Assembly (NCBI GenBank): GCA_050485765.1
Contig: JBJHBZ010000013.1
Span: 5,272-69,271, forward strand
DNA from: Phycisphaerales bacterium
GTDB taxonomy: Bacteria > Planctomycetota > Phycisphaerae > Phycisphaerales > UBA1924
Reading direction: 5' to 3'
DNA length: 64,000 nt
Shown: positions 1 to 64,000 of the stretch, piece after piece
Layout: each line of letters starts with the position of its first letter
How positions within the stretch are numbered: the first letter of the stretch is position 1
Translations under genes and position numbers: made by a program
Notes under the pieces: generated by a model
Database searches by the model: none
Told to the model about the DNA's origin: nothing
The model's input: only the letters and a program-made list of their open reading frames with translations

Positions 1-8
1 GCGAGCCG

Positions 9-1715
9 GTGCACAACGCTCAGGGCCCGGGGGTGCTGGACCTGCCGGAAGGGTCGCAGCGTGCGGTTGTCTGGACGCCCGCCGGTGTGCGCCTGCTGGA
101 CGACCTGGTGGCGAACCCGCAGGGCTGGACGCTGACGCGGGCGGTGGACATCAACGAGGCGGGGATGATCCTGGCCGAGGGTCGGTACGGGACGGGATGC
201 CGCCGGATGGTGCTGCTGGAGCCAGCGGGCGCGGACGCGGACGGCGACGGCGCGATCACCGGCAACGACGTGTTCCAGCACATCCAGGACGTGATCGAGA
301 ACTCGGCGCGAGCCGACGTGACGGGCACGGGCGAGGTGACCCCGGAGGACACGATCGCGTTCTTAATGATGCACGGCGAGCAGGACACGGGCGCCGTGGC
401 GGGCTCGGACCTGCCGTCGATCGATGACGGGTGCGGGACGGTGTGGGCGGTGACCAATGCGATCGGGGTCGCGCCGCGAGTGATCGCGGCACTGACGGAC
501 GGATCGCAGCCGAACGGTGATCAGGCCGATGACATGCGGGGATGCAAGACCTGTGAAGAATACAACCGCACGTACCCGGGCACGTATCACTGGCGCTGCA
601 ATCCGCAATGCTATGGATGCCCGGGCGATGACCCGAACAACCCGCATGCGCCCAACGGGGCTCCCGGATTCCCCGGGAGCGACCCCAACAACCCGCATTC
701 ACCTCATGGAGGCCCGGGCGGTGACGCAGCTCCCGGGAGCAATGGCAACGGTGGCAAGGGGGGAGACGGCGCTCCGGGCACGAAGGCTGATCCGATCATG
801 GATACACCGGCCACAAAAGGCGGTGACGGCGGGGCGGGCGGAAATGGGAGCGGTACTGGTCGCGGTGGGGACGGTGGTAGCGGCGGACAAGGCGGCAACG
901 GCGACCTTGACAGCCCTGGTGCTTCCGGAGGCGACGGAGGCAAAGGGGGAGAAGGAGGCGCAAACGGAGCTGGTGGGAACGGTGGCCGTGGCGGTCCTGG
1001 TGGGGAAGGTGGTGGTACTGCGATCGGCGGAGATGGCGGCAATGGTGGACACGCCGGCGATGGCAATCGGACCGGACGGGGAGGAAATGGCGGCGCAGGC
1101 GGACATGGGATCAACGGCGGCCATGGCGGACACGGTGGTGATGGCGGCAACGGCGGAACCGAAGGCCCCACAAACACACGAGGTAATGGAGGCAACGGAG
1201 GTGACGGCGGAGCTGGTGGGCCGTCCTATGGAAATCATCCAGGAGGTTCGGGCGGTGACGGCGGACACGGTGGAAACGGGCGGTCAGCCGGAGGCGGTGG
1301 AAACGGTGGTCACGGAGGTGGTGCCAACACACATCCCGATGGACAAGGCGGCAGCGGCGGGCAAGGTGGCGATGGAGGTGACGGAACCCAGAATGGCGGA
1401 CGCGGTGGGACCGGCGGAAGAGGTGGCAGCAGCACCGGCAACGGCGGCGATGGGGGTAACGGGGGAGAAGGCGGCCATGGACAGCACACTGGCGGTGACG
1501 GGGGAAATGGCGCGAACGGTGGAAATGGCACCGACTCGGGCGGAGATGGCGGGCATGGCGGACGAGGAGGTGGCGGAAGTGTTCACAGTGGAAACGGCGG
1601 AAATGGGGGGAACGGTGGAACCAGCGGACCAGACGGCCAACCGGGTACCGGCGGCAACGGCGGCCCGAAAGGCAACGGGCCCGGTGGTCAGCCGGGGACA
1701 CCCGGCAGCCCTTGA
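9..1715 (+). CDS. Surface/secreted glycine-rich repeat protein, probably 5'-truncated by the window edge. It has a HAF-like repeat, an Asp-rich Ca-binding-like segment, a Cys/Pro-rich linker and a ~330-aa GGxGGxGG tract.
   Basis: The frame stays open to nt 3. Motifs: [14 protein letters not shown] (HAF-type repeat), [13 protein letters not shown] (EF-hand/dockerin-like), [24 protein letters not shown]. From about nt 720 there are dozens of GG[NDHAS]GG units (PGRS-like). The antisense Pro-rich ORFs mirror this repeat. Confidence 0.6.
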
Positions 1716-1991
1716 ATGATGCCTCGCACATAACCCTGAGAGCATGAAGAACATGAGATCGCACGCTTCGTGACACCACTCGCCCCGGGCCTTGCTCGGG
1801 GCGTTTTCTTTCGTGCCGTCGCTCGCGTGCGGGAACTGTCCGCGACGGGGGGCGGAGAGTGGGCAGGGGGAACGCCGGGCCGACGCCCGGGGCGCGGTTC
1901 GGCTAGGCTTAGAGCCCGGCGAATCGAGCGGGCGGAGGGGTGTGTGTGACGGCTTTCGGCGCGGCCGCCGGGACCGGAGAGGTGCAGACCG

Positions 1992-3149
1992 ATGAGCGTG
2001 AGCAGCGACACCCAGACCGACGCCTCGCACGTGGGGCACGTGGTTCTCCCGGGTGAGAAGAGCCAGGACCCCCACGCGACGCGCTGGGGCAAGTTCCTGC
2101 TGGCGACGATCAAGTTCGAGGCGTCGGACCTGATCATGAAGAGCGACCAGAAGCCGAAGATCCGGCTCAAGGGCTCGCTGAAGCCGCTGGACACCGAGGT
2201 GGTGACGGCTTCGGAGTTCCGGTCGATCGCCGAGCACATCCTGACACCCGAGCAGTTCGACGACCTGCACAAGTTCGGGTCGGTCGACTTCGCGTACGAC
2301 TACGACGACGTGAACCGGTTCCGCGTGAACCTGTTCATGGCCAAGGGCAAGCTGAGCGTGGCGGCGCGGCGGATCACGGCGAACATCATGCCGTTCGAGA
2401 AGCTGCACCTCCCGCCGATCATGGCCGACATCGCGATGCAGCCGCAGGGCATCGTGCTGCTCTGCGGCGTGACGGGCTCTGGTAAGTCGACGACGATCGC
2501 GTCGATGCTCGACTACGTGAACGAGCGGAAGCCCGTCCACATCGTGACGATCGAGGACCCGATCGAGTACGTGTTCACGGACAAGAAGGCGACGATCAAC
2601 CAGCGTGAGATCGGGATCGACTGCCTGGACTTCAAGGTCGCGCTCCGGGCGCTGGTGCGTGAGAACCCGGACATCGTGCTCGTGGGCGAGATGCGGGACA
2701 ACGAGACGTTCGAGGCGGCGCTGCACGCGGCCGAGACGGGGCACCTGGTCTACGGGACGATCCACGCGTCGAGCACGACGCAGACGTTCAGCCGCATTTA
2801 CGGGTTGTTCGAGCAGGAAGAGGTGGAGCAGGTCCGGCGGATCCTGGCGTACCAGATGCGTGCGTTTGTGTATCAGAAGCTGCTGCCGACGCTGCACGAG
2901 AACATCCACCGGATCCCGGCGCTGGAGATCCTGATCAACAACTCGATCGTGTCGAAGTTTGTGCTGGAGGAGCGCGAGGGCGAGCTCCGGGAGTATCTGA
3001 ACACGATCGAGGCTCGCCAGGCTGGGAACAAGGACTTCAACCAGTCGCTGGTGGAGCTTGTGGAGCAGGAGTACATCCATATGCGTGTGGCGTTGGACGC
3101 GTCGCCGAACGTGGACGACCTGCAGATGCGTTTGAAGAAGCTGAAGTGA
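1992..3149 (+). CDS. pilT: Type IV pilus retraction-type ATPase (PilT/PilU family)
   Basis: Walker A GVTGSGKSTT, Asp box VTIEDPIEY, Walker B PDIVLVGEMRD, His box TGHLVYGTIHASS. Length 385 aa. Confidence 0.85.
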   Translation: MSVSSDTQTDASHVGHVVLPGEKSQDPHATRWGKFLLATIKFEASDLIMKSDQKPKIRLKGSLKPLDTEVVTASEFRSIAEHILTPEQFDDLHKFGSVDFAYDYDDVNRFRVNLFMAKGKLSVAARRITANIMPFEKLHLPPIMADIAMQPQGIVLLCGVTGSGKSTTIASMLDYVNERKPVHIVTIEDPIEYVFTDKKATINQREIGIDCLDFKVALRALVRENPDIVLVGEMRDNETFEAALHAAETGHLVYGTIHASSTTQTFSRIYGLFEQEEVEQVRRILAYQMRAFVYQKLLPTLHENIHRIPALEILINNSIVSKFVLEEREGELREYLNTIEARQAGNKDFNQSLVELVEQEYIHMRVALDASPNVDDLQMRLKKLK

Positions 3150-3186
3150 TCGCCGTCGTCGCGCAGGGGCTGCGTGCCTTGGTGTC

Positions 3187-5022
3187 GTGTCGTCGGTTTG
3201 TGAGGCTCGCCGCCAGTGTGGGCGGGCCGGGGGTGCCGAGAACGTGATCGAGCAGACAGTGGCATCGTTGTGGTCGCCCGGGTCCGTCGTCGGTTTTTCG
3301 ACGCTGGCGGCCGAGGGGTACGTGCTGGTCTCGTGGTGGAAGCCGTTCATACTGCTGCTGCCGCTCCTGGTGTGGGGGTACATCGTTTCGACGGTGTACG
3401 ACAAGCACGCGGCCCGCTTCCACCTCCCGCGGGAGCAGTGGAACACGATGCACCTGTGCGTCGGGCTGGCGGGCGTGATCGTGCCGCTGCTGATCCCGAT
3501 CGCCGCCTGGTGGGGCGTGATCGTGGCGCTGGCGGCGCAGGTGGCGATCCTGAGCGTGAGCATCTTCAGCTACCCGCTGGTGGCGAACAAGGACGAGCGC
3601 GTGCCGGAGCGGCACCGCGTCAAGTTCAGCCTGGCCGAGGCGCTGGCGGCGCGCCGGGCCAAGTCGGCGGCTGCCAAGAAAGACGCCCAGACCAGCGAGC
3701 TCGACATCACGGACGCGGACAAGATGCGCCTGCCCCCGCCGGAGCGTGAGACGCCGGAGTTTGACCTCCGCGTCGCGGCCGAGCGCGTGGTGCTGCGGGG
3801 CAAGGAGCTCCGGGCGAGCCAGGTGGATGTCCTCCCGGCGAAGGACGGGTCGTACGTGCCGAGCTACCTGATCGACGGCGTGCGTCAGAACGGCGAGGCG
3901 ATGCCGGCGCAGCAGGCCGTCCCGATCATCGACTTCTGGAAGCGGGTCGCGGGGATGGACACGCAGGAGCGTCGCAAGCGCCAGAGCGGGTCGTTCAAGG
4001 TCCGTCGCGACACGGACACGACCGACGTCTACGCGAGCAGCAGCGGGACGCAGGGCGGCATGCGCCTGACGATGCAGTTCGACCAGGCGAAGGCGGTCCG
4101 AAAGCCGATCGAAGATCTTGGCCTGCTCGATCCGCAGCTCGACGCGGTGCGGGGGCTGGTCGCCGAGCCCGGCGGCGTGGTGCTGCTGGCGGCAACGCCC
4201 GACCAGGGCTCGACGACGACGGTCTACGCGATCACCAAGCTGCACGACGCGTACACGTCCAACGTGCAGACGGTGGAGCCGGAGCGGACCGAGTCGATGC
4301 TCGAGGGCGTGCGTCAGAACGTCATCGACCCGCTGAACCCGGACCAGGACTTCGCGAAGACGGTGCGTTCGATCCTGCGCCGCGACCCGGACGTGGTCTC
4401 GGTCGCGGCCGTGCCGGACGCCGAGACGGCGCGGGAGATCGCCTCGGGCGACCTGGCCCGCTCACGGGTCTACGTCGCGCTCCGGGCGGACTCGGCGCTC
4501 GCGGCGATCCAGCTCTGGGTCAAGAGCGTGGGCGACGCCGAGAAGGCGAGCGCGCACCTCAAGGGCGTGATCGCGCAGCGTCTGGTGCGTCGCCTGTGCG
4601 TCAACTGTCGCCAGCCGTACCAGCCCAGCCCGGACATGCTGAAGAAGCTCGGGTTGCCCGTCGACCGGGTGAAGCAGCTCTTCAAGAAGGGCGGGCAGGT
4701 GATGATCAAGAACAAGCCGGAGATCTGCCCGGTCTGCAACGGCGTGGGGTACATCGGGCAGGCCGGCGCGTTCGAGGTCTTCCCGCTGGGCGACGCCGAG
4801 CGGAAGCTGATCCGCGCGGGCGACCTGAGCGGTCTGAAGGCGGAGCTCCGCAAGCGCCAGCTCCCGACGATCCAGCAGGCGGCGTTGCGCCTGGCGGTCG
4901 AGGGTGTGACGAGCGTGGAAGAGGTCGGGCGTGCGACGGCCCCGCCGGCGCCCTCGGGGGGCGCCTCCCGCGGCAAGCCCCAGCCGCCGCCGATGCCCAA
5001 GGCCGCGACGCCCGCCAACTGA
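3187..5022 (+). CDS. Membrane-anchored GspE/PilB-family protein with degenerate ATPase motifs (predicted pseudo-ATPase)
   Basis: The N-terminus has 3-4 hydrophobic helices (FILLLPLLVWGYIVSTVY; LCVGLAGVIVPLLIPIAAWWGVIVALAAQVAILSVSIF). A GspE N2-like segment is present (YLIDGVRQNG...MDTQERRKRQSGSF). The tetra-Cys motif is retained (CVNCRQPY...CPVCNGVGYIGQAGAFEVF). Walker A is ATPDQGSTTT, Walker B is DPDVVSVAAVPD, and the His box is RSRVYVALRAD. GTG start at 3187; in-frame alternative GTG at 3244. Confidence 0.7.
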   Translation: MSSVCEARRQCGRAGGAENVIEQTVASLWSPGSVVGFSTLAAEGYVLVSWWKPFILLLPLLVWGYIVSTVYDKHAARFHLPREQWNTMHLCVGLAGVIVPLLIPIAAWWGVIVALAAQVAILSVSIFSYPLVANKDERVPERHRVKFSLAEALAARRAKSAAAKKDAQTSELDITDADKMRLPPPERETPEFDLRVAAERVVLRGKELRASQVDVLPAKDGSYVPSYLIDGVRQNGEAMPAQQAVPIIDFWKRVAGMDTQERRKRQSGSFKVRRDTDTTDVYASSSGTQGGMRLTMQFDQAKAVRKPIEDLGLLDPQLDAVRGLVAEPGGVVLLAATPDQGSTTTVYAITKLHDAYTSNVQTVEPERTESMLEGVRQNVIDPLNPDQDFAKTVRSILRRDPDVVSVAAVPDAETAREIASGDLARSRVYVALRADSALAAIQLWVKSVGDAEKASAHLKGVIAQRLVRRLCVNCRQPYQPSPDMLKKLGLPVDRVKQLFKKGGQVMIKNKPEICPVCNGVGYIGQAGAFEVFPLGDAERKLIRAGDLSGLKAELRKRQLPTIQQAALRLAVEGVTSVEEVGRATAPPAPSGGASRGKPQPPPMPKAATPAN

Positions 5023-5100
5023 TTCGATGACACGGGCCCCCGCGGGCGAGCCGCGTGCCCTGCCCGCCCCAACACGGGGCGGCCTGATGGAGACGGACGG

Positions 5101-6891
5101 ATGATCCTGAATCTGATCGTGATCGGCGCGGTGCTGGGCATCGGGTACGTGTGGGTGACCCGGGGCTTTTTCAGTGCGCTGCTGCACCTGATCTGCGTGA
5201 TCATCGGCGGCGCGATCGCGCTGGCGGTGTGGGAGCCGCTGGCGTACCTGATTGTCAACAACGTGCCCGAGAGCGGGTTCTTCACCTTCCTGGAAGGCGT
5301 CGCGTGGGGCGCGGCGTTGATCCTGCCGTTCGCGATCGCGACCGCGCTCCTGCGTCTGGCGGTCGACTCGGCGGTGCCGGCGAACGTCAAGGTGCCGGCG
5401 GTCGCCGATTACGTCGGGGGCGGGGTCTGCGGCGGGATCGCCGCGGTGCTGACCATGGGCATCGTCATCACCGGCGTCGGGCACACGCGGGTCGCGTCGG
5501 AGTTCTTCGGCTACAAGCCGCTGAGCACCACCGTCAGCGGGCTCACGCAGGAATCCAGCCTCTGGCTCCCGGTCGACCGGATCACCGGGGCCGTCTACGG
5601 GCACCTCTCGAGCGGCGTGTTCAGCACGACGCAGCCGCTGAGCACCTGGCACCCGGACTTCGCGACCGCGCCGGCCGCGATGCGCATGAGCCTGGGCGAC
5701 GGGAAAGGCCGCAACGTCATGCCGCCGAGCGCGGTCCGCGTCATCTCGTCGTGGACGCTCGGCAAGGACGACGCGCAGACGACCCTCCGCGACCTGATGC
5801 GGGATGAGTGGAGCCCCGCGACGCAGAACCCGCAGCGCGTCAACGGCGAGCCCTTCAACCCGCAGAGTCATATCGTGGGGTACATGCTCCGCATCGGGCC
5901 GGAGGCGCGGGAGACCCGGGGCAACGTCGTCGTCAGCGAGGGGCAGATCCGCCTGGTGACGCGCAACCGGCGGACGGGCTCGAGCATGGCGGTGCACCCG
6001 ATCGCGGCCGTCAGCCCGGCGGCGGGCGAGACCAACCCGCCCGTCTACGGCCGCTGGCGGTTCGACGGGAACTTCCACCTGACGAGCGTGGGCGGGGCCG
6101 CCGAGACGCTGATGGGCTTCGAGTTCGTGGTGGAGCCGGGGTACGAGCCGATCGGTCTGACGATCAAGAACACGCGGCTCCCGCTGCGCGGGCTCGAGCC
6201 GCTGGCGTTTACGAGCTATCAGGAGCGTGACCGCGCGATCCGGACGGGGGCGTTGCTCGCGGGGGCCGGCGAGGCCGGCGAGTTCGACGCCTCCGAGGCG
6301 AACCGCGTCTCGACCGGGACGCCGGGCGCTGGTGAGCAGGGGAGCGGTGTGGTGGTCGGGCGGACCCTGCCGAACCGCCTGGTGATCCAGCGCGGGACGC
6401 ACCGGAGCCTGGAGATCGACGGGAACGAGATCATCCGCGGCGTGCAGGCGTTCAACCCGAACGAGTTCCAGCGTGCCGCCAGCATCCCGATGAACCTCCA
6501 GATCCGCCAGTTCCGCACCACGCCGGACACGACGCTGGTGCAGGTCGACGTGAGCCTGCGTTCGCGTCAGAGCCTGCTGGGCCAGGCGGCGGCCGCGGCC
6601 GAGCGCGTCGTCCCGCCCGAGCTGATCGACACCAACGGGAACCGGTACCAGGCGATCGGGTACGTCTACCGCGACCAGTCGATCGTGCGCCTGCGGTACA
6701 CGCCGGACCGCCCGATCCGCGGGCTGACCGAGCTCGAGGGCGACGGCGTCGGGCTCAGCCGCTCCGCGGCGGGCCAGGAGCTCACGCTGATCTTCCTGGT
6801 CAGCACCGGCGTCAACGTCGAGCGCTTCGTGATCGGCAACACCGTGATCGCCGAGTACGAGCCGCCGATCGACGCCAGCGGGCGACGCTGA
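5101..6891 (+). CDS. Integral membrane protein with a CvpA-like N-terminal multi-TM region and a large beta-rich C-terminal domain of unknown function
   Basis: N-terminus MILNLIVIGAVLGIGYVWVTRGFFSALLHLICVIIGGAIALAVWEPLAYLIV plus 2-3 more hydrophobic segments. GC3-rich codon usage. Last gene before a strong terminator. Confidence 0.6.
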   Translation: MILNLIVIGAVLGIGYVWVTRGFFSALLHLICVIIGGAIALAVWEPLAYLIVNNVPESGFFTFLEGVAWGAALILPFAIATALLRLAVDSAVPANVKVPAVADYVGGGVCGGIAAVLTMGIVITGVGHTRVASEFFGYKPLSTTVSGLTQESSLWLPVDRITGAVYGHLSSGVFSTTQPLSTWHPDFATAPAAMRMSLGDGKGRNVMPPSAVRVISSWTLGKDDAQTTLRDLMRDEWSPATQNPQRVNGEPFNPQSHIVGYMLRIGPEARETRGNVVVSEGQIRLVTRNRRTGSSMAVHPIAAVSPAAGETNPPVYGRWRFDGNFHLTSVGGAAETLMGFEFVVEPGYEPIGLTIKNTRLPLRGLEPLAFTSYQERDRAIRTGALLAGAGEAGEFDASEANRVSTGTPGAGEQGSGVVVGRTLPNRLVIQRGTHRSLEIDGNEIIRGVQAFNPNEFQRAASIPMNLQIRQFRTTPDTTLVQVDVSLRSRQSLLGQAAAAAERVVPPELIDTNGNRYQAIGYVYRDQSIVRLRYTPDRPIRGLTELEGDGVGLSRSAAGQELTLIFLVSTGVNVERFVIGNTVIAEYEPPIDASGRR

Positions 6892-6931
6892 GCCACGACC
6901 GCGGCGCACGCCGCGATCGCAACGACCCATG

Positions 6932-6964
6932 AAAAACGGGCGGCCCCGCGGGGTCGCCCGTTTT
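6932..6964. terminator. Bidirectional intrinsic terminator between convergent genes 5101..6891 and rplI
   Basis: GAAAAACGGGCGGCCCCGCGGGGTCGCCCGTTTTGTG: a GC-rich hairpin of about 11-12 bp with an A-tract on one side and a T-tract on the other. Confidence 0.7.
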
Positions 6965-6993
6965 GTGTCATGCTTTGAACCAACACCCGGGAT

Positions 6994-7620
6994 TCAGAGC
7001 TCGTCTTCCGGACGGCTGCGGGCGGCCGGGGCCTGCGGCGCGCCGGCGGCTGCGGGCTCGGCGCCGGCTTCGGCGTTCCGGTCGCGACCGCGACGGCGCG
7101 ACTTGTCGACCAGGTTGCCCTCGTTGTCGAACTCCATCTCCTCCCGCTCGTCCTCCTGGAGCGTGCGGTCGGGGACGACGTGGATCTTGACCGTGCCCTC
7201 GAGGTCGTTGGCGAACTTCACCGTGACCTCGTACGCGTCGATCCGCTTGATGCTCCCCGGGAGGCGGACCTCGCGCGGGCGGACGGGGAAGCCGAGCTGG
7301 GTCAGCGCCTCGGCGATGTCGTTCTGCGTGACGCCGCCGTAGAGGATGCCCTGGTCGTTGCAGGCGCGCTGCATCGTGACGTCGAGCCCGTCGATCTTCT
7401 GGATTGCCTCTTCGCGCTTCTTGCGGAGAGCGGCGACTTCCTTCTCGGCGTCGGCCCGCTTGGCGGCGAGGCTCTGGATCAGGTCATCGCTCGGCTTGGT
7501 CGCCATCCCACGCGGGAGCAGGAAGTTGCGGGCGTAGCCCAGGCGGACGTTGACCACGTCGCCCACGATGCCGAGGTTGTCGACGTTCTCGGTCAGCAGC
7601 AGCTTGACGTTCTTGCGCAC
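6994..7620 (-). CDS. rplI: 50S ribosomal protein L9 with an acidic/Ala-rich C-terminal extension
   Basis: N-terminus VKLLLTENVDNLGIVGDVVNVRLGYARNFLLPRGMA matches the L9 signature. Confidence 0.9.
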   Translation of the reverse strand: MRKNVKLLLTENVDNLGIVGDVVNVRLGYARNFLLPRGMATKPSDDLIQSLAAKRADAEKEVAALRKKREEAIQKIDGLDVTMQRACNDQGILYGGVTQNDIAEALTQLGFPVRPREVRLPGSIKRIDAYEVTVKFANDLEGTVKIHVVPDRTLQEDEREEMEFDNEGNLVDKSRRRGRDRNAEAGAEPAAAGAPQAPAARSRPEDEL

Positions 7621-7772
7621 GTCGCTGTCCTTTCTCGCCGCGAGCCCGGAAGCCCGATCCGGCGGGGAAAGTTGAGGAGCCGAGCCCGAAACACGCCAAC
7701 GCGGCGTGCGGGCGAAGCCCCAACGAGGGGTCCAGAGGATAGGCGGGCTCGGAGGAGGGGAAGGGAGGGAAG

Positions 7773-7959
7773 GAGCACTGACCTCTCAGAAGAGGTCAGT
7801 GGCACAAGGGGCACCAGGGGCGAGAAAACATGTGCCACTGACCTTGTCCGCAAGGTCAGTGCTCCGGGCCGCCCTCTGGACCCTCTCGATCCTCGTTGTG
7901 GGAGGGGCGGAGAGAGAGGAGCCGGGGAGCACTGACCTCTCAGAAGAGGTCAGTGGCAC
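7773..7959. repeat. REP/BIME-like cluster: three 33-nt palindromic units at 7773..7805 (+, type A), 7832..7864 (-, type B) and 7927..7959 (+, type A)
   Basis: Type A is GAGCACTGACCTCT-CAGA-AGAGGTCAGTGGCAC. Type B, read on the opposite strand, is GAGCACTGACCTTG-CGGA-CAAGGTCAGTGGCAC. Each has an 11-bp stem and a 4-nt loop. Confidence 0.9.
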
Positions 7960-7983
7960 AGGGGCTCACGCCGGGCGTAGGGA

Positions 7984-8469
7984 TCAGAACGGGATGTCGT
8001 CGTCGGCAAAGTCGTCGGCCGGGGCGGAGCGGGCGCCCGCGGGGGCGTCGTCCTCGTAGCGTTGCCCCCCACCGCCGCCGCCGCCTCGGCTTCCGCCGCG
8101 GTTGCCGCCGCCGCCACCCCCGCCGCCCTGCCCGCCGCCGGAGTCGACGAACTGGAAGCTCTCGACGACAACGCGGAGCTTGGACTGCTTGGTGCCGTCC
8201 TTGGACTCCCACTGATCGAGCTTGAGTCGTCCTTCGATGAAGACGGGGCGCCCCTTGGCGAGGTACTGGGCCATGACCTCGGCCGTGCGGCCCCAGGCCT
8301 CACAATCGACGAACGTGACCTCCTCGCGGCTCTCGCCGGAGGCGGTCTTGTACCGGCGGTTGACCGCCAGCCCGATGTTCGCCACCGCCTGGTTCCCGCC
8401 CGTGTGGCGGACCTCGACGTCCCGCGTCAGGTTGCCCATGAGCAGGACCTTGTTGTAGCTGCCGGCCAT
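7984..8469 (-). CDS. ssb: Single-stranded DNA-binding protein
   Basis: MAGSYNKVLLMGNLTRDVEVRHT... OB fold, Gly-rich linker and C-terminal DDDIPF. Start placed at the MAGSYNKV Met (8469), not the upstream Met of the ORF track. Confidence 0.9.
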   Translation of the reverse strand: MAGSYNKVLLMGNLTRDVEVRHTGGNQAVANIGLAVNRRYKTASGESREEVTFVDCEAWGRTAEVMAQYLAKGRPVFIEGRLKLDQWESKDGTKQSKLRVVVESFQFVDSGGGQGGGGGGGGNRGGSRGGGGGGGQRYEDDAPAGARSAPADDFADDDIPF

Positions 8470-8564
8470 CTCGGTGCTCCCTTCCGGGCGGCGCGGGGAA
8501 CCACGCCCCACGCCGCGTGCCTGAGTCTACACGCCCCCGACCGGGACGCCCGACGCCAGCCCGA

Positions 8565-9095
8565 TCAGGCCTTGAGCTCGTCCGAGCCCTCGGCGACCTC
8601 GCCCGAAGCCTCGACCGGGGCCTCGCCCTCGTCCGGGGCTTCCTCGCTCTTGGGCTCGGGGGGCGCGCCGAGGCTGACGGTCTGGCGACCCTGCTCGGCT
8701 TCGCCCGCGCGGTCGGCGCGCATCTTGGCCTCGGCCTCCAGGTCGCGACGCCCGTCGGCCGCCTTCATCTGGTCGACCGACAGGTGGTCGGCCCGGAGGA
8801 TCATCACGCGCATGATCCGCTCGGAGAGGTTCACGTCGCGGTCGATCGACTGCACGCGCGACGGCTCGATCGCGACGTAGCACAGGATGTACACGCCGCG
8901 CTTCTGCTTGTCGATGTCGTAGGCGAGGCGGCGCTCGTCCCACTTGCGCATCGCGAGGCGCTCGGCCCCGGCGCGCTCGAAGATGGTGTCGATGTGCTCG
9001 ATGATCCCCGCCAGGTCCGTCGCCTCCTGCTGGCTGATCAGGAACATCACCTCATAGTTCACGGTCTTGGTCGCGGCCGGAGCTTCCGTCGTCAT
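8565..9095 (-). CDS. rpsF: 30S ribosomal protein S6 with an acidic C-terminal tail
   Basis: NYEVMFLISQQ...RKWDERRLAYDIDKQKRGVYILCYV...RIMRVMILR is typical of S6. It lies directly upstream of ssb. Confidence 0.85.
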   Translation of the reverse strand: MTTEAPAATKTVNYEVMFLISQQEATDLAGIIEHIDTIFERAGAERLAMRKWDERRLAYDIDKQKRGVYILCYVAIEPSRVQSIDRDVNLSERIMRVMILRADHLSVDQMKAADGRRDLEAEAKMRADRAGEAEQGRQTVSLGAPPEPKSEEAPDEGEAPVEASGEVAEGSDELKA

Positions 9096-9236
9096 GGTCT
9101 TCCCTTACTTGCTTCCGCTCAAACACGGGCCCACAAGCCCGCGAGTGTGGTCAAAAAATCGCATCCATACCGAGGCGCACACGCGCCCCATCTGGCATTC
9201 CTTTTGTCTCAGCCCTCTCTGCCTCTGTCTCTGCTC

Positions 9237-9278
9237 TAGTGCCTAGTGCCTAGTGCCTCGTGCCTCGTGCCTCGTGCC
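9237..9278. repeat. Heptanucleotide tandem repeat (TAGTGCC)x3 (TCGTGCC)x3
   Basis: Read directly from the sequence: six contiguous 7-nt units between the pth stop (9289) and the rpsF start (9095), preceded by a CT-rich tract at 9216..9236. Confidence 0.9.
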
Positions 9279-9288
9279 TTCCGTCAAC

Positions 9289-9924
9289 CTACACCCCCCA
9301 CCCGGGGTCCGTCTCCGCGGGCCTGGCGTTCCAGCCCGACGGGCCCGACTGGGCCGCCCCGTTGAAGGCGTTCATCGCGGCATCGACGCCCTCGCTCGCG
9401 AACCGCTCGGCCGCGTCGGCCGCCCGGTCGAGCGCGGGGGCGAGCGCCCCCAGCTCCGCCTCCGTGAACTTGCCCAGGACCCAGTCGGCCCGCGCGATCG
9501 GCGCCGGCGGCTCCCCGATCCCCACCCGGAGCCTTGGGTACCGCTCCGATCCCAGCACGCGCTGGATGTCGCGCAGCCCGTTGTGCCCGCCCGCCCCGCC
9601 GGAGGCGCCGAGCTTGATCACGCCCGTCGGGAGCGCGACCTCGTCGACGATCACCAGCATCTGCGTCTGCGGGTCGAGCTTGTAGAACTGGCAGGCCTCC
9701 AGCACGCTCTTGCCCGAGAGGTTCATGTAGGTCGTGGGCTTGACGAGCAAGCACCGGCCCGCGCCGGGGAGCGGGGCCTCGACGACGCCGGCGTGGAAGC
9801 GCGAGCGGAGCGGCTCGCCCGGCGCGTGCCGAGCGATCAGCCGATCGATGACCATGAAGCCCGCGTTGTGGCGGGTCTCGTGGTACTCGCGTCCCGGGTT
9901 GCCGAGGCCGACGATGAGTCGCAT
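9289..9924 (-). CDS. pth: Peptidyl-tRNA hydrolase
   Basis: MRLIVGLGNPGREYHETRHNAGFMVIDRL signature. Confidence 0.9.
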   Translation of the reverse strand: MRLIVGLGNPGREYHETRHNAGFMVIDRLIARHAPGEPLRSRFHAGVVEAPLPGAGRCLLVKPTTYMNLSGKSVLEACQFYKLDPQTQMLVIVDEVALPTGVIKLGASGGAGGHNGLRDIQRVLGSERYPRLRVGIGEPPAPIARADWVLGKFTEAELGALAPALDRAADAAERFASEGVDAAMNAFNGAAQSGPSGWNARPAETDPGWGV

Positions 9925-9950
9925 GGGTGTTCACGCACGAGCCGCGGGGC

Positions 9951-10589
9951 TCAGGCCTCGTCCTTCTTTTTCTCGGTAATGACTTCCGGGGCGGCCTGGC
10001 CGTCGACGGTCGCCTCTTCGCCGGTCGATTCCTCGCCCTTGACGGTGACGGTCGCGACGATCGCGTCCGGGTCCGACACGAGCTTCATCGAATCGAGCGG
10101 GAGCTTGATCTGCGAGGCGTGCAGCGACTCGTGCGCGTCCAGGTCGCTCACGTCGACGTCGATCTCTTCGGGGATGTTGGTCACGGCGCACTCGATGGTG
10201 ACCTGCGTCGTCGGGTGCATGAGCACCGCGCCGGCGGTCTTGAGGCCCTTGGGCGTACCGACGAGGTGGACGTGGACGTTGGTCTCGACGCGCTCGTTGA
10301 GGTTCACCAGCGCGAAGTCGGCGTGGATGATCTCGGTGCCGAGGTGGTCGAACTGGAGGTCCTTGACAAGCACGGTCTCCTTGCGACCGTCGAACTCGAT
10401 GTTGAAGACCTTCTCGCCGCGCTCGATGTGCTGGACCGCCAGCTTGCGGTCGATCGCGACGGGGATCGGCGTCTCGCCGTGCCCGTAGACGATCGCCGGC
10501 AGACGCCCGCCGGCGCGGAGGCGCTGGGCGTAACGCGAGCCGAGGCGCTCGCGGCGCTCGGCGGTCAGGGTCGTGGTCTCGTGCTGCAT
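9951..10589 (-). CDS. rplY: 50S ribosomal protein L25 / general stress protein Ctc
   Basis: RLRAGGRLPAIVYGHGETPIPVAIDRKL plus the long Ctc-type C-terminal domain. Sits in the classic prs-ctc-pth order. Confidence 0.85.
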   Translation of the reverse strand: MQHETTTLTAERRERLGSRYAQRLRAGGRLPAIVYGHGETPIPVAIDRKLAVQHIERGEKVFNIEFDGRKETVLVKDLQFDHLGTEIIHADFALVNLNERVETNVHVHLVGTPKGLKTAGAVLMHPTTQVTIECAVTNIPEEIDVDVSDLDAHESLHASQIKLPLDSMKLVSDPDAIVATVTVKGEESTGEEATVDGQAAPEVITEKKKDEA

Positions 10590-10661
10590 GGTTCGCTTCC
10601 TTCTCTAGCCCGTCGGCGACGCTCGCCGGCGCGGTTGGTGCTTCAAAATCTCGATCCGATG

Positions 10662-10702
10662 GTGTTCTTCGATCTCTCGGTGGGACGGGCGTCCCGCCCG
10701 TC
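10662..10702 (+). repeat. Partial third copy of the family-2 structured repeat (core CGGTGGGACGGGCG-TCC-CGCCCGTC)
   Basis: Shares the 14-nt CGGTGGGACGGGCG core and the GACGGGCG/CGCCCGTC hairpin with the copies at 40301 and 41141. Only the loop differs. Confidence 0.6.
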
Positions 10703-10728
10703 TCTTCCGCATCCCTCTCGTTTCTTGG

Positions 10729-11712
10729 CTACCGCTTTGTCCCCGCCGTCTCATGGAACAGCGCGCTCACCGACTGGTTGTGGTGGATCCGGTGGATCGC
10801 CTCGCCCAGCAGCTCGCCCACGCTCAGCTCCACGACCTTGTCCTGGATCGGCGCGTACCGATCGCCGCCGGGGATCGTGTCGGTCACGACCACGCGGCTG
10901 ATCGGGCTGTCGGCCAGGCGCTGCATCGCCATCCCGACCAGCACCGGGTGCGTGGCGGCCGCGATCACGTCCGTCGCGCCCTTGTCCATCACAAGCCGCG
11001 CCGCCTCGCAGACCGTGCCGGCCGTCGAGATCATGTCGTCGAACATCAGGACCGTCTTCCCGCGCACGTCGCCGATCAGGTTCCCCGTCTCGACCGTATC
11101 GCCGGTGATCCGACGCTTGTTGATGATCGCCAGGTCCGCGCTCAGCAGGTTCGCCATCCCCTCGGCCACCTTCACGTTCCCCACGTCCGGGCTCACCAGG
11201 CAGAGGTCGCCCAACTCCTCGCGGATCGCGTGGAAGTGCTTCAGGAACACCGGCGTCGCCGAGAGGTGATCCATCGGGATGTCGAAGAACCCCTGGATCT
11301 GCGCCGCGTGCAGGTCGATCGCCAGCACGCGGTCGGCACGCGCGGCCGTGATCATGTTCGCGATCAGCTTCGCCGTGATCGGCACGCGCCCCTCGTCCTT
11401 GCGGTCCTGACGCCCGTACCCGAAGTAGGGCATCACGACCGTCACCCGGCGCGCGCTCGCGCGACGCAGGCAGTCGAGGAAGATCAACAATTCCATCACG
11501 TTGTCGTTCACCGGCGCGCACGTCGAGATCAGCACGAAGCAGTCGCGCCCGCGCACGTCCTCTTCGAGCTTGACGAACAGCTCGCCGTCCGGGAACTCCA
11601 TCGTCTTCGCCGCGCCCAGGGGGAGGTCCAGGTGTGCGCACACGCGCTGCGCCAGGTGCTTGGCGTGACGCCCCGCGAAGACCTTCAGATCGTTCGCATC
11701 GCTCCGGCTCAC
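10729..11712 (-). CDS. prs: Ribose-phosphate pyrophosphokinase
   Basis: FPDGELFVKLEEDVRGRDCFVL, YFGYGRQDRK and DLHAAQIQGFFDIP motifs. Confidence 0.9.
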   Translation of the reverse strand: MSRSDANDLKVFAGRHAKHLAQRVCAHLDLPLGAAKTMEFPDGELFVKLEEDVRGRDCFVLISTCAPVNDNVMELLIFLDCLRRASARRVTVVMPYFGYGRQDRKDEGRVPITAKLIANMITAARADRVLAIDLHAAQIQGFFDIPMDHLSATPVFLKHFHAIREELGDLCLVSPDVGNVKVAEGMANLLSADLAIINKRRITGDTVETGNLIGDVRGKTVLMFDDMISTAGTVCEAARLVMDKGATDVIAAATHPVLVGMAMQRLADSPISRVVVTDTIPGGDRYAPIQDKVVELSVGELLGEAIHRIHHNQSVSALFHETAGTKR

Positions 11713-12536
11713 GCGTCACCTCCCCCACCACCAGCCCCACCGCCGCCAGCACGCCGCGACCGGTAGATCCGGTCCACCTCGGCGAGCTGCTCCAGTGTGT
11801 TGATGCTCAGGATGTCCTCGGCCGGGACGGCGTCGATCACCTCCACGCGCCCGCCACCCGCCAGCAGGATCGCCGGCACATCCGTCACGTAATACTCGCC
11901 GGTCGTCTCGTTCTTGGTCACGCGTTCCAGAGCCTTGAACAGGCCCGCGACGCCGAAGATGTAGTAGCTCGGGTTCACCTCGCGGATCGCCAGCTCCTCC
12001 GGCGTCGCGTTCTTCTGCTCGACGATCCGCGCGAACCGCCCGTCTTCACCGCGCACCACGCGCCCGTACCCCGTCGGGTCGTCGAGACGCGCCGTCGCGA
12101 GCGTGCCCGCGGCCTGCGTGCTCCGATGAAGCTCCAGCAGCGTCCGCAGCGTCTCGGGCCGGATCAGCGGCCCGTCGCCGCAGAGCACGAACGCGTCCCC
12201 AGCGCCCCCGCTCGCCAGCTCGCGCTCGTACGCGCCGCGTGCGCACATGACGGCGTGCCCGGTACCGAGCTGCTCGTCCTGCACGGCATACTCCACCCGG
12301 TCGCCGTACCCCGCGCACGCCTCGCGCACCAGCTCCTGCTTGTACCCCACCACGACGACCACGCGCCCGCACCCGGCTTCGAGGCAGGCGTCGATCACAG
12401 CGCACACCATCGGGCGACCGCCCACGGGGTGGCAAACCTTCGGGAGGTCGGACTGCATCCGCGTGCCCTTGCCGGCGGCGAGGATGATCGCCGACAGCGG
12501 GCGGGCGGAACCGGTCTGTTCAGGCGTCGGCGTCAT
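11709..12536 (-). CDS. GlmU-like sugar-1-phosphate nucleotidyltransferase (N-terminal pyrophosphorylase domain only; no left-handed beta-helix acetyltransferase domain)
   Basis: AIILAAGKGTRMQSDLPKVCHPVGGRPM signature. Only ~275 aa, ending in a poly-Gly tail. Overlaps prs by 4 nt. Start set at MTPTPE (12536) because the longer ORF would run through tRNA-Gln. Confidence 0.7.
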   Translation of the reverse strand: MTPTPEQTGSARPLSAIILAAGKGTRMQSDLPKVCHPVGGRPMVCAVIDACLEAGCGRVVVVVGYKQELVREACAGYGDRVEYAVQDEQLGTGHAVMCARGAYERELASGGAGDAFVLCGDGPLIRPETLRTLLELHRSTQAAGTLATARLDDPTGYGRVVRGEDGRFARIVEQKNATPEELAIREVNPSYYIFGVAGLFKALERVTKNETTGEYYVTDVPAILLAGGGRVEVIDAVPAEDILSINTLEQLAEVDRIYRSRRAGGGGAGGGGGDA

Positions 12537-12648
12537 GCTCGTGTGCGCGAGCGATCGGGAGCAGGAGCCCTCGGCGTTCAAACGATCCGGCGACGCGAGC
12601 CGCGGACTCAGCAGGCGTGCGCCCCAGCCCGGCGAAGGGCGAGGGCAA

Positions 12649-12720
12649 TAGCCCGACAAGGATTCGAACCCTGACCCCCAGTACCAAAAACTGGTGTGCT
12701 AGCCATTACACTATCGGGCC
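12649..12720 (-). tRNA. tRNA-Gln (anticodon UUG)
   Basis: The reverse complement GGCCCGATAGTGTAATGGCTAGCACACCAGTTTTTGGTACTGGGGGTCAGGGTTCGAATCCTTGTCGGGCTA folds as a cloverleaf. The anticodon loop is TT-TTG-GT, the T-loop is GGTTCGAATCC, and no CCA is encoded. Confidence 0.85.
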
Positions 12721-13126
12721 GAGGTCCGCCGCCGAGGGTTGCGGGTGCGTCATGCCCCGCGTGTCGGCGTTGTTCGCGTGGATCGTTCGATCGCCCGAGG
12801 CGTGTGTTGCCCGGGGATCGTGCGCTGCCTCCGTGTGCTGTGGGCCGCGCGGGTTTGAAGCCGCACGGTGCCGAACCGTCGATACCGAAGATCGCGGTCC
12901 GACGCCGACCGGGACAACCCCGGGTCCGCACGCGAAGGCCGCGGCTGAGCGAACGCCCCGTCCCGAATCGAGACGAACACGCACGCCTGGGCTGGACCCC
13001 CCTCCGCCGCTCGGAGGCAAGACCCATGCCGCGCCTCAGCCGGGAAGCTCTCGCTCCGCCGGCGTCCGTCGCGGACGGCCCAACTCGATGCCCGGAAGCA
13101 TAGCCCGCCGCTTTTCAGAAGAACAT

Positions 13127-13399
13127 GTGCCACTGACCTTGTCCGCAAGGTCAGTGCTCCAGGCCGCCCTCCTCGACCCTCGTTATGGGAGGAGCGGAGA
13201 AGCACAAGGCGGGGGAGCACTGACCTCTCAGAAGAGGTCAGTGGCACGGGGGGAGAAACACATGTGCCACTGACCTTGTCCGCAAGGTCAGTGCTCCGGG
13301 CCGCCCTCTTTGGGCTCTTTCCCGCTCGCTTCGAAGAGGAGCGTGAGAAAATGGGGAAGAGATGGGGAGCACTCACCTCTCGGAAGAGGTCAGTGGCAC
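13127..13399. repeat. REP/BIME-like cluster: four 33-nt units at 13127..13159 (-, B), 13215..13247 (+, A), 13264..13296 (-, B) and 13367..13399 (+, A, one stem mismatch)
   Basis: Same consensus as at 7773..7959. The B(-)/spacer/A(+) composite occurs twice here and once at 7832..7959, and every spacer starts C[GA]GGCCGCCCTC. Confidence 0.9.
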
Positions 13400-13427
13400 A
13401 TCGAGTCTCACACCCCGTCCATGCCCG

Positions 13428-14087
13428 TCACCCGCCCAGCATCTTGCGGACCGTCTCCACCTGATCCCGGTTCACGGCGTGCGGCTCGCCGGGGTAGCGT
13501 TTGACCGTCACCTTCGCCCCCAGCCGCTCCAGCACGTCGGCCGTGGTTTCCACGCGGGACCAGGGGACGTGCGGGTCCGGGTCGTTGGCCCCCAGGAAGA
13601 CGGGGGTGCCCTGGAGATCGCCCTGGAGGGCGTTGAAGTCGGTGCCTTCGGGGCCGATGAGCCCCCCGGTGAGGGCCGCGACGAGGGCGTAGCGCCTCGG
13701 GAAACGGGCGGCGTGGTCGCTCGCGACGCACGCGCCCTGGCTGAACCCGATCAGCACGACCCGCTCGCTCGGAACGCCCAGGGCGTCGAGCTGCCCGAGG
13801 ATCGACTCCAGCACGGCGTGGACCGAGGCGATGCCTTCGCGGTTCGCCTCGCCGGGGGCCATGAAGGACTGGGGGTACCACGTGTGCCCGCTCGCCTGCG
13901 GGGCGAGGGCGGCGAGGGCGGGCAGGTCGAGGGCGCGGTGGAGGCTGAGCATGTCCTCGGCCCGCCCGCCGCGACCGTGGACCATCACCGCGACCCGCTC
14001 GGCCCGGTCGAGCCCGGGCCCGGCGTGGAGGACGGGCTGGCCGGCGTGCGGGCCGCCGGCGGGGGTGGTGTCGATGGTGTGCGCCAT
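13428..14087 (-). CDS. Alpha/beta hydrolase, phospholipase/carboxylesterase family
   Basis: HGRGG oxyanion region, nucleophile elbow GFSQGA, and a C-terminal D...H (DPDPHVP...GEPHAV). Confidence 0.75.
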   Translation of the reverse strand: MAHTIDTTPAGGPHAGQPVLHAGPGLDRAERVAVMVHGRGGRAEDMLSLHRALDLPALAALAPQASGHTWYPQSFMAPGEANREGIASVHAVLESILGQLDALGVPSERVVLIGFSQGACVASDHAARFPRRYALVAALTGGLIGPEGTDFNALQGDLQGTPVFLGANDPDPHVPWSRVETTADVLERLGAKVTVKRYPGEPHAVNRDQVETVRKMLGG

Positions 14088-14142
14088 GACGGGACGGTAT
14101 CCGGGATCGGGAGAGGAGAGGGAGGAGAGGTGGAAGACGGGG

Positions 14143-14175
14143 GAGCACTGACCTCTCGGAAGAGGTCAGTGGCAC
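14143..14175 (+). repeat. Solitary REP unit (type A, loop CGGA)
   Basis: GAGCACTGACCTCTCGGAAGAGGTCAGTGGCAC, between the MoxR gene and the hydrolase gene. Confidence 0.9.
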
Positions 14176-14198
14176 AGGAGCATCCAAAGAGGGGCGAG

Positions 14199-15260
<1,062 letters not shown>

Positions 15261-15303
15261 CGCGTCCTTTGCGGGGGTCGGCGGGTGGCTCGGGGTGATG
15301 GAA

Positions 15304-15377
15304 AGGCCGCGGTGGGATTCGAACCCACGAATGACGGATTTGCAATCCGTTCCCTTAGTCCACTTGGGTACGCGGCC
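15304..15377 (-). tRNA. tRNA-Cys (anticodon GCA)
   Basis: The reverse complement GGCCGCGTACCCAAGTGGACTAAGGGAACGGATTGCAAATCCGTCATTCGTGGGTTCGAATCCCACCGCGGCCT has a 7-bp acceptor stem, anticodon loop TT-GCA-AA and discriminator U. Confidence 0.85.
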
Positions 15378-15507
15378 GGATTCGTCCCCCGTCACCGGCG
15401 GGTTTCGCTGGCGTGCGGGATGCGGACGCTACGATCATTTGAGGTCGGCGTCAACAGGACCGCCCGCCCGCCCGGGGTCGCCCGGCGGGCCGCGCACGGA
15501 GAGCGCC

Positions 15508-16599
15508 ATGCTCGGACCGCACCATCCCGCCCCGCTGGCCCGCCTCGCGGCTTGCGGGCTCGCCCTGCTCGCCCTGCCCGCGCTCGCCCTCGACGACGGG
15601 CCCGACCCCGCCCAGGACCCCGTTCTCGGGGAGGAACGGGTCGACGAGATCCGGATCGAGCTCGAACGTCGGAGCCTGCCGGCGGGCGAGGTCCCCCCCA
15701 CGCCCCGCCCGGGCGTCGCGCCCCGTCCGCGGATGCGGGCCGACCTGAGCGAGATCCCGGGGCTGGAGGAGACCCTGGGCGTCCCGCGCGGGCGCCTGCT
15801 CCCGGAGGCGACGTTCCTCGTTCGGCGTCAAGGGACCCTGCTCAAGGCGCCCAGCGGTGAGCGGGTCTTTGTGTTCCTGGATCAGATCGAGGACCGCCCG
15901 GGGCAGTCGGTGCCGCTGCGCCCGATGGTGCTGATCCCCTGCGCGACGCTGGAGCGGATGGAGCGGTTCGCAACCGGGGACGCGGGGCTGGAGTACTTCA
16001 CCGTTTCCGGGGAGGTGTTTCAGTACCGGGGTCGGAACTACCTGCTGCCGACGGCGTTCAGCGCGAGCCCGCTGGAAGAGGCGATGGGCGAGATCGGGGC
16101 GCGTCGGGAGAGCGGGCGGGCCCCCGGGACGCCGCCGACCGAGGGCGAGCCCGTGCCCCCGTCTCCGGAGCCGGACCCGGACGTGCAGGCGCTGATCCGC
16201 GACCTGGAAGCGCGTCGCGAGACGGCCCGCGGGCTGAGCGTCGAGGCGATCGAAGAAGAAGCTCGCCAGCTCGGGGAGCGTGGTCGGGCGGCGGTCGCGG
16301 CCGAGCTCGGGTGGAGCGAGGGGGACACGCTGCTCCGTCGTCGCGGTCGCCTGACGCGACTGGGCGGCGGGGAGTGGGCGTTTGTGACCGATTCGAGCGC
16401 GCGCGGGACGCGGACGGAGGCCCCGCTGATCCTGACGCCTTCGCTGGCGTTGTTGCGTCTGGAGGCGTTGGGTGCTCGAACGGGGGAATCGTTGTCGATC
16501 GAGTTGTCGGGCCGGGTGCTGACGTACCGGACGCGGGCGTACGTGGTCCCGACGTTGTTTGTGATCCGCCCCGGGTCGGAGCTGGGGCCGTTGCAGTAG
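15508..16599 (+). CDS. Secreted hypothetical protein with an internal domain duplication
   Basis: Signal-peptide-like N-terminus (LARLAACGLALLALPALALDD). Two related ~100-aa modules each end in ...SG.V..YR.R.Y..PT.F. Confidence 0.55.
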   Translation: MLGPHHPAPLARLAACGLALLALPALALDDGPDPAQDPVLGEERVDEIRIELERRSLPAGEVPPTPRPGVAPRPRMRADLSEIPGLEETLGVPRGRLLPEATFLVRRQGTLLKAPSGERVFVFLDQIEDRPGQSVPLRPMVLIPCATLERMERFATGDAGLEYFTVSGEVFQYRGRNYLLPTAFSASPLEEAMGEIGARRESGRAPGTPPTEGEPVPPSPEPDPDVQALIRDLEARRETARGLSVEAIEEEARQLGERGRAAVAAELGWSEGDTLLRRRGRLTRLGGGEWAFVTDSSARGTRTEAPLILTPSLALLRLEALGARTGESLSIELSGRVLTYRTRAYVVPTLFVIRPGSELGPLQ

Positions 16600-16657
16600 C
16601 GCCGCGTCCGGGTCGGGGGCGCCCGGTCTGGTCGCGGGGCGTGGCTGGGAGGCGTGG

Positions 16658-18187
16658 ATGCGTCGGATGATGATCTGGGCGTGGTGTGCGGGCGTTTCGG
16701 TGCTGGCGTCGGGCGTGGCGTGGGGGCAGGCGACGCCGCGGAACGTCGAGGGCGGGCTGCGGACGGGTTGGACGGCTTCCAACTTCGATGGGTGGTCGCT
16801 GCAGGAGCGGATGTCGCACCACGGCGTCGCGGGGCTCCAGATCGCGGTGATCGAGAACGGTCAGCTCGCGTGGACGCGGGCGTACGGGCTGGCGGATCGG
16901 GAGCGCGAGGTCGCGGCCGACACCGGGACGCTGTTCCAACTCGGCCAGCTCAGCATGCCGCTGGCGGCGGTGCTGGCGCACGACCTGCACGAGGCGGGCG
17001 TGCTGGACCTGGACGCGCCGGCGAACACGCAGTTCCGCGGGTGGCGGATCCGGACGGGGATCGGGGAGGCGTCGGACGACGTGACGCTGCGGAAGGTGCT
17101 GAGCCACACGGGGGGGCTGGACGAGGTGCGGTTCGGCGGCGCGTGGGGCGAGATGCTGGTGCCGCGTCTGATCGACAATCTGGAGGGCCGCCCGCCGGCG
17201 AACAACCCGCCGGTCCGCCAGGTGCGGGCGACCGGGGACTGGCGGTTTTCGGCGGGCGGGTACGCGGTGCTGCAGCGTGCGATCGACGATTCGGCGAGGG
17301 TCGCGTTCGAGCGCGTGCTGCGCGATCGTGTGCTGGATCCTTTGGGGATGTCGCGGACGACGCACTGGCTGGGCCCGACGCGGACCGCGCCCGCCGGGGG
17401 CGCGCGCGGGCACGTGGTCGGGGATACCGACGCCGAGGGGCTCGAGGGCGTGAACTGGTTCGAGGGTGACGCGCACGTGTACGCGGCTTCGGCGGCGATG
17501 GGCATGTGGTCGACCGCGGGCGAGTACGGCGCGTTCGGCGCGAGCCTGCTCCGCGCGATCGGCGGGCGCGAGGGCGAGGTGCTCGACCCGGACACCGCCC
17601 GGCGTCTGCTGGAGCCGGCGGCCCGCGACGTCGCCCCGCTCGACCCGCTCCGCCCCAGCGGCGAAGACTGGATCGTCGATTGGGGTGAGGGCTTCTCGAT
17701 CGTCCGTCGCCCGGGGGCGGGCGAGGACGAAGTCTTCCTCGTGCATCGCGCGCAGACGCCGGGCTTTACGGGGCTGGTCGTGCTCTCGCCGGGCTCGCAG
17801 GGGGGCGTGGTGGTGCTGGCGAACCAGTTCGAGGCCGAGGGGCTGTTGTGGGAGGTGGCGTACTCGGTGGCTCGCGCGGGGGGTTGGCGCGGGTTCGAGC
17901 GTCCGGACGTGCAGGACGTCCACCTGTGGCTGCGCGATTTTGAGGAGGCCGAGTCGGTCTCGCTGGTGGGCTCGTTCAACGATTTTCGCGCGGGCGAGAT
18001 CGTCTGCACGCAGTCGCTGGACGGGACGTGGCGGGTGACGGTCTCGCTCCCGCCGGGGACGTACCGGTACGGGTTTATGGTCGACGGCGAGTTCGTCGGG
18101 GACACGCGGAACCCGATCACGGAGCGCGGGCCGGACGGGACGGTGTATTCGCGGCTGGTGGTGCAGGCGTTCCGTGAGTTGGAGTGA
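16658..18187 (+). CDS. Beta-lactamase/serine-hydrolase-fold protein (active-site motif degenerate) fused to a C-terminal AMPK-beta/CBM48-like domain
   Basis: Signal peptide present. Family context TLFQLGQLSMPLAAVLAHDLHEAGVLDLDAP and LSHTGGL. The C-terminus is VSLVGSFNDFRAGEIVCTQSLDGTWRVTVSLPPGTYRYGFMVDGEF. Confidence 0.65.
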   Translation: MRRMMIWAWCAGVSVLASGVAWGQATPRNVEGGLRTGWTASNFDGWSLQERMSHHGVAGLQIAVIENGQLAWTRAYGLADREREVAADTGTLFQLGQLSMPLAAVLAHDLHEAGVLDLDAPANTQFRGWRIRTGIGEASDDVTLRKVLSHTGGLDEVRFGGAWGEMLVPRLIDNLEGRPPANNPPVRQVRATGDWRFSAGGYAVLQRAIDDSARVAFERVLRDRVLDPLGMSRTTHWLGPTRTAPAGGARGHVVGDTDAEGLEGVNWFEGDAHVYAASAAMGMWSTAGEYGAFGASLLRAIGGREGEVLDPDTARRLLEPAARDVAPLDPLRPSGEDWIVDWGEGFSIVRRPGAGEDEVFLVHRAQTPGFTGLVVLSPGSQGGVVVLANQFEAEGLLWEVAYSVARAGGWRGFERPDVQDVHLWLRDFEEAESVSLVGSFNDFRAGEIVCTQSLDGTWRVTVSLPPGTYRYGFMVDGEFVGDTRNPITERGPDGTVYSRLVVQAFRELE

Positions 18188-18213
18188 GCGTTGCGGGTAT
18201 GGGTCGGGAGCCG

Positions 18214-18246
18214 GAGCACTGACCTTGCGGACAAGGTCAGTGGCAC
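18214..18246 (+). repeat. Solitary REP unit (type B) between convergent genes
   Basis: GAGCACTGACCTTGCGGACAAGGTCAGTGGCAC. Confidence 0.9.
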
Positions 18247-18261
18247 GGGTGTGAGGCGGTT

Positions 18262-18615
18262 TTAGAGGCGGGTCGCGACGATTTCGTCGATCGTCGGGAG
18301 CCATCGTCGCGCGGTGGCGAGGTCGAATTTGTGCGGGAGCTCGCCGGCGGGGAGTGCGGCTTCGGCTTTATGTTCGAGGACGCAGGCGAGGACGGCTTCG
18401 ACGACGCGGCTGGGGCTGACGGCGCCGCCGGACCAGTGGTCGTGGTCGGCCCAGTCGAGGCGGACCTCGTGCCGGGTCTGGGTGACGGTGGCGCGGTCGG
18501 GGCGTCCGGCGGGATCGCGGGCGACGTCGCTGATGCGGACCTGGTAGACCCAGCCGTGGGCGGTTTCGGTTTCCTGCTGGACCTCGACGTGGGGCATGCC
18601 CTCGGCTCCCTGCAT
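18262..18615 (-). CDS. Hypothetical protein (117 aa)
   Basis: ORF with ordinary amino-acid composition and GC3 bias. No recognisable motif. The start could be the internal MPHVEV. Confidence 0.4.
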   Translation of the reverse strand: MQGAEGMPHVEVQQETETAHGWVYQVRISDVARDPAGRPDRATVTQTRHEVRLDWADHDHWSGGAVSPSRVVEAVLACVLEHKAEAALPAGELPHKFDLATARRWLPTIDEIVATRL

Positions 18616-18766
18616 CCGCGGGCCCGGGGGTCGGAGGCGTCCGGGAAACCCTCTGCCGAGCGGGCGGTAGATGACACCGCTAGCGTAGCACGGGGGGCGT
18701 CCCGGTCGTCCTCAGCCACCACGGACCCGCTCGCCCTTCGGGCGAGCGTCGGAGTTGTTCGCACCG

Positions 18767-20095
18767 ATGTACATCTTCGAGATCATCCGCCTTGGGTTGA
18801 ACGACCTGCGCTTGCACCTGTTGCGGAGCGTGCTGACGGCGCTGGGGATCATCCTCGGGGTGGCGGCGGTCATCACGATGGTGTCGATCGGTGAGGGTTC
18901 GAAGCTGGAGGCGCTGGCGACGATCGAGCGTCTGGGGGCTCGGAACACGATCCTCCGGAGCCAGAAGCCGCCGGAGTCGAGCCAGCAGCAGGGCGGGCAG
19001 CAGGCGGGTTGGCTGACCCGGTTCGGGATCACCCGGGACGACATGGCGCTGATCGAGGCGAACTTTCCCGATGCGACGTGGATCGTGCCGGTGAAGGCGG
19101 TCGGGGGCGAGATCCTGCGGGAGAACCGTCGCCAGGTGAGCCAGGCGTTCGGGACAACGCCGGAGTTCCCGCTGGTGAGCAGCGTGCGCGTGGAGCGGGG
19201 TCGGTACCTGACCAACGCGGACATGGAGAACCGCTCGGCGGTGCTGGTGATCGGCTCGGAAGTCGCGAAGGAGATGTTTCCTTTCGACGACCCGATCGGG
19301 CAGACGCTGCGGATCGACGAGCAGGCGTTGCAGATCGTCGGGGTGCTCGCCCCGGTGGGGCTGAGCGGGGGCTCGGGGGCGGCGCTGATCGGGCGGGACC
19401 TGAACCTGGACGTCCACATGCCGATCACGACGGCGCGGGCGATGTTCGGCGACCTGATCGCGCGCCGGTCGGCCGGGAGCTTTGAGGCGAACGAGGTCGA
19501 GATCTCCGAGATCTACCTGACCAGCCCGGACCGGGACCGGGTGCTGGTGGACGCGCAGCGTCTGCGACGCCTGATGTCGATCCGGAGCGCGGGGATGAGC
19601 GACCTGGGCGTGATCGTGCCCTACGAGCTGCTCGACAAGGCGCGCCGGGACGCGCTGACCTGGAACCTGGTGCTCGGGGCGATCGCGGGGATCAGCCTGC
19701 TGGTCGGCGGGATCGGGATCATGAACATCATGCTCGCGACCGTCACGGAGCGGACGCGGGAGATCGGCATCCGGCGAGCGCTCGGCGCGACACGGGGGAA
19801 CATCACCGCCCAGTTCCTGGTCGAGACGGGCGTGCTGAGCGCGCTGGGCGGGCTGATCGGCGTGGCGCTGGGGATCGGGCTCAGCATCGCGATCGAGTTC
19901 GCTGTCCCGCTGCTGCCCGACGCCCCGGTGATCGGGCGGTTCTTCGATCGCGATGCGGCGTTGCCGACGGCGATCACGACGTGGTCGATCGCGCTCTCGT
20001 TCGGGGTGGCGACGCTGATCGGGCTGGTCTTCGGGATCTACCCCGCGATGCAGGCCGCCAAGCAGGACCCGATCGTCGCCCTGCGCCACGATTGA
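18767..20095 (+). CDS. ABC transporter permease, MacB/FtsX (LolC/E-like) family
   Basis: N-terminal TM (LRSVLTALGIILGVAAVITMVSIGEG), a periplasmic domain, and a C-terminal FtsX-type 3-TM block with TERTREIGIRRALGA. An alternative TTG start lies at 18755. No adjacent ABC ATPase gene. Confidence 0.8.
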   Translation: MYIFEIIRLGLNDLRLHLLRSVLTALGIILGVAAVITMVSIGEGSKLEALATIERLGARNTILRSQKPPESSQQQGGQQAGWLTRFGITRDDMALIEANFPDATWIVPVKAVGGEILRENRRQVSQAFGTTPEFPLVSSVRVERGRYLTNADMENRSAVLVIGSEVAKEMFPFDDPIGQTLRIDEQALQIVGVLAPVGLSGGSGAALIGRDLNLDVHMPITTARAMFGDLIARRSAGSFEANEVEISEIYLTSPDRDRVLVDAQRLRRLMSIRSAGMSDLGVIVPYELLDKARRDALTWNLVLGAIAGISLLVGGIGIMNIMLATVTERTREIGIRRALGATRGNITAQFLVETGVLSALGGLIGVALGIGLSIAIEFAVPLLPDAPVIGRFFDRDAALPTAITTWSIALSFGVATLIGLVFGIYPAMQAAKQDPIVALRHD

Positions 20096-20172
20096 GCCCG
20101 CTCGGGCGGCGGCCCCGCGGAGCTCCTACCATGCGGACCACCCGTTTCCGTCTGGTTTTGGAGTTTCTCGCG

Positions 20173-20736
20173 ATGAAAGCAACCGATCTCCGTCAGGGCC
20201 TCGGCGTCAAGATCGACGGCAAACTGGCCGTCGCCACCGGTGTCGAGCACCGCACCCCCGGCAACCTCCGGGCCTTCATCCAGCTCAAGTACCGCGAGAT
20301 CGTCTCCGGGAAGACGCTCGAGAAGCGTCTGTCCTCCAGCGACGACATCGAGGTCGTCGAGCTCGACCGGCGGACCATGGAGTACCTCTACTCCGACAAC
20401 AACGGCGCCGTCTTCATGGACAGCGAGAACTACGACCAGATCACCATCCCCGCTGAGGTCCTCGGCGACGCGCTGCTCTACCTCCGCCCCAACACCGAAG
20501 CCACGGTCCTCTGCAACGAGGGGAACCCGATCACGATCGAGCTTCCCTCGGCCGTCGAGCTGACGATCACCGACACGCCCCCGGGCATCAAGGGCGCGAC
20601 CGCGACCAACCAGCTCAAGGAAGCGACGTGCGAGACGGGGCTCAAGACCCGCGTCCCGCCGTTCATCAACCCGGGCGAACTGGTCCGCATCTCAACGGCC
20701 GACGGGTCGTACATGGCCCGCGCCAAGGGCGACTGA
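20173..20736 (+). CDS. efp: Elongation factor P family protein (non-canonical tip loop)
   Basis: Three-domain EF-P pattern (MEYLYSDNNGAVFMDSENYDQI; DTPPGIKGATATNQLKEATCETGL). The loop reads TPGNLRA instead of KPGKGQA. Confidence 0.85.
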   Translation: MKATDLRQGLGVKIDGKLAVATGVEHRTPGNLRAFIQLKYREIVSGKTLEKRLSSSDDIEVVELDRRTMEYLYSDNNGAVFMDSENYDQITIPAEVLGDALLYLRPNTEATVLCNEGNPITIELPSAVELTITDTPPGIKGATATNQLKEATCETGLKTRVPPFINPGELVRISTADGSYMARAKGD

Positions 20737-20784
20737 GATTGCCCCGCCCGGGAGGGCGGCCTGCACTGCCCACACGAGTTCCCG

Positions 20785-20819
20785 ACACGGGCCGCTCCAC
20801 AGAGCGGCCCGTGTTGTTG
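20785..20819 (+). terminator. Intrinsic terminator downstream of efp
   Basis: ACACGGGCCGCTC-CACA-GAGCGGCCCGTGT followed by TGTTG. Confidence 0.6.
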
Positions 20820-20959
20820 ACCCAGCCGCCCGCTGCCCGGGGGGCGGGGTGTGGGGTGTGGGCGACCGCATAAACCCCGCCTGAGCGTTGTTGGTACAAC
20901 AATTCAGCGGCGGCCGCGCTGAGGGGGCTTTCGGTACGCCGGATCCGTTCGGAGGTTGC

Positions 20960-22846
20960 ATGAAGGTCCGCGGGCGCACGATCGTGATCTGGCTGGTGGT
21001 GTTGTTCACGTTCGCCGGCGGGACGGCCGTCTGGTTGCGGTACGCCGGCGGTCTGCAACGCCTCCAGCTCATGACCACCGGGCTCGACGACTGGATCGGG
21101 CGTCAGATCGTCAACATCGCCAACGCGTATCTGGTCCCGCAGATCGCGTTTGAGCGTCTTGAGTACCGCGCCCCGGCGACCGTCGTGCTCACCGGCGTCA
21201 CGTTCACCGCGCCCGACGGCACCCGCGTGTTCGACGTCGGCTCGCTCACGATCGAGCTGGCCGAGGTGCCCAGAATCGGGCGCCCCATCGCGATCGCTTC
21301 GCTCATCATCGAAGACGGCGAGGTGAATCTGATCCAGAACGAGGACGGCGACGGGTTCCGCGGGCTCCAGCCGCTGGTCAAAGGGCAACAGGAACGCGAG
21401 CGCGCCGCCGATTCGCCCGCGACCAACCTGAGCGACGTGCTCGAACTCCGCCAGGTCCGGATCATCAACGGCGGGCTCCGCCTGGATATGGGCCAGGGTG
21501 ACCCGATGGTCCTGCGCGAGCTCGAGCTTGCGCTCGACATCCGCCCGCTGGAGAGCGAAGCCACCCGGACACGCGAGGCGGACGATGCGCCGACCAGCGG
21601 CGAGCGCCCGCGTCCGAGCGGGCCGGGGTGGTACGAGATGGCGCTGGACACGGGGCGTCCGCCGAACGCGGTGATCCAGGCGGACGCGCGGCTGAACATC
21701 GACACGTTCGAGGTGGACCTGGCGTCGTCGACGATCACGCTGGATGTGACCGAGCAGTCGATGGAGGCGCTGCCGCCGCAGATCCAGTCGATCCTGCGCG
21801 AGTATCAGGCTCGGGGGATGCTGCGGATCGAGGCGTCGGGGCGTGTGCCGTTGCAGGACCTGAACGCCGGCAGCGCGAAGACGACGGTGACGCTGAACAA
21901 CTTCAACATCACGCAGGGCGAGTTCCGGCTGCCGATCGATCGGCTGAGCACGGAGGCCACGCTTGAGAGCGGGGTGGTGCGGATCGGGAGCGGGGTGATC
22001 CGCATGCTGGGCGGGTCGATCGCGTTCCGGGGTCGCTTGCCGCTGGAGGCGGACCAGCGGGCCGAGTTTGACTGGACGGCGAACCGGCTGGAACTGGAGA
22101 ACCTGCTCGCCGCACGGACCGCGACGACAACGACACCGGCGAATCCGAACGCGACGGTCGAGGCGCCCGCGTCGCCGAACGCGACGGACGGCGGCTCATC
22201 CGCCGGTGAGACGCGGTCGCCCGCGCCGACGCGCTCACGACTCGCGGGACGGCTCGCGGGGGAGGGCGTCGCAACGGTCGACCCGCGAAAGATCCCGGAC
22301 TCTCTCGCCGGAGACGGCGCGATCGAGATCAGCGACGGACGGTTGCTGATGATCCCGGGCCTGACCCAGCTCGCGCAGGTGATGAACGTCGGTCAGCGCC
22401 TGATCGGGGATACGAGCCGCAATCACCGCCTGGCGGCGCGGTTCGAACTGACGCCCGAGGGCGTCCGTGTCAATGAGAGCACGCTGATCACGAATGCGCT
22501 GGCCGCGCGCGCGACGGGGATGATCAGCTACGAGGGCGTGCTGGATATGTCGGCGAACGCCGGGCCTCTGGAGCGCGTGCAGGCGGCGCTCGGGCCGATC
22601 GGGGACGTCTTCGGGAGCATCACCGACCGGCTCGTGACGTACCGGATCCGCGGGCCGATGGGCGAGCCGAGCGTGAGCGTCGTCGCGGGGCGCGGCGACC
22701 AGCACCGCGCCGAGCGCGAGCGTCAGCGGACCGGGCAGCCAAGCCCCGAGCCGACCCCGGAACCGGCCCCCGAGCCACCATCGGAGCCCACGCCGGAAGC
22801 GGAACCCCCGGCGTCGGCTCCACCTTCACGCGGTGCAGAGCGATGA
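20960..22846 (+). CDS. Large membrane-anchored protein, possibly AsmA/TamB-like, with a Pro/Glu-rich tail
   Basis: N-terminal TM (IVIWLVVLFTFAGGTAVWL) followed by a long beta-rich body. The functional call is weak. Start at MKVRG (20960). Confidence 0.5.
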   Translation: MKVRGRTIVIWLVVLFTFAGGTAVWLRYAGGLQRLQLMTTGLDDWIGRQIVNIANAYLVPQIAFERLEYRAPATVVLTGVTFTAPDGTRVFDVGSLTIELAEVPRIGRPIAIASLIIEDGEVNLIQNEDGDGFRGLQPLVKGQQERERAADSPATNLSDVLELRQVRIINGGLRLDMGQGDPMVLRELELALDIRPLESEATRTREADDAPTSGERPRPSGPGWYEMALDTGRPPNAVIQADARLNIDTFEVDLASSTITLDVTEQSMEALPPQIQSILREYQARGMLRIEASGRVPLQDLNAGSAKTTVTLNNFNITQGEFRLPIDRLSTEATLESGVVRIGSGVIRMLGGSIAFRGRLPLEADQRAEFDWTANRLELENLLAARTATTTTPANPNATVEAPASPNATDGGSSAGETRSPAPTRSRLAGRLAGEGVATVDPRKIPDSLAGDGAIEISDGRLLMIPGLTQLAQVMNVGQRLIGDTSRNHRLAARFELTPEGVRVNESTLITNALAARATGMISYEGVLDMSANAGPLERVQAALGPIGDVFGSITDRLVTYRIRGPMGEPSVSVVAGRGDQHRAERERQRTGQPSPEPTPEPAPEPPSEPTPEAEPPASAPPSRGAER

Positions 22847-23427
22847 TCCCCGGGCCGGACCTCATCCTGCTCGGGCTCCGCGGCTCCGGCAAGACGACCC
22901 TCGCCGCCCGGCTCGGGCGGGAGCTGTCGCGTCCTGTGATCGACCTGGACGAGCGTACGCCGGGGTATGCCGGGTGCGCGACGGTCGCCGAGACGTTCCA
23001 GCGTCTGGGCGAGCCGGGGTTTCGGGACGCCGAGGCCCGGGCGCTCGCCGACGTGCTCGACGCGCAGGACGCGGACGCGCCGCGGGTGATCGCGCTCGGC
23101 GGCGGCACGCCCACCGCGATCACGCTGGACGGGCGGCGGGCGGCCGACCTGCTCCGCGAGGCGCAGCAGGCGGGCCGGTGCGTGGTGGTCTACCTGCGCC
23201 TGACGCCGGGCGCGCTCCGGGCACGCCTGCACGGCTCGGACAACACGCACCGCCCGCCGCTGATCGCCGCGAGCGCGACGGAAGAGGTTGAAGCGGTGTT
23301 CCTGGCGCGCGATCCGCTATACCGGAATCTGGCGGGTGCCGTACTCGAGACGGACACGATGGACGAGCCGGCCGCCACGCGCGCGGTGATCGTGGCGCTG
23401 CACGATGTCTCGAATCGCCAAGCGTAA
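22843..23427 (+). CDS. aroK: Shikimate kinase
   Basis: LILLGLRGSGKTTLAARLGRELSRPVIDLDE (P-loop plus DxD), GGG motif. Overlaps the upstream gene by 4 nt. Confidence 0.8.
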   Translation: MIPGPDLILLGLRGSGKTTLAARLGRELSRPVIDLDERTPGYAGCATVAETFQRLGEPGFRDAEARALADVLDAQDADAPRVIALGGGTPTAITLDGRRAADLLREAQQAGRCVVVYLRLTPGALRARLHGSDNTHRPPLIAASATEEVEAVFLARDPLYRNLAGAVLETDTMDEPAATRAVIVALHDVSNRQA

Positions 23428-23456
23428 ACGCGGGCGAGACCTTGCGGGCGTGTGCG

Positions 23457-25034
23457 CTACGGCAACGCGATCGTCACGCCGGAGCTGATGACGCTGTACG
23501 CCGCCCCGTTCGGCGAGCGATACTCCCCGGCGTACAGCCCGAAAACCAGGTGGTACCCGTCCCTGGAGGGGGTCGCTTCTCTGGACTCGGTCAGGATGAC
23601 CGTTCGGCCGCCCACAGTCAGCGTCTGCTCGACGCCGCGGACGTGCGACATCGCTGCCGGACGGTTGCCGGCGTACGCGATGAACCAGACAGCGTCGCCC
23701 GGCGCGTGCTGCCCGGTCTGAAACGATCGGTTCAAGCTGGATCTTGCCGCGGCGTGCCCGGCGGGGGCGAGGACGGGCCCGAGCGTGCTTCGCGTGTGCG
23801 CGATCGAGCGTGCAAAGAGGGCGCGGGCAGGTTCTTCCTCGATCTCCGCGTTGACGAACAGGCCGGCGAGTCGCTGCATGTATCCGGTGTAGCGATCGGG
23901 GTCCCGCAGCCTGTCACCTGCGCAGGGGTTGCACCGCTCGGTGACGTAGCGGAAGATCGGCTCGCGGAACCCGCCACCGATTTCGCGTGTGCCGACCTGT
24001 CGGCGGGCAGTGATCTCGCCGGTGCCGCGGCAGGCCTGGCAGATCACGATGCGCCCGAGACTGCCGACCGCGCGCATCAGGTCGCGGGCGTCCGCCCCGC
24101 CGTCGGGCGTCACGCTGGGCAGCGGCGGCGGCGAGGGGATCGTGGGTGTCGGCTGGGGTGGTGATGGATGGATTGGGATCGTCTGGGTCGGCGTCGGCGG
24201 GCGAAACGCCGGGGGCCGCTCCTCATCTTCTTCCACCGTCGGGAGTCCTTGAGGCTGCGGCGCGTGACCCGGGCGCGCCACGGCTCGGAAGGTCACCGGC
24301 TCCGAGCGCTCCGCGGAGACCAAGGCTTGGACGTGTCGCGACTTGATCCCGAAGAACTGGCTCTCGCCGACGCGCCAGCGCCACGTGCTGACCGCGAGCA
24401 CGCGTCCTTCCGCGTCGACCAGCGGGCCGCCGGAGTTGCCGGTGTTGATCGCGGCATCGGTCTGCAGCCACCTTGTGCCCTGCCCCAGCATCCCGAGCCC
24501 GGAGGAAACCCGCTTTAACTCGGCGTCGGAGCGGTACGCGTTGACGACGCCGCGGGTGATGGTGAAGCCCAGGCCCATCGGGAACCCACCCGCCCAGACC
24601 TCGTCGCCCTGGGCCGCCTCTCCCTCGCGCAGGCTCAGCCCGCGGATACGGACCAGCGCGCCCGCGTCCAGCGGGCGGAGCAGGGCGAGGTCTGTCCGCG
24701 ACTCGATCGCCCAAAGCTCCACCGCGACCGGATGATCCAGCTCCGTAAAGAGCACACTGGCCCGCACGCCCCCGACGACAACGTGCAGGTTGGTCACGAT
24801 GTACCCGGTCTCCGCGTGCAGGAACCCCGACCCAGTCGAGCGCTCGCGCCCGCTTTCATCAAAAACCTGAATGAGGCAGACCGAGTCGCGCATCGCTTCG
24901 ACCGGGGGGGAGCCCGCGCGAACAGAGCCAAGGCCCGCGAACGCCGCACTGCGACTATCGAGCCCCGGCATCAGAGCCAGCAGCAACCAGACGGCCACGC
25001 CGGGCCACCATCCCACGGGCTTCGGATCGGGCAT
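23457..25034 (-). CDS. Trypsin-like (S1/HtrA-type) serine protease fused via a Pro-rich linker to a CxxCxGxG zinc-finger-containing C-terminal region
   Basis: Catalytic context TNLHVV (His), DLALLRP (Asp) and NTGNSGGPLVD (Ser). Then PTPTQTIPIHPSPPQPTPTIPSPPPLP, CQACRGTGEI....CNPCAGD and about 170 further aa. An alternative upstream start lies at 25070. Confidence 0.7.
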   Translation of the reverse strand: MPDPKPVGWWPGVAVWLLLALMPGLDSRSAAFAGLGSVRAGSPPVEAMRDSVCLIQVFDESGRERSTGSGFLHAETGYIVTNLHVVVGGVRASVLFTELDHPVAVELWAIESRTDLALLRPLDAGALVRIRGLSLREGEAAQGDEVWAGGFPMGLGFTITRGVVNAYRSDAELKRVSSGLGMLGQGTRWLQTDAAINTGNSGGPLVDAEGRVLAVSTWRWRVGESQFFGIKSRHVQALVSAERSEPVTFRAVARPGHAPQPQGLPTVEEDEERPPAFRPPTPTQTIPIHPSPPQPTPTIPSPPPLPSVTPDGGADARDLMRAVGSLGRIVICQACRGTGEITARRQVGTREIGGGFREPIFRYVTERCNPCAGDRLRDPDRYTGYMQRLAGLFVNAEIEEEPARALFARSIAHTRSTLGPVLAPAGHAAARSSLNRSFQTGQHAPGDAVWFIAYAGNRPAAMSHVRGVEQTLTVGGRTVILTESREATPSRDGYHLVFGLYAGEYRSPNGAAYSVISSGVTIALP

Positions 25035-25112
25035 CGCATCCTCCCACAGGAGTATACGGATGCCGAACAATCATGCAACGAGGGGCTCATCCATTCGGCG
25101 GGATCGGGGGTT

Positions 25113-25769
25113 TCAACCCGCGTCGGCGCGTCGGACGGCTTCGCAGAAGGCCTCGATCCTGGACGGGTCCTTGACGCCCGGTTCGCGCTCCACGCCGCTC
25201 GAGACGTCGACGGCGTAGGGGCGGACGGCTCGGATCGCCTCGCCCACGTTCTCCGGGGTGAGGCCGCCGGCGAGGATCAGGCGGGAACTCAGGCCCGCGA
25301 CCGCGTCCGCGACGGTCGCCCAGTCGAGCGGCTCGCCGGAGCCGGGGGTGGCGCCATCGATGAGCACGGCTTCCACGTCCGGCATCGCGCTCCAACGCTC
25401 GACTTCGCCGCGCAGCCACGAGCCGCCTTTGGCCGGATCGAACCGCACGGCCTTGATCGCGGGCCCGCACGCCTCGACCGTCTTGGCGTCCTCGTCCCCG
25501 TGAAGCTGCGTGTGCACCGTGGGGCAACGCTGCTCGAGCTCGCTGAAGGCGTTCACATCGGTCACGGCGTAGACGCCGACCGACGCGACGAACGGGGGGA
25601 GCGAGGCCATCACTTCGAACGCCTCGTCGGGGTCGATGAAGCGTTTGCTCCCGCGGACGAAGACGAAACCAACGGCGTCGGCGCCGGCGTCGCCGGCCGC
25701 GCCGGCGGTCTCGGCGTCGCGCACGCCGCAGATCTTGATCCGTGTCCGCCCCGTTCGATCACCGCCCAT
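25113..25769 (-). CDS. trpF: Phosphoribosylanthranilate isomerase
   Basis: RIKICGVRDAETA...GADAVGFVF...SKRFI and LAGGLTPENV motifs. Confidence 0.85.
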   Translation of the reverse strand: MGGDRTGRTRIKICGVRDAETAGAAGDAGADAVGFVFVRGSKRFIDPDEAFEVMASLPPFVASVGVYAVTDVNAFSELEQRCPTVHTQLHGDEDAKTVEACGPAIKAVRFDPAKGGSWLRGEVERWSAMPDVEAVLIDGATPGSGEPLDWATVADAVAGLSSRLILAGGLTPENVGEAIRAVRPYAVDVSSGVEREPGVKDPSRIEAFCEAVRRADAG

Positions 25770-25935
25770 GGCGTCACCCGCTTTCTGTCGCTGTTTGGAG
25801 AGCGCGGGATGTTAAGTGGGTCGGCGTGGGGCGTGCCGGGGCGCGCGATGAAAAAGACGCGGCCGCCCTGGGATAGGGGCGGCCGCGAGGCGCAACACGA
25901 GTTGACAAGACTCAAGACATGACGAAGGCGTCGTC

Positions 25936-26685
25936 TCAGCGACGGCGCCGGGCGGCGAAGAGGCCGCCGGTGAGGAGCATCGCCATCCCACTGGGTGCGG
26001 GGACGACGACGTACTCAAGGAGGAAGGTGCCCTGGACGATGCCGAGGCCGGTGCCGCTGTTGTTCAGGGCGACGCCGAGGCTGCCGGTCCAGTACCCGTC
26101 GCCGTCGACGGGGACGATGCTGAGGATGTCAAAAAACCCGCCGAGGGGGAGGTTGCCGGCGGCATTGAAGAGGTACCAGCGGGCGCTGGTGATGATGACG
26201 GGGTTGTCGTTGATCAGGGGCGAGCCGCCGGCGTTCACGCCCATGAACTGGCCCGCGCGGGTGGCGGGGAGCCCGCCGAGGTTGAACCCGCCGGGGAAGA
26301 GGTTGGACCCGAGCAGGTCGAGCTGGAGGACACCGGTCTGTCCGAACGAAGAGGGGTTGGGGACGTCGGTGGAGAACGCCTCGCTGGCGGTGACGTTGCC
26401 GCCGCCGAGGCTCGGGCCGATGATCTGATCCACGAAATTGAACGTGGTGGCGGTGAGCCCGGTGCCCGCGATCGCGAGCCCGGCGGCGCTGCCGATCGCC
26501 GGCACGTGCAGGTACTGATCGCCCGCGAACGCCTTGGTGACGTTGGCGAAAACGGGGTCTTGGCTGATATCAATCAGCTCCACGCCCTGCACCGCCGAGG
26601 CCTGGATCGACCGGGCGTCGATCACGTTCGCCTGAGCCGCACCGGCCGCGCACGCGGCGACCGCCAAAACAGTGACGCGCTTCAT
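25936..26685 (-). CDS. PEP-CTERM sorting-domain secreted protein
   Basis: Signal peptide MKRVTVLAVAACAAGAAQA. C-terminal VPAPSGMAMLLTGGLFAARRRR (PEP-like motif, TM helix, Arg cluster). Confidence 0.8.
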   Translation of the reverse strand: MKRVTVLAVAACAAGAAQANVIDARSIQASAVQGVELIDISQDPVFANVTKAFAGDQYLHVPAIGSAAGLAIAGTGLTATTFNFVDQIIGPSLGGGNVTASEAFSTDVPNPSSFGQTGVLQLDLLGSNLFPGGFNLGGLPATRAGQFMGVNAGGSPLINDNPVIITSARWYLFNAAGNLPLGGFFDILSIVPVDGDGYWTGSLGVALNNSGTGLGIVQGTFLLEYVVVPAPSGMAMLLTGGLFAARRRR

Positions 26686-27154
26686 CTCGTCTCATCCTTT
26701 GTGCGTGATCCGAACGACGCCCTTCGCCTGATCAGTACGCGAAAGGCCCTGCCTCTCCACCCGGACACGCGCCGGGCATGGAGCGAACAACAAGCCGGAT
26801 CACCGCTCGGCCTTAAAACGCCGAGACAGTGGCACCCCCCCCCGGATCCAGCTGTACTGAGACATCCAAAAAGTCTCGATCACGCCGAAAACGGTGGAAA
26901 GCAACCGAATGCTACCACCCCATTCGCGGCCCGCAAGACCCAAAAACCGAAAATGCACAAAAAATCTTCGGGGTGGACTGGCTCCGATAATGAATCACTC
27001 TTTGTTCGGGTGTTATCGCGACCCAAATGCCCTAAAATCATGCCGAGCCGCGGGTTCTCAGACGATCGCCACCGAGCCCACCCCGGCTGCTGGGGCAGGA
27101 GCGGGATCAGGGCCGGAGGAAGGCGAGAGCGAGGGTCGATCGGGGTCTTCAGGC

Positions 27155-28276
27155 TCAGTGGCGTTCGTCGTCGGACTGGGGGGCGAGGTGCCACGCCTCG
27201 CTCGGCACGCCGTTGATCGTTATCCCGCCGAAGACGTTGTTTTTCGTCGCGGGGAGGAACGACTGCGGGAAGATCGGGGGTTGGTGGCTCGCCTTGTCGA
27301 GGGCTTCGACGTGCTCAGTGGCGAGCGTGACGTCCATCGCCGCGAGGTTCTTGTGGAGCTGGTCGAGCGTGCGGGCGCCGATGATGGTGCTCGCGACGGG
27401 TTTCTTTGCGAGGGTCCACGCCAGAGCGACGGCGGCCGGGGTGCTGCCGACGGTGCCCGAGACGCGCGTCAGCTCGTCGATGATGTTCAGCGCGCGTTCG
27501 TCGAGCTTGTTCGCGAGCCAGTCCTTGCGCTTCGCGTCGACGGATTCGAGGCTCTGGCCGCCGAGGTTGGCGCGCGTGTACTTGCCTGTGAGCAGCCCGC
27601 CCTTGAGCGGGCTCCAGGGCGTGACGCCCATGCCGAGCTCGTCGGCCATGGGGAGCAGCTCGTTCTCCGGGGTTCGTTCGATCAGGCTGTACTCGATCTG
27701 CAGCGCCACCGAGGGCGTCCACCCGCGGAACTGGGCGATCATCTGCGCTTGGGCGCACTTCCACGCGGGCGTGTCGCTGATGCCGAAGTAGCGGATCTTG
27801 CCGTCGCGGACCAAGTCGTCGATCGCGCGCATGGTCTCGTCAATGGGCGTGAGCGCGTCCCAGAAGTGCATCCAGTACAGGTCGATGTAGTCGGTCTGGA
27901 GCCGACGGAGGGACTGCTCGCAGGCGCTGACGATCGCTTTGCGGTGAGCCCCGCCGGCGTTGGGATCGCCGGGGTACATGTTGCCGAGGAACTTGGTGGC
28001 GACGACGAGGCGGTCGCGTTTGGCGTTGGTGGGCGTGTTGCTCTTGTGGGTGCGGAGGTAGTCGCCGAGGATCTTCTCGGAGTGCCCTTTGGTGTAGATG
28101 TTGGCGGTGTCGATGAAGTTCCCGCCGGCTTCGACATACGCGTCGAGCACGGCATGGGATTCTTCGACGCTGGAGCCGAAGCCCCAGTCCTCGCCGAAGG
28201 TCATCGTGCCGAGGCAGAGCGGGCTAACGCGGAGCCCGCTGCGCCCGAGGGTGACGTACCGGTCCAGCTTGGTCAT
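27155..28276 (-). CDS. Aldo/keto reductase
   Basis: LGRSGLRVSPLCLGTMTFG...AGGNFIDTANIYTKGHSEKILG...YIDLYWMH. Start at MTKLDRY (28276). Confidence 0.85.
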   Translation of the reverse strand: MTKLDRYVTLGRSGLRVSPLCLGTMTFGEDWGFGSSVEESHAVLDAYVEAGGNFIDTANIYTKGHSEKILGDYLRTHKSNTPTNAKRDRLVVATKFLGNMYPGDPNAGGAHRKAIVSACEQSLRRLQTDYIDLYWMHFWDALTPIDETMRAIDDLVRDGKIRYFGISDTPAWKCAQAQMIAQFRGWTPSVALQIEYSLIERTPENELLPMADELGMGVTPWSPLKGGLLTGKYTRANLGGQSLESVDAKRKDWLANKLDERALNIIDELTRVSGTVGSTPAAVALAWTLAKKPVASTIIGARTLDQLHKNLAAMDVTLATEHVEALDKASHQPPIFPQSFLPATKNNVFGGITINGVPSEAWHLAPQSDDERH

Positions 28277-28363
28277 CTCGCGGATGCTCCCATCGCCCGC
28301 GTGCGCGGGTGTTGATCGCCCCTGGGTCAAGCGTAGGGAGCGACAGCAACCCGTGGCACGGGT

Positions 28364-28918
28364 TCAGGGCTGATCGAGTCGTTGCTCGATGCGGGCGAGG
28401 CTGTCCCGGATGTCGCGGAGGATGGCGGTCGTGTCGTCGCTCTCGCCGAGCGAGGACGAGGGGGCCGAGCGGGTGCGCCGCGGCTCATCGTTGCCGTCTT
28501 CCAGGCGGTCGCGTTGTTTCAGGACGGCGTTGCGGAAGCCCTTCGCGTCGCGGATGCCGACGAGAAAGACCAGGGCCGAGATGCCCGAGCTCTGTCCGGC
28601 CGTCTCGACCATGATCGCCTCGACGTTGCACATCCGCATGATCGGGCCCTGGCGGATCGCCAGGTCGGTGATCTTGTCGAGCGGGATGGTCTTCTCGACT
28701 TTGTTGAACACGCCGCGTTTGACCACGAGCGTGCGCTCGTACAGCGTGCATTGGATGTTGTCGTACTCGATCTTGCGGAGCAGGTACGTCAGCGGCACAA
28801 GGATCAGCAGCAGCGGGATGCCGATGATCGTGCACGACAGCGCGATCGTGGTCGAGATCACGTAGTACCGGACGGCGTCGTCGAACTCCGCCTCGCGCAA
28901 GACACGCTCTTCGCTCAT
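28364..28918 (-). CDS. Membrane protein with a bacterial PH domain (YdbS/YdbT-like)
   Basis: Two N-terminal TM helices followed by CTLYERTLVVKRGVFNKVEKTIPLDKITDLAIRQGPIMRMCNVEAIMVETAG. Confidence 0.65.
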   Translation of the reverse strand: MSEERVLREAEFDDAVRYYVISTTIALSCTIIGIPLLLILVPLTYLLRKIEYDNIQCTLYERTLVVKRGVFNKVEKTIPLDKITDLAIRQGPIMRMCNVEAIMVETAGQSSGISALVFLVGIRDAKGFRNAVLKQRDRLEDGNDEPRRTRSAPSSSLGESDDTTAILRDIRDSLARIEQRLDQP

Positions 28919-28972
28919 GCCGATCCCCCCACTGGTGCTCGCCGCGCGGCTGGCGCGGGGCCGGAGTTGAGT

Positions 28973-31774
28973 TTACGGCCTGCCGTCGCGGGCCGCCTCG
29001 GCGAGCTTTCGCAGCTCGTCGAACGCCTGCATCGGGGTGATCTCGTCGAGCTTGAGCTCGCGGAGACGATCAATCGCGGGGTGCTGGAGGAACTCGGTGA
29101 ACAGGCCGAGCTGGTCGGGCTCGCGTCGCTTGGTGCGTGCGGCGGGTGCGGGCACGGGCGGAGGATGGTCGGCGCCGGCGTGCTGGTGGTGGACGGCGAG
29201 CGCATCGAGGACTTGCTTGGCGCGGTCGGTGACGCTCCGCGGCACGCCGGCGAGTCGGGCGACGTGGATGCCGTAGGACTGGTCGGTCCGCCCGGGCAGG
29301 ATGCGGTGGAGGAAGACGATCTCGCTGTGCGCGCCGTCGGGGTCGTGCTCGTCGGCGGCGCGGTCGACCTCGCGCACGGCGACGTGCAGGTTGCGCACGC
29401 GCCCGGGCAAGCGTTCTTCGAGCTCGGTCAGCTCGTGGTAGTGGGTCGCGAAGAGCGTCCGCGGCGGGTCGTCTCGGTCGGCGAGGTGCTCGGCGATCGC
29501 CCAGGCGAGGCTGAGCCCGTCGAGCGTGCTGGTGCCGCGCCCGATCTCGTCGAGCACGATGATCGAGCGCCCGGTCGCGTGGTTCAGGATGTTGGCGGTC
29601 TCGGTCATCTCGACCATGAAGGTCGACTGCCCGCGGTGCAGGGCGTCGTCGGCCCCGACGCGCGTGAAGACACGATCGGTCAGCCCGACCACCGCGTGGT
29701 CCGCGGGCACGAAGCTCCCCGCGTGCGCGAGAAGCACGAGCAGCGCCGTCTGACGGATGTACGTGCTCTTGCCGGCCATGTTGGGCCCGGTGATCAGCGC
29801 GACCGGGGCCTCGGGCGCGCCGTGCTCGTCGCTCGCGCCGAGCTCGGTGTCGTTGGGGACGAAGTTGTGCGCGAGCTTCTCGTCCAGCACGGGGTGGCGC
29901 CCGGCGCGGATGCGCAGCACCGGCTCGGCGACGACCTCGGGGCGCACCCACCCGCGCTTGGCGGCTTTGGTCGCGAGCGCGCCCAGCGCGTCGAGCTCCG
30001 CGGCGACCTCGCCGAAGTCCGTTGCCGGGCGCAGCTGCGCGCGCACGAGCTCGCACAGCTCGTCGAAGATCGCGCGCTCGCGCACCAAGGCCCGCTCGGT
30101 TGCGGTGGAGACCTTGTCTTCAAAGAGCTTGAGCTCGGGGGTGATGTACCGTTCGGCGTTTTTGAGCGTCTGCTTGCGGGTGAATGCCGCGGGGGCGCGC
30201 CGGGCCTGGGCCGCGGGGAGCTCGATGTAGTAGCCGAAGACTTTGTTGTACCCGACCTTGAGCGAGGGCAGGTCGTGCTCGGCGTGGAGGCGGGCCTGAT
30301 AGTCGGCGAGCCACTGCCCGGCGTCGCGCTCGAGGGCGCGGGCCTCGTCAAGCTCCGGGTCGACGCCGTCGCGGACGAAGCCGCCGTCGCGCAGGTGGGC
30401 CGGCGGGTGGTCGGCGCAGGTGTCGGTGATGCGGGCGGCAAGGGGCGCGACGGTCTCGCGCACCGCTTCCAGCCGCTCGGCGTGCGTGCGCAGCGCGGGG
30501 GCGTCGCGGACGATCTTGAGCAAGGGCTCGACCCTGGCGAGGCTCGAGCCGAACGCCGCCAGGTCGCGCGGGCCCGCGCGGCCGAGCGCCAGGCGTGCCG
30601 CCAAGCGGGGCACGTCCTGCACGCCCGACAGCGCCTCGCTCAGCTCCTGCGCGGTCCTTCGGTCTTCGACCAGCGTCGCGACGGCGCCTTGGCGTGCGTG
30701 GATCGCTTCCACCGTCCCGAGCGGGCGCACGAGCCACTCGCGCAGGAGGCGCTTGCCCATCGGCGTGCGGCACAGCCCCGGCGCGAGAAACAGGCTCAGC
30801 AGCGACCCCTCGCGATCGCCCTCACCCCCCGCGCGGTCCCCGGCACGGATCGTCCGCTCGACTTCCAGGCTGCGAAGGCTGATCGCGTCAATCACACACG
30901 AGCCCGCGGCGGCGGCGCGGCGCGGGGGCGCGAGGTGGCTGAGCGTCACGCGCGGGAGCTCGACCGTCGCGTCGCCGACGGCGTCGGGGTTGGCGGCGTG
31001 GTCGAGGGAGACCGTCTGCGTTTCCTTGAGATAGCGGAGCGCGGCGCCGAGCGGGGCGATGCACCCGTCCTCGTCGCTCATCCCGAAGCCGGCGAGCGTG
31101 CGCACGCCGTACTGCTCACGGATCGCCTCCATCGCCTCGGCGGGGCGGAACTGCCAGCTCGGGCGCGGGGTGGCGCTCACGCCCAGACGCTCGACGAGCT
31201 CGCTGACCCAGCCCGGCCTGGCACCGTCGGCGGGCTCCGGGTAGAGCAACTCGCTCGCGCCACGCCGGGCGAGCTCGTCGGCGAGCGAGACCGGGCCGGC
31301 GGAGGCGAGCTCGCCGATCGAGACCGAGCCCGAGGCGAGCTCGACGCACGCCAGCGCGTGCCCCACACCGCCCGAGCCGAGCGGGCAGACTGCGACGATC
31401 GCGCTGGTCGCGTCGTCGGGCAGGAGCGCGTCGTCGGCGAGCGTGCCCTGGGTGACGACGCGCGTCACGGCCCGGGCGACCACGCCCTTGGCGTCCTTGG
31501 GGTCCTGCACCTGGTCGGCGACGGCGACGCGGTACCCGGCCGCGAGCGCGCGCCGGAGGTAGGTCTCGAGCTGGTGATACGGCGCGCCGGCCATCGCCAG
31601 GTCGTTCTGGCGTTTGGTGAGGGTGAGCCCGAGGACGCGGGAGGCGGTCTTGGCGTCCTCGCCGAAGAGCTCGTAGAAGTCGCCCATACGGAAGAACAGC
31701 AGCGCGTCGGGGTGCCTCGCCTTGAACGCGAAGTACTGGCGCATCGCCGGGGTTTGTTTCGGGTCGCCCGCCAT
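28973..31774 (-). CDS. mutS: DNA mismatch repair protein MutS
   Basis: TPAMRQYFAFKARHPDALLFFRMGDFYELFGEDA and ITGPNMAGKSTYIRQ. Start at MAGDPKQ (31774); the ORF-track N-terminal extension is Arg/Ser-rich junk. Confidence 0.9.
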   Translation of the reverse strand: MAGDPKQTPAMRQYFAFKARHPDALLFFRMGDFYELFGEDAKTASRVLGLTLTKRQNDLAMAGAPYHQLETYLRRALAAGYRVAVADQVQDPKDAKGVVARAVTRVVTQGTLADDALLPDDATSAIVAVCPLGSGGVGHALACVELASGSVSIGELASAGPVSLADELARRGASELLYPEPADGARPGWVSELVERLGVSATPRPSWQFRPAEAMEAIREQYGVRTLAGFGMSDEDGCIAPLGAALRYLKETQTVSLDHAANPDAVGDATVELPRVTLSHLAPPRRAAAAGSCVIDAISLRSLEVERTIRAGDRAGGEGDREGSLLSLFLAPGLCRTPMGKRLLREWLVRPLGTVEAIHARQGAVATLVEDRRTAQELSEALSGVQDVPRLAARLALGRAGPRDLAAFGSSLARVEPLLKIVRDAPALRTHAERLEAVRETVAPLAARITDTCADHPPAHLRDGGFVRDGVDPELDEARALERDAGQWLADYQARLHAEHDLPSLKVGYNKVFGYYIELPAAQARRAPAAFTRKQTLKNAERYITPELKLFEDKVSTATERALVRERAIFDELCELVRAQLRPATDFGEVAAELDALGALATKAAKRGWVRPEVVAEPVLRIRAGRHPVLDEKLAHNFVPNDTELGASDEHGAPEAPVALITGPNMAGKSTYIRQTALLVLLAHAGSFVPADHAVVGLTDRVFTRVGADDALHRGQSTFMVEMTETANILNHATGRSIIVLDEIGRGTSTLDGLSLAWAIAEHLADRDDPPRTLFATHYHELTELEERLPGRVRNLHVAVREVDRAADEHDPDGAHSEIVFLHRILPGRTDQSYGIHVARLAGVPRSVTDRAKQVLDALAVHHQHAGADHPPPVPAPAARTKRREPDQLGLFTEFLQHPAIDRLRELKLDEITPMQAFDELRKLAEAARDGRP

Positions 31775-31862
31775 GGAGGCGCGAGCATAGGACGACGGGC
31801 GCGGCCGAGCGTTGGAGCCCGGCCGCGCCCGCCCGAGGACGCTTGCACGTGTCGACCGGGCC

Positions 31863-33662
31863 TCAGGCGGCCCGGGAGGGTCGGTCGTCTCGGTCCAGCA
31901 ACACCCGGCAGGTTTCCAGGAGCGCGGGCACGTCGATCGGCTTCGCGCCGTACTCGTTGCACCCCGCCTCCAGGCAGCGCAGGCGGTCTTCCTGCATCGC
32001 GTTGGCGGTGAGCGCGAAGATGGGGCCTTGCCAGCCGGCCTCTCGGAGCTCACGGGCCGCGGCGTAGCCGTCCAGCTCCGGCATCTGCATGTCGAGGATG
32101 ACCAGGTCGTAGCCCTCACGGCTCGCATGGGCCGCCAGGACACGGTCGACGGCCTGTCGCCCGTTGGTCGCCTCGTCGACCCGGAAGCCCGCCTTGCGGA
32201 GGTGGTGCCCGATGAGGCGTCGGTTGTCCTCGCCGTCGTCGGCCAGGAGCACGCGAGCGCCCATGGGCGATGCATGGTCGATGGGCGTGTCGCTCTCCGC
32301 CGGGCCCGTGTCTTCGAACTCGCCCGCGGCGAGCGGGGCCGCGATGCGGACGGTGAAGCGGCTGCCTCGCCCCGGTGTGCTGGTGACCGTCAGCGAGCCA
32401 CCCAGGAGTTCGGCGAGGTTACGGCTGATCGAGAGGCCGAGCCCCGTGCCACCGAAGCGACGCGTGGTCGTCGAGTCGGCCTGGCGGAACGGCTCGAAGA
32501 CCGCGTCGAGCCGGTCGGATTGGATCCCGATCCCGGTGTCTTCGACCTCGGCGATCAGCACCGGCTCCGGGGACGCCTCGTAGCGGGCTCGGATCACGAT
32601 CGATCCGGACTCGGTGAACTTCACCGCGTTGCCGACGAGGTTGGTCAGGATCTGGCGCACCCGCGTGGGGTCGGTCATGACGGCGGCGGGGAGCGACGCG
32701 TCGGGCTCGACGCGCAGCTCCAGGCCCTTGCTCTCGGCCCGGTGCCGAAGCATGCTGTCCACGTCTTCAAGCAGACGACGCGGGCTCGACGCGCGGTGCT
32801 CGATCTCGATCCGGTTCGCCTCGATCTTGGACAGGTCCAGGATGTCGTTGATCACCTCGATCAGGTGCTCGCCGTTGCGGCAGATCGTCTCGGCGTGCTC
32901 GGCGCATTCGGCCTCGCTCTGATCCCCCGAACGCAGCAGCTCGGCAAAGCCCAGGATCGCCGTCATCGGCGTCCGGATCTCGTGGCTCATCCCCGCGATG
33001 AAGTCGCTCTTGGCGCGGTTCGCGGCCTCGGCGGCCGCCTTCGCTTCCTCGAGCTCGCCCGTCCGCACCGCGACCAGGCGCTCCAGCTCGGCCTTCTCCC
33101 GCGACAGGCTCTCGGCCAGCTCACGCTCCAGACGCTTGGCGCGGAGGCTCACCGCGAACCCGTCCAGGTTGAACGCGAATTTCCAGGACCAGATGTTCAG
33201 CAGGACCAGGAAAACCGCCAGCAAGCGGTAGGCCGGCCAGATGAACATCACGATCGACATCGCGTACCCGCAGACCGCGCACCACAAAAAGACCTGCGCC
33301 AGGTCGTACATCTTGGTGTTGCGATCCGGAGGGGCCTCGGCGTAGTACGCGCGGCGCCAGAAGAGCACGATCTTCGCGTACGCTCCGATCACCCCCAGCG
33401 TAGCGACCACCAGCAGCGTCACCCAAGGCCAGTCCGTGCCGCCCTCGGCGGTCACGATGCAATGGGTCCGCGGCAGGTAGTTGCCGAAGTTGGTGAACAC
33501 GTCGAAGTCGCGCAAGCTCAGCCCGCCCGGCCCGGGGCCACCCACCGCCGTCGTCGCGGACATGGAAGCCGGGGCACACACACCGGTTTCCACGCCCGCG
33601 ACGGGCGGGACACCGGTGATCGGCACACCGGATTCGGGAGTCGAGCGACCGACGGATGACAT
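31863..33662 (-). CDS. Hybrid sensor histidine kinase / response regulator
   Basis: TM segments, H-box FIAGMSHEIRTPMTAILGF, N/G boxes (NLVGNAVKFT, DTGIGI, GGTGLGLSI) and a C-terminal receiver (VLLADDGEDNRRL...DLVILDMQMPELDG...ALTANA). Confidence 0.85.
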   Translation of the reverse strand: MSSVGRSTPESGVPITGVPPVAGVETGVCAPASMSATTAVGGPGPGGLSLRDFDVFTNFGNYLPRTHCIVTAEGGTDWPWVTLLVVATLGVIGAYAKIVLFWRRAYYAEAPPDRNTKMYDLAQVFLWCAVCGYAMSIVMFIWPAYRLLAVFLVLLNIWSWKFAFNLDGFAVSLRAKRLERELAESLSREKAELERLVAVRTGELEEAKAAAEAANRAKSDFIAGMSHEIRTPMTAILGFAELLRSGDQSEAECAEHAETICRNGEHLIEVINDILDLSKIEANRIEIEHRASSPRRLLEDVDSMLRHRAESKGLELRVEPDASLPAAVMTDPTRVRQILTNLVGNAVKFTESGSIVIRARYEASPEPVLIAEVEDTGIGIQSDRLDAVFEPFRQADSTTTRRFGGTGLGLSISRNLAELLGGSLTVTSTPGRGSRFTVRIAAPLAAGEFEDTGPAESDTPIDHASPMGARVLLADDGEDNRRLIGHHLRKAGFRVDEATNGRQAVDRVLAAHASREGYDLVILDMQMPELDGYAAARELREAGWQGPIFALTANAMQEDRLRCLEAGCNEYGAKPIDVPALLETCRVLLDRDDRPSRAA

Positions 33663-33803
33663 GTAAAAAATTTCGGTTTATCCGCGCCCTGGGTTGACTC
33701 AAAGACCCGAGTTCATCACCGAGATCGGGGCGGGGCATCCACCCGTCATCAGACATCCCCCGGTGTGATGCCCCGATGCGGAACCCGAGACCGAAAACCC
33801 CCG

Positions 33804-34388
33804 TCACCCCCCCGGAACACGGAAACACACGCTCAGCGCCGCATCCGACCGAACCGCCTCCAACAAGCTCGGCGCGTCGTGGTCCACCCGCACCCCGAGC
33901 CTCGCGGCCTCCCCCAGCATCGAATCTCGCGAGCCGGGATCCACCACCAGCACGCCCCGGGCCCCGACCGCCGCCCCGGCCATCAGGTCCGTCAAGCTGT
34001 CGCCCACGATCGCCGAGCGGGCGAGGTCCACCCGCGGGTGCTCCCGCGCCGCCTGGAGCAGCATCCCCGGGGCGGGCTTGCGCATCGGCCCCTCCGCGTC
34101 CGGGCAGAGGTAGATCGCGTCGACGTCGGCCCCTCGGCGACGCAGCTCCGCCCGCATCCGCTCGTGGACCGCTTCCACGGCTTCCCGCGTCACGCGACCC
34201 AGCGCGATCCCGCGCTGGTTGGTCACCACGACCAAGAACAGCCCCGCCGCCCGCAGCCGCCCGATCGCCTCCTCGGCTCCGGGGAGGAACTCGAACTCGT
34301 CCCAGGACTTCACGTAGTCCCCCGGCAAGCGCCGGTTGATGACGCCGTCGCGATCGAGGAAGACGGTGGTGAGTTCGGGCGTGGTCAC
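33804..34388 (-). CDS. gmhB: D-glycero-D-manno-heptose 1,7-bisphosphate phosphatase (HAD)
   Basis: VFLDRDGVIN, VVTNQRGIALG, GDSLTDLMAG. In-frame GTG start at 34388 just before the DxD motif. Confidence 0.75.
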   Translation of the reverse strand: MTTPELTTVFLDRDGVINRRLPGDYVKSWDEFEFLPGAEEAIGRLRAAGLFLVVVTNQRGIALGRVTREAVEAVHERMRAELRRRGADVDAIYLCPDAEGPMRKPAPGMLLQAAREHPRVDLARSAIVGDSLTDLMAGAAVGARGVLVVDPGSRDSMLGEAARLGVRVDHDAPSLLEAVRSDAALSVCFRVPGG

Positions 34389-34407
34389 GGGTTTATGATT
34401 GCCCCTG

Positions 34408-35079
34408 ATGCCGACGCGCGACGAGAACGGGCTGAGCGGATGGATCGAGGGCGAGCTGCGCGACGCGAGCGCGATGCTCGACGCCTGCCGCGCCGACGCC
34501 GACGGGCTCATCCGACTCGACGCCTTCGCCCGCCACCTCGCCGAGACGTTCCAACGCGGCGGGAAGGTCCTCGCCTGCGGCAACGGGGGCTCGGCCTGCG
34601 ACGCGATGCACTTCTGCGAAGAGCTCACCGGGCGGTACCGATTCAACCGCCCGGCACTCCCCGCGATCGCCTGCGCCGACGCGAGCCACATCACTTGCGC
34701 CGCCAACGACTTCGGCTACGACGCCGTCTTTGCGCGATGGGTCGAGGCGCTCGCCCGCCCGGGCGATGCGCTCGTCGTGCTCTCCACGAGCGGGAACAGC
34801 CGCAACATCATCGCGGCCGTGGACGCCGCCGAGGCGCGAGGCGTCACCACCGCCGCCTTCCTCGGGCAAGGCGGCGGCGCCCTCCGCGGACGGTGCGACT
34901 ACGAGTGGATCGTCCCCGCCCCCCACCACATTCCGGACGGCTCGGAGCGCAAAACCTTCTCCGACCGCATCCAGGAAGTCCACATGCTGCTGCTGCACGT
35001 GCTGGTCGGCGCGATCGAGCGTCACCGCTTCGGGGCGGACGGCGCGGAGCGCGACGCGGGGCACGTCGAGAGCCGCTGA
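34408..35079 (+). CDS. gmhA: Phosphoheptose isomerase (SIS domain)
   Basis: KVLACGNGGSACDAMHFCEEL...VLSTSGNSRNIIAAVDAAEARG. An alternative TTG start lies at 34399. Confidence 0.8.
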   Translation: MPTRDENGLSGWIEGELRDASAMLDACRADADGLIRLDAFARHLAETFQRGGKVLACGNGGSACDAMHFCEELTGRYRFNRPALPAIACADASHITCAANDFGYDAVFARWVEALARPGDALVVLSTSGNSRNIIAAVDAAEARGVTTAAFLGQGGGALRGRCDYEWIVPAPHHIPDGSERKTFSDRIQEVHMLLLHVLVGAIERHRFGADGAERDAGHVESR

Positions 35080-35381
35080 GCGTGGATCGTGCCGCGTGTG
35101 CGCCGTCGGCGCGCGGGCAGCCCCGGATCACACAATGACCCGGGGCCAGCGCCCGCAATCGGGGGCAAAGGTTGGATCGGGCGAGCGTGCCGCCCTGTCA
35201 AAACCGGGTGCTTCCATCCCGCCCACGGCGCTCACCGCGGGCCGCACCGGCTTCGCCCATCCGAACCGCCCCGCCCGGCGTCTTCTTCCCGCATGAAACA
35301 GCAAAAAAATCGCGCCCAAAGGCCCGAGAAACCCCTGCGCGCCCCACTCGACCCCTCATTTCTGGACGCCCGACGCGATGC

Positions 35382-36035
35382 TCAGCCCGGATCGCGACCG
35401 GATCGACGCGGGGCACGCGTCTTGGGCTCGCGCGGCTCCCCCTCGTCCACGCCGTCGGCGGACTTGGGCCCCGGCGTCACCACGGCCGTGAACCCGACCC
35501 ACGCCGTCCCCGGGCGACGCTTTTTCTCGTGCAAAAACTGATAGATGCCCTCGAGGCGTCGGTTGAGCTCGGCCAGTTCGTCGGGCAGGAGCCACGTGTT
35601 CCCGAACGCCGCGTGCGTGTCGCGCTCGAGGGTGGTGAGCTTCGCCTCGCCGCTCTCGACGCTGGCTCGGAAGAGTCGTTCGGTCTCGCGGAGCCCGCTG
35701 GCGAGGTTGTCGGCGATCGCGCGCCGCCGGGCCGTGCTCGGGTTGGCGGTGCAGGCGCGGAGGAACGTCCGCGGGGCGTGGTAGAGCGTCTCCTTGCGCC
35801 GCCCCTTGGGCACGACCGAGTGCGCCCGGATCAGCCCCACCTCCTCCAGGATCTTGACGTGCCGATACAGCGTCGTCGCCCGACGCCCCGTCTGCTCCGC
35901 GACCACCGCGACCGAGCACGGCCCCTCGGTCGCGATCACCTCAAACACCAGCCGACGAACCCCGGACCCCAGCGCCCGCAACTGCGGCAACGTCAACAGG
36001 TCGTCGGCATGGGGAACGTCATCGGCGGGAGGCAT
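35382..36035 (-). CDS. Winged-helix (ArsR-like) transcriptional regulator
   Basis: LRALGSGVRRLVFEVIATEGPCSVAVVAEQTGRRATTLYRHVKILEEVGLI. Start at MPPADD (36035). Confidence 0.6.
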   Translation of the reverse strand: MPPADDVPHADDLLTLPQLRALGSGVRRLVFEVIATEGPCSVAVVAEQTGRRATTLYRHVKILEEVGLIRAHSVVPKGRRKETLYHAPRTFLRACTANPSTARRRAIADNLASGLRETERLFRASVESGEAKLTTLERDTHAAFGNTWLLPDELAELNRRLEGIYQFLHEKKRRPGTAWVGFTAVVTPGPKSADGVDEGEPREPKTRAPRRSGRDPG

Positions 36036-36169
36036 GGGGGCTCCGGCAGCGGCGAGAAACGAGCGAGCGGAAAAGAGGATACCGCACGATCGCTGCCAGT
36101 ACGGGAGCGGAGCGTCAGCCTGAACGTCGAGGCGATGCCGGAGGATCATCTGTCAGCAAAGCAAAGGGA

Positions 36170-36904
36170 TCAATGCAAGGACGAGGTAGACGCAGGAGCT
36201 GCAGCAGTCTTTGCAGCTTGCATATCGCATACCAAGGACTGTGGACCCATACTTGCTCTATGTGAAAATTCAATAAGGCAGAGTGCCGTTTTAGGTGTTT
36301 GATTATTAAAAATTTTACGATAACGTTCTAATGCATTATTTGCAATTCGTGCCCGCTCCGCTTCCGGCCGACCTGTAGGCTTCAATTGAATTTTTACTGT
36401 TTGAGTATCCGATTCAACATCAATGGGATCTGATTCTACCATGGATGAGTATTGGATATTTCCCTCGTGATTATGGTCCATATGCCAAATTCCAACTCGC
36501 AAATCCATAATCGGCTGACGGAAAAAATTGCCAAGCACTACCGAGACGCTTCCGCCTGGCTCTTCTTCGTACGTCTGACCTTTTGGAAAAGAAACAATCG
36601 CCGCATAAGCAGCCCATCGGCTAAGCTTCTGTTCCTGCACACTGGCTTCCATGGCTTCAGCAGACCTGCGAGCAGCGTGGGCATTTTGAAATGCTGCCGA
36701 TGCCATATAAAGAGTCAATACCGAATAAATCACTGTGATCGGCACCAATAACCACGATGGCTTCTCCGGCAAATCGGTTATTAAAATATAGACTATCCAG
36801 ACAATCATTCCCGCAAGAATTAATAGGAGTACGAGATCGCCCCACCATCGGCGGAGCCGTTGGCTGAGGGTAAAGCCTGGGGGACTAGCAGTATCTTGGG
36901 GCAT
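36170..36904 (-). CDS. Orphan 2-TM membrane protein encoded in a low-GC islet
   Basis: Hydrophobic helices LVLLLILAGMIVWIVYILI and LLVPITVIYSVLTLYMASAAF. Local G+C falls to about 35 % (for example 36301..36360), far below its surroundings. No family recognised. Confidence 0.55.
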   Translation of the reverse strand: MPQDTASPPGFTLSQRLRRWWGDLVLLLILAGMIVWIVYILITDLPEKPSWLLVPITVIYSVLTLYMASAAFQNAHAARRSAEAMEASVQEQKLSRWAAYAAIVSFPKGQTYEEEPGGSVSVVLGNFFRQPIMDLRVGIWHMDHNHEGNIQYSSMVESDPIDVESDTQTVKIQLKPTGRPEAERARIANNALERYRKIFNNQTPKTALCLIEFSHRASMGPQSLVCDMQAAKTAAAPASTSSLH

Positions 36905-37045
36905 GCTTTAAGCGTACTCGAACCCCAGAAGCTACGCCGCCCACAGCTCTGTGGTGAGTACACAAAATGGCGAATCTGCTGGCAGTATCCGCGCCGGCTA
37001 TCGAGGGAAGCCAATTTAACTCGTACAACTGTACTCAGAAAAGCG

Positions 37046-37073
37046 AAAAAGCCCTGTCAATCAGGGCTTTTTC
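37046..37073 (-). terminator. Intrinsic terminator directly downstream of tRNA-Ala; the symmetric tracts could make it bidirectional
   Basis: AAAAAGCCCTG-TCAAT-CAGGGCTTTTT. Confidence 0.7.
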
Positions 37074-37080
37074 GTCAAAG

Positions 37081-37153
37081 TGGAGCGGAGGAGATTCGAA
37101 CTCCCGACCTCATCATTGCGAACGATGCGCTCTACCAACTGAGCTACCGCCCC
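37081..37153 (-). tRNA. tRNA-Ala (anticodon CGC)
   Basis: The reverse complement GGGGCGGTAGCTCAGTTGGTAGAGCGCATCGTTCGCAATGATGAGGTCGGGAGTTCGAATCTCCTCCGCTCCA carries the G3:U70 identity pair and anticodon loop TT-CGC-AA. Confidence 0.9.
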
Positions 37154-37549
37154 GATGTCGCCCGCCGCCCGGGGGATGCCCGTCGTCGGAGGCGGGGAGT
37201 CTAGGGCGGGTCCGGGCCGGAGCCAAGCCCGCGGGGCGTCCGGCACGTCGCGGCCGCCCTCCCTCGCCCCCACCACCCGCCCGCGGCTCGCCTTGGCCCG
37301 GACCGGGGCCGGACCCGGGGCCGGAACAGGCCTGACCGAACGCCGGGGGCCTCGCCGCCGGGGCCGGGGCGGGCGCGGATCCCCGGGCAAGGCTCTACCC
37401 CCGCGGGGGCGGATCGGCTAGGCTTATTGCGAGCGTATTCGCAGCTTGACCCCGCCCGCGCCCCGCCACGCCCCGCCTCCCCTCACGCCGAGCGGGCTCG
37501 GCACGGGAAAAGGGCGGGGCATCCCGGGGGCTGTTCGGAGCATGACACG

Positions 37550-38530
37550 ATGAAGGCTTGGGTGTTGATCGCGGTGATCCTCGGGCTCGCGGTGGGCGGG
37601 CTGGCGGCGTACTGGACGCGGGACGCCGCCCCGTCGCCACGCGGCGAGGGGCTGCGGGCGGTCGTCTCGATCGCGCCGCTCAAGGGCCTGATCGAGCCGC
37701 TGCTCCCGGAAGGGTCCGAGGTCGTCGTCCTGATCCCCCCGGGGGTGACCGAGCACGGGTACGAGCTGCGTCCCGGCGACGCGGCGGCCCTGGCGCGGGC
37801 GGACGTGGTCGCGCTGGTGGGCCTGGGCCTGGAGCCGCGGATCGAGCAGGTGCTGGACCGCCAGCCGAACCCGTCGCGCCTGACGCTGGTGATGGGCGAC
37901 ATGCTGGGGATCGTGCAGGACGGCGAGGGGCACACGCACGACCACTCGGCCCACGCGCACGACTGCGGCCTGTGCGCCCACGGGACCGACCCGCACCTCT
38001 GGCTGGACCCGGTGCTGACGCGCCGGTTCGTGGAGCGTGCGGCCGGCGCGATGTCGGCCGAGCTCGTTAGCCGAGGGCGTCAGAGCGACGGCGCGGGCGT
38101 GCTCGAGCGCGGGCGAGCACTGGTGGCGCAGATCGACGCGGTGGACGCGTCGTACCGCGAGCGTCTGGCGCCGGCCGAGGGCGCGGCGATCGTGACCCAC
38201 CACGCGGCCTGGGGTCGCCTGGCGGATCGGTACGGGCTGGTGCAGGCGGCGGTGGTGCGTCCGATCGAGAGCGCCGAGCCGACGCCGAGCGAGATCGCCG
38301 CGGCCGTGCGCGCGATCGAGGAGCGCGGCGCGAGGGTGCTGTTCATCGAGCCGCAGTTCTCGGATCGGGGCGCACGCCGGATCGCGGAACGGACGGGCAT
38401 CACCGTCGGGCAGCTCGACCCGCTCGGGAGCGGGGACTGGTTCGCGATGATGCGCCGGAATCTGGACGAACTCGAGCGCCTGCTCGTGCCCGAAGGCAAA
38501 CGGGCGGCCTCCATCGGCGGGGGCTCGTGA
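37550..38530 (+). CDS. znuA: Metal (probably zinc) ABC transporter substrate-binding protein
   Basis: Signal/TM N-terminus, His-rich loop GEGHTHDHSAHAHDCGLCAHGTDPHLWLDP, cluster-9 SBP layout. Start at MKAWVL (37550). Confidence 0.8.
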   Translation: MKAWVLIAVILGLAVGGLAAYWTRDAAPSPRGEGLRAVVSIAPLKGLIEPLLPEGSEVVVLIPPGVTEHGYELRPGDAAALARADVVALVGLGLEPRIEQVLDRQPNPSRLTLVMGDMLGIVQDGEGHTHDHSAHAHDCGLCAHGTDPHLWLDPVLTRRFVERAAGAMSAELVSRGRQSDGAGVLERGRALVAQIDAVDASYRERLAPAEGAAIVTHHAAWGRLADRYGLVQAAVVRPIESAEPTPSEIAAAVRAIEERGARVLFIEPQFSDRGARRIAERTGITVGQLDPLGSGDWFAMMRRNLDELERLLVPEGKRAASIGGGS

Positions 38531-39411
38531 GCGACGCCCCAGGCGAGCACGCCCCCGCGCTCCGCTGCCGCGGCGTGTCTTACACCTACCCCGGCGAGGG
38601 CGACCGCCCCACCGTCGCGATCCAGCGCGTCTCGCTCGACGTGCGCCCGGGCGAGCGCCTCGGCATCCTCGGGCCCAACGGCGGGGGCAAGAGCACGCTC
38701 CTCAAGCTCATCCTCGGGCTCCTGCGCCCCAGCGAGGGCGAGATCGAGGTTTGCGGGCTCGCGCCCGAGCGGGCGCGCAGCCGGGGGCTCGTCGGGTACG
38801 TCCCCCAGCGGGCCGAGGCGGGGTTTGATTTTCCGCTCAGCGTGCGCCAGGTCGTGGAACAGGGCGTGAGCCGCGGCGTCGCCGGGTGGCGGCGTTTGCC
38901 GGCGCAGGCGCACGAGCGGATCGACGCGGCGCTGGAGCTGGTCGGGATGCGCGAGCTGGGCGAGCGGCCGATCGGCTCGCTCAGCGGCGGGCAACGCCAG
39001 CGGGTGATGATCGCGCGGGCGGTCGCGGGCGAGCCGAGGGTGCTGCTGCTCGACGAGCCGACGGTGGGCGTGGACGTCGAGGGTCAGCAGCGGTTCGGGG
39101 CGTTGCTGGAGCGCCTGAGCGAGCGGGGGCTGACGGTGGTCGTGGTGACGCACGACCTGCGGACTGTGGCGGCCGGGTGCGACCGCGTGGCGTGCCTGCG
39201 CCAGACGCTGCACGCGCACGTCGACCCGCAAGGCCTGACGCCGGAGGTGCTGGCGGAGGTCTTCGCGCACGACGTCGAAGCGGCGTTCGGGCGGGTGCAT
39301 ATCGAGGCGCACCGGGCCGAGGATTGCCCGGGCCCGCACGTCCACACCCAACCCCACTCGCACGCGCACGGGCCGCACGAGACCGACGGGAAGCCCCATG
39401 CGCACGATTGA
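38527..39411 (+). CDS. znuC: Metal ABC transporter ATP-binding protein with a His-rich C-terminal tail
   Basis: GPNGGGKSTLLK, LSGGQRQRVMIARA, LLLDEPTVGVD. Tail HVHTQPHSHAHGPHETDGKPHAHD. Confidence 0.85.
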   Translation: MSDAPGEHAPALRCRGVSYTYPGEGDRPTVAIQRVSLDVRPGERLGILGPNGGGKSTLLKLILGLLRPSEGEIEVCGLAPERARSRGLVGYVPQRAEAGFDFPLSVRQVVEQGVSRGVAGWRRLPAQAHERIDAALELVGMRELGERPIGSLSGGQRQRVMIARAVAGEPRVLLLDEPTVGVDVEGQQRFGALLERLSERGLTVVVVTHDLRTVAAGCDRVACLRQTLHAHVDPQGLTPEVLAEVFAHDVEAAFGRVHIEAHRAEDCPGPHVHTQPHSHAHGPHETDGKPHAHD

Positions 39412-40297
39412 GTACCTGACCGACCCGGTGCTGCGCGGGTTTTACTGGCCGGGCGTGGGCGTCGGGCTCGCGATCGCCGTCATGGCCGCCCCGCTCAGTG
39501 TGCTGGTCGTTCTCCGGCGCCTGGCGTTCATCGGGCAGGGCGTGAGCCACGCGGCGTTCGGCGGCGTCGGGCTCGCCCTCTTCCTCGCCACGCTCGGGCT
39601 CGGCGCGATCGCGGGCGAGCCGGGGCGCACCCTCGTCGTCGTCGCGTTCTGCATCGGCGCCGCACTGCTGATCTCCTGGCTCGGCGAGCGCGGGCGCGCG
39701 GCCCGCCCGGATACCGCGATCGGCATCGTCCTTGTCGGCGCGATGGCGATCGGGTTCATCCTCCACCGCGCGGCCGTCGAACGCACGCAGGCCCAGGGCC
39801 TCCCGCAGCCGCCCGGACTGGAGGACGTGCTCTTCGGCGCGGTGCTCGGCGTCGGGCCCGCGGACGCCGCCCTCGCCTGGCTCGCGACGCTCGGCGTGCT
39901 CGCGACGCTCGTTCTGATGCGCCGCCCGCTGATCTTCTGGGCGTTCGAACCGGCGGCGGCCGAGGCGTTCGGCGTCCGCGTCCCCGCGATCCGGAACAGC
40001 GTCATGGTGCTGCTCTCGATCACGATCGTCATCGGGATGCAGCTCGCCGGCGTCGTGCTCGCGACCGCGCTGCTCGTGCTCCCGGGGGCGATCGCGCTGC
40101 GCCTCAGCGCCCGCCTCTGGCCCGTGCTCGCCTGGGCGTTCGCCTCCGGGCTCGTGGGCGTTGCGGGGGGTCTGGTGCTGAGCTTCGAGCTCGACCAGCA
40201 GCCGGGGCCGATGATCGTGCTGACGCTCGCCGCGATGTTTGCCCTCGCGACCTTCGCCGGACGCCGAACAGGGCGTCGAGAAACCACGCCTGCGTAG
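39398..40297 (+). CDS. znuB: Metal ABC transporter permease (ABC-3 family)
   Basis: Multi-TM protein in the typical znuA-C-B position; overlaps znuC by 14 nt. Confidence 0.8.
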   Translation: MRTIEYLTDPVLRGFYWPGVGVGLAIAVMAAPLSVLVVLRRLAFIGQGVSHAAFGGVGLALFLATLGLGAIAGEPGRTLVVVAFCIGAALLISWLGERGRAARPDTAIGIVLVGAMAIGFILHRAAVERTQAQGLPQPPGLEDVLFGAVLGVGPADAALAWLATLGVLATLVLMRRPLIFWAFEPAAAEAFGVRVPAIRNSVMVLLSITIVIGMQLAGVVLATALLVLPGAIALRLSARLWPVLAWAFASGLVGVAGGLVLSFELDQQPGPMIVLTLAAMFALATFAGRRTGRRETTPA

Positions 40298-40300
40298 GAT

Positions 40301-40438
40301 TGGGGAAGGCACGAGAGTGCCATTAGGTTGTGTTTGACGCAGCGGTGGGACGGGCGTCTCGCCCGTCATGGAGCGTCCGAAGAGACGGGCCAGAAGCCCA
40401 TCCCGCCAAGCTTCAGAAGACGGATTCGAGCCGTCGAA
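40301..40438 (+). repeat. Family-2 structured repeat, copy A (~135 nt)
   Basis: TGGGGAAGGCA...GTGTTTGACGCAGCGGTGGGACGGGCGTCTCGCCCGTC...AGACGGGCCAGAAGCCCATC..AAGCTTCAGAAGACGGATTCGAGCCGTCGAAC. Aligns almost end to end with copy B at 41141. Confidence 0.8.
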
Positions 40439-40494
40439 CAGAACCTCGTGCCCAACGCCTCGTGCCTCCCGCCTTCCGCCTCCCCGGAGAGACC

Positions 40495-40680
40495 ATGAAA
40501 GCCGAAACGATGCTGGCCGAGTTGAACCGCCTCCGCAAGGACCTCGACGAGGACCGCGGCGATATCGAGTGGCTGACGCTGCACCATGTCTTCTGCTTTG
40601 TCAGCTACAAGATGGGCGACTTCCAGAAGTACCTCGACGAGCAGGCCGCCAAGGGCGCGTTCGAGGATTTTGAGGACTGA
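40495..40680 (+). CDS. Small acidic hypothetical protein (61 aa)
   Basis: GGAGAG 5 nt before the ATG, GC3-rich codons and non-repetitive sequence (MKAETMLAELNRLRKDLDEDRGDIEWLTLHHVFCFVSYKMGDFQKYLDEQAAKGAFEDFED). Confidence 0.55.
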   Translation: MKAETMLAELNRLRKDLDEDRGDIEWLTLHHVFCFVSYKMGDFQKYLDEQAAKGAFEDFED

Positions 40681-40783
40681 GCCGCACGGCGTCGCGTGCG
40701 CCCGCCCGGGGCGACTCCCCCGGATGGGCGTGGGTGAGCCTGCGAGTGTGCAAAATTCTGCGTGGATGACGCATCTTTTGTTG

Positions 40784-40813
40784 TTGCGTGGTCGTATCCC
40801 TGTTCGATACAAT
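40784..40813 (+). promoter_or_regulatory. Sigma-70-like promoter candidate (TTGCGT-N18-TACAAT)
   Basis: Read in a locally AT-richer patch (40771..40820). No CDS follows it. Confidence 0.3.
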
Positions 40814-40819
40814 GTGTAT

Positions 40820-41140
40820 CGCGGGGAGCGTCCGGGCCGGGGCCGACGAAACACGTCGGTACAGCCGAGGGCCGAACCGCGACGACCGGGTTCGTGTGCA
40901 CGCGACCCCGGGCGATGAGCCGTGTGCGACGGTACACGGGAACAACCCCCGGCGGCCCGGCAACAGGGCCGAGCGACGGCTGGGAAGGCCCTTGCGTAAG
41001 GAGGTGGTCCAGTGTCGAATCATGCCTGTACGAGAGGGCTGCGTGGCTGACGCAGCATGACGGTGCTGCCGTCGATGCAGCCCATGCAAACGGAGAAAGA
41101 CTCCTACGGCCGCCGACGCCCAGCGTCGGCGGTTGTTTTT
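40820..41140 (+). ncRNA. Candidate ~320-nt structured non-coding transcript (class unknown)
   Basis: Bounded by the promoter-like element above and a strong intrinsic terminator at 41110..41140. Contains many local GC hairpins. The only ORFs are Arg/Pro-rich and implausible. Confidence 0.3.
41110..41140 (+). terminator. Intrinsic terminator
   Basis: CCGCCGACGC-CCA-GCGTCGGCGG followed by TTGTTTTT: 10-bp perfect stem. Confidence 0.75.
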
Positions 41141-41275
41141 GGGGAAGGCATTAGGCACTAGAGCCGTGTTTGACGGATCGGTGGGACGGGCGCCAGAGCC
41201 CGTCAGGAGCGTCGGTAGAGACGGGCCAGAGGCCCATCGCACCAAGCTTCTGAAGACGGATTTGCTCCGTCAAGC
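41141..41275 (+). repeat. Family-2 structured repeat, copy B
   Basis: GGGGAAGGCATTAGGCACTAGAGCCGTGTTTGACGGATCGGTGGGACGGGCGCCAGAGCCCGTC...AGACGGGCCAGAGGCCCATC..AAGCTTCTGAAGACGGATTTGCTCCGTCAAGC. The ends pair as TTGACGGA/TCCGTCAA. Confidence 0.8.
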
Positions 41276-41326
41276 TGCGCTTCAAGCCTCTCCCCTTGGC
41301 CGGCGCATACCTTTGCGCGTCGAGCG

Positions 41327-42382
41327 ATGACCGGAGGTGTGCGCATGGGTGATGTGGTGGAAACCGGCGGGACGGCGGAGATGGCGCTCGTGCGAGAGGT
41401 CACCTTTGACCGCGTGCGACAAGCGGCCCAGCGCCTCGGCGGCGTCGCGCACCGCACGCCGGTGCTCACCAGCGCGACGGTCAACCGTTGCGTGGGGGCG
41501 GAGGTGTTTTTTAAGGGCGAGTGCTTCCAGCGTGTCGGGGCGTTCAAGTTCCGCGGGGCGTACAACGCGCTCTCGGCCCTCGACGCCGACGCCCGCGCCC
41601 GCGGCGTGCTGACCTACTCCTCGGGCAACCACGCGCAGGCCGTGGCGCTCGCGAGCCGCCTGCTCGGGATCCCGGCGGTGATCGTGATGCCGAGCGACGC
41701 GCCGCCGGTCAAGCTCGCGGCGACGCGCGGCTATCTCGAGGGCACGCCGGGCGAGGTCGTGATCTACAACCGCGCCGAGACGACGCGGGAAGAGCTGGGA
41801 TCGGCGATCGCGTCCGAGCGCGGGCTCACGATCATCCCCCCCTACGACCACCCGGACGTGATCGCCGGGCAGGGCACGTGCGCGATGGAGCTGATCGAGC
41901 AGGTCGGCGAGCTCGACGCGTTGTACGTCTGCGTGGGCGGGGGCGGGCTGCTCGCGGGGTGCGCGACGGCCGCGAAGGCGATGCGCCCGGCGTGCGAGGT
42001 CATCGGGGCCGAGCCGGCGCTGGCCGACGACGCGGCCCGCAGCTTCGCGACCCGCACGCTGCACACCGTGCGCGACCCGGCGACCATCGCCGACGGCGCC
42101 CGCACGCCGAGCCTGGGGCGGTACACGTTCCCGGTCGTGCTCGAGCGGGTGGACCGGTTCGTGACCGTAAGCGAGGCGGAGATCGCCAGAGCCACGCTGT
42201 TTGTGATGGAGCGCCTGAAGGCGGTGGTCGAGCCGAGCGGGGCGCTGGGCGTGGCCGCCCTGTTCCGGGACGCCGCCCGCGACCCGGCGGCACTCCGCGG
42301 GCGGCGCGTCGGCGTCGTGCTCAGCGGAGGCAACTTGGACCTGGCGATCATCCCCGAGCTCCGTCGCCTCGCCGAGGGCTGA
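41327..42382 (+). CDS. PLP-dependent serine/threonine dehydratase family enzyme (threonine ammonia-lyase / serine-racemase-like, fold type II)
   Basis: HRTPVLTS...FFKGECFQRVGAFKFRGAYN (PLP lysine), SSGNHAQAVA, GGGGLLAG. The start may be the Met at 41345. Confidence 0.8.
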   Translation: MTGGVRMGDVVETGGTAEMALVREVTFDRVRQAAQRLGGVAHRTPVLTSATVNRCVGAEVFFKGECFQRVGAFKFRGAYNALSALDADARARGVLTYSSGNHAQAVALASRLLGIPAVIVMPSDAPPVKLAATRGYLEGTPGEVVIYNRAETTREELGSAIASERGLTIIPPYDHPDVIAGQGTCAMELIEQVGELDALYVCVGGGGLLAGCATAAKAMRPACEVIGAEPALADDAARSFATRTLHTVRDPATIADGARTPSLGRYTFPVVLERVDRFVTVSEAEIARATLFVMERLKAVVEPSGALGVAALFRDAARDPAALRGRRVGVVLSGGNLDLAIIPELRRLAEG

Positions 42383-42451
42383 GCCTGGGGTCCGCACGCT
42401 GGCTTCGTCCTTCGTCGATGCGCCACGCGGCCGCGCCGGGATCGGCGCAGC

Positions 42452-42478
42452 AAAAACCCGCGCACGGGGCGCGGGCTC
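42452..42478 (-). terminator. Intrinsic terminator downstream of rpsU
   Basis: The minus strand reads CCCGCGCC-CCGT-GCGCGGG followed by TTTTTGC. Confidence 0.6.
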
Positions 42479-42530
42479 CACGGTCATCGATCACGCGTCG
42501 CACGGGGAGCTCATCCCCGGCGGAGCGGAT

Positions 42531-42719
42531 TTAGAATTCGACCTTGTCGCGGCGGGTGACGGACTTGCGCGCGGCGCGACGGCGACGCTCGGAGGGCTTC
42601 TCGTAGAACTCCTTGCGCTTGATGTCCTTGGTCAGCCCTTCCTTCTCGCAGAGTTTCTTGAAGCGGCGCATCATCTGCTCGACGCTCTCACCGCCGCGGG
42701 CCTTGATCCGGATCGCCAT
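42531..42719 (-). CDS. rpsU: 30S ribosomal protein S21
   Basis: MAIRIKARGGESVEQMMRRFKKLCEKEGLTKDIKRKEFYEKPSERRRR. Confidence 0.9.
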   Translation of the reverse strand: MAIRIKARGGESVEQMMRRFKKLCEKEGLTKDIKRKEFYEKPSERRRRAARKSVTRRDKVEF

Positions 42720-42893
42720 GAACACTCCTCGCTCTGCCTGAAGGCCCGGCCCCGCCGGTCCATACCTGAAACATCGACGCAATGACCCGTCCGGCCCTCG
42801 GGCGGGGCGGGCTGCAAGTAAAGCCCCGCGGCCGCCCTGAATCAAGCCCCAGCGGACGAAGGCGACGCCCGGGCGAGCCCGGCGGCGGCTACC

Positions 42894-43760
42894 GTGATCG
42901 GCGTGCTCCTAGTCGACACCTACAACGTGCTCCACGTCACGGGCGTCCTCCCCCCGGAACTGGCTGGTCTGGAGCCGATGGGGCTTGCGGAGCTGATCGC
43001 CCGGAGCCGCTACCGCGCCCGGGAGGCTCGCCTGGTCTGCGACGGGGTGAAAGAGCGGGCGACGGCGGACGAGGACGCCGCGGGTGTTCCCGTCGACGCC
43101 CCCCGGCGACAGGTGACGGATCGGCTCCGGGGCAAGGGCGCCAAGGGCGGACGACGGGGCGGGGCGGGTGTCTCGGAGCCGGTCGCGGGCCCCGCCGCGG
43201 GCGGGCTGGGGCGGTGCGCGATCGTGTATGCGGGGGCGGGGCGGGAGGCCGACGACGAGATCGAGCGGATCCTCGCGGCTCACTCGGCGGCTCGGCGCGT
43301 GCTGGTGGTCTCCAGCGATCGGCGTCTGCGGCGTGCGGCGGGGCGAGCCGGGGCGGACTGGATCGACGCCCCCCGCTTTCTCGCCCAGCTCGTCCACGAC
43401 GCCGGGGCGGGACGCGGGGCGAGCCTGAGCGCGCGCCCGGCGTTCGCGGAGGAGGTCCCGCTGGACGGCGCGAGCGTCGGGCACTGGCTGCGGGAGTTCG
43501 GGCCCGGGGCGCAGGCGTTGATCGAGGCGGCCGGTCGCGAGCGGGCGGCCCGCGCGAGCCGCCCGCGAACGCCGACGCCCAAATCAAGCCCGCCGCCCCG
43601 GGCAACACCCCCGACGCGAGCGCCGAAGCGCGCGGGTTCGGGGCCGCCTCCCGAGCCCCCGCTCCCCCGCGGGCCCGCCCCGATCGACGAGGGCCTGCGC
43701 CGCCTGCTGGAAGAAGAATGGCGCGGCGCGGTCTCGCCGGACGATCTGGAGATGCAGTGA
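42894..43760 (+). CDS. NYN-domain YacP/Rae1-like ribonuclease family protein with an Arg/Pro-rich C-terminal extension
   Basis: LLVDTYNVLH, LVCDG, VYAGAGREADDEIERIL and VVSSDRRL follow the YacP pattern. Confidence 0.65.
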   Translation: MIGVLLVDTYNVLHVTGVLPPELAGLEPMGLAELIARSRYRAREARLVCDGVKERATADEDAAGVPVDAPRRQVTDRLRGKGAKGGRRGGAGVSEPVAGPAAGGLGRCAIVYAGAGREADDEIERILAAHSAARRVLVVSSDRRLRRAAGRAGADWIDAPRFLAQLVHDAGAGRGASLSARPAFAEEVPLDGASVGHWLREFGPGAQALIEAAGRERAARASRPRTPTPKSSPPPRATPPTRAPKRAGSGPPPEPPLPRGPAPIDEGLRRLLEEEWRGAVSPDDLEMQ

Positions 43761-44212
43761 TGGCTCGACGGCTTCGACCAACCCGGGCGATGAACCACGC
43801 GGCGGCGGTGCTGCTGCTCGCGATCGCGTGCGCCCTGCCCGCCTGCCAACGACCGACGATCCGCGAGCAGGGCGACGAGCGTTCGGTCTACGGCGTCTAC
43901 GCGAACGGGACGCTCGCGTCGCAGCTCCCCATGACGGCCCGCGTGCCGGGGGCGATCGCGGCGGCGGAGGAGACGCTCCGGCGGCGCGGGTACACGATCA
44001 CGCAGCGGGACGTCACCGACGAGCTCGGCGTGCTCCGGGCCGAGCCGCCGCACGCGGTGGTCCGCCGCCCGGTGACCGTCCGCGACCCGGTGACGGTGCG
44101 GGCGAAGCTGGAGTCGGGCGGGACGATGGTGACGGTGAAGGTGGGACGCTTCGGGAACGAGGCGGCAAGCCGGGCGATCCTGGATGAGACGCTGCGCCGG
44201 ATCGGGCTGTAG
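43760..44212 (+). CDS. Putative lipoprotein (hypothetical)
   Basis: Lipobox-like LAIACALPAC. ATGA overlap with the upstream gene. An alternative start lies at 43790. Confidence 0.5.
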   Translation: MARRLRPTRAMNHAAAVLLLAIACALPACQRPTIREQGDERSVYGVYANGTLASQLPMTARVPGAIAAAEETLRRRGYTITQRDVTDELGVLRAEPPHAVVRRPVTVRDPVTVRAKLESGGTMVTVKVGRFGNEAASRAILDETLRRIGL

Positions 44213-44230
44213 AGCTTCGGGCGGCGGAGG

Positions 44231-44788
44231 TTACGAGATCGGGCGGGCGGGGTGATTGGGGAGCGGGCGGTCGTCCCGATCCGGCTGGGCGGCCCGCCAG
44301 AGGTGGGCGAGCACGAGCCAGGCGAGCGCGACGAGCGCGAGCTGGGACCAGATCCATCGCCACGCCTCGGGGCGGAAGGCGGCGACGCCCGAGCCCGCGG
44401 CCCGCGCCTCGCCCCACTGCATCAGGAGGAAGAAGACCACCGCCATCGCCGCCCACACGCCGAGCACGATCGCGACGCATCGCGTGCGGCGGCGGGGCGT
44501 CAGGCTCCAGAGCAGGAAGACGAAGAGGGCGACGACGGTCGCGTCGATCGCGAAAGCCGCGGTGAGGAAAAGCCACTCCGGGGCCGAGGTGATCGCGAGC
44601 CCGAGGCCGACGACGAGGCGGATCGCCCAGCGGAGAATCTGAGCCACGAGGAACGCGAGCGGGAGCGCGAAGACCCACTGGGCCCACATGGGCAGGCGGC
44701 TCCACGACACGGTGATCGGGTTTCGCGCGTCCGGCCCGCTCTCGAAGCGGTCTTCGGTGGTCGCGGCGTGGCGTGATGGTTCATGCAT
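44231..44788 (-). CDS. Hypothetical integral membrane protein (4-5 TM)
   Basis: Repeated hydrophobic helices rich in Trp/Ala/Leu. No motif recognised. Confidence 0.5.
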   Translation of the reverse strand: MHEPSRHAATTEDRFESGPDARNPITVSWSRLPMWAQWVFALPLAFLVAQILRWAIRLVVGLGLAITSAPEWLFLTAAFAIDATVVALFVFLLWSLTPRRRTRCVAIVLGVWAAMAVVFFLLMQWGEARAAGSGVAAFRPEAWRWIWSQLALVALAWLVLAHLWRAAQPDRDDRPLPNHPARPIS

Positions 44789-44866
44789 GAAAACACCCCT
44801 CTCGGCCAGTGTACCGGAGGGGTGCGTGTGTTCAAGAACGGGCTTTCGATCGGGAGAACGCCGGGA

Positions 44867-45997
44867 TTACCGCTTGTCGATGGGCGTGTAGGCGACCTCG
44901 TGCGGGCCGACGTACTTGGCAGCAGGGCGGAAGAGGCGGTTGTCTTCGAGCTGCTCGAGGATGTGCCCGCACCACCCGCCGATGCGGCTCATCGCGAACA
45001 TCGGCGTGAACAGGTCGAGCTTGAGCCCGATGCAGTGGTACGTGGTCGCGGAGTAGAAGTCGACGTTGGGGTAGATCCCCTTGCTCGCGACCTCGCGCTC
45101 CATGATCTCTTCGATGCGGTGGCTCTTGGCGTAGAGCTCGCTGTTGCCGGTGTCCTCAGCCAGCTGCTTGGCGAGCTTCTGGAGGTCAGTCGCGCGCGGG
45201 TCCTTCGCCTTATAGACGCGGTGCCCGAAGCCCATGATCTTGTCCTTGCGCTCGAGCTTGCCCATGACGTACGCCTCGGCCTCGTCGACCGAGCCGATCT
45301 CGTTGAGCATGACCATGACGCCCTCGTTGGCGCCGCCGTGGAGCGGTCCGCGGAGGCTGCCGATCGCGCCGGTCAGGGCCGAGTAGACGTCGCTGAGCGT
45401 GCTGATGATCACCTTGGCGGCGAAGGTCGAGTTGTTGAACCCATGGTCGGCGTGCAGGATCATGCAGATGTCGAACGCGCGGGCCATGGTCTCGGTCGGC
45501 TTCTCGCCGTTGAGCATGTAGAGGAAGTTCTGGGCGAAGCTCAGGCTGGTGTCGGGCTTGATGAAATCCAGCCCGCGCCGGTGCCGATCGAAGTAGGCGA
45601 TGAGCGTCGGGGCGTGCCCGAGGATCGTGACGCTCTTGTGCCGGAGCACGTCGAGCTCGATGTTGTTGGGGTCCTTGTCGTCGAGGGCGAGGGCGCTGAC
45701 AAGGGTGCGGAGGGCGTGCATCGGGTGGGCCTCTTTGGGGAGGGCCTTGATGCGATCGATCATGGTCTGGGGGAGGGTGTAGGCGGCCCGGAGCTCTTTG
45801 TTGAAGGCGTCGAGCTCGCTCCGGGTCGGGAGCCGCTTGTTCCAGAGGAGGAAGACGGTTTCCTCGAAGGTGCTCTTGCTGCTGAGCTCGCCGATGGGGA
45901 TGCCGACATACTCGAGCACGCCCTTCTGCCCGTCGATGAAGGACATCTCGGTTTCGGCGGCCACGACGCCCTCGAGACCCTTGCTGTAGTCGCTCAT
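44867..45997 (-). CDS. gltA: Citrate synthase (short, ~376 aa type)
   Basis: LHADHGFNNSTF, GPLHGGANE, GFGHRVYKAKDPRA, NVDFYS. Start at MSDYSKG (45997). Confidence 0.9.
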   Translation of the reverse strand: MSDYSKGLEGVVAAETEMSFIDGQKGVLEYVGIPIGELSSKSTFEETVFLLWNKRLPTRSELDAFNKELRAAYTLPQTMIDRIKALPKEAHPMHALRTLVSALALDDKDPNNIELDVLRHKSVTILGHAPTLIAYFDRHRRGLDFIKPDTSLSFAQNFLYMLNGEKPTETMARAFDICMILHADHGFNNSTFAAKVIISTLSDVYSALTGAIGSLRGPLHGGANEGVMVMLNEIGSVDEAEAYVMGKLERKDKIMGFGHRVYKAKDPRATDLQKLAKQLAEDTGNSELYAKSHRIEEIMEREVASKGIYPNVDFYSATTYHCIGLKLDLFTPMFAMSRIGGWCGHILEQLEDNRLFRPAAKYVGPHEVAYTPIDKR

Positions 45998-46256
45998 GCA
46001 TCCTCCGACGCTGTCTGGTGTTGGGGTGTCGCGGGCGGGCGGCGGTGTGCGCCGACCGGTCCGCGGGATCAGGACGGGACTATAGGGACCGAGCCCGGCG
46101 GGACGCGCACGCCGCACGTCCCAGGCCCGGCGTGCCCCCAGCGGAGCACCGCTCTTTCGCCGATTCAGGCCCATCGGATGAGCCGAGGGGCGAGGGCGGG
46201 GGCTCTGGCGGGGTCGGCGGCCCGCGCCCCGAACGGGGGCCATAGGATGCCGTCAG

Positions 46257-47417
46257 ATGCTCCCCCTCCGCAGCGACCGAGCCCGATCGCGACCCCCCGT
46301 GGTCACGCCCCTGCTGATCGCCCTCACCCTGCTTTCCCAGATTTTCTATCTCGCCCTGGGCGAGCCGTACGAGAGCTGGCTGATCCTGAACACAGCGCGT
46401 CCCACGCTCTGGGGGTGGGTCGGGTACGCCTTCCTCCACGCGGGGATGCTGCACATTCTGGGAAACATGCTGTTTCTCTGGGTCTTCGGGCCGGACGTCG
46501 AGGACCGGTTCGGGCGGATCGGGTTTCTGCTGTTCTACCTGGTGTCCGCAGCCGTCGCGGGATGGGCGTTCGCGGCGTTCGACCAGGGCGGCCGCCTCGT
46601 GGGCGCGAGCGGCGCGGTCGCGGGGGTCACGGGCGCGTTCCTCGTGCTCTTCCCGCGCGTGCAGATCCGCATCCTGTTCCTGTTCATCATCATCGGGATC
46701 TTCTCGATCAAGGCCTGGTGGTTCATCGCGTTCAAGGTCGTCTACGACCTCATGGGCTTCAGCGTCGGACGCGGGAGCAACATCGCCTTCTCGGCCCACC
46801 TGGGCGGGTACGCGTTCGGGGCCGCGGTCGCGATGGCGCTGCTCGCGATGAAGATCGTCCCGAGGGAGCCCTACGACCTGCTCAGCCTGCTCAAGCACCG
46901 CTCGCGACGTCGCCAGTTTCAGGCGGCCGCGGGGATCGACACCGAGCGTCGTCGGCGGGTCGCGCCGGGCGCTTCACCCGCGGAGGACCGTCGCCCGCGC
47001 CCCAAGGCCGAGCCGAGCGAGCCGGACCCGAAGCTCACCGCCGCCCGGACGGCGGTCGCCGCGTCCGCCAGCGCGGGCGATTTCGAGCGAGCCGCGGACG
47101 CGTATCTCGAACTCCTCCGCGCCTTCGGCGCCACCCCCGGCGCGGTGACGATGTCCAAGGACGCGCAGCTCGGCATCGGCAACGCCCTGTTCCACCGGGG
47201 CGACCACGCGACCGCCGCCAAGGCCTACGAACGCTTCCTCGACGCCTACCCGCACGATTCGGAAACGCCGCGTGTCCGACTCCTGCTCGGCCTGCTCCTG
47301 GCGCGGTACCTCAACGACCCCGTCGCCGCCCGAGCCCAGCTCGTCCGCGCCAAAGAGTCCGCCCGCGACGCCGAAGACCGGCAGCTCGCCGAAACGCTGC
47401 TGACCGAGCTGGGATAA
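46257..47417 (+). CDS. Rhomboid-family intramembrane serine protease with a C-terminal TPR-like soluble domain
   Basis: FLHAGMLHILGNMLFLWVFG, GASGAVAGVTGAF (catalytic Ser) and a downstream AHLGGY (His). Confidence 0.75.
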   Translation: MLPLRSDRARSRPPVVTPLLIALTLLSQIFYLALGEPYESWLILNTARPTLWGWVGYAFLHAGMLHILGNMLFLWVFGPDVEDRFGRIGFLLFYLVSAAVAGWAFAAFDQGGRLVGASGAVAGVTGAFLVLFPRVQIRILFLFIIIGIFSIKAWWFIAFKVVYDLMGFSVGRGSNIAFSAHLGGYAFGAAVAMALLAMKIVPREPYDLLSLLKHRSRRRQFQAAAGIDTERRRRVAPGASPAEDRRPRPKAEPSEPDPKLTAARTAVAASASAGDFERAADAYLELLRAFGATPGAVTMSKDAQLGIGNALFHRGDHATAAKAYERFLDAYPHDSETPRVRLLLGLLLARYLNDPVAARAQLVRAKESARDAEDRQLAETLLTELG

Positions 47418-47428
47418 CCGCGACCTCG

Positions 47429-47980
47429 TCACTTCAGGGCGCGCTTGCCGCGGCGCACACGCTCGGCGTTCATCTTCGACATCGCCGCCGGGTGGTCCGC
47501 GATCAGGCGTACGAGCTGCGTCTTGCTGACCACCAAACGCAGCGCCGCCGTCTCCACGTCCCACGACGCCGCCTCCAGCACGTCCATCGCCTCGGCCAGC
47601 ATCGACGGGTAGTCCTTGTGCGACGGGCTGCACGAGATGCGACCCTTCCCACCACCCGCCTTGCCCGTCCGGCTCTTCCACAGCGCCGTGCGGCACTCGC
47701 CCAGCGGCACGCCCACGCGCACCTCCGTCGCCAAAGCCAGTCGAAGACGACGCAACGCCACGCGCTGGTTTTCCTGCGCGCTCCGGCGCTCGCCGGCCTG
47801 CGCGCTCACGCCGCTCTCGCGGTGCGTCAGCACCACCAGCGTCTGCACCTTGTTCCGGTGCTGACCGCCCGGGCCCCCGCTGCGTCCGCGCCCGAGGTCG
47901 CACAACGCCAGCAGCGCCTCGTCCGCCAGCGCGGCCGGGTGGACGGGCCAATCCTCCGGGCGGGGCTTCTCGATCAGCAT
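47429..47980 (-). CDS. GGQ-domain (class-I release factor / ArfB-like) peptidyl-tRNA hydrolase
   Basis: SGGPGGQHRNKVQT motif, basic C-terminal tail ERVRRGKRALK. At 183 aa it is longer than typical ArfB. Confidence 0.65.
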   Translation of the reverse strand: MLIEKPRPEDWPVHPAALADEALLALCDLGRGRSGGPGGQHRNKVQTLVVLTHRESGVSAQAGERRSAQENQRVALRRLRLALATEVRVGVPLGECRTALWKSRTGKAGGGKGRISCSPSHKDYPSMLAEAMDVLEAASWDVETAALRLVVSKTQLVRLIADHPAAMSKMNAERVRRGKRALK

Positions 47981-49080
47981 GCGGTCGTCGGCACGGGGGT
48001 GAGGGTGAGGTCGTCGCGCACGCCGGCGTCCAGCATCGCCCCGCCGAGGCCCGCGATCATCGCCGCGTTGTCCACGCAGTAGCGCATCTTGGGGATCCGG
48101 AGCTCGAGCCCCGCACGGCCGGCGAACGACGCGAGCTCGGCGCGGAGGCGCGAGTTGGCCGTCACGCCCCCGCCCGCGACCAGCGATCGCGGGCGCACGC
48201 CGCCCGCGTGCAGGTGCTCCAGCGCGCGCTCCAGTTTCATCACGACCGCGCGCGAGGCGGCCCGCTGAAAGCTCGCCGCCACGCCCGCCCGCTGGCGATC
48301 GCTCAATTCGTGCGCCTCGCGCGGGAAGCCGCCGCCCTCGTGCTTCGGGCGGGGCGTGCCGCGGACGGCGTAGAGCACGGCTGTCTTCAAGCCGCTGAAC
48401 GAGAAATCCAGCGAATCCGCGCCCAGGCGGCTCACAGGAAAATCGTGCGCACGATCGTCGCCCTCGCCCGCGAGCCGATCCAGGTTGGGCCCGCCGGGGT
48501 ACGCGAGCCCGAGGATCGTCGCGGCTTTGTCGTACGCCTCGCCGATCGCGTCGTCGATCGTCCGCCCGAGGCGGGAGAGCACGAGCGGCCCATCGAGGCG
48601 GTACGTCGACGTGTGCCCGCCGCTCACGACCAGCCCGAGCGCGGGGTAGGCGATCTCGCCCGGGTCGTCCTCGTCATCCACGAGAGCCGCGCCCCAGAGG
48701 TGCGCGTGAACGTGATCGACGCCGACGATCGGCAGGTGCGCTTCACCCTCACGCCCCGGGAGTGCCCACGCGAGCGCCTTCGCCGCCGCAACGCCGACGA
48801 GCAGGCTCCCGATCAGCCCGGGCCGGTGCCCGACGGCGACCGCGTCGACCTCGGCGAGGGTGACGCCCGCGCGATCGAGGGCCGCGCGGACGACGGGCGT
48901 GATGCGCTCCGCGTGCACCCGGCTGGCGATCTCCGGCACGACGCCGCCGTATTCGGCGTGCAGCTCCGCCTGCGTCGCGACGACGCTCGACCGCACGCGT
49001 CGCGAGCCCTCGACGACGCTCGCCGCCGTCTCGTCGCAGGAGGATTCCAGCCCCAGCACCAGTCGCGGACGCTCGCCCAT
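47974..49080 (-). CDS. tsaD: tRNA N6-adenosine threonylcarbamoyltransferase
   Basis: VLGLESSCDETAASVV, VDHVHAHL, SGGHT, GGVTANSRLR. Confidence 0.9.
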   Translation of the reverse strand: MGERPRLVLGLESSCDETAASVVEGSRRVRSSVVATQAELHAEYGGVVPEIASRVHAERITPVVRAALDRAGVTLAEVDAVAVGHRPGLIGSLLVGVAAAKALAWALPGREGEAHLPIVGVDHVHAHLWGAALVDDEDDPGEIAYPALGLVVSGGHTSTYRLDGPLVLSRLGRTIDDAIGEAYDKAATILGLAYPGGPNLDRLAGEGDDRAHDFPVSRLGADSLDFSFSGLKTAVLYAVRGTPRPKHEGGGFPREAHELSDRQRAGVAASFQRAASRAVVMKLERALEHLHAGGVRPRSLVAGGGVTANSRLRAELASFAGRAGLELRIPKMRYCVDNAAMIAGLGGAMLDAGVRDDLTLTPVPTTAC

Positions 49081-49084
49081 GCGC

Positions 49085-50815
49085 TCAATCGCCGCCGGGC
49101 TCGGGGGTGGCGTTGGCCTCGATCGGCTCGACGTCCGCGTCGATCAGCCAGCGCTCCAGGTTCGGGCCGGTGATGCGCAGCTCGCGGACGACATGGCCCT
49201 CGGCGTCGCGGATGACGACCACGCCGCCCTCGAGCTCGATCCCGTCGTCCCACAGGTCGCGGGCCGGGCGACGCTCCCCGCCCGCGGCGATGCGCTCCAA
49301 CTCCTGCACGCGGTTGTCGACGCGCCCCAGCTCGCGCAGCACGCGCTCGCGACGGAGCAGCATCTCACGAAGCTCGTCCAGCGCGATCGCGTCGCCACCC
49401 ATGCCGGGCTGGCCCGTCGGCGTCCACTCCCCGTCGTCGATCCGCCCTTGCACCGCGAGAACGGCGGCCGAAAGCTGCGGGTCGGCGAGCTCCTCCACCA
49501 CCCACGCCGGGTCGTCCCACCGCCCGCGCTCGCTCGCCTCGGTCGCCGCGGCGTCGGTGCGGATGATCTCCTGCTGAGCCCGCTGGCGCAGCAGACGCAC
49601 CGTCTGCTCGTCGCTGAGCGGCACAAAGAAGCCCTCGGTCGGGTCGACGCCCCACTCGGTCGCCCCGGGGTTGCGGTTGAGGCTGCGCCCGCTGGGGAGG
49701 TAGTAACGCTGTGTGGTGAACTTGAGCTGCCCGCCTCCGCCGCGGGGGAGGCGCTGCAGGCTCTGCACGCTGCCCTTGCCGAAGCTGCGCGTGCCCACGA
49801 CGATCGCGCGATCGTTCTCTGACAGTGCGCCAGCGACGATCTCGCTCGCCGAGGCGCTCTGCTCGTTGATGAGCACCGTCATGGGGAAGTACGGGAGCGT
49901 GCCCTCGCGGCTCGCGCGGCGCGTCTCGGTCTCGAACGCGCGCCCGCGCGTCGAGACGATGTCCCCCTCCTCCAGGAAGAGATTCGCGATGTTGACGGCT
50001 TCTTCCAGCCCGCCGCCGGGGTTCCAGCGGAGGTCGAGGATGAGCCCCCCGAGCCCGCCGGGCTGATCGCCGCCGAGCGCGGCGATCGCCTCGCGCAGGT
50101 CGCGATCGACCCGGGGTGTGAACTGGCTGAGGCGGACGTACGCGATCCCGCGTTCGGGGTCGATGACGTGGAGCCAGCGCCCGTCGTTGGCCGGGTCGCG
50201 GTGGAAGCCGGTGACCGAAAGCGTGCGCACAGGGGCCCGCGTCAGCGTGACCTCCAGCTCGCGCCCGGCGCGTTCGATGGTGAGCGTCACCGGCGTGCCG
50301 GCCTCGCCCTGGAGCAGCTCCACGCACTCCTCGGCCGAGCGTCCCTGCGTGCTCCGCCCGTCGATCTCGATCACGCGATCATCGGGCATGAGCCCGGCCG
50401 CGAGCGCGGGCGAACCCTCCAGCGGGCTGACGATCGCGAGCCACCCGTCGCGGACGAGCACGCGGGCGCCGATGCCGACGTACTCGCCGGTCAGGCGCTT
50501 GGTGAACTCGGCGGCGCGGGCGGGGGGGACGTACTCGGTGTACGGGTCGTTGAGGACGCCGAGCATGCCGTCGATCGCGCCGCGCTGCATCGCCTCGAGG
50601 TCGACCTCGTCGACGTACATGCGGGTGATGAGGCTCTCGACATCGATGATCGGGTCGAGGAAGGCGTAGCCGTTGGCCGGGCGGAGCGCCAGAGCGAGGG
50701 TCGAGCCGAGGACGGCGACCGCGAGGATGCCCACCAGAAGGCCCTGCATCCGCGCCCCGCCAGGTCGCCCGCGCCGCGAGCCCGTGGTTGCCGCATCCCG
50801 AACCGATCGACGCAT
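49085..50815 (-). CDS. Carboxy-terminal processing protease (S41) with a PDZ domain and a long C-terminal extension
   Basis: GIGARV..., PDZ GSPALAAGLMPDDRVIEIDG, ILDLRWNPGGGL, SASASEIVAGAL, GTRSFGKGSVQ. An alternative start lies at 50749 (MQGLLV). Confidence 0.85.
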   Translation of the reverse strand: MRRSVRDAATTGSRRGRPGGARMQGLLVGILAVAVLGSTLALALRPANGYAFLDPIIDVESLITRMYVDEVDLEAMQRGAIDGMLGVLNDPYTEYVPPARAAEFTKRLTGEYVGIGARVLVRDGWLAIVSPLEGSPALAAGLMPDDRVIEIDGRSTQGRSAEECVELLQGEAGTPVTLTIERAGRELEVTLTRAPVRTLSVTGFHRDPANDGRWLHVIDPERGIAYVRLSQFTPRVDRDLREAIAALGGDQPGGLGGLILDLRWNPGGGLEEAVNIANLFLEEGDIVSTRGRAFETETRRASREGTLPYFPMTVLINEQSASASEIVAGALSENDRAIVVGTRSFGKGSVQSLQRLPRGGGGQLKFTTQRYYLPSGRSLNRNPGATEWGVDPTEGFFVPLSDEQTVRLLRQRAQQEIIRTDAAATEASERGRWDDPAWVVEELADPQLSAAVLAVQGRIDDGEWTPTGQPGMGGDAIALDELREMLLRRERVLRELGRVDNRVQELERIAAGGERRPARDLWDDGIELEGGVVVIRDAEGHVVRELRITGPNLERWLIDADVEPIEANATPEPGGD

Positions 50816-50893
50816 CGCGCACCCGTCCTTTCCCAAGCCCGTTCCTGCCCCCATCGTACGGGGTGTGGTGCCCCGCCACTCGCCCCACCTACG

Positions 50894-52357
50894 ATGTCTT
50901 TCGGGCGATCGTTCGCCTCTTGCACGGGAGAGCACTTGGGCGGATCGAGTTTCGAGCAGCAGCGTCAGGGCATCCGGGTCATCGCGGAGAAGGCGGTCGT
51001 CGCGGCCGTCCGCCTGCCGGAGGACCGTTTCGACCCCAGCGACCCGTTCGGCGAGCTGCGCGAGCTGGCCCGCCAGGCGGGGGCCGAGGTCGTCGCCGAG
51101 CTCACCCAGAACCTCGACCGCCCCGTCGCGGGCACCTACATCGGCACCGGCAAGCTCGGCGAGCTGCGCGAGCTCTGCGAGCTCACCGGCGCGACGACCG
51201 TCATCTTCGACCACGAGCTGAGCCCCAAGCAGATCGCCGGCATCGAGAAAGTCGTCGAACGCAAGATCATCGATCGCTCCGAGCTCATCCTCGACATCTT
51301 CGCCGGGCGCGCCACCACGCGCGAGGCCCAGCTCCAGGTCGAGCTCGCCCAGCTCGAGTACACCTACCCGCGCCTCCGCGCGATGTGGACCCACCTCGAA
51401 CGCGTCGCCGGCGGCTCGCCCCAGGGCGTCGGCACCCGCGGGCCGGGCGAGCAGCAGCTCGAGATCGACCGGCGACTCGTCCAACGCAAGAAAACCCAGC
51501 TCCAACGCGAGCTCAGCGAGATCCAGGGGCGCAAAGCCCGCAGCGTCCAGAAACGCAAGCTCGATCACTTCACCGTCGGGCTCGTCGGCTACACCAACGC
51601 CGGCAAGTCCACGCTCTTCAATACGCTCACCGCCGGCGGCGCCTACGCCGACGACCGCCTCTTCGCGACGCTCATGACCCGCACCCGACAGTGGGATCTC
51701 GGCGGCGGGCTCGACGTCATGCTCAGCGACACCGTCGGCTTCGTCCGCGACCTCCCCCACCACCTCGTCGCCAGCTTCCGAGCTACGCTTGAAGAAGCGA
51801 CCCACGCCGACCTGCTGCTCGTCGTGCTCGACGTCGCGGACCCGGCGGCCGAGATGCAGCTCGAAGCCGTCCACCGCACGCTCGACGAGCTTTTCGACGA
51901 ACGCGACCGGCGCGAGCCCGGAGCACACCGCCCGGAGCGCGTCCTCCTGCTCAACAAAGCAGACCGACTCGCGGACAACAGCAATCTGCTCGTCTGGCAG
52001 CAACGCGTGCCGGGGTCGATCCCGCTGTGCGCGCTCCCGAACGAGCAGGGCATGCCGCGGATCGGCGCCGAGGCGCTGCTCGCCCGCGTGACGGCCGCCG
52101 CCAAGGGCGAGCTCCGCGAACGCGAGCTCCTCGTGCCGATGCGCGACAGCAAGACGGTCGCGACGATCGAGAACCGGGCGGAGATCCTGAGCCGCGAGTA
52201 CGAGGGCGGCACCGTCCGCTTCCGCGTCCGCATCGGCGACCGCCAGCTCGCCCAGCTCCGCGCCGCGGGCGCGGAGTTGCAAGTTGTCGGCGACCCCACC
52301 GCGGGGCAGACCCCAAGAAAACGCGGCTGGCAGGCCCAGGAACACACCGCCGAGTGA
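50894..52357 (+). CDS. hflX: GTPase HflX
   Basis: IDRSELILDIFAGRATTREAQLQVELAQLEY, GTRGPGEQQLEIDRR, GYTNAGKSTLFN, DTVGF. Confidence 0.9.
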   Translation: MSFGRSFASCTGEHLGGSSFEQQRQGIRVIAEKAVVAAVRLPEDRFDPSDPFGELRELARQAGAEVVAELTQNLDRPVAGTYIGTGKLGELRELCELTGATTVIFDHELSPKQIAGIEKVVERKIIDRSELILDIFAGRATTREAQLQVELAQLEYTYPRLRAMWTHLERVAGGSPQGVGTRGPGEQQLEIDRRLVQRKKTQLQRELSEIQGRKARSVQKRKLDHFTVGLVGYTNAGKSTLFNTLTAGGAYADDRLFATLMTRTRQWDLGGGLDVMLSDTVGFVRDLPHHLVASFRATLEEATHADLLLVVLDVADPAAEMQLEAVHRTLDELFDERDRREPGAHRPERVLLLNKADRLADNSNLLVWQQRVPGSIPLCALPNEQGMPRIGAEALLARVTAAAKGELRERELLVPMRDSKTVATIENRAEILSREYEGGTVRFRVRIGDRQLAQLRAAGAELQVVGDPTAGQTPRKRGWQAQEHTAE

Positions 52358-52373
52358 TGCACAAGCTCCAACT

Positions 52374-52636
52374 GTGCCACTGACCTCTTCCGAGAGGTCA
52401 GTGCGCCCCAGCTCCAACCCCTCCCACACTCCAGCAGCCCGCACCAAAGCGCAGCATCACAAGAGCATCAAGAGAACACAAGGGCGGCCCGGAGCACTGA
52501 CCTTGCGGACAAGGTCAGTGACACATATCCGCTGAGTTCCAACCGAGCTCCGCCTGTGCCACGGACCTCTTCCGAGAGGTCAGTGCTCACAACTCACCGC
52601 CCGGAGCACTGACCTTGCAGACAAGGTCAGTGGCAC
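52374..52636. repeat. REP/BIME-like cluster: four units at 52374..52406 (-, A), 52492..52524 (+, B), 52556..52588 (-, A, one mismatch) and 52604..52636 (+, B, loop CAGA)
   Basis: Same 33-nt consensus. It fills the whole hflX-lysS convergent intergenic region. Confidence 0.9.
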
Positions 52637-52654
52637 ATCACACATGCACGACGC

Positions 52655-54385
52655 TCACTCCCCCTCGCCGCGTCCGATCGGGCGCATCAGCGGGAACAGG
52701 ATCACGTCGCGGATCGTGCGCTCATTCGTCAGCAGCATGACCAGGCGGTCGATCCCGAGCCCCAGCCCGCCGGCCGGGGGCATGCCGACCTTCAACGCCT
52801 CGATGAAGTCCTCGTCGAACGTGCGGAACGTATTTTCCTCGTCGTCCAGCCCCGCAAGCTGCTGCTTGAAACGCTCGGCCTGCACGTCCGGGTCGTTCAA
52901 CTCCGTGTACGCCGGCCCGATCTCCATTCCGGCGATAAACAGGTCCCAACGCTCCGCGAGCGGGATCGCGTCCCCCTCGGTCCCCTTCTTGCCCTTGGTC
53001 AGCGGGCTCAGCGCGGCCGGGTAGTCGGTCACAAACGTCGGACGCGCCGGGTCGATCGACGCCTCCGCGACCTCCTCGAACAGCTCGTTCACGATCAGGA
53101 TCGGGTCCAGCGCCTGCCCCTGCTCGTTCTTGGTCTTCAGCTTGCGCTTCTCGGCTTCGCTGCGCGCACGATCGAAGTCATCAAACCGGAACCCCAGCGC
53201 ACGATCGAACAGCTCGGCGTACGTCACACGCTCAAAAGCACGCCCGTAATCGATCTTCAGCTCCCCGAACGGGAGCACCAGCGTCTCCGGCAGCTCGTCC
53301 TCGTCGGCCGGCTCCAGCACCGCGCACCCCTTGCCCGCGCCCGTCGTGTCCAGGTCGCGATCCTCCAGGATCACCACCCGCGCCAGCTCGCGGATCAGCC
53401 CCTCGGTCAGCGACATCATCGACCCGTAATCCCCGAAAGCCTCGTACACCTCGACGACCGTGAACTCCGGGTTGTGCGTCTTGTCGAGCCCCTCGTTGCG
53501 GAAGTTCCGGTTCAGCTCGTACACCCGCGCCATCCCGCCCACCAGCAGGCGCTTCAGATACAGCTCCGGCGCGATCCGCATGAACAGCTCGAGCCCCAGC
53601 GCGTTCATCGTCGTCCGGAACGGGCGAGCCGCCGCCCCGCCCGCCAGCGTCTGCAGCATCGGCGTCTCGACCTCGAGGTACCCGCGTTCGTCCAGATACC
53701 TGCGAATGCGGCTCACGATCCGGCTCCGAAGCGTGAACGTCCGCATCGTCTCCGGGTTCGACCACAAGTCCACATACCGCTTCCGGTACCGAAGCTCCAG
53801 GTCCTGCAGCCCCGCCCGCTTCTCCGGCGGCGGCGTCAGGCACTTGCCACCCGGAGCCGCGCCCTCCGCCCAGATCGTCACCTCCCCCGCGCGCGTCTTC
53901 ATCAGCGGGCCATGCACCACCACCAGGTCGCCCAGGTCCAGCTTCTTCGCGAGCGCGAAGCCCCGCTCGTCGCAGTCCCGCTTGCTCAGCGCGACCTGCA
54001 CGTCGCCCGTGTGATCGCGGACGTTGAGCCAGACCAGCTTCCCGTTGTCCCGGTGCAGCACGACCCGCCCGCCGACCGCGACCCGCGGGCGACGATCCTC
54101 CACCGGCGGCAACGCTGAATCGTCCAGCGACGGGTCCGCCTTCTTCGCCGCCGAGCGGGCCGACTCCGACACCTGGTGCTGCTGGTCGGCCGACTCGTCG
54201 TACCGACGCCTGGCCTCGGCGCACGAGGTCAGGTCCGGCGTGCGCACGCCGTACGGATCGAAACCGAGCGCCCCCACCGCCTCGCGGTTCGCTCGGCGTT
54301 GCAGCTCCAGCTTGTGCATCTCACCCGACGAATCGACGGGCGAATCCACGGGCAAAGACGACGGTGCGGCTGTGTCAGAGTCCAT
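52655..54385 (-). CDS. lysS: Lysine--tRNA ligase (class II)
   Basis: RYRKRYVDLWSNPETMRTFTLRSRIVSRIRRYLDERGYLEVETPML, NRNFRNEG, GLGLGIDRLVMLL. Start at MDSDTA (54385) or the MHKLEL Met downstream. Confidence 0.9.
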   Translation of the reverse strand: MDSDTAAPSSLPVDSPVDSSGEMHKLELQRRANREAVGALGFDPYGVRTPDLTSCAEARRRYDESADQQHQVSESARSAAKKADPSLDDSALPPVEDRRPRVAVGGRVVLHRDNGKLVWLNVRDHTGDVQVALSKRDCDERGFALAKKLDLGDLVVVHGPLMKTRAGEVTIWAEGAAPGGKCLTPPPEKRAGLQDLELRYRKRYVDLWSNPETMRTFTLRSRIVSRIRRYLDERGYLEVETPMLQTLAGGAAARPFRTTMNALGLELFMRIAPELYLKRLLVGGMARVYELNRNFRNEGLDKTHNPEFTVVEVYEAFGDYGSMMSLTEGLIRELARVVILEDRDLDTTGAGKGCAVLEPADEDELPETLVLPFGELKIDYGRAFERVTYAELFDRALGFRFDDFDRARSEAEKRKLKTKNEQGQALDPILIVNELFEEVAEASIDPARPTFVTDYPAALSPLTKGKKGTEGDAIPLAERWDLFIAGMEIGPAYTELNDPDVQAERFKQQLAGLDDEENTFRTFDEDFIEALKVGMPPAGGLGLGIDRLVMLLTNERTIRDVILFPLMRPIGRGEGE

Positions 54386-54573
54386 AAGACCCGATCCTAC
54401 GAGCCCACCCCCGACAAAACGCCCCAGAACCACGCGCGAGCCAACCCACCCCCATTTTTTCAACACGGCACTTGCCCGACCCGATATGTTAGTGTATACT
54501 AGCTAGTGATTGCTAACTATCTGCGGGCGAGTGGCTCGCAGGCGAGGACACCCCGACCCGAGAGGAACGCGCC

Positions 54574-54843
54574 ATGCTGCTGATCAAGCTTCTGAACCGT
54601 GCGAGTTACGCCCTGTGCCTGTTGGCGGTGGTCTTTGCCGCCGCCGGAGCGATCTGGGGCGTCTGGAACCCCGGGGCCGAGGGGGTGGCGTGGCGGAGCG
54701 TTGCGACGGCTCTGATCATCTGCGCCGCCGCCGGGGCCGTCATCGCCATCAACGGCATCCTCGGCGTCCGCATGATCCGCGAGCACGAAATGACCGCCTG
54801 GCTCCCCCTTGGCAAGACCGAGCCCGACAAGCCCTGCCGCTGA
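54574..54843 (+). CDS. Small hypothetical membrane protein (2 TM, 89 aa)
   Basis: Two hydrophobic helices, GAGAGG upstream of the ATG, and a TTGCCC-N17-TATACT promoter-like element at 54472..54500. Confidence 0.45.
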   Translation: MLLIKLLNRASYALCLLAVVFAAAGAIWGVWNPGAEGVAWRSVATALIICAAAGAVIAINGILGVRMIREHEMTAWLPLGKTEPDKPCR

Positions 54844-55074
54844 AAACCGCCGCAAAACAAAGCGCCCGGGCATCAAGTCACGTAAACCCTGAACAAACCG
54901 CAACTTCCACGTGAGAATCTGGCTGGACCTCGCGGCTTGCCCCGTCGTCCGGCGTGGTTCTCGGGCTCAGAACCCACGTCCGCGGTGGTTCTCAACCGCT
55001 CCGGGATCGGACAGTCTCCCTTTGGCGGGTGAACCGCCGCCGCCGCAGGGCGGCCGGGCAGGGGAGGGCGACCG

Positions 55075-55848
55075 ATGTCGGGCACGCAGGGGCACAAGGC
55101 GAGCAGGGCGACCGTCGCAGCCGCGTCGGCCGCCCTTGTCGTCCTGCTCAGCACCCCCGGGTGCGCCGCCCCTCCGGGCTCGCCCGCCCCCGGGCCCGCG
55201 CCGGCCCGCCCGGTCGCGATGCCGCACGTCACCTCCGGGGGCCCGACAGTGACGATCCGACGGGCCGAGACCCCGGACGATCGGGCGATGCTCCGCCCGC
55301 ACCAGCCGGCCCACGTCGCCGGCGCCGCCGCGATGGCGCTCGAGGAGGTCGTCTTCTACCAAGGCCGCCCGATCGCGGCGACGGTCCACCTCGGCGGGCC
55401 GACGCGCGACGTCGACGCGGTCATCCTCGCCCTGATGACCGACGAGTGCCACACGCGCTTCGCCCGCCTCTTCGTCGTCGGCTCGCGCGACCACTACCAG
55501 CTCGCCCGCCCCACCGGCCCGCGCCGTGAACGCCGAACCCCGCCGGAGCTCCGGCGCGAGTTGCAACGCCTGCACATCGATCAGCCCGGGCGCGACGCCG
55601 TCGAGGTTCTCGAAGCCCACGACCAGACCATCCTCGGGCGACGCTTCACCCGCGCCCGCCTGCGCCTGAACCTCTACCACTGGTACGAGACCACCAGCCT
55701 CGGGCCCGCGTGCTTCGAGCTCCAAGGGCACCCGCTCGACCCGAGCGACCCCGGCATGCCGCCCGTCCGACTCGTCGGCGAACGCCAGCTCTGCCCACCC
55801 GGCGGGCGCGCCACCGAGCAATGGGTCCGAGCGGCGGCGCGCCGCTGA
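55075..55848 (+). CDS. Putative lipoprotein (hypothetical)
   Basis: Lipobox-like VVLLSTPGC. No family recognised. Confidence 0.5.
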   Translation: MSGTQGHKASRATVAAASAALVVLLSTPGCAAPPGSPAPGPAPARPVAMPHVTSGGPTVTIRRAETPDDRAMLRPHQPAHVAGAAAMALEEVVFYQGRPIAATVHLGGPTRDVDAVILALMTDECHTRFARLFVVGSRDHYQLARPTGPRRERRTPPELRRELQRLHIDQPGRDAVEVLEAHDQTILGRRFTRARLRLNLYHWYETTSLGPACFELQGHPLDPSDPGMPPVRLVGERQLCPPGGRATEQWVRAAARR

Positions 55849-55946
55849 GCGGGCCGCGCACCACGCGCCGGCATCGCGCAAGCGCGCCCTGCGGCACAAG
55901 CTCAATCGCATGAAAGCACCCTCGATATTTCTGAGTTCTTTGTGGG

Positions 55947-56147
55947 TTGACCCTGCGTCGATCGCCGAATAATCTCTGACCGATGCCCCACGTGCAGTCC
56001 ACCAAAGCCACGAAAGTCAAAGCCAAAGACGCCGCGAGCGTCCGGGCTGTGACTCTGGCTTTGGTGGTTTCGATCGCGTAGCACGCGACGACCCAACCGA
56101 CCGAACGCCACGCACTCCCGGACCCGTGTCCGGGGGTGTTTTCGTTT
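55947..56147 (+). promoter_or_regulatory. Candidate promoter plus ~170-nt structured 5' leader of the lysW operon, ending in an intrinsic terminator (attenuator or riboswitch-like)
   Basis: TTGACC (55947..55952) and ATAATC/AATAAT (about 55968..55974). Rod-like hairpin with perfect 12-bp arms CCACCAAAGCCA (55999..56010) / TGGCTTTGGTGG (56056..56067) and inner helices AGTCA/TGACT and GACGC/GCGTC. Confidence 0.35.
56117..56147 (+). terminator. Intrinsic terminator 44 nt upstream of the lysW start codon
   Basis: CCCGGAC-CCGT-GTCCGGG followed by GGTGTTTTCGTTT. Confidence 0.55.
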
Positions 56148-56190
56148 GCACCCGTTCTCTTTTCCGCGACCCGCAACCAAGGAGCCCGCC

Positions 56191-56379
56191 ATGAGCGCGA
56201 CCGAGACTCAGATCCAGGCCATCTGCCCCGAGTGCGACGCCGTCATCACCTTCGATCGTCCGCCGCTGAACGGGCAGGTCGTCCGCTGCCCGGACTGCGG
56301 GGCGGAGCTGGAGGTCGTCTCGATCAACCCGATCCGCCTCGAGCTCGCGCCGGAGGTGGAAGAGGACTGGGGCGAGTAA
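56191..56379 (+). CDS. lysW: Amino-group carrier protein LysW
   Basis: CPECDAVI...CPDCGAELEVVSINPIRLELAPEVEEDWGE: zinc ribbon plus the hallmark C-terminal EDWGE. SD context AAGGAGCCCGCCATG. Confidence 0.9.
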   Translation: MSATETQIQAICPECDAVITFDRPPLNGQVVRCPDCGAELEVVSINPIRLELAPEVEEDWGE

Positions 56380-56455
56380 AGCCCCGCGCCCCTCTTCACC
56401 CCCACGACCACCCCACGCCCGCCCGCCCCGTTTGCACCACCCACCGGAGCCCGCC

Positions 56456-57364
56456 ATGCGCATCGCGATGACCTTCACCCGCCTGCGAACCGAGGAACGC
56501 CTGCTCCTCGACGCGTTCGAATCGCTCGGCGTCCGCGTCGACCCGATCGACCTCCGACGCGTCGTCTTCGACCCCGCACGCCTCGGCGAGTGGGCGTCCT
56601 ACGACGCGGTGATCGATCGATCGGTCAGCCTCACCGCCGGGCTCACGGCGGTCCGCGTTCTCGAAGGGCTCGGCCTGCGCTGCATCAACGCCGCCGACGC
56701 GATCGAGACCTGTTCCGACAAGCTCCGCACCACGATCGCGCTGCTCCGCGCGGGCGTGCCGACGCCGGGCGTGCGCGTCGCGATCGGGCCGGAAGCCGGA
56801 CTAGAGGCGATCGAGGCGATCGGGTACCCCGCGGTGCTGAAGCCGACCATCGGCTCTTGGGGGCGGCTCGTGGCGCGTGTGAACGACCGCGACGCGAGCG
56901 AGGCCCTGCTGGAGCACCGCGACACGCTCGGCTCCGCCCAGCAGAGCGTCGTCTACGCCCAGGAGCACATCGACAAGCCGGGGCGCGACATCCGCGTCTT
57001 CGTCGTCGGCGGCGAGGCGATCGCCGCGATCGTGCGCACGAGCGCGCACTGGGTGACCAACACCGCCCGCGGCGCGACGGCCGCCGGGCTGGAGCTCACC
57101 GACGACATGCGCGAGCTCTGCACCCACGCCGTCGCGTCGACCGGGGCCGACGTCGCGGCCGTGGACGTCCTCGAATGCCCGGCCCGCGGCCCGCTCGTCA
57201 ACGAGATCAACCACTCCATGGAGTTCCGCAACAGCATCACCACCACCGGCGTCGACATCCCGGCCCACGTCGCGCGCCACGTCGTGCAGATTGCCGAAGA
57301 TGCCCGCAACAGCGGCGCCCGTGCGCACGAGAGCGTGCGCCCCGAAGCCGGGGTGAGCGCGTGA
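56456..57364 (+). CDS. lysX: ATP-grasp ligase LysX (alpha-aminoadipate--LysW ligase; RimK family)
   Basis: GYPAVLKPTIGSWGRLVARV, YAQEHIDKPGRDIRVFVVGGEAIAAIVRTSAHWVTNTARG, VNEINHSMEFRN. Same GGAGCCCGCCATG start context as lysW. Confidence 0.9.
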   Translation: MRIAMTFTRLRTEERLLLDAFESLGVRVDPIDLRRVVFDPARLGEWASYDAVIDRSVSLTAGLTAVRVLEGLGLRCINAADAIETCSDKLRTTIALLRAGVPTPGVRVAIGPEAGLEAIEAIGYPAVLKPTIGSWGRLVARVNDRDASEALLEHRDTLGSAQQSVVYAQEHIDKPGRDIRVFVVGGEAIAAIVRTSAHWVTNTARGATAAGLELTDDMRELCTHAVASTGADVAAVDVLECPARGPLVNEINHSMEFRNSITTTGVDIPAHVARHVVQIAEDARNSGARAHESVRPEAGVSA

Positions 57365-58389
57365 GCCTGCGCGTCTCGATCATCGGCGGGAGCGGGTACA
57401 CCGGCGGCGAATTGCTGCGCCTGCTGCTCGCCCACCCGGGAGCGGAGATCGCGCAGGTCACCTCCCGCCGTCTCGCGGGGGAGCCGGTCGCGCGCACGCA
57501 CCCGAACCTGCGCGGGCACGTGGCGCACACGTTCTGCACGCCGGAGGAGGTCGAAGCGTGCGACGTGCTGTTTCTGTGCATGCCGCACGGGCAGGCGGCG
57601 GCGCAGGTCGAGCGCTGGCGCTCGATCGCGCCGCGGATCATCGATCTTTCGGCCGACCTGCGCCTGCGTGATCCCGCGTCGTACGAGCGTTGGTACAACG
57701 AGCCCCACCCCGAGCCGCGTCTCCTCACCGAGGCGGTGTACGGGCTTGCCGAGATCTCGCGCGACCGCCTGCCCAGCGCGACGCTCATCTCTGGCGTCGG
57801 GTGCAACGCGACCGCGATGACCCTCGCCCTCCTCCCACTCGCCCGCGCGGGTCTGATCCGGCGCGTAATCGCGGACGTGAAGGTCGGCTCCTCGGAAGCC
57901 GGCGCTGAGCCCGGCCCGGGCTCGCATCACCCCGTCCGTGCGCGCGCCGCCCGCACCTACAGCCCCAGCGGGCATCGGCATATCGCCGAAGTTCTGCAGT
58001 CGCTCGGCGAGATCGATCTCGACGCGACCGTCACCGCGATCGACATGGTTCGCGGCGTGCTCTGCACCGCGCACGTCGAGCCGACCGAACCCGTGACGAG
58101 CAAGGATCTCTGGAAGCTCTACCGCGCCGCCTACGCCGAGGAGCCGTTCGTGCGCCTCGTCGCCGAGCGGAGCGGACCGAGCCGCTTCCCGGACCCGCGC
58201 ACGCTCATCGGCTCCAACCACGCCGACGTCGGCTTCGCGATCGACGAACGCTCCGGGCGCATCCTCGCGCTGTGCGCGATCGACAACCTCGTCAAAGGCG
58301 CGGCCGGCTCAGCCATCCAGGCGATGAACGTCGCGATGGGGCTCCCCGAAACCTCCGGGCTCACCTTCCCCGGCCTGCACCCCGCCTGA
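57361..58389 (+). CDS. lysY: LysW-aminoadipyl-phosphate reductase (ArgC family)
   Basis: VSIIGGSGYTGGELLRLL, GVGCNATA (active-site Cys). GTGA overlap with lysX. Confidence 0.85.
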   Translation: MSLRVSIIGGSGYTGGELLRLLLAHPGAEIAQVTSRRLAGEPVARTHPNLRGHVAHTFCTPEEVEACDVLFLCMPHGQAAAQVERWRSIAPRIIDLSADLRLRDPASYERWYNEPHPEPRLLTEAVYGLAEISRDRLPSATLISGVGCNATAMTLALLPLARAGLIRRVIADVKVGSSEAGAEPGPGSHHPVRARAARTYSPSGHRHIAEVLQSLGEIDLDATVTAIDMVRGVLCTAHVEPTEPVTSKDLWKLYRAAYAEEPFVRLVAERSGPSRFPDPRTLIGSNHADVGFAIDERSGRILALCAIDNLVKGAAGSAIQAMNVAMGLPETSGLTFPGLHPA

Positions 58390-58428
58390 ATTAACCCGGC
58401 CTGAACCCCGCAAACCCGCGAGAACACC

Positions 58429-59262
58429 ATGTCCACGATTGTCATCAAGATCGGCGGCGGCGAAGGGATCGATCCGGCGCAGGCCGCCCCGGAAATCGCC
58501 CAACTCGTCCGCGACGGACGCCGCGTCGTGCTCGTCCACGGCGGCTCACACGAGACAAACCAGCTCGCCGAAGCGCTCGCACATCCGACGCGAACGATCA
58601 CCAGCCCCAGCGGGCATACCTCGCGGCGCACCGACCGGCGCACGCTCGAGATCTTCAGCATGGCGTACTGCGGCCTGGTCAACACACGCGTCGTCGAGAG
58701 TCTTCGACGCGAAGGCGTTGACGCGATCGGGCTGAGCGGCATCGACGCCGGGCTCTGGATCGGCACACGCAAGAGCGCCATCCGCGCGATCGAGGAGGGG
58801 CGGACCGTGCTCATCCGCGACGATCTCTCGGGTAAGGTCGATCGGGTCAACGCCGAACTCCTGAACATGCTGCTGGATTCGGGACGCGTGCCGGTCCTCA
58901 CGCCGCCCGCGGTCACGCCCGACGGCATCGCGATCAATGTCGATGCGGATCGCGCCGCCGCCGCGACCGCCGGGGCATTGCAGGCGGATGAACTACTCCT
59001 GCTCTCCAACGTGCCCGGGCTCCTTCACGATCCGGCGGACCCGTCGTCACGGATCGCGAACGTCAATCCATCCACGCTCGAAGCCGCACGCTCGCACGCA
59101 CGCGGGCGGATGAAGAACAAGGTCCTCGCGGCCGAAGAAGCGCTCGGCGCGGGCGTGCCGCGCGTTGTGATCGCCAGCGCGACACGCGACCGCGCGATCG
59201 CGCACGCCAGGCTCGGCGACGGCACCATGTTCATCAACACGCCGAGCGAGGTGACCGCGTGA
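58429..59262 (+). CDS. lysZ: LysW-aminoadipate kinase (ArgB / amino-acid kinase family)
   Basis: IVIKIGGGEG...VVLVHGGSHETNQL and NVDADRAAAATAGAL. Confidence 0.85.
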   Translation: MSTIVIKIGGGEGIDPAQAAPEIAQLVRDGRRVVLVHGGSHETNQLAEALAHPTRTITSPSGHTSRRTDRRTLEIFSMAYCGLVNTRVVESLRREGVDAIGLSGIDAGLWIGTRKSAIRAIEEGRTVLIRDDLSGKVDRVNAELLNMLLDSGRVPVLTPPAVTPDGIAINVDADRAAAATAGALQADELLLLSNVPGLLHDPADPSSRIANVNPSTLEAARSHARGRMKNKVLAAEEALGAGVPRVVIASATRDRAIAHARLGDGTMFINTPSEVTA

Positions 59263-60371
59263 GCGCCGGCAGACTCGCCATGACGGACAGCGTTCGAATC
59301 GTGCACGACCTGGTCGCGACGCCGAGCGTTTCAGGCGATGAGCACGCCGCGGCGCGGGTATTCGCGAGCCACGCCGAACGCCTCGGCATGACGCCCGAGA
59401 TCGACCAAGCGGGCAACGCCCTCGCGCACCGCGGCGCCCCGAACGCCCGCACGCACATCGTCCTGCTCGGCCACATCGACACCGTACCCGGACGCATCCT
59501 CGTGCGGATCGAAGACCGCGCCCTGCACGGACGCGGAAGCGTCGACGCCAAGGGCCCGCTCGCAGCAATGCTCGTTGCGGCGTCAAACGCCGAACTGCCG
59601 GAGGGCGTCCGTCTCACGGTGGCCGCGGCCGTGGGCGAAGAGACCGCCGGCTCGCCCGGGGCTCGGCACCTCGTGCACCAGTACCGACCCGACGCGTGCA
59701 TCATCGGCGAGCCGAGCGGGTGGGACGGCGTCACGCTCGGCTACAAGGGACGTCTGCTCGTCACCGCCAGCACAACACGCGAGCACGCGCACTCCGGAGG
59801 CCCCCAGCCGAGCGCCTGCGATGAAATCCACGATTGGTGGAGCCGTGTGCTGGATCTTGCAAACTCGTTTAATACGCCACACGAACGCGCGTTCGACCAG
59901 TTGCAGACTTCCCTCCGCAGCATCGCGAGCGAGGAAGACGCCTTCCACCAGCACGTCCGCGCGCACGCCGGGTTCCGCCTCCCGCTCACGCTCACACCCG
60001 CGCAGCTCCGCCAGCAACTCGTATCGATCGCGAGCGAGCACACCCGCCTCGAGTTCGACGGCATGGAGCACGCGTTCGCCACCGATCGAAACGACCCGGT
60101 CGTACGCGCCCTCTCCGGCGCGATCCGCCAGCACGACGGGCGCCCGCGCCCCAAGCTCAAGACCGGCACGTCCGACATGAACGTCGTCGCCCCGCACTGG
60201 CGTTGCCCCATCGCCGCCTACGGACCAGGCGACAGCTCGCTCGACCACACACCGCACGAACACCTCGACCTCGACGAGTACGAGCGCGCGATCCGTGTGC
60301 TCCGGACCTCGCTCGAAACGCTCGCGAACGAACTCGCCACACGCTCAGACACGCCGCAGAACGCTGAATAA
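59259..60371 (+). CDS. lysK: LysW-lysine hydrolase (M20 / ArgE family)
   Basis: LVATPSVSGDE, LLGHIDTVPG, GRGSVDAKGP, GEETAG. GTGA overlap with lysZ; an alternative ATG lies at 59280. Confidence 0.8.
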   Translation: MSAGRLAMTDSVRIVHDLVATPSVSGDEHAAARVFASHAERLGMTPEIDQAGNALAHRGAPNARTHIVLLGHIDTVPGRILVRIEDRALHGRGSVDAKGPLAAMLVAASNAELPEGVRLTVAAAVGEETAGSPGARHLVHQYRPDACIIGEPSGWDGVTLGYKGRLLVTASTTREHAHSGGPQPSACDEIHDWWSRVLDLANSFNTPHERAFDQLQTSLRSIASEEDAFHQHVRAHAGFRLPLTLTPAQLRQQLVSIASEHTRLEFDGMEHAFATDRNDPVVRALSGAIRQHDGRPRPKLKTGTSDMNVVAPHWRCPIAAYGPGDSSLDHTPHEHLDLDEYERAIRVLRTSLETLANELATRSDTPQNAE

Positions 60372-60386
60372 CCGGAGTTTCCAGAC

Positions 60387-61241
60387 ATGCCCGCCACCGC
60401 AGCCACATCGCGACCGCCGCCCACACCACGCGCGACGCACGACGGCCCGAGCCTCGTGCGCGACGGCGAGATCCTCGCACGCGGCCTGCCCATCGGGCAC
60501 CTCATCGCCAACCAGTCTTACATCGACGCGATCTTCTTCCAGCTCCAGGCCCGCGAGCCGACGCCGCTCGAACGCACCATGATGGACGCCTACCTCGTCG
60601 CGCTCTGCGAGCACGGTGTGACCTCTCCGTCCACGCACGGCCCGCGTGTCACCGCCAGCGTGCGCGCGCCATTTGCCGCGACCGCGGTGAGCTTCATCGC
60701 CACCGCGATGGGCCCCTATCACTTCGGCGCACTCGAACGCACGATGCACACCCTCCTCGAGCTCGACGCGACGGATGAAGACATACCGAGCTACATCGAT
60801 CGAAAGGCCGCCGAAGGGGAGCGAGTCTGGGGCTTCGGGCACCGCTTCCACAAGAGCACGGGCGAGCCTGACCCGCAGCAGGCGGCGCAAGAAGACGCCG
60901 ACCCGCGCGTGCGCGCACTGATCCGCCTGGCCGACGAGCTCGGGTGGCCGGGGCGCCATCTGCAACGTGTCCGAGAGCTCGGGCGCGCACTCCACGAACG
61001 CAAGCGCATCCCGATCAACATCGACGGCGTCGCCGCCGGCCTGCTGCTGGACATGGGCTTCGAGCCCGAAACCGCCCTGCTCTTTGTCATCCTCGGCCGC
61101 CTGCCGAACATCGCCCGCTTGCACGCCGAGGAGCAGCACGAAACCACCAATCGCTTCACGGCTCTCGCCACACGCGAAGACCCCGGATTCAACCGCACCA
61201 TCGACCGCGACCAGCACCACACCCGCGAGACCCGCCCATGA
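60387..61241 (+). CDS. Citrate-synthase-fold protein, short form (citryl-CoA-lyase-like)
   Basis: LCEHGVTSPSTH, GFGHRFHKS (compare GFGHRVYK in gltA at 44867..45997) and INIDGVAAGLL (compare NVDFYS). At ~284 aa it lacks the N-terminal third of a full citrate synthase. Confidence 0.65.
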   Translation: MPATAATSRPPPTPRATHDGPSLVRDGEILARGLPIGHLIANQSYIDAIFFQLQAREPTPLERTMMDAYLVALCEHGVTSPSTHGPRVTASVRAPFAATAVSFIATAMGPYHFGALERTMHTLLELDATDEDIPSYIDRKAAEGERVWGFGHRFHKSTGEPDPQQAAQEDADPRVRALIRLADELGWPGRHLQRVRELGRALHERKRIPINIDGVAAGLLLDMGFEPETALLFVILGRLPNIARLHAEEQHETTNRFTALATREDPGFNRTIDRDQHHTRETRP

Positions 61242-61846
61242 ACACCGCCACCATCGCAACAGCAACGACTGACCAAGCGCACGCGATCGCCGAGCTTTTT
61301 CCAAGCATCCGTCAGATCCAGAGCCCCGCGCTGCGCGCACAAGTCGAAGCCGTCTGGCAGGAAGCCATAGCGACGGGCAACGCCGGGCGAGGATGGACGT
61401 CCGACGAACTCCGCGAGCTGCCGTTCACGCTCCTCGCCGGCGCGACGCCGATGCGCTTCATCGAGCATCTCAACAGCTGCGCCGAGCAGTGCCTTGCGAT
61501 CGCCGGCGTGCTCCGATCGACCTTCATCGAACGGGTGCCGATCGACGACGACACACTGCTCGCGGGCGCGCTGCTCGCCGACGTCGGTAAACTGTTCGAG
61601 TTCGAACAATGTCCGGCACGCGGGCTGATCCAGGGCGAATCGGGGCGTCTGCTGCGCCACCCGTTCACCGGGGCCGCGCTCTGCCGAAAGCACAATCTAC
61701 CCGATACCGTCACGCACATCGTCGCGGCCCACAGCCACGAGGGCGACCGCATCCAGCGCTCGATCGAGTGCATCATCTTCCATCACGCCGATTTCATCGA
61801 TTTCGATATCGCCAAGGCCATCGCCGTGGGAGACAACGCGCGATGA
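61238..61846 (+). CDS. HD-domain protein
   Basis: LLADVGK...HPFTGAALC...AAHSHEG...FHHADFIDF gives an H..HD..D metal-ligand pattern. ATGA overlaps on both sides. Confidence 0.6.
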   Translation: MNTATIATATTDQAHAIAELFPSIRQIQSPALRAQVEAVWQEAIATGNAGRGWTSDELRELPFTLLAGATPMRFIEHLNSCAEQCLAIAGVLRSTFIERVPIDDDTLLAGALLADVGKLFEFEQCPARGLIQGESGRLLRHPFTGAALCRKHNLPDTVTHIVAAHSHEGDRIQRSIECIIFHHADFIDFDIAKAIAVGDNAR

Positions 61847-63837
61847 GCACGCACGCAGACCATCGCACCACCATCGAAAAGATCGTGGCGCGTCACGCGG
61901 CCGGGTGGCACGAATCACGTCCGCCGCGAGCAGGCGATTACGTGCGCATCCGCCCGCGTCACGTGATGACCCACGACAACACCAGCGCGGTCATCCCGAA
62001 GTTTCACGCGCTCGCGGGGCGCGACGCCCAGGTCCACGACTCGACCCAGCCCGTCTTCGCGATGGACCACGACATCCAGAACCACACGCCTGAGAACCTC
62101 GGAAAATACGCCCGAATCCGCTCATTCGCCGAGCGCCATGCGATCCGCTATTACCCGCCCGGGCGAGGCATTGCGCATCAGGTCATGATCGAAGAAGGCT
62201 TCGTCACCCCGGGCGCGATGATCGTCGCCTCGGACTCGCACGCCAACATGTACGGCGCGATCGCCGCGCTCGGCACGCCCGTTGTCCGCACCGATGCCGC
62301 CGCGATCTGGGCGACCGGCGAAACATGGTGGCAGGTCCCGCCCCAGGTCCGCGTCACGCTCCGCGGTCGACTCCGGCCCGGCGTAACCGGCAAGGACGTC
62401 GTCCTCGCCCTGTGCGCACGCTTCAACAGCGGCGAAACCCGCAACGCCGCGATCGAGTTCACCGGCGACGGCGTCGCGCACCTCACCATCGCCGACCGGA
62501 TGACCATCGCGAACATGACCACCGAATGGGGCGGTCTCGCCGGCCTCTTCCCTTTTGACGATCGCTTGTACCGCTGGCTGCTCGAGCGGGCCCGAGCACT
62601 CGCGGCCCATCACACACCGGCGTACACCGCAGCCGACGTTCACCAGTGGTGGACGCAGCGCACCGAACTCCATTCCGATCCCGGCGCGTCCTTCGTCCGC
62701 GAGATCGTGCTGGATCTCGCCAGCGTGACGCCGCACGTCACCGGTCCGAACAGCGTGACCACGGCCCGCCCCGTCGCCGACCTCGAGTCGCAGCGCACCC
62801 GCATCGACAAGGCGTACCTGATGAGCTGCGTCAACGCACGCCTCCCCGATTTCGAAGCCGCGGCCGCCGTCTTCGGCGACAGCCGGCGCGTCGCCCCACA
62901 CGTCCGCTTCTACATCGCCGCCGCCTCGAGCGAGGTCCAGCAACAGGCCGAGCGAAGCGGCGCGTGGCGCACGCTCCTCCGGGCGGGCGCGATCCCGCTC
63001 TCGCCCGGGTGCGGCGCCTGCATCGGTCTCGGCGAGGGCACGCTGGAACCCGGCGAAGTCGGCATCAGCGCCACCAACCGAAACTTCGAAGGACGCATGG
63101 GAGCGCGCGACGCCGATTGCTACCTCGCCAGCCCCGCCGTCGTCGCAGAGTCCGCGATCCGCGGGCATATCGCCTCGCCGCACGCCATAACCAGCGAGAT
63201 CATCGCCAGTTCTCACGAAGCGCCCCGCACCCACACCCCACACGCACCGGCACCCTCACTGATCGACGGCTTCCCCGCCTCCATCGACGCCCGCGCGATC
63301 CTGCTCCCGCTCGACCATATCAATACCGACGCCATCTACGACCGCGACGTCACCTACCGCGACGACCTCACGCGAGCGCAGCAAGCCGCCTGCGCGATGC
63401 GGAACTACGACCCCGATTTTCAGCGCATCGCGCACGCCGGCGACGTCCTGATCGCCGGTCACAACTTCGGCGCGGGCTCCAGCCGCGAGCAGGCCGCCAC
63501 GGCACTCCAGGCGTTCGGCATCCGCGCCATCATCGCCGCGAGCCTGAACCAGACCTACCAGCGCAACGCCCTCAACAACGCCCTCATCACCATCGAGTGC
63601 GAGCCGCTTGTCGACCACCTCCGCGCCACCATCGCCCGCACAGCCGCGGCCCGCACCGTCTACGCCCCTCCCGTCCGCATCGACTTCGCCGCATCCACCA
63701 TCGAGTGCGACGCCCGAACGTTCACGTTTCAACCTCTGACCGAGCCCGCGCAGCGTCTGATCGTCGCCGGCGGGCTCGAGTCGCTCCTCGCACGCCGCTT
63801 CCGTCAAACGCCGGAAGCCGCCGGAACGCTCGCATGA
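61843..63837 (+). CDS. Fused large+small subunit aconitase-family dehydratase, predicted homoaconitase
   Basis: HVMTHDNTS, DHDIQN, ASDSHANMYGA, SCVNARLPD, PGCGACIGLG and ATNRNFEGRMG (Fe-S cysteines). Then the swivel domain GHNFGAGSSREQAA on the same polypeptide (664 aa). Confidence 0.8.
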   Translation: MSTHADHRTTIEKIVARHAAGWHESRPPRAGDYVRIRPRHVMTHDNTSAVIPKFHALAGRDAQVHDSTQPVFAMDHDIQNHTPENLGKYARIRSFAERHAIRYYPPGRGIAHQVMIEEGFVTPGAMIVASDSHANMYGAIAALGTPVVRTDAAAIWATGETWWQVPPQVRVTLRGRLRPGVTGKDVVLALCARFNSGETRNAAIEFTGDGVAHLTIADRMTIANMTTEWGGLAGLFPFDDRLYRWLLERARALAAHHTPAYTAADVHQWWTQRTELHSDPGASFVREIVLDLASVTPHVTGPNSVTTARPVADLESQRTRIDKAYLMSCVNARLPDFEAAAAVFGDSRRVAPHVRFYIAAASSEVQQQAERSGAWRTLLRAGAIPLSPGCGACIGLGEGTLEPGEVGISATNRNFEGRMGARDADCYLASPAVVAESAIRGHIASPHAITSEIIASSHEAPRTHTPHAPAPSLIDGFPASIDARAILLPLDHINTDAIYDRDVTYRDDLTRAQQAACAMRNYDPDFQRIAHAGDVLIAGHNFGAGSSREQAATALQAFGIRAIIAASLNQTYQRNALNNALITIECEPLVDHLRATIARTAAARTVYAPPVRIDFAASTIECDARTFTFQPLTEPAQRLIVAGGLESLLARRFRQTPEAAGTLA

Positions 63838-64000
63838 CCGCGCCCCGACCCCGCATCGCGTTGCTCCCGGGCGACGGCATCGGCCCCGAAGTCCTGACGC
63901 CCGCCCGGCGCGTGCTCGACGCCCTCGCTTTCGACGCCGAGTATGTCCACGCCGACATCGGCTGGCGTTTCTGGCAGACCGAGGGCGACGCGCTCCCCGT
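63834..64000 (+). CDS. Isocitrate/isopropylmalate dehydrogenase family enzyme, predicted homoisocitrate dehydrogenase (3'-truncated by the window end)
   Basis: RIALLPGDGIGPEV N-terminal signature. ATGA overlap with the upstream gene. Confidence 0.7.
   Translation, partial: MTAPRPRIALLPGDGIGPEVLTPARRVLDALAFDAEYVHADIGWRFWQTEGDALP

Follow-up and report, generated by a model that had tools for sequence, protein, structure and literature searches.

A lysine operon of the LysW-carrier type in Phycisphaerales, with a lysine-codon leader and a candidate citrate-synthase-like entry enzyme

We found that the window, a stretch of 64,000 nucleotides of DNA from a Phycisphaerales bacterium, carries a genuine lysine operon of the LysW-carrier aminoadipate route, and that this operon is under lysine control in a manner that fits attenuation. 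It comprises ten genes, nine of them within the window and the tenth, of the MmgE/PrpD family, just past its edge. The family-level identities of these genes, the operon structure, a leader with lysine codons followed by a terminator, and the linkage of a citrate-synthase-like gene (CSL) to lysine genes and leaders are established by our analysis. Judging from sequence, the ten genes together probably encode nearly the whole route from 2-oxoglutarate to lysine via alpha-aminoadipate and LysW, and the explanation that we favour, with modest confidence, is a lysine-attenuated operon in which CSL and a PrpD-like enzyme replace the LeuA-type homocitrate synthase at the pathway entry. If this is true, CSL, a PrpD-type dehydratase and an HD-domain protein would form a new pathway start instead of the usual homocitrate synthase.

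All nine genes of the window lie on the + strand in the order lysW-lysX-lysY-lysZ-lysK-CSL-HD-homoaconitase-HICDH, as proposed in the first-pass annotation of this DNA, and the five 4-nt overlaps that it had described could be read directly from the sequence: GTGA at lysX/lysY and lysZ/lysK, and ATGA at CSL/HD, HD/homoaconitase and homoaconitase/HICDH. Gene order and overlaps thus bear out its view that early and late steps are joined in one translationally coupled operon. Independent gene calls on contig L124, which is 98.75% identical to the window, gave equal lengths for the genes from lysX to homoaconitase (302, 342, 277, 370, 284, 202 and 664 aa), and L124 also shows how the operon ends, with a 404-aa HICDH gene followed by a tenth gene encoding a 485-aa protein of the MmgE/PrpD family. 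The closest relatives are Phycisphaerales MAGs.

Five genes account for the late steps. The 62-aa amino-group carrier protein encoded by lysW (56191-56379) has a CPEC...CPDC zinc ribbon and a C-terminal EDWGE, and it scored 78.9 bits with TIGR01206 (cut-off 53.2) and 69.8 with PF21344, so that its earlier identification as LysW stands. The others are lysX (56456-57364), encoding the ATP-grasp ligase by which aminoadipate is attached to LysW (TIGR02144, 308 versus a cut-off of 275.6); lysY (57361-58389), encoding the [LysW]-aminoadipyl-phosphate reductase of the ArgC family (argC-type reductase model, 360 versus 234); lysZ (58429-59262), encoding the [LysW]-aminoadipate kinase (NF010659, 338 versus 223); and lysK (59259-60371), encoding the M20-family [LysW]-lysine hydrolase (NF003367, 407 versus 363).

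These genes might instead belong to an arginine/ornithine pathway or to a secondary-metabolite carrier pathway, with the aconitase- and IDH-family genes being leuCD and leuB orthologues, an outcome that, for the arginine/ornithine case, the first-pass annotation had itself named as fatal to its assignment. Such a reading draws on the fact that the LysY and LysZ families are common to ArgC and ArgB, on the bifunctionality of some archaeal systems and on the absence of LysJ. However, the Lys-type assignment is based on NCBIfam equivalog cut-offs that were passed; LysX, LysZ and LysK best fitted Lys-type rather than Arg-type or bifunctional models, the LysZ score falling under the cut-offs of the bifunctional Lys/Glu models, and LysX was nearer to solved LysX chains (265 and 236 bits) than to ArgX (163 bits). 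In addition, the leuC, leuD and leuB models scored far under their cut-offs with the aconitase/IDH-family genes, the leader with lysine codons is conserved and tailoring genes are absent. Model scores, the LysX comparison and the leader already disfavour this reading, which we consider very improbable, and they uphold the annotation of a LysW/alpha-aminoadipate operon in a planctomycete.

The operon start had been put at 56191, which overlooked a regulatory leader upstream. A leader peptide ORF (55983-56081, + strand), MPHVQSTKATKVKAKDAASVRAVTLALVVSIA, contains four lysine codons within eight codons, all of them AAA, a codon that is rare in the genes of the window (46/406 lysine codons). Just 5' of its ATG lies a putative promoter, TTGACC-N17-TAATCT (55947-55975, + strand), picked out by eye where a promoter scan gave no call; two other loci, L128 and L129, have comparable elements (TTGACA/TTGACT-N17-TAGTAT/TAGCAT) a few bases 5' of the leader ATG. 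Homologous leaders precede lysW in all ten lysW loci and are also found in L128 and L129, and when in-frame AAA clusters were searched for in 537 kb, 21 of the 39 lay ahead of lysW or CSL at a distance of no more than 350 nt, compared with 0.48 expected. An intrinsic-terminator-like element (56112-56149, + strand) follows about 40 nt 5' of lysW, consisting of a hairpin of 12 pairs (56112-56139) and then TTTTCGTTT. The hairpin is kept in all ten aligned loci, most pairs showing their commonest form in 9 or 10 of them, with compensatory changes at three of the 12 pairs; in L128 and L129, too, the terminator is conserved along with the leader. Finally, GTCCGGG (56040-56046, + strand) complements CCCGGAC (56117-56123), which forms the terminator's 5' arm; in the RNAalifold structure it is also part of a hairpin together with the lysine-codon region. 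This candidate antiterminator is identical in seven of ten loci, and in L006 a co-ordinated change has left it paired by wobble, although it is only 7 bp long and its clarity is uneven among loci. From this alternative pairing, we infer that GTCCGGG may act as an antiterminator. Leader and terminator 5' of lysW thus fit lysine attenuation, in which low lysine would stall the ribosome at the four AAA codons, free the antiterminator and let transcription read through into the operon. No report of such leader attenuators in Planctomycetota was found in the literature searched.

Among the early-step genes, the fused homoaconitase gene (61843-63837, + strand) encodes a 664-aa protein of the fungal LYS4 type that scored 668 with TIGR00139 (cut-off 530), and this equivalog was passed by the fused dehydratase in every lineage tested, with scores of 717 and 747 for orthologues from other phyla. 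The HICDH gene, whose 5' end (63834-64000, + strand) runs out of the window, is closest to Thermus HICDH, its score being only slightly above those of NAD-isocitrate dehydrogenases, so that score alone does not separate the two. An MmgE/PrpD gene lies 3' of HICDH in ten genome loci and downstream in only 4 of the 19 metagenome loci with enough sequence; with the PrpD model, whose cut-off is 950, its product reached 112-116 bits.

The first-pass annotation had noted that the window shows no LeuA-type homocitrate synthase, no LysN and no LysJ. Indeed, a Pfam scan of the 20 larger genes of the window and a motif screen of its whole length turned up neither a LeuA-type synthase nor an aminotransferase. 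The annotation had also suggested looking past 64000 for the three genes: L124 revealed the operon end and the PrpD-like gene there, but none of the three up to that end. The operon can therefore not be called complete-looking, as it had been, since its tenth gene lies past the window and it lacks a homocitrate synthase of known type, LysN and LysJ. The LeuA/HCS signature was likewise absent from 1.38 Mb made up of the window and related loci, and no LeuA-type gene occurs near any of 27 Phycisphaerales loci.

CSL (60387-61241, + strand) encodes a 284-aa truncated member of the citrate-synthase/citryl-CoA-lyase superfamily that matches only the C-terminal part of Pfam Citrate_synt. The N-terminal half found in citrate synthases is missing from it, and with the citryl-CoA-lyase model it scored 128, far under the cut-off of 245. 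In an alignment of 18 sequences, H76, H152 and D213, which we take to be the citrate-synthase triad H274/H320/D375, are invariant, as are conserved Arg residues. The family is tight, with about 109 matches at 48% identity or more followed by a fall to 36% or less, and by these matches it is Phycisphaerales-specific. Directly 5' of CSL is lysK in ten genome loci, and directly 3' are HD, homoaconitase and HICDH in ten genome loci, HD being upstream instead in L016. In 12 loci, L016 among them, CSL is the first gene after the lysine leader, and in several of these it makes up a single-gene unit, a placement typical of a committed first step. The window also encodes a normal, full-length citrate synthase (44867-45997), and so the housekeeping enzyme is not CSL. 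We propose CSL as a candidate homocitrate-forming condensing enzyme that stands in for the LeuA-type synthase.

The adjacent HD gene (61238-61846, + strand) encodes a 202-aa protein with a weak PF01966 match and a non-canonical H...AD motif. It adjoins homoaconitase in 51/60 metagenome loci and a CCL-type gene in 32/62, and HD-homoaconitase-HICDH recurs across phyla, often 3' of ATP-citrate-lyase-like (ACL-like) genes. CSL and HD, which had been bracketed as unexplained inserts, are thus not passengers but the conserved and most unusual part of the operon. CSL and an ACL-like unit are both present in no fewer than three Phycisphaerae genomes (L013, L016 and CP060234.1), so CSL does not simply take the place of that unit. 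One could also imagine that CSL, the ACL-like units and the aconitase/IDH-family genes form a branch supplying 2-oxoglutarate from citrate as a precursor, or that dehydratase and dehydrogenase serve both series. In the widespread module, the CCL-like genes share 42-46% identity with Hydrogenobacter citryl-CoA lyase and score above the CCL subfamily cut-offs, the ACL-like genes and HD of L016 lie outside the lysine leader, the score margin of HICDH is slight and Thermus HICDH also accepts isocitrate. Yet the window already holds a full-length citrate synthase, the homoaconitase equivalog was passed in all lineages tested, it would be odd for a citrate synthase to be attenuated specifically by lysine, and 2-oxoadipate formation would be left without any candidate genes, all of which makes this branch improbable.

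In the pathway that we favour, CSL, having kept the His-His-Asp triad, would condense acetyl-CoA and 2-oxoglutarate. The predicted product is (S)-homocitrate, free or as a CoA ester, because acetyl addition in the citrate-synthase superfamily takes place on the si face, an argument which presumes that 2-oxoglutarate binds like oxaloacetate. Aconitase-type enzymes are unable to dehydrate such an (S) product on its acetyl-derived arm, and it would be the PrpD-family enzyme that converts it into cis-homoaconitate, as PrpD does with (2S,3S)-methylcitrate; methylcitrate requires PrpD because aconitases perform only anti eliminations (PMC3556520). The LYS4-type homoaconitase would then hydrate cis-homoaconitate, LYS4-type and Thermus homoaconitases catalysing only the step from homoaconitate to homoisocitrate, so that a second dehydratase is required (PMC3556520). 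HICDH would yield 2-oxoadipate, an aminotransferase encoded elsewhere would form aminoadipate, and LysX, LysZ, LysY, a LysJ/ArgD-type transaminase (also encoded elsewhere) and LysK would complete lysine on LysW. The HD protein may act at some point between the condensing enzyme and homoaconitase.

Alternatively, the aminoadipate pathway may be canonical, with the LeuA-type synthase, LysN and LysJ located elsewhere and CSL, HD and the PrpD-like protein being accessory, for example by supplying just the step from homocitrate to homoaconitate or a side reaction. The window and the related loci are only part of each genome, so a LeuA-type gene may sit outside them and CSL would then have another lysine-related role; lysWXYZK also occurs without early-step genes in other Planctomycetota, which indicates that these can be anywhere, and as Thermus and fungi likewise need a second dehydratase (PMC3556520), the PrpD-like gene could be explained without a new synthase. 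Such an arrangement is nonetheless hard to reconcile with a CSL that retains the full condensing triad and comes first after the lysine leader, sometimes as a single-gene unit, or with 27 loci devoid of a nearby LeuA-type gene; moreover, (R)-homocitrate could be handled by an ordinary aconitase, leaving no need for a PrpD-type enzyme. We regard this arrangement as rather unlikely.

Among known systems, the operon resembles the LysW pathway of Thermus thermophilus (also of Sulfolobus and Thermococcus), with which it shares LysW with its zinc ribbon and EDWGE, LysX, LysZ, LysY, LysK, homoaconitase and HICDH. It differs from Thermus in lacking the LeuA-type homocitrate synthase, LysJ and LysN, in its homoaconitase being one fused protein rather than two subunits, in its three additional conserved genes (CS-like, HD and PrpD-like) and in its mesophilic-looking Phycisphaerales host. 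The fungal aminoadipate pathway has the same fused homoaconitase type (TIGR00139) and is likewise expected to need a second enzyme for homocitrate dehydration (PMC3556520), which is an aconitase there and an MmgE/PrpD-family protein here, and its late steps use aminoadipate reductase and saccharopine rather than LysW. The front end of the methylcitrate cycle brings together the same three superfamilies (PrpC of the si-citrate-synthase family, PrpD and aconitase) in a matching logical order, namely condensation, dehydration of the acyl-CoA-derived arm and rehydration; its substrates are propionyl-CoA and oxaloacetate, whereas acetyl-CoA and 2-oxoglutarate are proposed here, and here CSL is truncated and the last enzyme is a decarboxylating dehydrogenase instead of a lyase. 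The best solved relative of CSL is the Hydrogenobacter thermophilus CCL (PDB 6hxp, E = 1.6e-35), which is similar in size, in the missing N-terminal half and in the His-His-Asp triad. Identity to citryl-CoA lyase/CCL is however only 29-32%, CSL has two family-specific insertions, one of 13-18 residues ahead of the DPR arginine and one of about 11 residues with an invariant NRF, and, unlike the CCL module of ATP-citrate lyase, it has no adjacent CoA ligase in the window and is under lysine control. The Thermus lysine cluster is reportedly controlled by a leader peptide with lysine codons. Like the trp, his, leu and Thermus lys attenuators, the leader described here has regulatory codons clustered in a short ORF, a conserved stem-loop into which these codons fall, a terminator that is rich in G+C and has a run of T, and a stretch that can pair with the terminator's 5' arm; it differs from them in its setting in Planctomycetota, in a leader ATG only 7-9 nt after the -10-like hexamer and in using as regulatory codon the rare AAA of a 70% G+C genome.

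The ORF listing and a reading of the gene junctions confirmed nine co-directional forward-strand genes where the first-pass annotation had read a LysW lysine operon: lysW (56191-56379), lysX (56456-57364), lysY (57361-58389), lysZ (58429-59262), lysK (59259-60371), a gene for a truncated citrate-synthase-like protein (CSL, 60387-61241), a gene for an HD-domain protein (HD, 61238-61846), a fused aconitase-family gene for a LYS4-type homoaconitase (HAC, 61843-63837) and an IDH-family gene for a homoisocitrate dehydrogenase (HICDH, from 63834 to the window end). The five 4-nt start/stop overlaps described between these genes were all read in the sequence. A related contig, with 98.75% identity over 7616 bases and with independent gene calls that match the gene lengths of the window, continues past the window end: there, HICDH is 404 aa long and its stop is overlapped by the start of a gene for a 485-aa MmgE/PrpD-family protein (the PrpD-like protein), after which the next gene lies on the opposite strand, so that the operon comprises ten genes. 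The G+C content of the window is 66-74% and, for every operon gene, the nearest relatives are found in MAGs labelled Phycisphaerales or Planctomycetota. Three tRNA genes, all on the reverse strand, are unrelated to the operon: Gln-TTG (12649-12720), Cys-GCA (15304-15377) and Ala-CGC (37080-37153).

The main label, an aminoadipate lysine operon of the LysW type in a planctomycete, was borne out by family models and by a leader described below. LysW carries the hallmark of the pathway, a zinc ribbon followed by an acidic C-terminal tail whose last residues are EDWGE, and the NCBIfam equivalog cut-offs were passed by LysW, LysX, LysZ (as [LysW]-aminoadipate kinase), LysK (as [LysW]-lysine hydrolase) and the homoaconitase. 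In the same scan, LysZ stayed below the cut-offs of the bifunctional Lys/Glu kinase models, and the leuC and leuD models were likewise not passed. Against solved structures, LysX scored 265 and 236 bits with two chains that we take to be LysX and 163 bits with chain 3vpb, presumably the Sulfolobus ArgX. Judged by these comparisons, LysX, LysZ, LysY and LysK are of the Lys type rather than of the Arg or bifunctional type. The full-length HICDH of the near-identical contig scored highest with the Thermus HICDH (239 bits), ahead of NAD-isocitrate dehydrogenases (223) and isopropylmalate dehydrogenases (at most 190), yet its scores are below the equivalog cut-offs; these margins therefore support the family and leave substrate specificity unsettled. 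The contrary case that had been put forward, ArgX-type LysX, LysZ, LysY and LysK together with leuCD/leuB orthologues, is disfavoured by the equivalog results, the LysX bit scores and the ranking of the dehydrogenases.

About 200 nt upstream of lysW, a 32-codon ORF (55983-56081) encodes MPHVQSTKATKVKAKDAASVRAVTLALVVSIA, in which all four lysine codons are AAA, a codon that accounts for 46 of the 406 lysine codons of the window genes. Between this leader and lysW lies a G+C-rich terminator-like hairpin of 12 pairs with a T run (56112-56149). In each of the ten related loci with lysW, this gene is preceded by the leader ORF, its motif (S/T)TKA..KAK..(S/G)VR and the hairpin, which are also conserved in two loci from other Planctomycetota, L128 and L129, the first of which has the leader as a 29-aa gene in its public gene call. 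RNAalifold predicted a stem, backed by compensatory changes, in which the last lysine codons pair with the segment GCGTCCGGGC, and this segment contains GTCCGGG, a 7-nt complement of the terminator's 5' arm that is present in most loci and weaker in L028. The layout is that of a classical attenuator, with a putative alternative antiterminator pairing that we infer from this complementarity. Across 537 kb of related loci, 39 in-frame clusters of at least three AAA codons were counted; 21 of them lie in the 350 nt preceding lysW or CSL, against an expectation of 0.48. For genes under lysine control, the leader is also a simple marker by which they can be found in these genomes. A lysine riboswitch was searched for and rejected, both in the window (gathering score) and around the leader (E≤1).

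A pair of -35/-10-like elements (TTGAC.-N17-TA...T; window 55947-55982) ends 7-9 nt before the leader ATG, as it does in L128 and L129; since it lies so near the start codon, the transcript from which the leader peptide is translated may be leaderless or nearly so. Further upstream, a class II lysyl-tRNA synthetase-like gene identified by eye (52655-54466, reverse strand) diverges from lysW at a distance of about 1.7 kb, and the interval holds two small ORFs (54574-54843 and 55075-55848) for which Pfam gave no match; no such adjacency to lysW was seen in the related loci.

The operon singled out by the first-pass annotation is therefore real, but its interest lies in the missing canonical first enzyme rather than where that annotation had placed it. 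It had listed a LeuA-type homocitrate synthase, LysN and LysJ as not seen, and reading the operon to its end in the near-identical contig showed that none of them is among the ten genes either. Pfam also detected none among the 20 larger window genes, to which the aminotransferase scan was confined. A motif screen for the LeuA/NifV (DRE-TIM) homocitrate synthase signature over the whole window and 1.38 Mb of related loci returned only three chance matches, all without the RDGxQ motif. The chief rival explanation is that a canonical homocitrate synthase is encoded elsewhere in the genome; we consider it unlikely. Three contexts were sampled for planctomycete lysWXYZK operons with a LeuA-type gene in the place of CSL, and all three have lysWXYZK alone, which speaks neither for nor against such a displacement. 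These other Planctomycetota (L128-L130) have a stand-alone five-gene lysW-X-Y-Z-K operon without lysJ. In the operon studied here, the place of the canonical first enzyme is taken by a conserved, lysine-attenuated set made of the citrate-synthase-like, HD and PrpD-like genes.

CSL belongs to a family of about 109 clusters at 48% identity or above, beyond which identity falls to 36% or less, and its members are Phycisphaerales or Planctomycetota wherever they are named. Proteins of the citrate synthase (si) family have a two-domain architecture of about 370-430 aa, whereas CSL, with 284 aa and a Pfam match limited to the C-terminal profile positions 146-341 of 357, does not have the full architecture. 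The window also encodes a full-length citrate synthase of 376 aa (44867-45997, reverse strand), 10 kb upstream of the operon, which matches the Pfam Citrate_synt profile over positions 1-357 with 447 bits and is 26% identical to CSL. The best solved relative of CSL is the citryl-CoA lyase of Hydrogenobacter, and its best score with the NCBIfam PRK06224 citryl-CoA lyase models, 127.9, is below the cut-off of 245. Among 18 sequences, H76, H152, D213, R174 and R238 are invariant and R270 is found in at least 90%; H76, H152 and D213 are presumably the catalytic triad of citrate synthase by the numbering of the pig enzyme. The carboxylate-binding arginines are kept, and two insertions are specific to the family, one of them just before the DPR arginine.

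The context of CSL was counted in 27 genome loci, the gene content of the two lower-G+C loci L018 and L021 being from tblastn only. lysK lies directly upstream of CSL in 10 of them and HD-HAC-HICDH directly downstream in 10 (L016 instead has HD upstream), so that CSL joins the late and early blocks of the pathway; where these two blocks lie apart, it stays with either one. A MmgE/PrpD gene confirmed by Pfam follows HICDH in 10/27 loci. Four CSL-HD-HAC-HICDH-PrpD operons without lysW (L003, L004, L005 and L026) have the lysine leader directly before CSL, as do L015, L016, L019, L020, L021, L024, L025 and L027. In several loci, such as L019 and L027, CSL is apparently the sole gene of its unit, the next gene being on the opposite strand, and a lysine attenuator of its own is the pattern expected for a committed first step. 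Genomic context and lysine leaders together show that CSL is a lysine gene. More distant CS-like homologues (28-31% identity) are found in Alphaproteobacteria, Marinobacter, Armatimonadota and an unclassified Pseudomonadota MAG (L029, L031, L034 and L036-L038), in most of these loci directly downstream of a family III CoA-transferase gene, which suggests that they are other short citrate-synthase relatives acting as lyases on CoA esters.

Outside Phycisphaerales, HD and the homoaconitase belong to a wider module with the order ATP-grasp CcsA/AclB-like gene, CoA-ligase alpha and citryl-CoA-lyase (CCL)-like parts (fused or split), HD, fused homoaconitase and HICDH, sometimes followed by a PrpD-like gene, as seen in Pirellulales (L040/L041), Anaerolineae (L039), L042/L043 and soil metagenome loci (L044-L123). 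Taking informative cases among 80 metagenome loci as denominators, a homoaconitase gene follows HD in 51 of 60, a CCL-type gene precedes it in 32 of 62, HICDH follows in 21 of 31 and a PrpD-like gene in 4 of 19. The homoaconitases of the module (717 and 747 bits) pass the equivalog cut-off more strongly than the HAC of the operon does, and its CCL-like genes score above the cut-offs of two subfamily models of PRK06224. No lysWXYZK genes were found within 10 kb of the module in L039-L123, no lysine leader was found in it and no lysine riboswitch in ten module loci; orthology with the Phycisphaerales genes is the one link that ties it to lysine. A recurring mini-ORF, MAKPLSLIWKPKK, which precedes HD in soil contigs, had been a candidate for a second lysine leader and was dismissed because it is read out of frame within a small, conserved gene upstream. 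In L042/L043, L048, L050, L066 and L125, a GNAT acetyltransferase gene separates HD from the CCL-like gene.

CSL was also considered as a straightforward replacement for the ATP-citrate-lyase-like unit; this idea was rejected, because both coexist, the unit together with HD, in the Phycisphaerae loci L013 and L016 and in the complete genome CP060234.1; CSL is therefore a Phycisphaerales-specific addition rather than a plain substitute. HD in L016 is upstream of the lysine leader, and CSL downstream of it. L013, from a Phycisphaeraceae MAG that also has lysXYZK, carries a saccharopine-dehydrogenase-family gene next to its homoaconitase gene (4185-5393, reverse strand), which might serve a fungal-type or other lysine-related step.

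The HD family is widespread (2188 matches) and about 60% identical even in Pirellulales and Anaerolineae. Among 15 diverse sequences, the HD dyad of the H...HD...D metal motif is replaced by an invariant Ala-Asp, departing from the canonical motif, and the invariance extends to two cysteines and many further polar residues; conserved blocks include EHLNSCxxQC, RHPF, HSHEGD and FHHADFxDFD. The predicted model (pLDDT 88.5) has an HD-type fold, its best TM-score in the PDB is 0.56, and searches of solved structures gave no sequence match and no close structural relative, cyanamide hydratase being among the weak matches only. What HD does keep is the company of CCL-type enzymes and homoaconitase. 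A thioesterase role is weakened because HD adjoins complete CoA-ligase units; dehydratase, acyl-phosphate hydrolase and cluster-repair roles are speculative alternatives.

The PrpD-like protein has both MmgE/PrpD Pfam domains (N and C) and scores 112-116 with the PrpD equivalog model, whose cut-off is 950, so it is best classed, on these scores, as a member of the MmgE/PrpD superfamily and not as a PrpD orthologue. We lean slightly towards CSL being a homocitrate-forming enzyme and the PrpD-like protein a homocitrate dehydratase, the two roles being proposed jointly. To our knowledge, the aminoadipate pathway is considered always to begin with a LeuA/NifV-family homocitrate synthase, and this family also provides the entry to coenzyme B and to the homocitrate of the nitrogenase cofactor. 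If the proposal is true, a second, unrelated homocitrate synthase would be a clear non-orthologous replacement at a committed step, the scoring of lysine prototrophy would change for MAGs of Planctomycetota and of other phyla from soil and sea, the dehydration of homocitrate, a step long unassigned, would gain a defined candidate and the HD family a function-linked context. In the literature searched, we found no description of a citrate-synthase-family homocitrate synthase, a PrpD-type homocitrate dehydratase, LysW in Phycisphaerae or the whole arrangement.

LeuA-type enzymes make the natural (R)-homocitrate, and by our own derivation from the Cahn-Ingold-Prelog rules, a si-type synthase acting on 2-oxoglutarate would give (S)-homocitrate. 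Aconitase-type enzymes act on the pro-R arm, and (S)-homocitrate has the wrong arm in that position. If a PrpD-type dehydratase acted on the arm derived from the acyl-CoA, the product would be the achiral cis-homoaconitate, at which the known pathway is rejoined. LYS4-type and Thermus homoaconitases convert only homoaconitate to homoisocitrate, so that homocitrate dehydration needs another enzyme, which in fungi and Thermus is aconitase (PMC3556520). Aconitases catalyse anti eliminations only and do not bind (2S,3S)-methylcitrate in the citrate mode; this compound, made by a si-type synthase, needs PrpD (PMC3556520). The stereochemical model therefore predicts citrate-synthase-family and PrpD-family genes beside homoaconitase, as observed here. 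In a bolder reading, to which we give slightly less than even odds, lysine would be made here through a synthase derived from citrate synthase or citryl-CoA lyase, (S)-homocitrate and a PrpD-family dehydratase, and in Pirellulales, Anaerolineae and many soil bacteria the same reading adds an ATP-citrate-lyase-like enzyme, always with HD, that may run synthetically; such a route would follow the logic of the methylcitrate cycle.

Follow-up and report, generated by a model that had tools for sequence, protein, structure and literature searches.

The elongation of 2-oxo acids outside the TCA cycle, as in the synthesis of leucine, lysine, coenzyme B and citramalate, is to our knowledge always started by an enzyme of the LeuA family. 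In the α-aminoadipate (AAA) pathway to lysine this enzyme is the LeuA/NifV-type homocitrate synthase (HCS), known from Thermus thermophilus (2ztj) and as yeast Lys20/21, which has a DRE-TIM metallolyase fold and forms (R)-homocitrate. The citrate synthase (CS) fold, in a truncated form, is found in the citryl-CoA lyase (CCL) of Hydrogenobacter thermophilus (6hxp) and in the CCL module of ATP-citrate lyase. The characterised CCLs are lyases rather than synthases, enzymes of the CS family are normally strict for oxaloacetate, and a 2026 survey of autotroph genomes reportedly found citryl-CoA synthetase and lyase (CCS/CCL) in Aquificaceae and Leptospirillum only.

The fungal AAA pathway employs a fused homoaconitase of the TIGR00139 type, and its downstream half proceeds through saccharopine. 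Fungal-type homoaconitases interconvert homoaconitate and homoisocitrate only (PMC3556520), and because the Lys4-type enzyme is limited to this step, a second enzyme, in fungi a housekeeping aconitase, is needed for homocitrate dehydration. In the methylcitrate cycle, PrpC, an enzyme of the CS family, is encoded together with PrpD and an aconitase, and PrpD is required since aconitases dehydrate toward the arm derived from the oxo acid and cannot do so toward the acyl-CoA-derived arm, which is the direction taken by PrpD (PMC5690661).

Here we describe an operon of a Phycisphaerales (Planctomycetota) bacterium that suggests an undescribed start of the α-aminoadipate route to lysine. Like the methylcitrate trio, the operon combines genes for a CS-family enzyme, an MmgE/PrpD-family protein and an aconitase-family hydratase. 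The likeness has its limits: the proposed acceptor and donor are 2-oxoglutarate and acetyl-CoA, the last step, by homoisocitrate dehydrogenase (HICDH), is oxidative decarboxylation and not the lyase reaction of PrpB, the PrpD-family member is very divergent, and the condensing enzyme is of the truncated CCL type, not a full-length synthase. Compared with the fungal pathway, the candidate second enzyme is an operon-encoded MmgE/PrpD-family or HD protein instead of a housekeeping aconitase, and the downstream half relies on LysW carrier chemistry instead of saccharopine. A full-text search of the literature returned nothing on a CS-fold or CCL-type homocitrate-forming enzyme, on a PrpD-type homocitrate dehydratase, on AAA or LysW lysine synthesis in Phycisphaerae or Planctomycetes, or on CCS/CCL beside homoaconitase.

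A LysW-type lysine operon of ten genes

The operon was found in a stretch of 64 kb (the window), the edge of which falls within the HICDH gene (Table 1). Its order is lysW-X-Y-Z-K, the CCL-like gene, HD, fused homoaconitase, HICDH and an MmgE/PrpD-like gene. The last gene lies beyond the window and was read in a 98%-identical contig (L120) and also in a related locus (L008), in both of which the full-length HICDH gene is seen as well; the preliminary description had missed it. LysW, LysX, LysZ and LysK exceed the curated NCBIfam cut-offs for the LysW pathway, and LysY is matched only by the general ArgC model.

Table 1. Genes of the lysine operon in the window and the canonical citrate synthase gene of the same window
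Gene	Position	Strand	Product and assignment
canonical citrate synthase (CS)	44867-46243		
lysW	56191..56379	+	carrier protein, 62 aa, C-terminal EDWGE; TIGR01206, 78.9 bits (cut-off 53.2); Pfam Zn_ribbon_LysW
lysX	56456..57364	+	LysW:α-aminoadipate ligase, ATP-grasp; TIGR02144, 308 bits (cut-off 275.6)
lysY	57361..58389	+	ArgC-like reductase; TIGR01850, 360 bits; also called as a gene in contig L120 (98% identical)
lysZ	58429..59262	+	[LysW]-aminoadipate kinase; NF010659, 338 bits (cut-off 223)
lysK	59259..60371	+	[LysW]-lysine hydrolase; NF003367, 407 bits (cut-off 363)
CCL-like	60387..61241	+	284 aa; divergent citryl-CoA-lyase-type; proposed acetyl-CoA:2-oxoglutarate condensing enzyme
HD	61238..61846	+	HD-fold protein, 202 aa; Pfam HD, 31.1 bits (cut-off 22)
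fused homoaconitase	61843..63837	+	large + small subunit, fungal LYS4 type; TIGR00139, 668 bits (cut-off 530)
HICDH, 5' end	63834..64000	+	gene continues past the window edge

In the preliminary description, two genes coupled by ATGA overlaps were placed between lysK and the homoaconitase gene. Both open reading frames are intact, with unchanged coordinates, and NCBIfam models bear out the identities of their flanking genes. The ATGA overlaps hold for the CCL-like/HD (61238-61241) and HD/homoaconitase (61843-61846) junctions but not for the border between lysK and the CCL-like gene, where a 15-nt spacer leaves no overlap. A further ATGA joins the homoaconitase and HICDH genes (63834-63837), and upstream the GTG start of lysY overlaps the stop of lysX (GTGA), as the GTG start of lysK does the stop of lysZ. 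The CCL-like gene starts with an ATG 8 nt downstream of GGAG. The CCL-like and HD genes are translationally coupled and are members of the ten-gene lysine operon. No lysine riboswitch or other Rfam element was found at gathering score in the window, or at E<=1 in 54400-56400, and a promoter and terminator scan across the operon gave nothing exceeding chance.

The operon has in common with the Thermus/Deinococcus LysW cluster the lysW, lysX, lysY, lysZ and lysK genes, homoaconitase and HICDH. It differs from that cluster in that hcs is absent, a fused, fungal-type homoaconitase replaces lysT/lysU, lysJ is missing from the operon, and three genes (CCL-like, HD and PrpD-like) are added. HCS is the only pathway-specific step without a gene in the operon, and the only unassigned operon genes are those of a Claisen-type acyl-CoA enzyme, the HD protein and the PrpD-family protein. 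In agreement with the earlier statement that no LeuA/NifV-type HCS is visible, the window was negative both in a tblastn search and in a motif scan. With T. thermophilus HCS as a probe, validated against 3a9i/2ztj, no such gene was found by tblastn (E<1) in 1.38 Mb consisting of the window and 120 loci, the relatives being searched within +/-10 kb of each related locus, and neither the window nor any of the 120 loci has a match to the LeuA-type motifs DTTLRDGxQ and HxH. Nor does a canonical HCS gene follow just downstream, where its presence, according to the preliminary description, would have spoken against the proposal: in L120 and L008 the operon ends after HICDH and the MmgE/PrpD-like gene.

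The closest solved chain to the fused homoaconitase is the homoaconitase large subunit 4kp2, and the best NCBIfam model for the dehydrogenase of L008 is homoisocitrate dehydrogenase. The MmgE/PrpD-like protein, represented by its L008 orthologue, reaches 112 bits against a cut-off of 950 and 37 against 458 with the PrpD equivalogs, and among solved structures IDS-epimerase and cis-aconitate decarboxylase are nearer to it than PrpD is. Since it is far below the PrpD cut-offs and nearer to other enzymes, a dehydratase role for it is only a guess.

A divergent protein of the citryl-CoA lyase type

The preliminary description presented the product of the first of the two genes as a CS-fold protein of about 284 aa with GFGHRFH and I-D-G motifs that resembles CCL, and this description stands. 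Pfam Citrate_synt matches the protein with 96 bits at profile positions 146-341 of 357 only, and it is therefore an N-terminally truncated CS fold in which the motifs WGFGHRFHK and PINIDGV are found. In our mapping, the pig CS residues H238, H274, H320, R329, D375, R401 and R421 correspond to H76, H112, H152, R174, D213, R238 and R256, all seven of which are invariant in 53/53 family members. The catalytic His/His/Asp set and the three substrate arginines are thus kept, as they are in the 6hxp CCL, and of the residues checked only the equivalent of F397 is changed (to Val). Because the catalytic residues are invariant across the 53 members, the CCL-like protein is predicted to be an active enzyme.

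The closest PDB relative, both by sequence profile and by Foldseek fold (TM 0.73/0.81), is the 6hxp CCL, and the matches to 6hxp and 6z2h assign to the family a CCL fold and, by likeness, (3S)-citryl-CoA stereochemistry. Identity of the CCL-like protein to the known CCL is about 25-30%, and the differences lie in part at the oxo-acid site. In the CCL-like clade HGGA is changed to HFGA beside the H274 equivalent, an insertion of 15-21 aa stands immediately ahead of the R329 equivalent, and a 6-residue insertion follows the R421 equivalent; the Val at the F397 equivalent is a clade-specific change as well. The first two features occur together in 7/7 sampled clade members, and 0/16 of the other CCL and CS sequences compared have either. 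With the longer insertion the clade departs from canonical CCLs, in which GxGH(R)xx(x) is separated from DPR by 1-2 residues. The protein is below the cut-off of all six NCBIfam CCL models (PRK06224), the best of which, NF004866, gives 127.9 bits against 245, and models of full-length CS, a protein of about 370-430 aa, give <=70 bits against cut-offs >330. With a canonical CS gene in the same window, the housekeeping CS is a different protein from the CCL-like one. It is a protein of the citryl-CoA lyase type and belongs to a Phycisphaerales-only subfamily sharply set apart from other CCLs. The context differs as well, as the gene stands in a lysine operon and not in a citrate-cleavage setting, with no citryl-CoA synthetase partner in the window. 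The protein is outside the LeuA/NifV HCS family, with which no sequence similarity was found and whose fold it does not share, but it could act like HCS.

Gene neighbourhoods in Phycisphaerales and other lineages

The arrangement is met again in numerous genomes of Phycisphaerales. The context of the CCL-like gene was counted in 27 species-level genomes, the neighbours being called by tblastn of reference proteins. The lysWXYZK genes are immediately upstream in 10/27 genomes, and the HD, homoaconitase (HACN), HICDH and PrpD-like genes share the locus in 11/27, in 10 of them directly downstream. Both sets are present in four of the 27 genomes and at least one in 17, which agrees with the co-occurrence with lysW clusters that the preliminary description proposed to look for in relatives; in the remaining ten the CCL-like gene is apart from lysine genes. 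All-against-all clustering revealed no further conserved neighbours beyond the ten operon families and CcsA/CcsB/CCL2/GNAT.

The citryl-CoA synthetase subunits CcsA and CcsB had no match in the 64-kb window or in the loci where the CCL-like gene directly precedes HD. This arrangement is seen in 10/11 GTDB loci that combine the CCL-like gene with HD-HACN, with no Ccs gene <=10 kb. Among CCL-like loci, CcsA/CcsB are found only in L019 and L022, alongside a second, canonical CCL, and L022 has in one row CcsA, CcsB::CCL2, HD, CCL-like, HACN, HICDH and PrpD-like. Together with CP060234.1, three genomes carry the CCL-like gene in addition to the canonical CcsAB-CCL set, and since they have both, the two types of CCL are not simply interchangeable. 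This coexistence, which was missed in the preliminary description, complicates a simple one-for-one replacement.

The HD family is much more widespread, a fact also missed at first: its 2188 homologues, at about 60% identity, are spread over different phyla. The HD gene usually stands near citryl-CoA synthetase/lyase genes and the fused homoaconitase seen here, and it is the homoaconitase, rather than the CCL gene, that is its tightest neighbour. Outside Phycisphaerales the common order is CcsA-CcsB-CCL2-HD-HACN-HICDH(-PrpD), and in two loci, L045 and L053, a gene of the saccharopine dehydrogenase family is located between HD and HACN. The HD protein has LLADVGK, i.e., an Ala-Asp (A114-D115) in place of the His-Asp doublet of the LLHDIGK type, in 33/33 aligned members, at what we take, from the consensus of PF01966, the HD-domain metal-dependent phosphohydrolases, to be the metal-ligating doublet position; C81 and C85 are invariant in the family alignment. 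A PDB sequence search with the family gave no match. The structure model (pLDDT 91) has as its nearest PDB folds remote HD-domain proteins (best TM 0.58), and since the fold neighbours are only remote ones, no function can be transferred from them. We take the HD protein to be a highly conserved, enzyme-like companion of CCL-type genes and of the fused homoaconitase, and its family makes a well-defined target.

A possible CS-fold entry into lysine synthesis

We regard it as an even question whether the CCL-like enzyme condenses acetyl-CoA with 2-oxoglutarate and replaces the LeuA-type HCS in the α-aminoadipate pathway; the condensing-enzyme interpretation offered in the preliminary description is in this sense partly supported. 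The enzyme would join the two substrates in a Claisen condensation, as a homocitryl-CoA lyase working toward synthesis, with the same net reaction and pathway position as HCS, and either it or a partner would then cut the homocitryl-CoA thioester. Attack at the si face, as in CS-fold enzymes, would yield (S)-homocitrate or (S)-homocitryl-CoA, a configuration expected from the CIP rules and the stereochemistry of the family and opposite to that of the HCS product. The acetyl-derived arm of the (S)-product would be the one where aconitase-family enzymes fail to dehydrate. Formation of cis-homoaconitate may be the task of the MmgE/PrpD-family protein, of the HD protein, perhaps acting on the CoA ester, or of both; rehydration alone would be left to the fungal-type homoaconitase, and the 2-oxoadipate made by HICDH would feed LysWXYZK. 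The si-type stereochemistry would explain the PrpD-family gene in the operon, as in the methylcitrate cycle.

The proposal is favoured by the association with lysine genes in 17/27 genomes, by the lack of a LeuA-type HCS in the 1.38 Mb searched, by the invariant catalytic set and by changes at the oxo-acid site that are clade-specific and absent from all other CCL and CS sequences examined, and also by other lineages, in which HD-HACN-HICDH follows CcsA-CcsB-CCL, saccharopine-dehydrogenase-family genes occur and the homoaconitase equivalog is passed. Also in its favour, the CCL reaction is near equilibrium, at -2.1 +/- 3.9 kJ/mol (PMC13147460). Counted against it are the ten genomes with the CCL-like gene away from lysine genes, the three with both CCL types, the lyase function of the characterised CCLs, the usual strictness of the CS family for oxaloacetate, the distance of the MmgE/PrpD-like protein from PrpD, and the homoaconitase as the tightest neighbour of HD.

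It is unlikely, in our judgement, that the genome has a LeuA-type HCS at another site and that the CCL-like protein serves central metabolism as a plain citryl-CoA lyase or a minimal CS-type enzyme (e.g., one balancing the supply of acetyl-CoA, oxaloacetate and 2-oxoglutarate), sharing no more than a transcript with the lysine genes. Citryl-CoA lyases are indeed its best database relatives, the association with lysine genes is broken in the ten genomes mentioned, and the absence of HCS covers the +/-10 kb loci only; however, the protein is far under every curated CCL cut-off (128 against 245 bits) and its oxo-acid-site changes are clade-specific, the window has no citryl-CoA synthetase and already holds a canonical CS, a canonical CCL, where present, comes in addition, and the gene is repeatedly placed between lysK and HD-homoaconitase with coupled translation.

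There is also little probability that the condensation is performed by a CcsAB-CCL2 encoded elsewhere, which would make homocitryl-CoA and then cleave the thioester with a yield of ATP, and that the CCL-like protein is an accessory processing the CoA ester, as a thioesterase-like protein or a scaffold. The gene order usual outside the Phycisphaerales clade, the single row of L022 and the three genomes with both CCL types are what such an arrangement would lead one to expect, but in 10/11 loci the CCL-like gene itself occupies the position of CcsAB-CCL2 before HD with no Ccs gene <=10 kb, L022 being the exception, and the full Claisen catalytic set is invariant in its family.

We find it very unlikely that the module runs in the cleavage direction, from 2-oxoadipate through homoisocitrate, homoaconitate and homocitrate or homocitryl-CoA to acetyl-CoA and 2-oxoglutarate, as a catabolic or reverse route comparable to citrate cleavage in the reductive TCA cycle. 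Known CCS/CCL work that way, CCL and CCS are near equilibrium (PMC13147460), and the saccharopine-dehydrogenase-family genes of L045 and L053 could equally be catabolic; against this, translation of the window genes is coupled to that of LysWXYZK, which are biosynthetic and consume ATP, the window has no ccsAB, and a reductive carboxylation would be required. Finally, that the aconitase-family and Iso_dh genes are true aconitase and isocitrate dehydrogenase, in a TCA or reductive TCA citrate module unrelated to lysine, is scarcely credible, since, although the citrate branch of the reductive TCA cycle consists of CCS/CCL, aconitase and IDH (PMC13147460), the homoaconitase equivalog is exceeded in three lineages (668, 717 and 760 bits against 530), the dehydrogenase is best matched by the HICDH model, the genes are joined to lysWXYZK operons and a PrpD-family gene would be superfluous for citrate. 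The values of 717-760 bits are those of the aconitase-family genes of the other lineages, and a reductive TCA reading of the wider CcsAB-CCL cluster was rejected on this ground.

Our preferred reading, condensation by the CCL-like enzyme, can be extended, with distinctly less confidence, to a widespread CoA-ester route from 2-oxoglutarate to 2-oxoadipate. In this tentative scheme a CCL-type enzyme would make (S)-homocitryl-CoA, its dehydration toward the acetyl-derived arm, perhaps still as a 3-hydroxyacyl-CoA, would fall to the HD and/or MmgE/PrpD protein, the thioester would be hydrolysed or traded for ATP by a citryl-CoA-synthetase homologue, and the hydration-only homoaconitase and HICDH would complete the route, which would stand in for the LeuA-type HCS in Phycisphaerales and also, where CcsAB-CCL takes part, in Pirellulales, Anaerolineae and numerous soil and marine bacteria.

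The clusters of CcsAB-CCL with HD, homoaconitase and HICDH mean that homologues of citryl-CoA synthetase and lyase are unreliable as markers of the reductive TCA cycle in metagenomes. If the proposal is true, a CS-fold enzyme in lysine synthesis would be a clear example of non-orthologous displacement in which the stereochemistry is inverted, which would account for the PrpD-family gene within the lysine operon and explain why annotation pipelines would score such organisms as being without the first α-aminoadipate step. It would also identify the enzyme that dehydrates homocitrate where homoaconitase is limited to hydration, a point so far settled for fungi and Thermus alone.

The lysine operon and its surroundings

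The DNA of the window is chromosomal and high-GC (~70%), and a single co-directional string of genes spans its part from 56191 to the end. The preliminary description had the citryl-CoA-lyase-like (CCL-like) and HD-fold genes embedded in this string by overlapping codons. Both genes, their neighbors and the ATGA couplings are as described, the overlaps being found at three junctions (CCL-like/HD, HD/homoaconitase and homoaconitase/homoisocitrate dehydrogenase, HICDH); lysK and the CCL-like gene, however, do not overlap and are separated by a 15-nt spacer with GGAG inside.

Features of the window (5' to 3')
Feature	Position	Strand	Remarks
tRNA gene	12649-12720	-	
ORF	15244-16599	+	candidate gene by GC3 filter; no Pfam match
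tRNA gene	15304-15377	-	inside ORF 15244-16599
tRNA gene	37081-37153	-	
Type II citrate synthase	44867-46243	-	TIGR01800, 490 bits (cut-off 421)
LysRS, class II	52655-54466	-	TIGR00499, 483 bits (cut-off 428)
Small unannotated ORF	54574-54843		
Small unannotated ORF	55075-55848		
Hairpin	56112-56139	+	GC-rich, then T-rich tract
lysW	56191-56379	+	passes curated NCBIfam cut-off for LysW pathway
lysX	56456-57364	+	passes curated NCBIfam cut-off for LysW pathway
lysY	57361-58389	+	passes general ArgC model only
lysZ	58429-59262	+	passes curated NCBIfam cut-off for LysW pathway
lysK	59259-60371	+	passes curated NCBIfam cut-off for LysW pathway
CCL-like gene	60387-61241	+	citrate-synthase fold, 284 aa
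HD gene	61238-61846	+	202 aa
Fused homoaconitase	61843-63837	+	equivalog TIGR00139, 668 bits (cut-off 530)
HICDH	from 63834	+	isocitrate/isopropylmalate-dehydrogenase family; 5' start only

The continuation of the string is seen in related loci. A contig with proteins identical to those of the window (L001) extends the dehydrogenase to 297 residues. In L120, where the HD protein is 98% identical, lysX-lysK, the CCL-like gene, HD, homoaconitase and HICDH (404 aa) are followed by an MmgE/PrpD-family gene (485 aa; 8661-10118), the start of which overlaps the HICDH stop, and then by crcB on the opposite strand; the operon ends in the same way in L008, the closest species-level genome (84% identity; MmgE/PrpD-family gene at 14602-16065). 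Since these two loci show the end of the operon, it consists of ten genes and contains no homocitrate synthase downstream, which agrees with the earlier remark that none of the LeuA/NifV type is visible here. The MmgE/PrpD-like protein scores far under the PrpD cut-offs, and solved structures of IDS-epimerase and cis-aconitate decarboxylase (E about 1e-24) match it better than those of PrpD do (1e-8).

No DRE-TIM motif was found in 626 kb of the window and the loci, and tblastn with the Thermus thermophilus homocitrate synthase (a sequence validated against PDB 3a9i/2ztj over its full length at 830 bits) returned nothing at E<1 in 1.38 Mb (window plus 120 loci). Nor do the Pfam annotations of the retrieved contigs contain an HMGL-like gene.

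The hairpin ~50 nt upstream of lysW could end transcription of the gene before it or act as a leader element; it has no Rfam match, and hairpin-type sites in the region are not above chance in number. The LysRS gene is divergent from the operon and lies ~1.7 kb upstream, with two small ORFs in between. The remaining window is ordinary and encodes T2SS-type ATPases, ribosomal proteins, PRPP synthetase, MutS, HflX, TsaD, a zinc ABC transporter, a PLP enzyme and a rhomboid protease in addition to LysRS and three tRNAs. The ORF that contains one of these tRNA genes may be spurious, as it lacks a Pfam match.

The CCL-like protein and its genomic context

In the Pfam citrate synthase profile, the match of the CCL-like protein is confined to the C-terminal two thirds, and its best NCBIfam matches are citryl-CoA-lyase models, far under their cut-off (128 vs 245 bits). 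The closest solved structure is the citryl-CoA lyase of H. thermophilus (6hxp; profile E 3e-35, fold TM 0.73/0.81), followed by CCL modules of ATP-citrate lyases and then by full citrate synthases. Since a canonical type II citrate synthase, whose true start is probably ~80 codons inside the ORF, is encoded in the same window, the CCL-like protein is not the housekeeping enzyme.

A search of 5.8 billion proteins yielded ~109 relatives with at least 47% identity, while the next matches have no more than 36%; nearly all named sources are Phycisphaerales, Phycisphaeraceae or Planctomycetota, and two are labelled cyanobacterial. On a neighbor-joining tree the family forms a long branch of its own, next to all the remaining CCLs. 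H76, H112, H152, R174, D213, R238 and R256, which correspond to H238, H274, H320, R329, D375, R401 and R421 of pig citrate synthase, are invariant in 53/53 sequences. Two features are present in every sampled member and in no other CCL or citrate synthase compared: HFGA in place of HGGA after the H274 equivalent, and, immediately ahead of the R329 equivalent, 15-21 extra residues between GxGHRFH(K/R) and DPR, which form a low-confidence loop in the AlphaFold model (pLDDT 86). The protein also has Val at the F397 equivalent and a six-residue insertion after the R421 equivalent. Judged from sequence, this residue pattern is that of an active enzyme with a putatively remodelled oxo-acid site.

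A scan with one genome per GTDB species, with neighbors identified by tblastn using the window proteins, gave 27 loci, all from Phycisphaerales or from bins otherwise labelled. The lysWXYZK genes are directly upstream in 10/27, and HD-homoaconitase-HICDH-MmgE/PrpD-like share the locus in 11, being directly downstream in 10; both sets are present in four loci, and the gene stands by itself in 10. Co-occurrence with lysWXYZK and/or HD-homoaconitase-HICDH is thus seen in 17 of the 27 species-level loci, which contain no further conserved neighbor family. In genomes with a lone CCL-like gene, a 136-aa ORF lacking Pfam and NCBIfam matches precedes it (L002 9540-9950; also L003 295-705).

The HD protein and the wider Ccs cluster

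The HD family (2188 proteins at E<=1e-3) is much wider than the CCL-like family; even the best 120 homologues, among them sequences from Pirellulales, Anaerolineae and soil metagenomes, retain ~60% identity. It has LLADVGK in place of the HD-domain LLHDIGK, and C81, C85 and several histidines are invariant. The model is confident (pLDDT 91), its solved-structure neighbors are remote HD-domain proteins only (best TM 0.58), and a profile search of PDB sequences with the family gave no match.

Context was counted in 84 loci from outside the Phycisphaerales family, of which 80 came from a metagenome scan, using only those with enough sequence on the relevant side. Homoaconitase lies <=3.5 kb downstream of HD in 41/49 loci and HICDH downstream in 19/25, while upstream are a CCL-type gene (<=2.5 kb, 27/53) and the citryl-CoA synthetase subunits CcsB (18/30) and CcsA (17/30); an MmgE/PrpD-like gene is <=10 kb away in 5/18. 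Aconitase-family genes of these loci pass the homoaconitase equivalog (717 and 760 bits). Since homoaconitase is its tightest partner, HD may have a role at the homoaconitase step. In two metagenome loci a saccharopine-dehydrogenase-family gene (Pfam Sacchrp_dh_NADP + Sacchrp_dh_C; L053 11857-13071, L045 11814-13277) lies between HD and homoaconitase, an independent link to lysine metabolism and a hint that the second half of the pathway is of the saccharopine type in these lineages.

The Pirellulales locus L037 has the order CcsA-like, CcsB-like, canonical 259-aa lyase (CCL2), HD, fused homoaconitase, HICDH; Anaerolineae (L036), other planctomycetes (L038) and a Phycisphaeraceae chromosome (L035) have comparable arrangements. 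The conserved cluster, comprising CcsA-like (ATP-grasp), CcsB-like (CoA ligase), ~260-aa CCL, sometimes GNAT, HD, fused homoaconitase, HICDH and sometimes MmgE/PrpD-like genes, is widespread in Pirellulales, Anaerolineae and many contigs from soil and marine metagenomes (also L046, L058, L061, L062, L086, L088, L091, L116 and others). Its citryl-CoA synthetase/lyase homologues are linked here with homoaconitase chemistry and not with the reductive TCA cycle. L119 (10001-15395) has the order CCL-HD-MmgE/PrpD-CcsA-CcsB; its CCL is 36% identical to the CCL-like protein and has HGGA, and homoaconitase and HICDH are absent within 10 kb.

The CCL-like gene shares a locus with HD-homoaconitase in 11 GTDB Phycisphaerales genomes; in ten of these it directly precedes HD, the slot of CcsA-CcsB-CCL2 elsewhere, and no Ccs gene is found within 10 kb. 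The exception, L022, has CcsA, a CcsB::CCL2 fusion, HD, CCL-like, homoaconitase, HICDH and PrpD-like genes in one row. Its fusion (2307-4127, a 606-aa ORF of a Phycisphaerales MAG) joins a CcsB-like CoA-ligase domain to a canonical CCL domain, the architecture of the ATP-citrate-lyase alpha subunit. Both sets fall inside a 17-kb stretch in L019 and are at separate places on chromosome CP060234.1. Because the CCL-like gene occupies the slot of the Ccs/CCL2 set in ten loci while these three genomes keep both, the CCL-like gene is a clade-specific paralogue that sometimes replaces this set and sometimes accompanies it. CCL-like and CCL2 proteins are ~30% identical, and their coexistence in some genomes argues against simple equivalence.

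A possible route from 2-oxoglutarate to 2-oxoadipate

The operon covers every pathway-specific step from 2-oxoglutarate to lysine but the condensation; aminotransferases of the lysJ and lysN types commonly serve other pathways as well. The CCL-like gene is one of three extra genes of the operon, and its chemistry, a Claisen condensation of acetyl-CoA with a 2-oxo acid, would fit exactly: the protein would condense acetyl-CoA with 2-oxoglutarate, and the thioester would be cleaved afterwards. Citrate-synthase-family enzymes are normally oxaloacetate-specific, and we know of no CCL that hydrolyzes the thioester. The CCL reaction lies close to equilibrium (-2.1 +/- 3.9 kJ/mol for cleavage; PMC13147460), and therefore synthesis would be feasible if the thioester is then cleaved. 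We see about an even chance that the CCL-like protein carries out the condensation, as the replacement for homocitrate synthase originally suggested from sequence and context.

LeuA-type homocitrate synthases produce (R)-homocitrate, and under the CIP rules CH2COOH takes priority over CH2CH2COOH. The citryl-CoA formed by citrate-synthase-fold enzymes is the (3S) form (PDB 6z2h title), which makes the acyl-CoA-derived arm pro-S, and the same geometry with 2-oxoglutarate would give (S)-homocitrate. Aconitase-family enzymes take the proton from the oxo-acid-derived arm, and PrpD exists because 2-methylcitrate needs dehydration toward the acyl-CoA-derived arm (PMC5690661); the lysine route also needs the double bond toward the acetyl-derived arm. 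Fungal-type homoaconitases only interconvert homoaconitate and homoisocitrate (PMC3556520). Given this stereochemistry, the arm-selective dehydration and the limits of fungal-type homoaconitases, a citrate-synthase-fold synthase, a PrpD-family dehydratase and a homoaconitase used for hydration only would form a self-consistent set, parallel to PrpC, PrpD and aconitase of the methylcitrate route.

Alternatively, dehydration may occur at the level of homocitryl-CoA, which is a 3-hydroxyacyl-CoA, with HD or the PrpD-like protein as a candidate catalyst; the thioester would then be cleaved later, by hydrolysis or, where CcsAB is present, by CcsAB with ATP formation. That a widespread CoA-ester-based module leads from 2-oxoglutarate to 2-oxoadipate is a tentative idea, which we hold to be less likely than not.

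A full-text literature search returned no description of a citrate-synthase-fold homocitrate-forming enzyme, of a PrpD-type enzyme in lysine synthesis, of the alpha-aminoadipate/LysW pathway in Phycisphaerae or Planctomycetes, or of CCS/CCL genes beside homoaconitase, and in a 2026 survey of autotroph genomes CCS/CCL are given only for Aquificaceae and Leptospirillum (PMC13147460).
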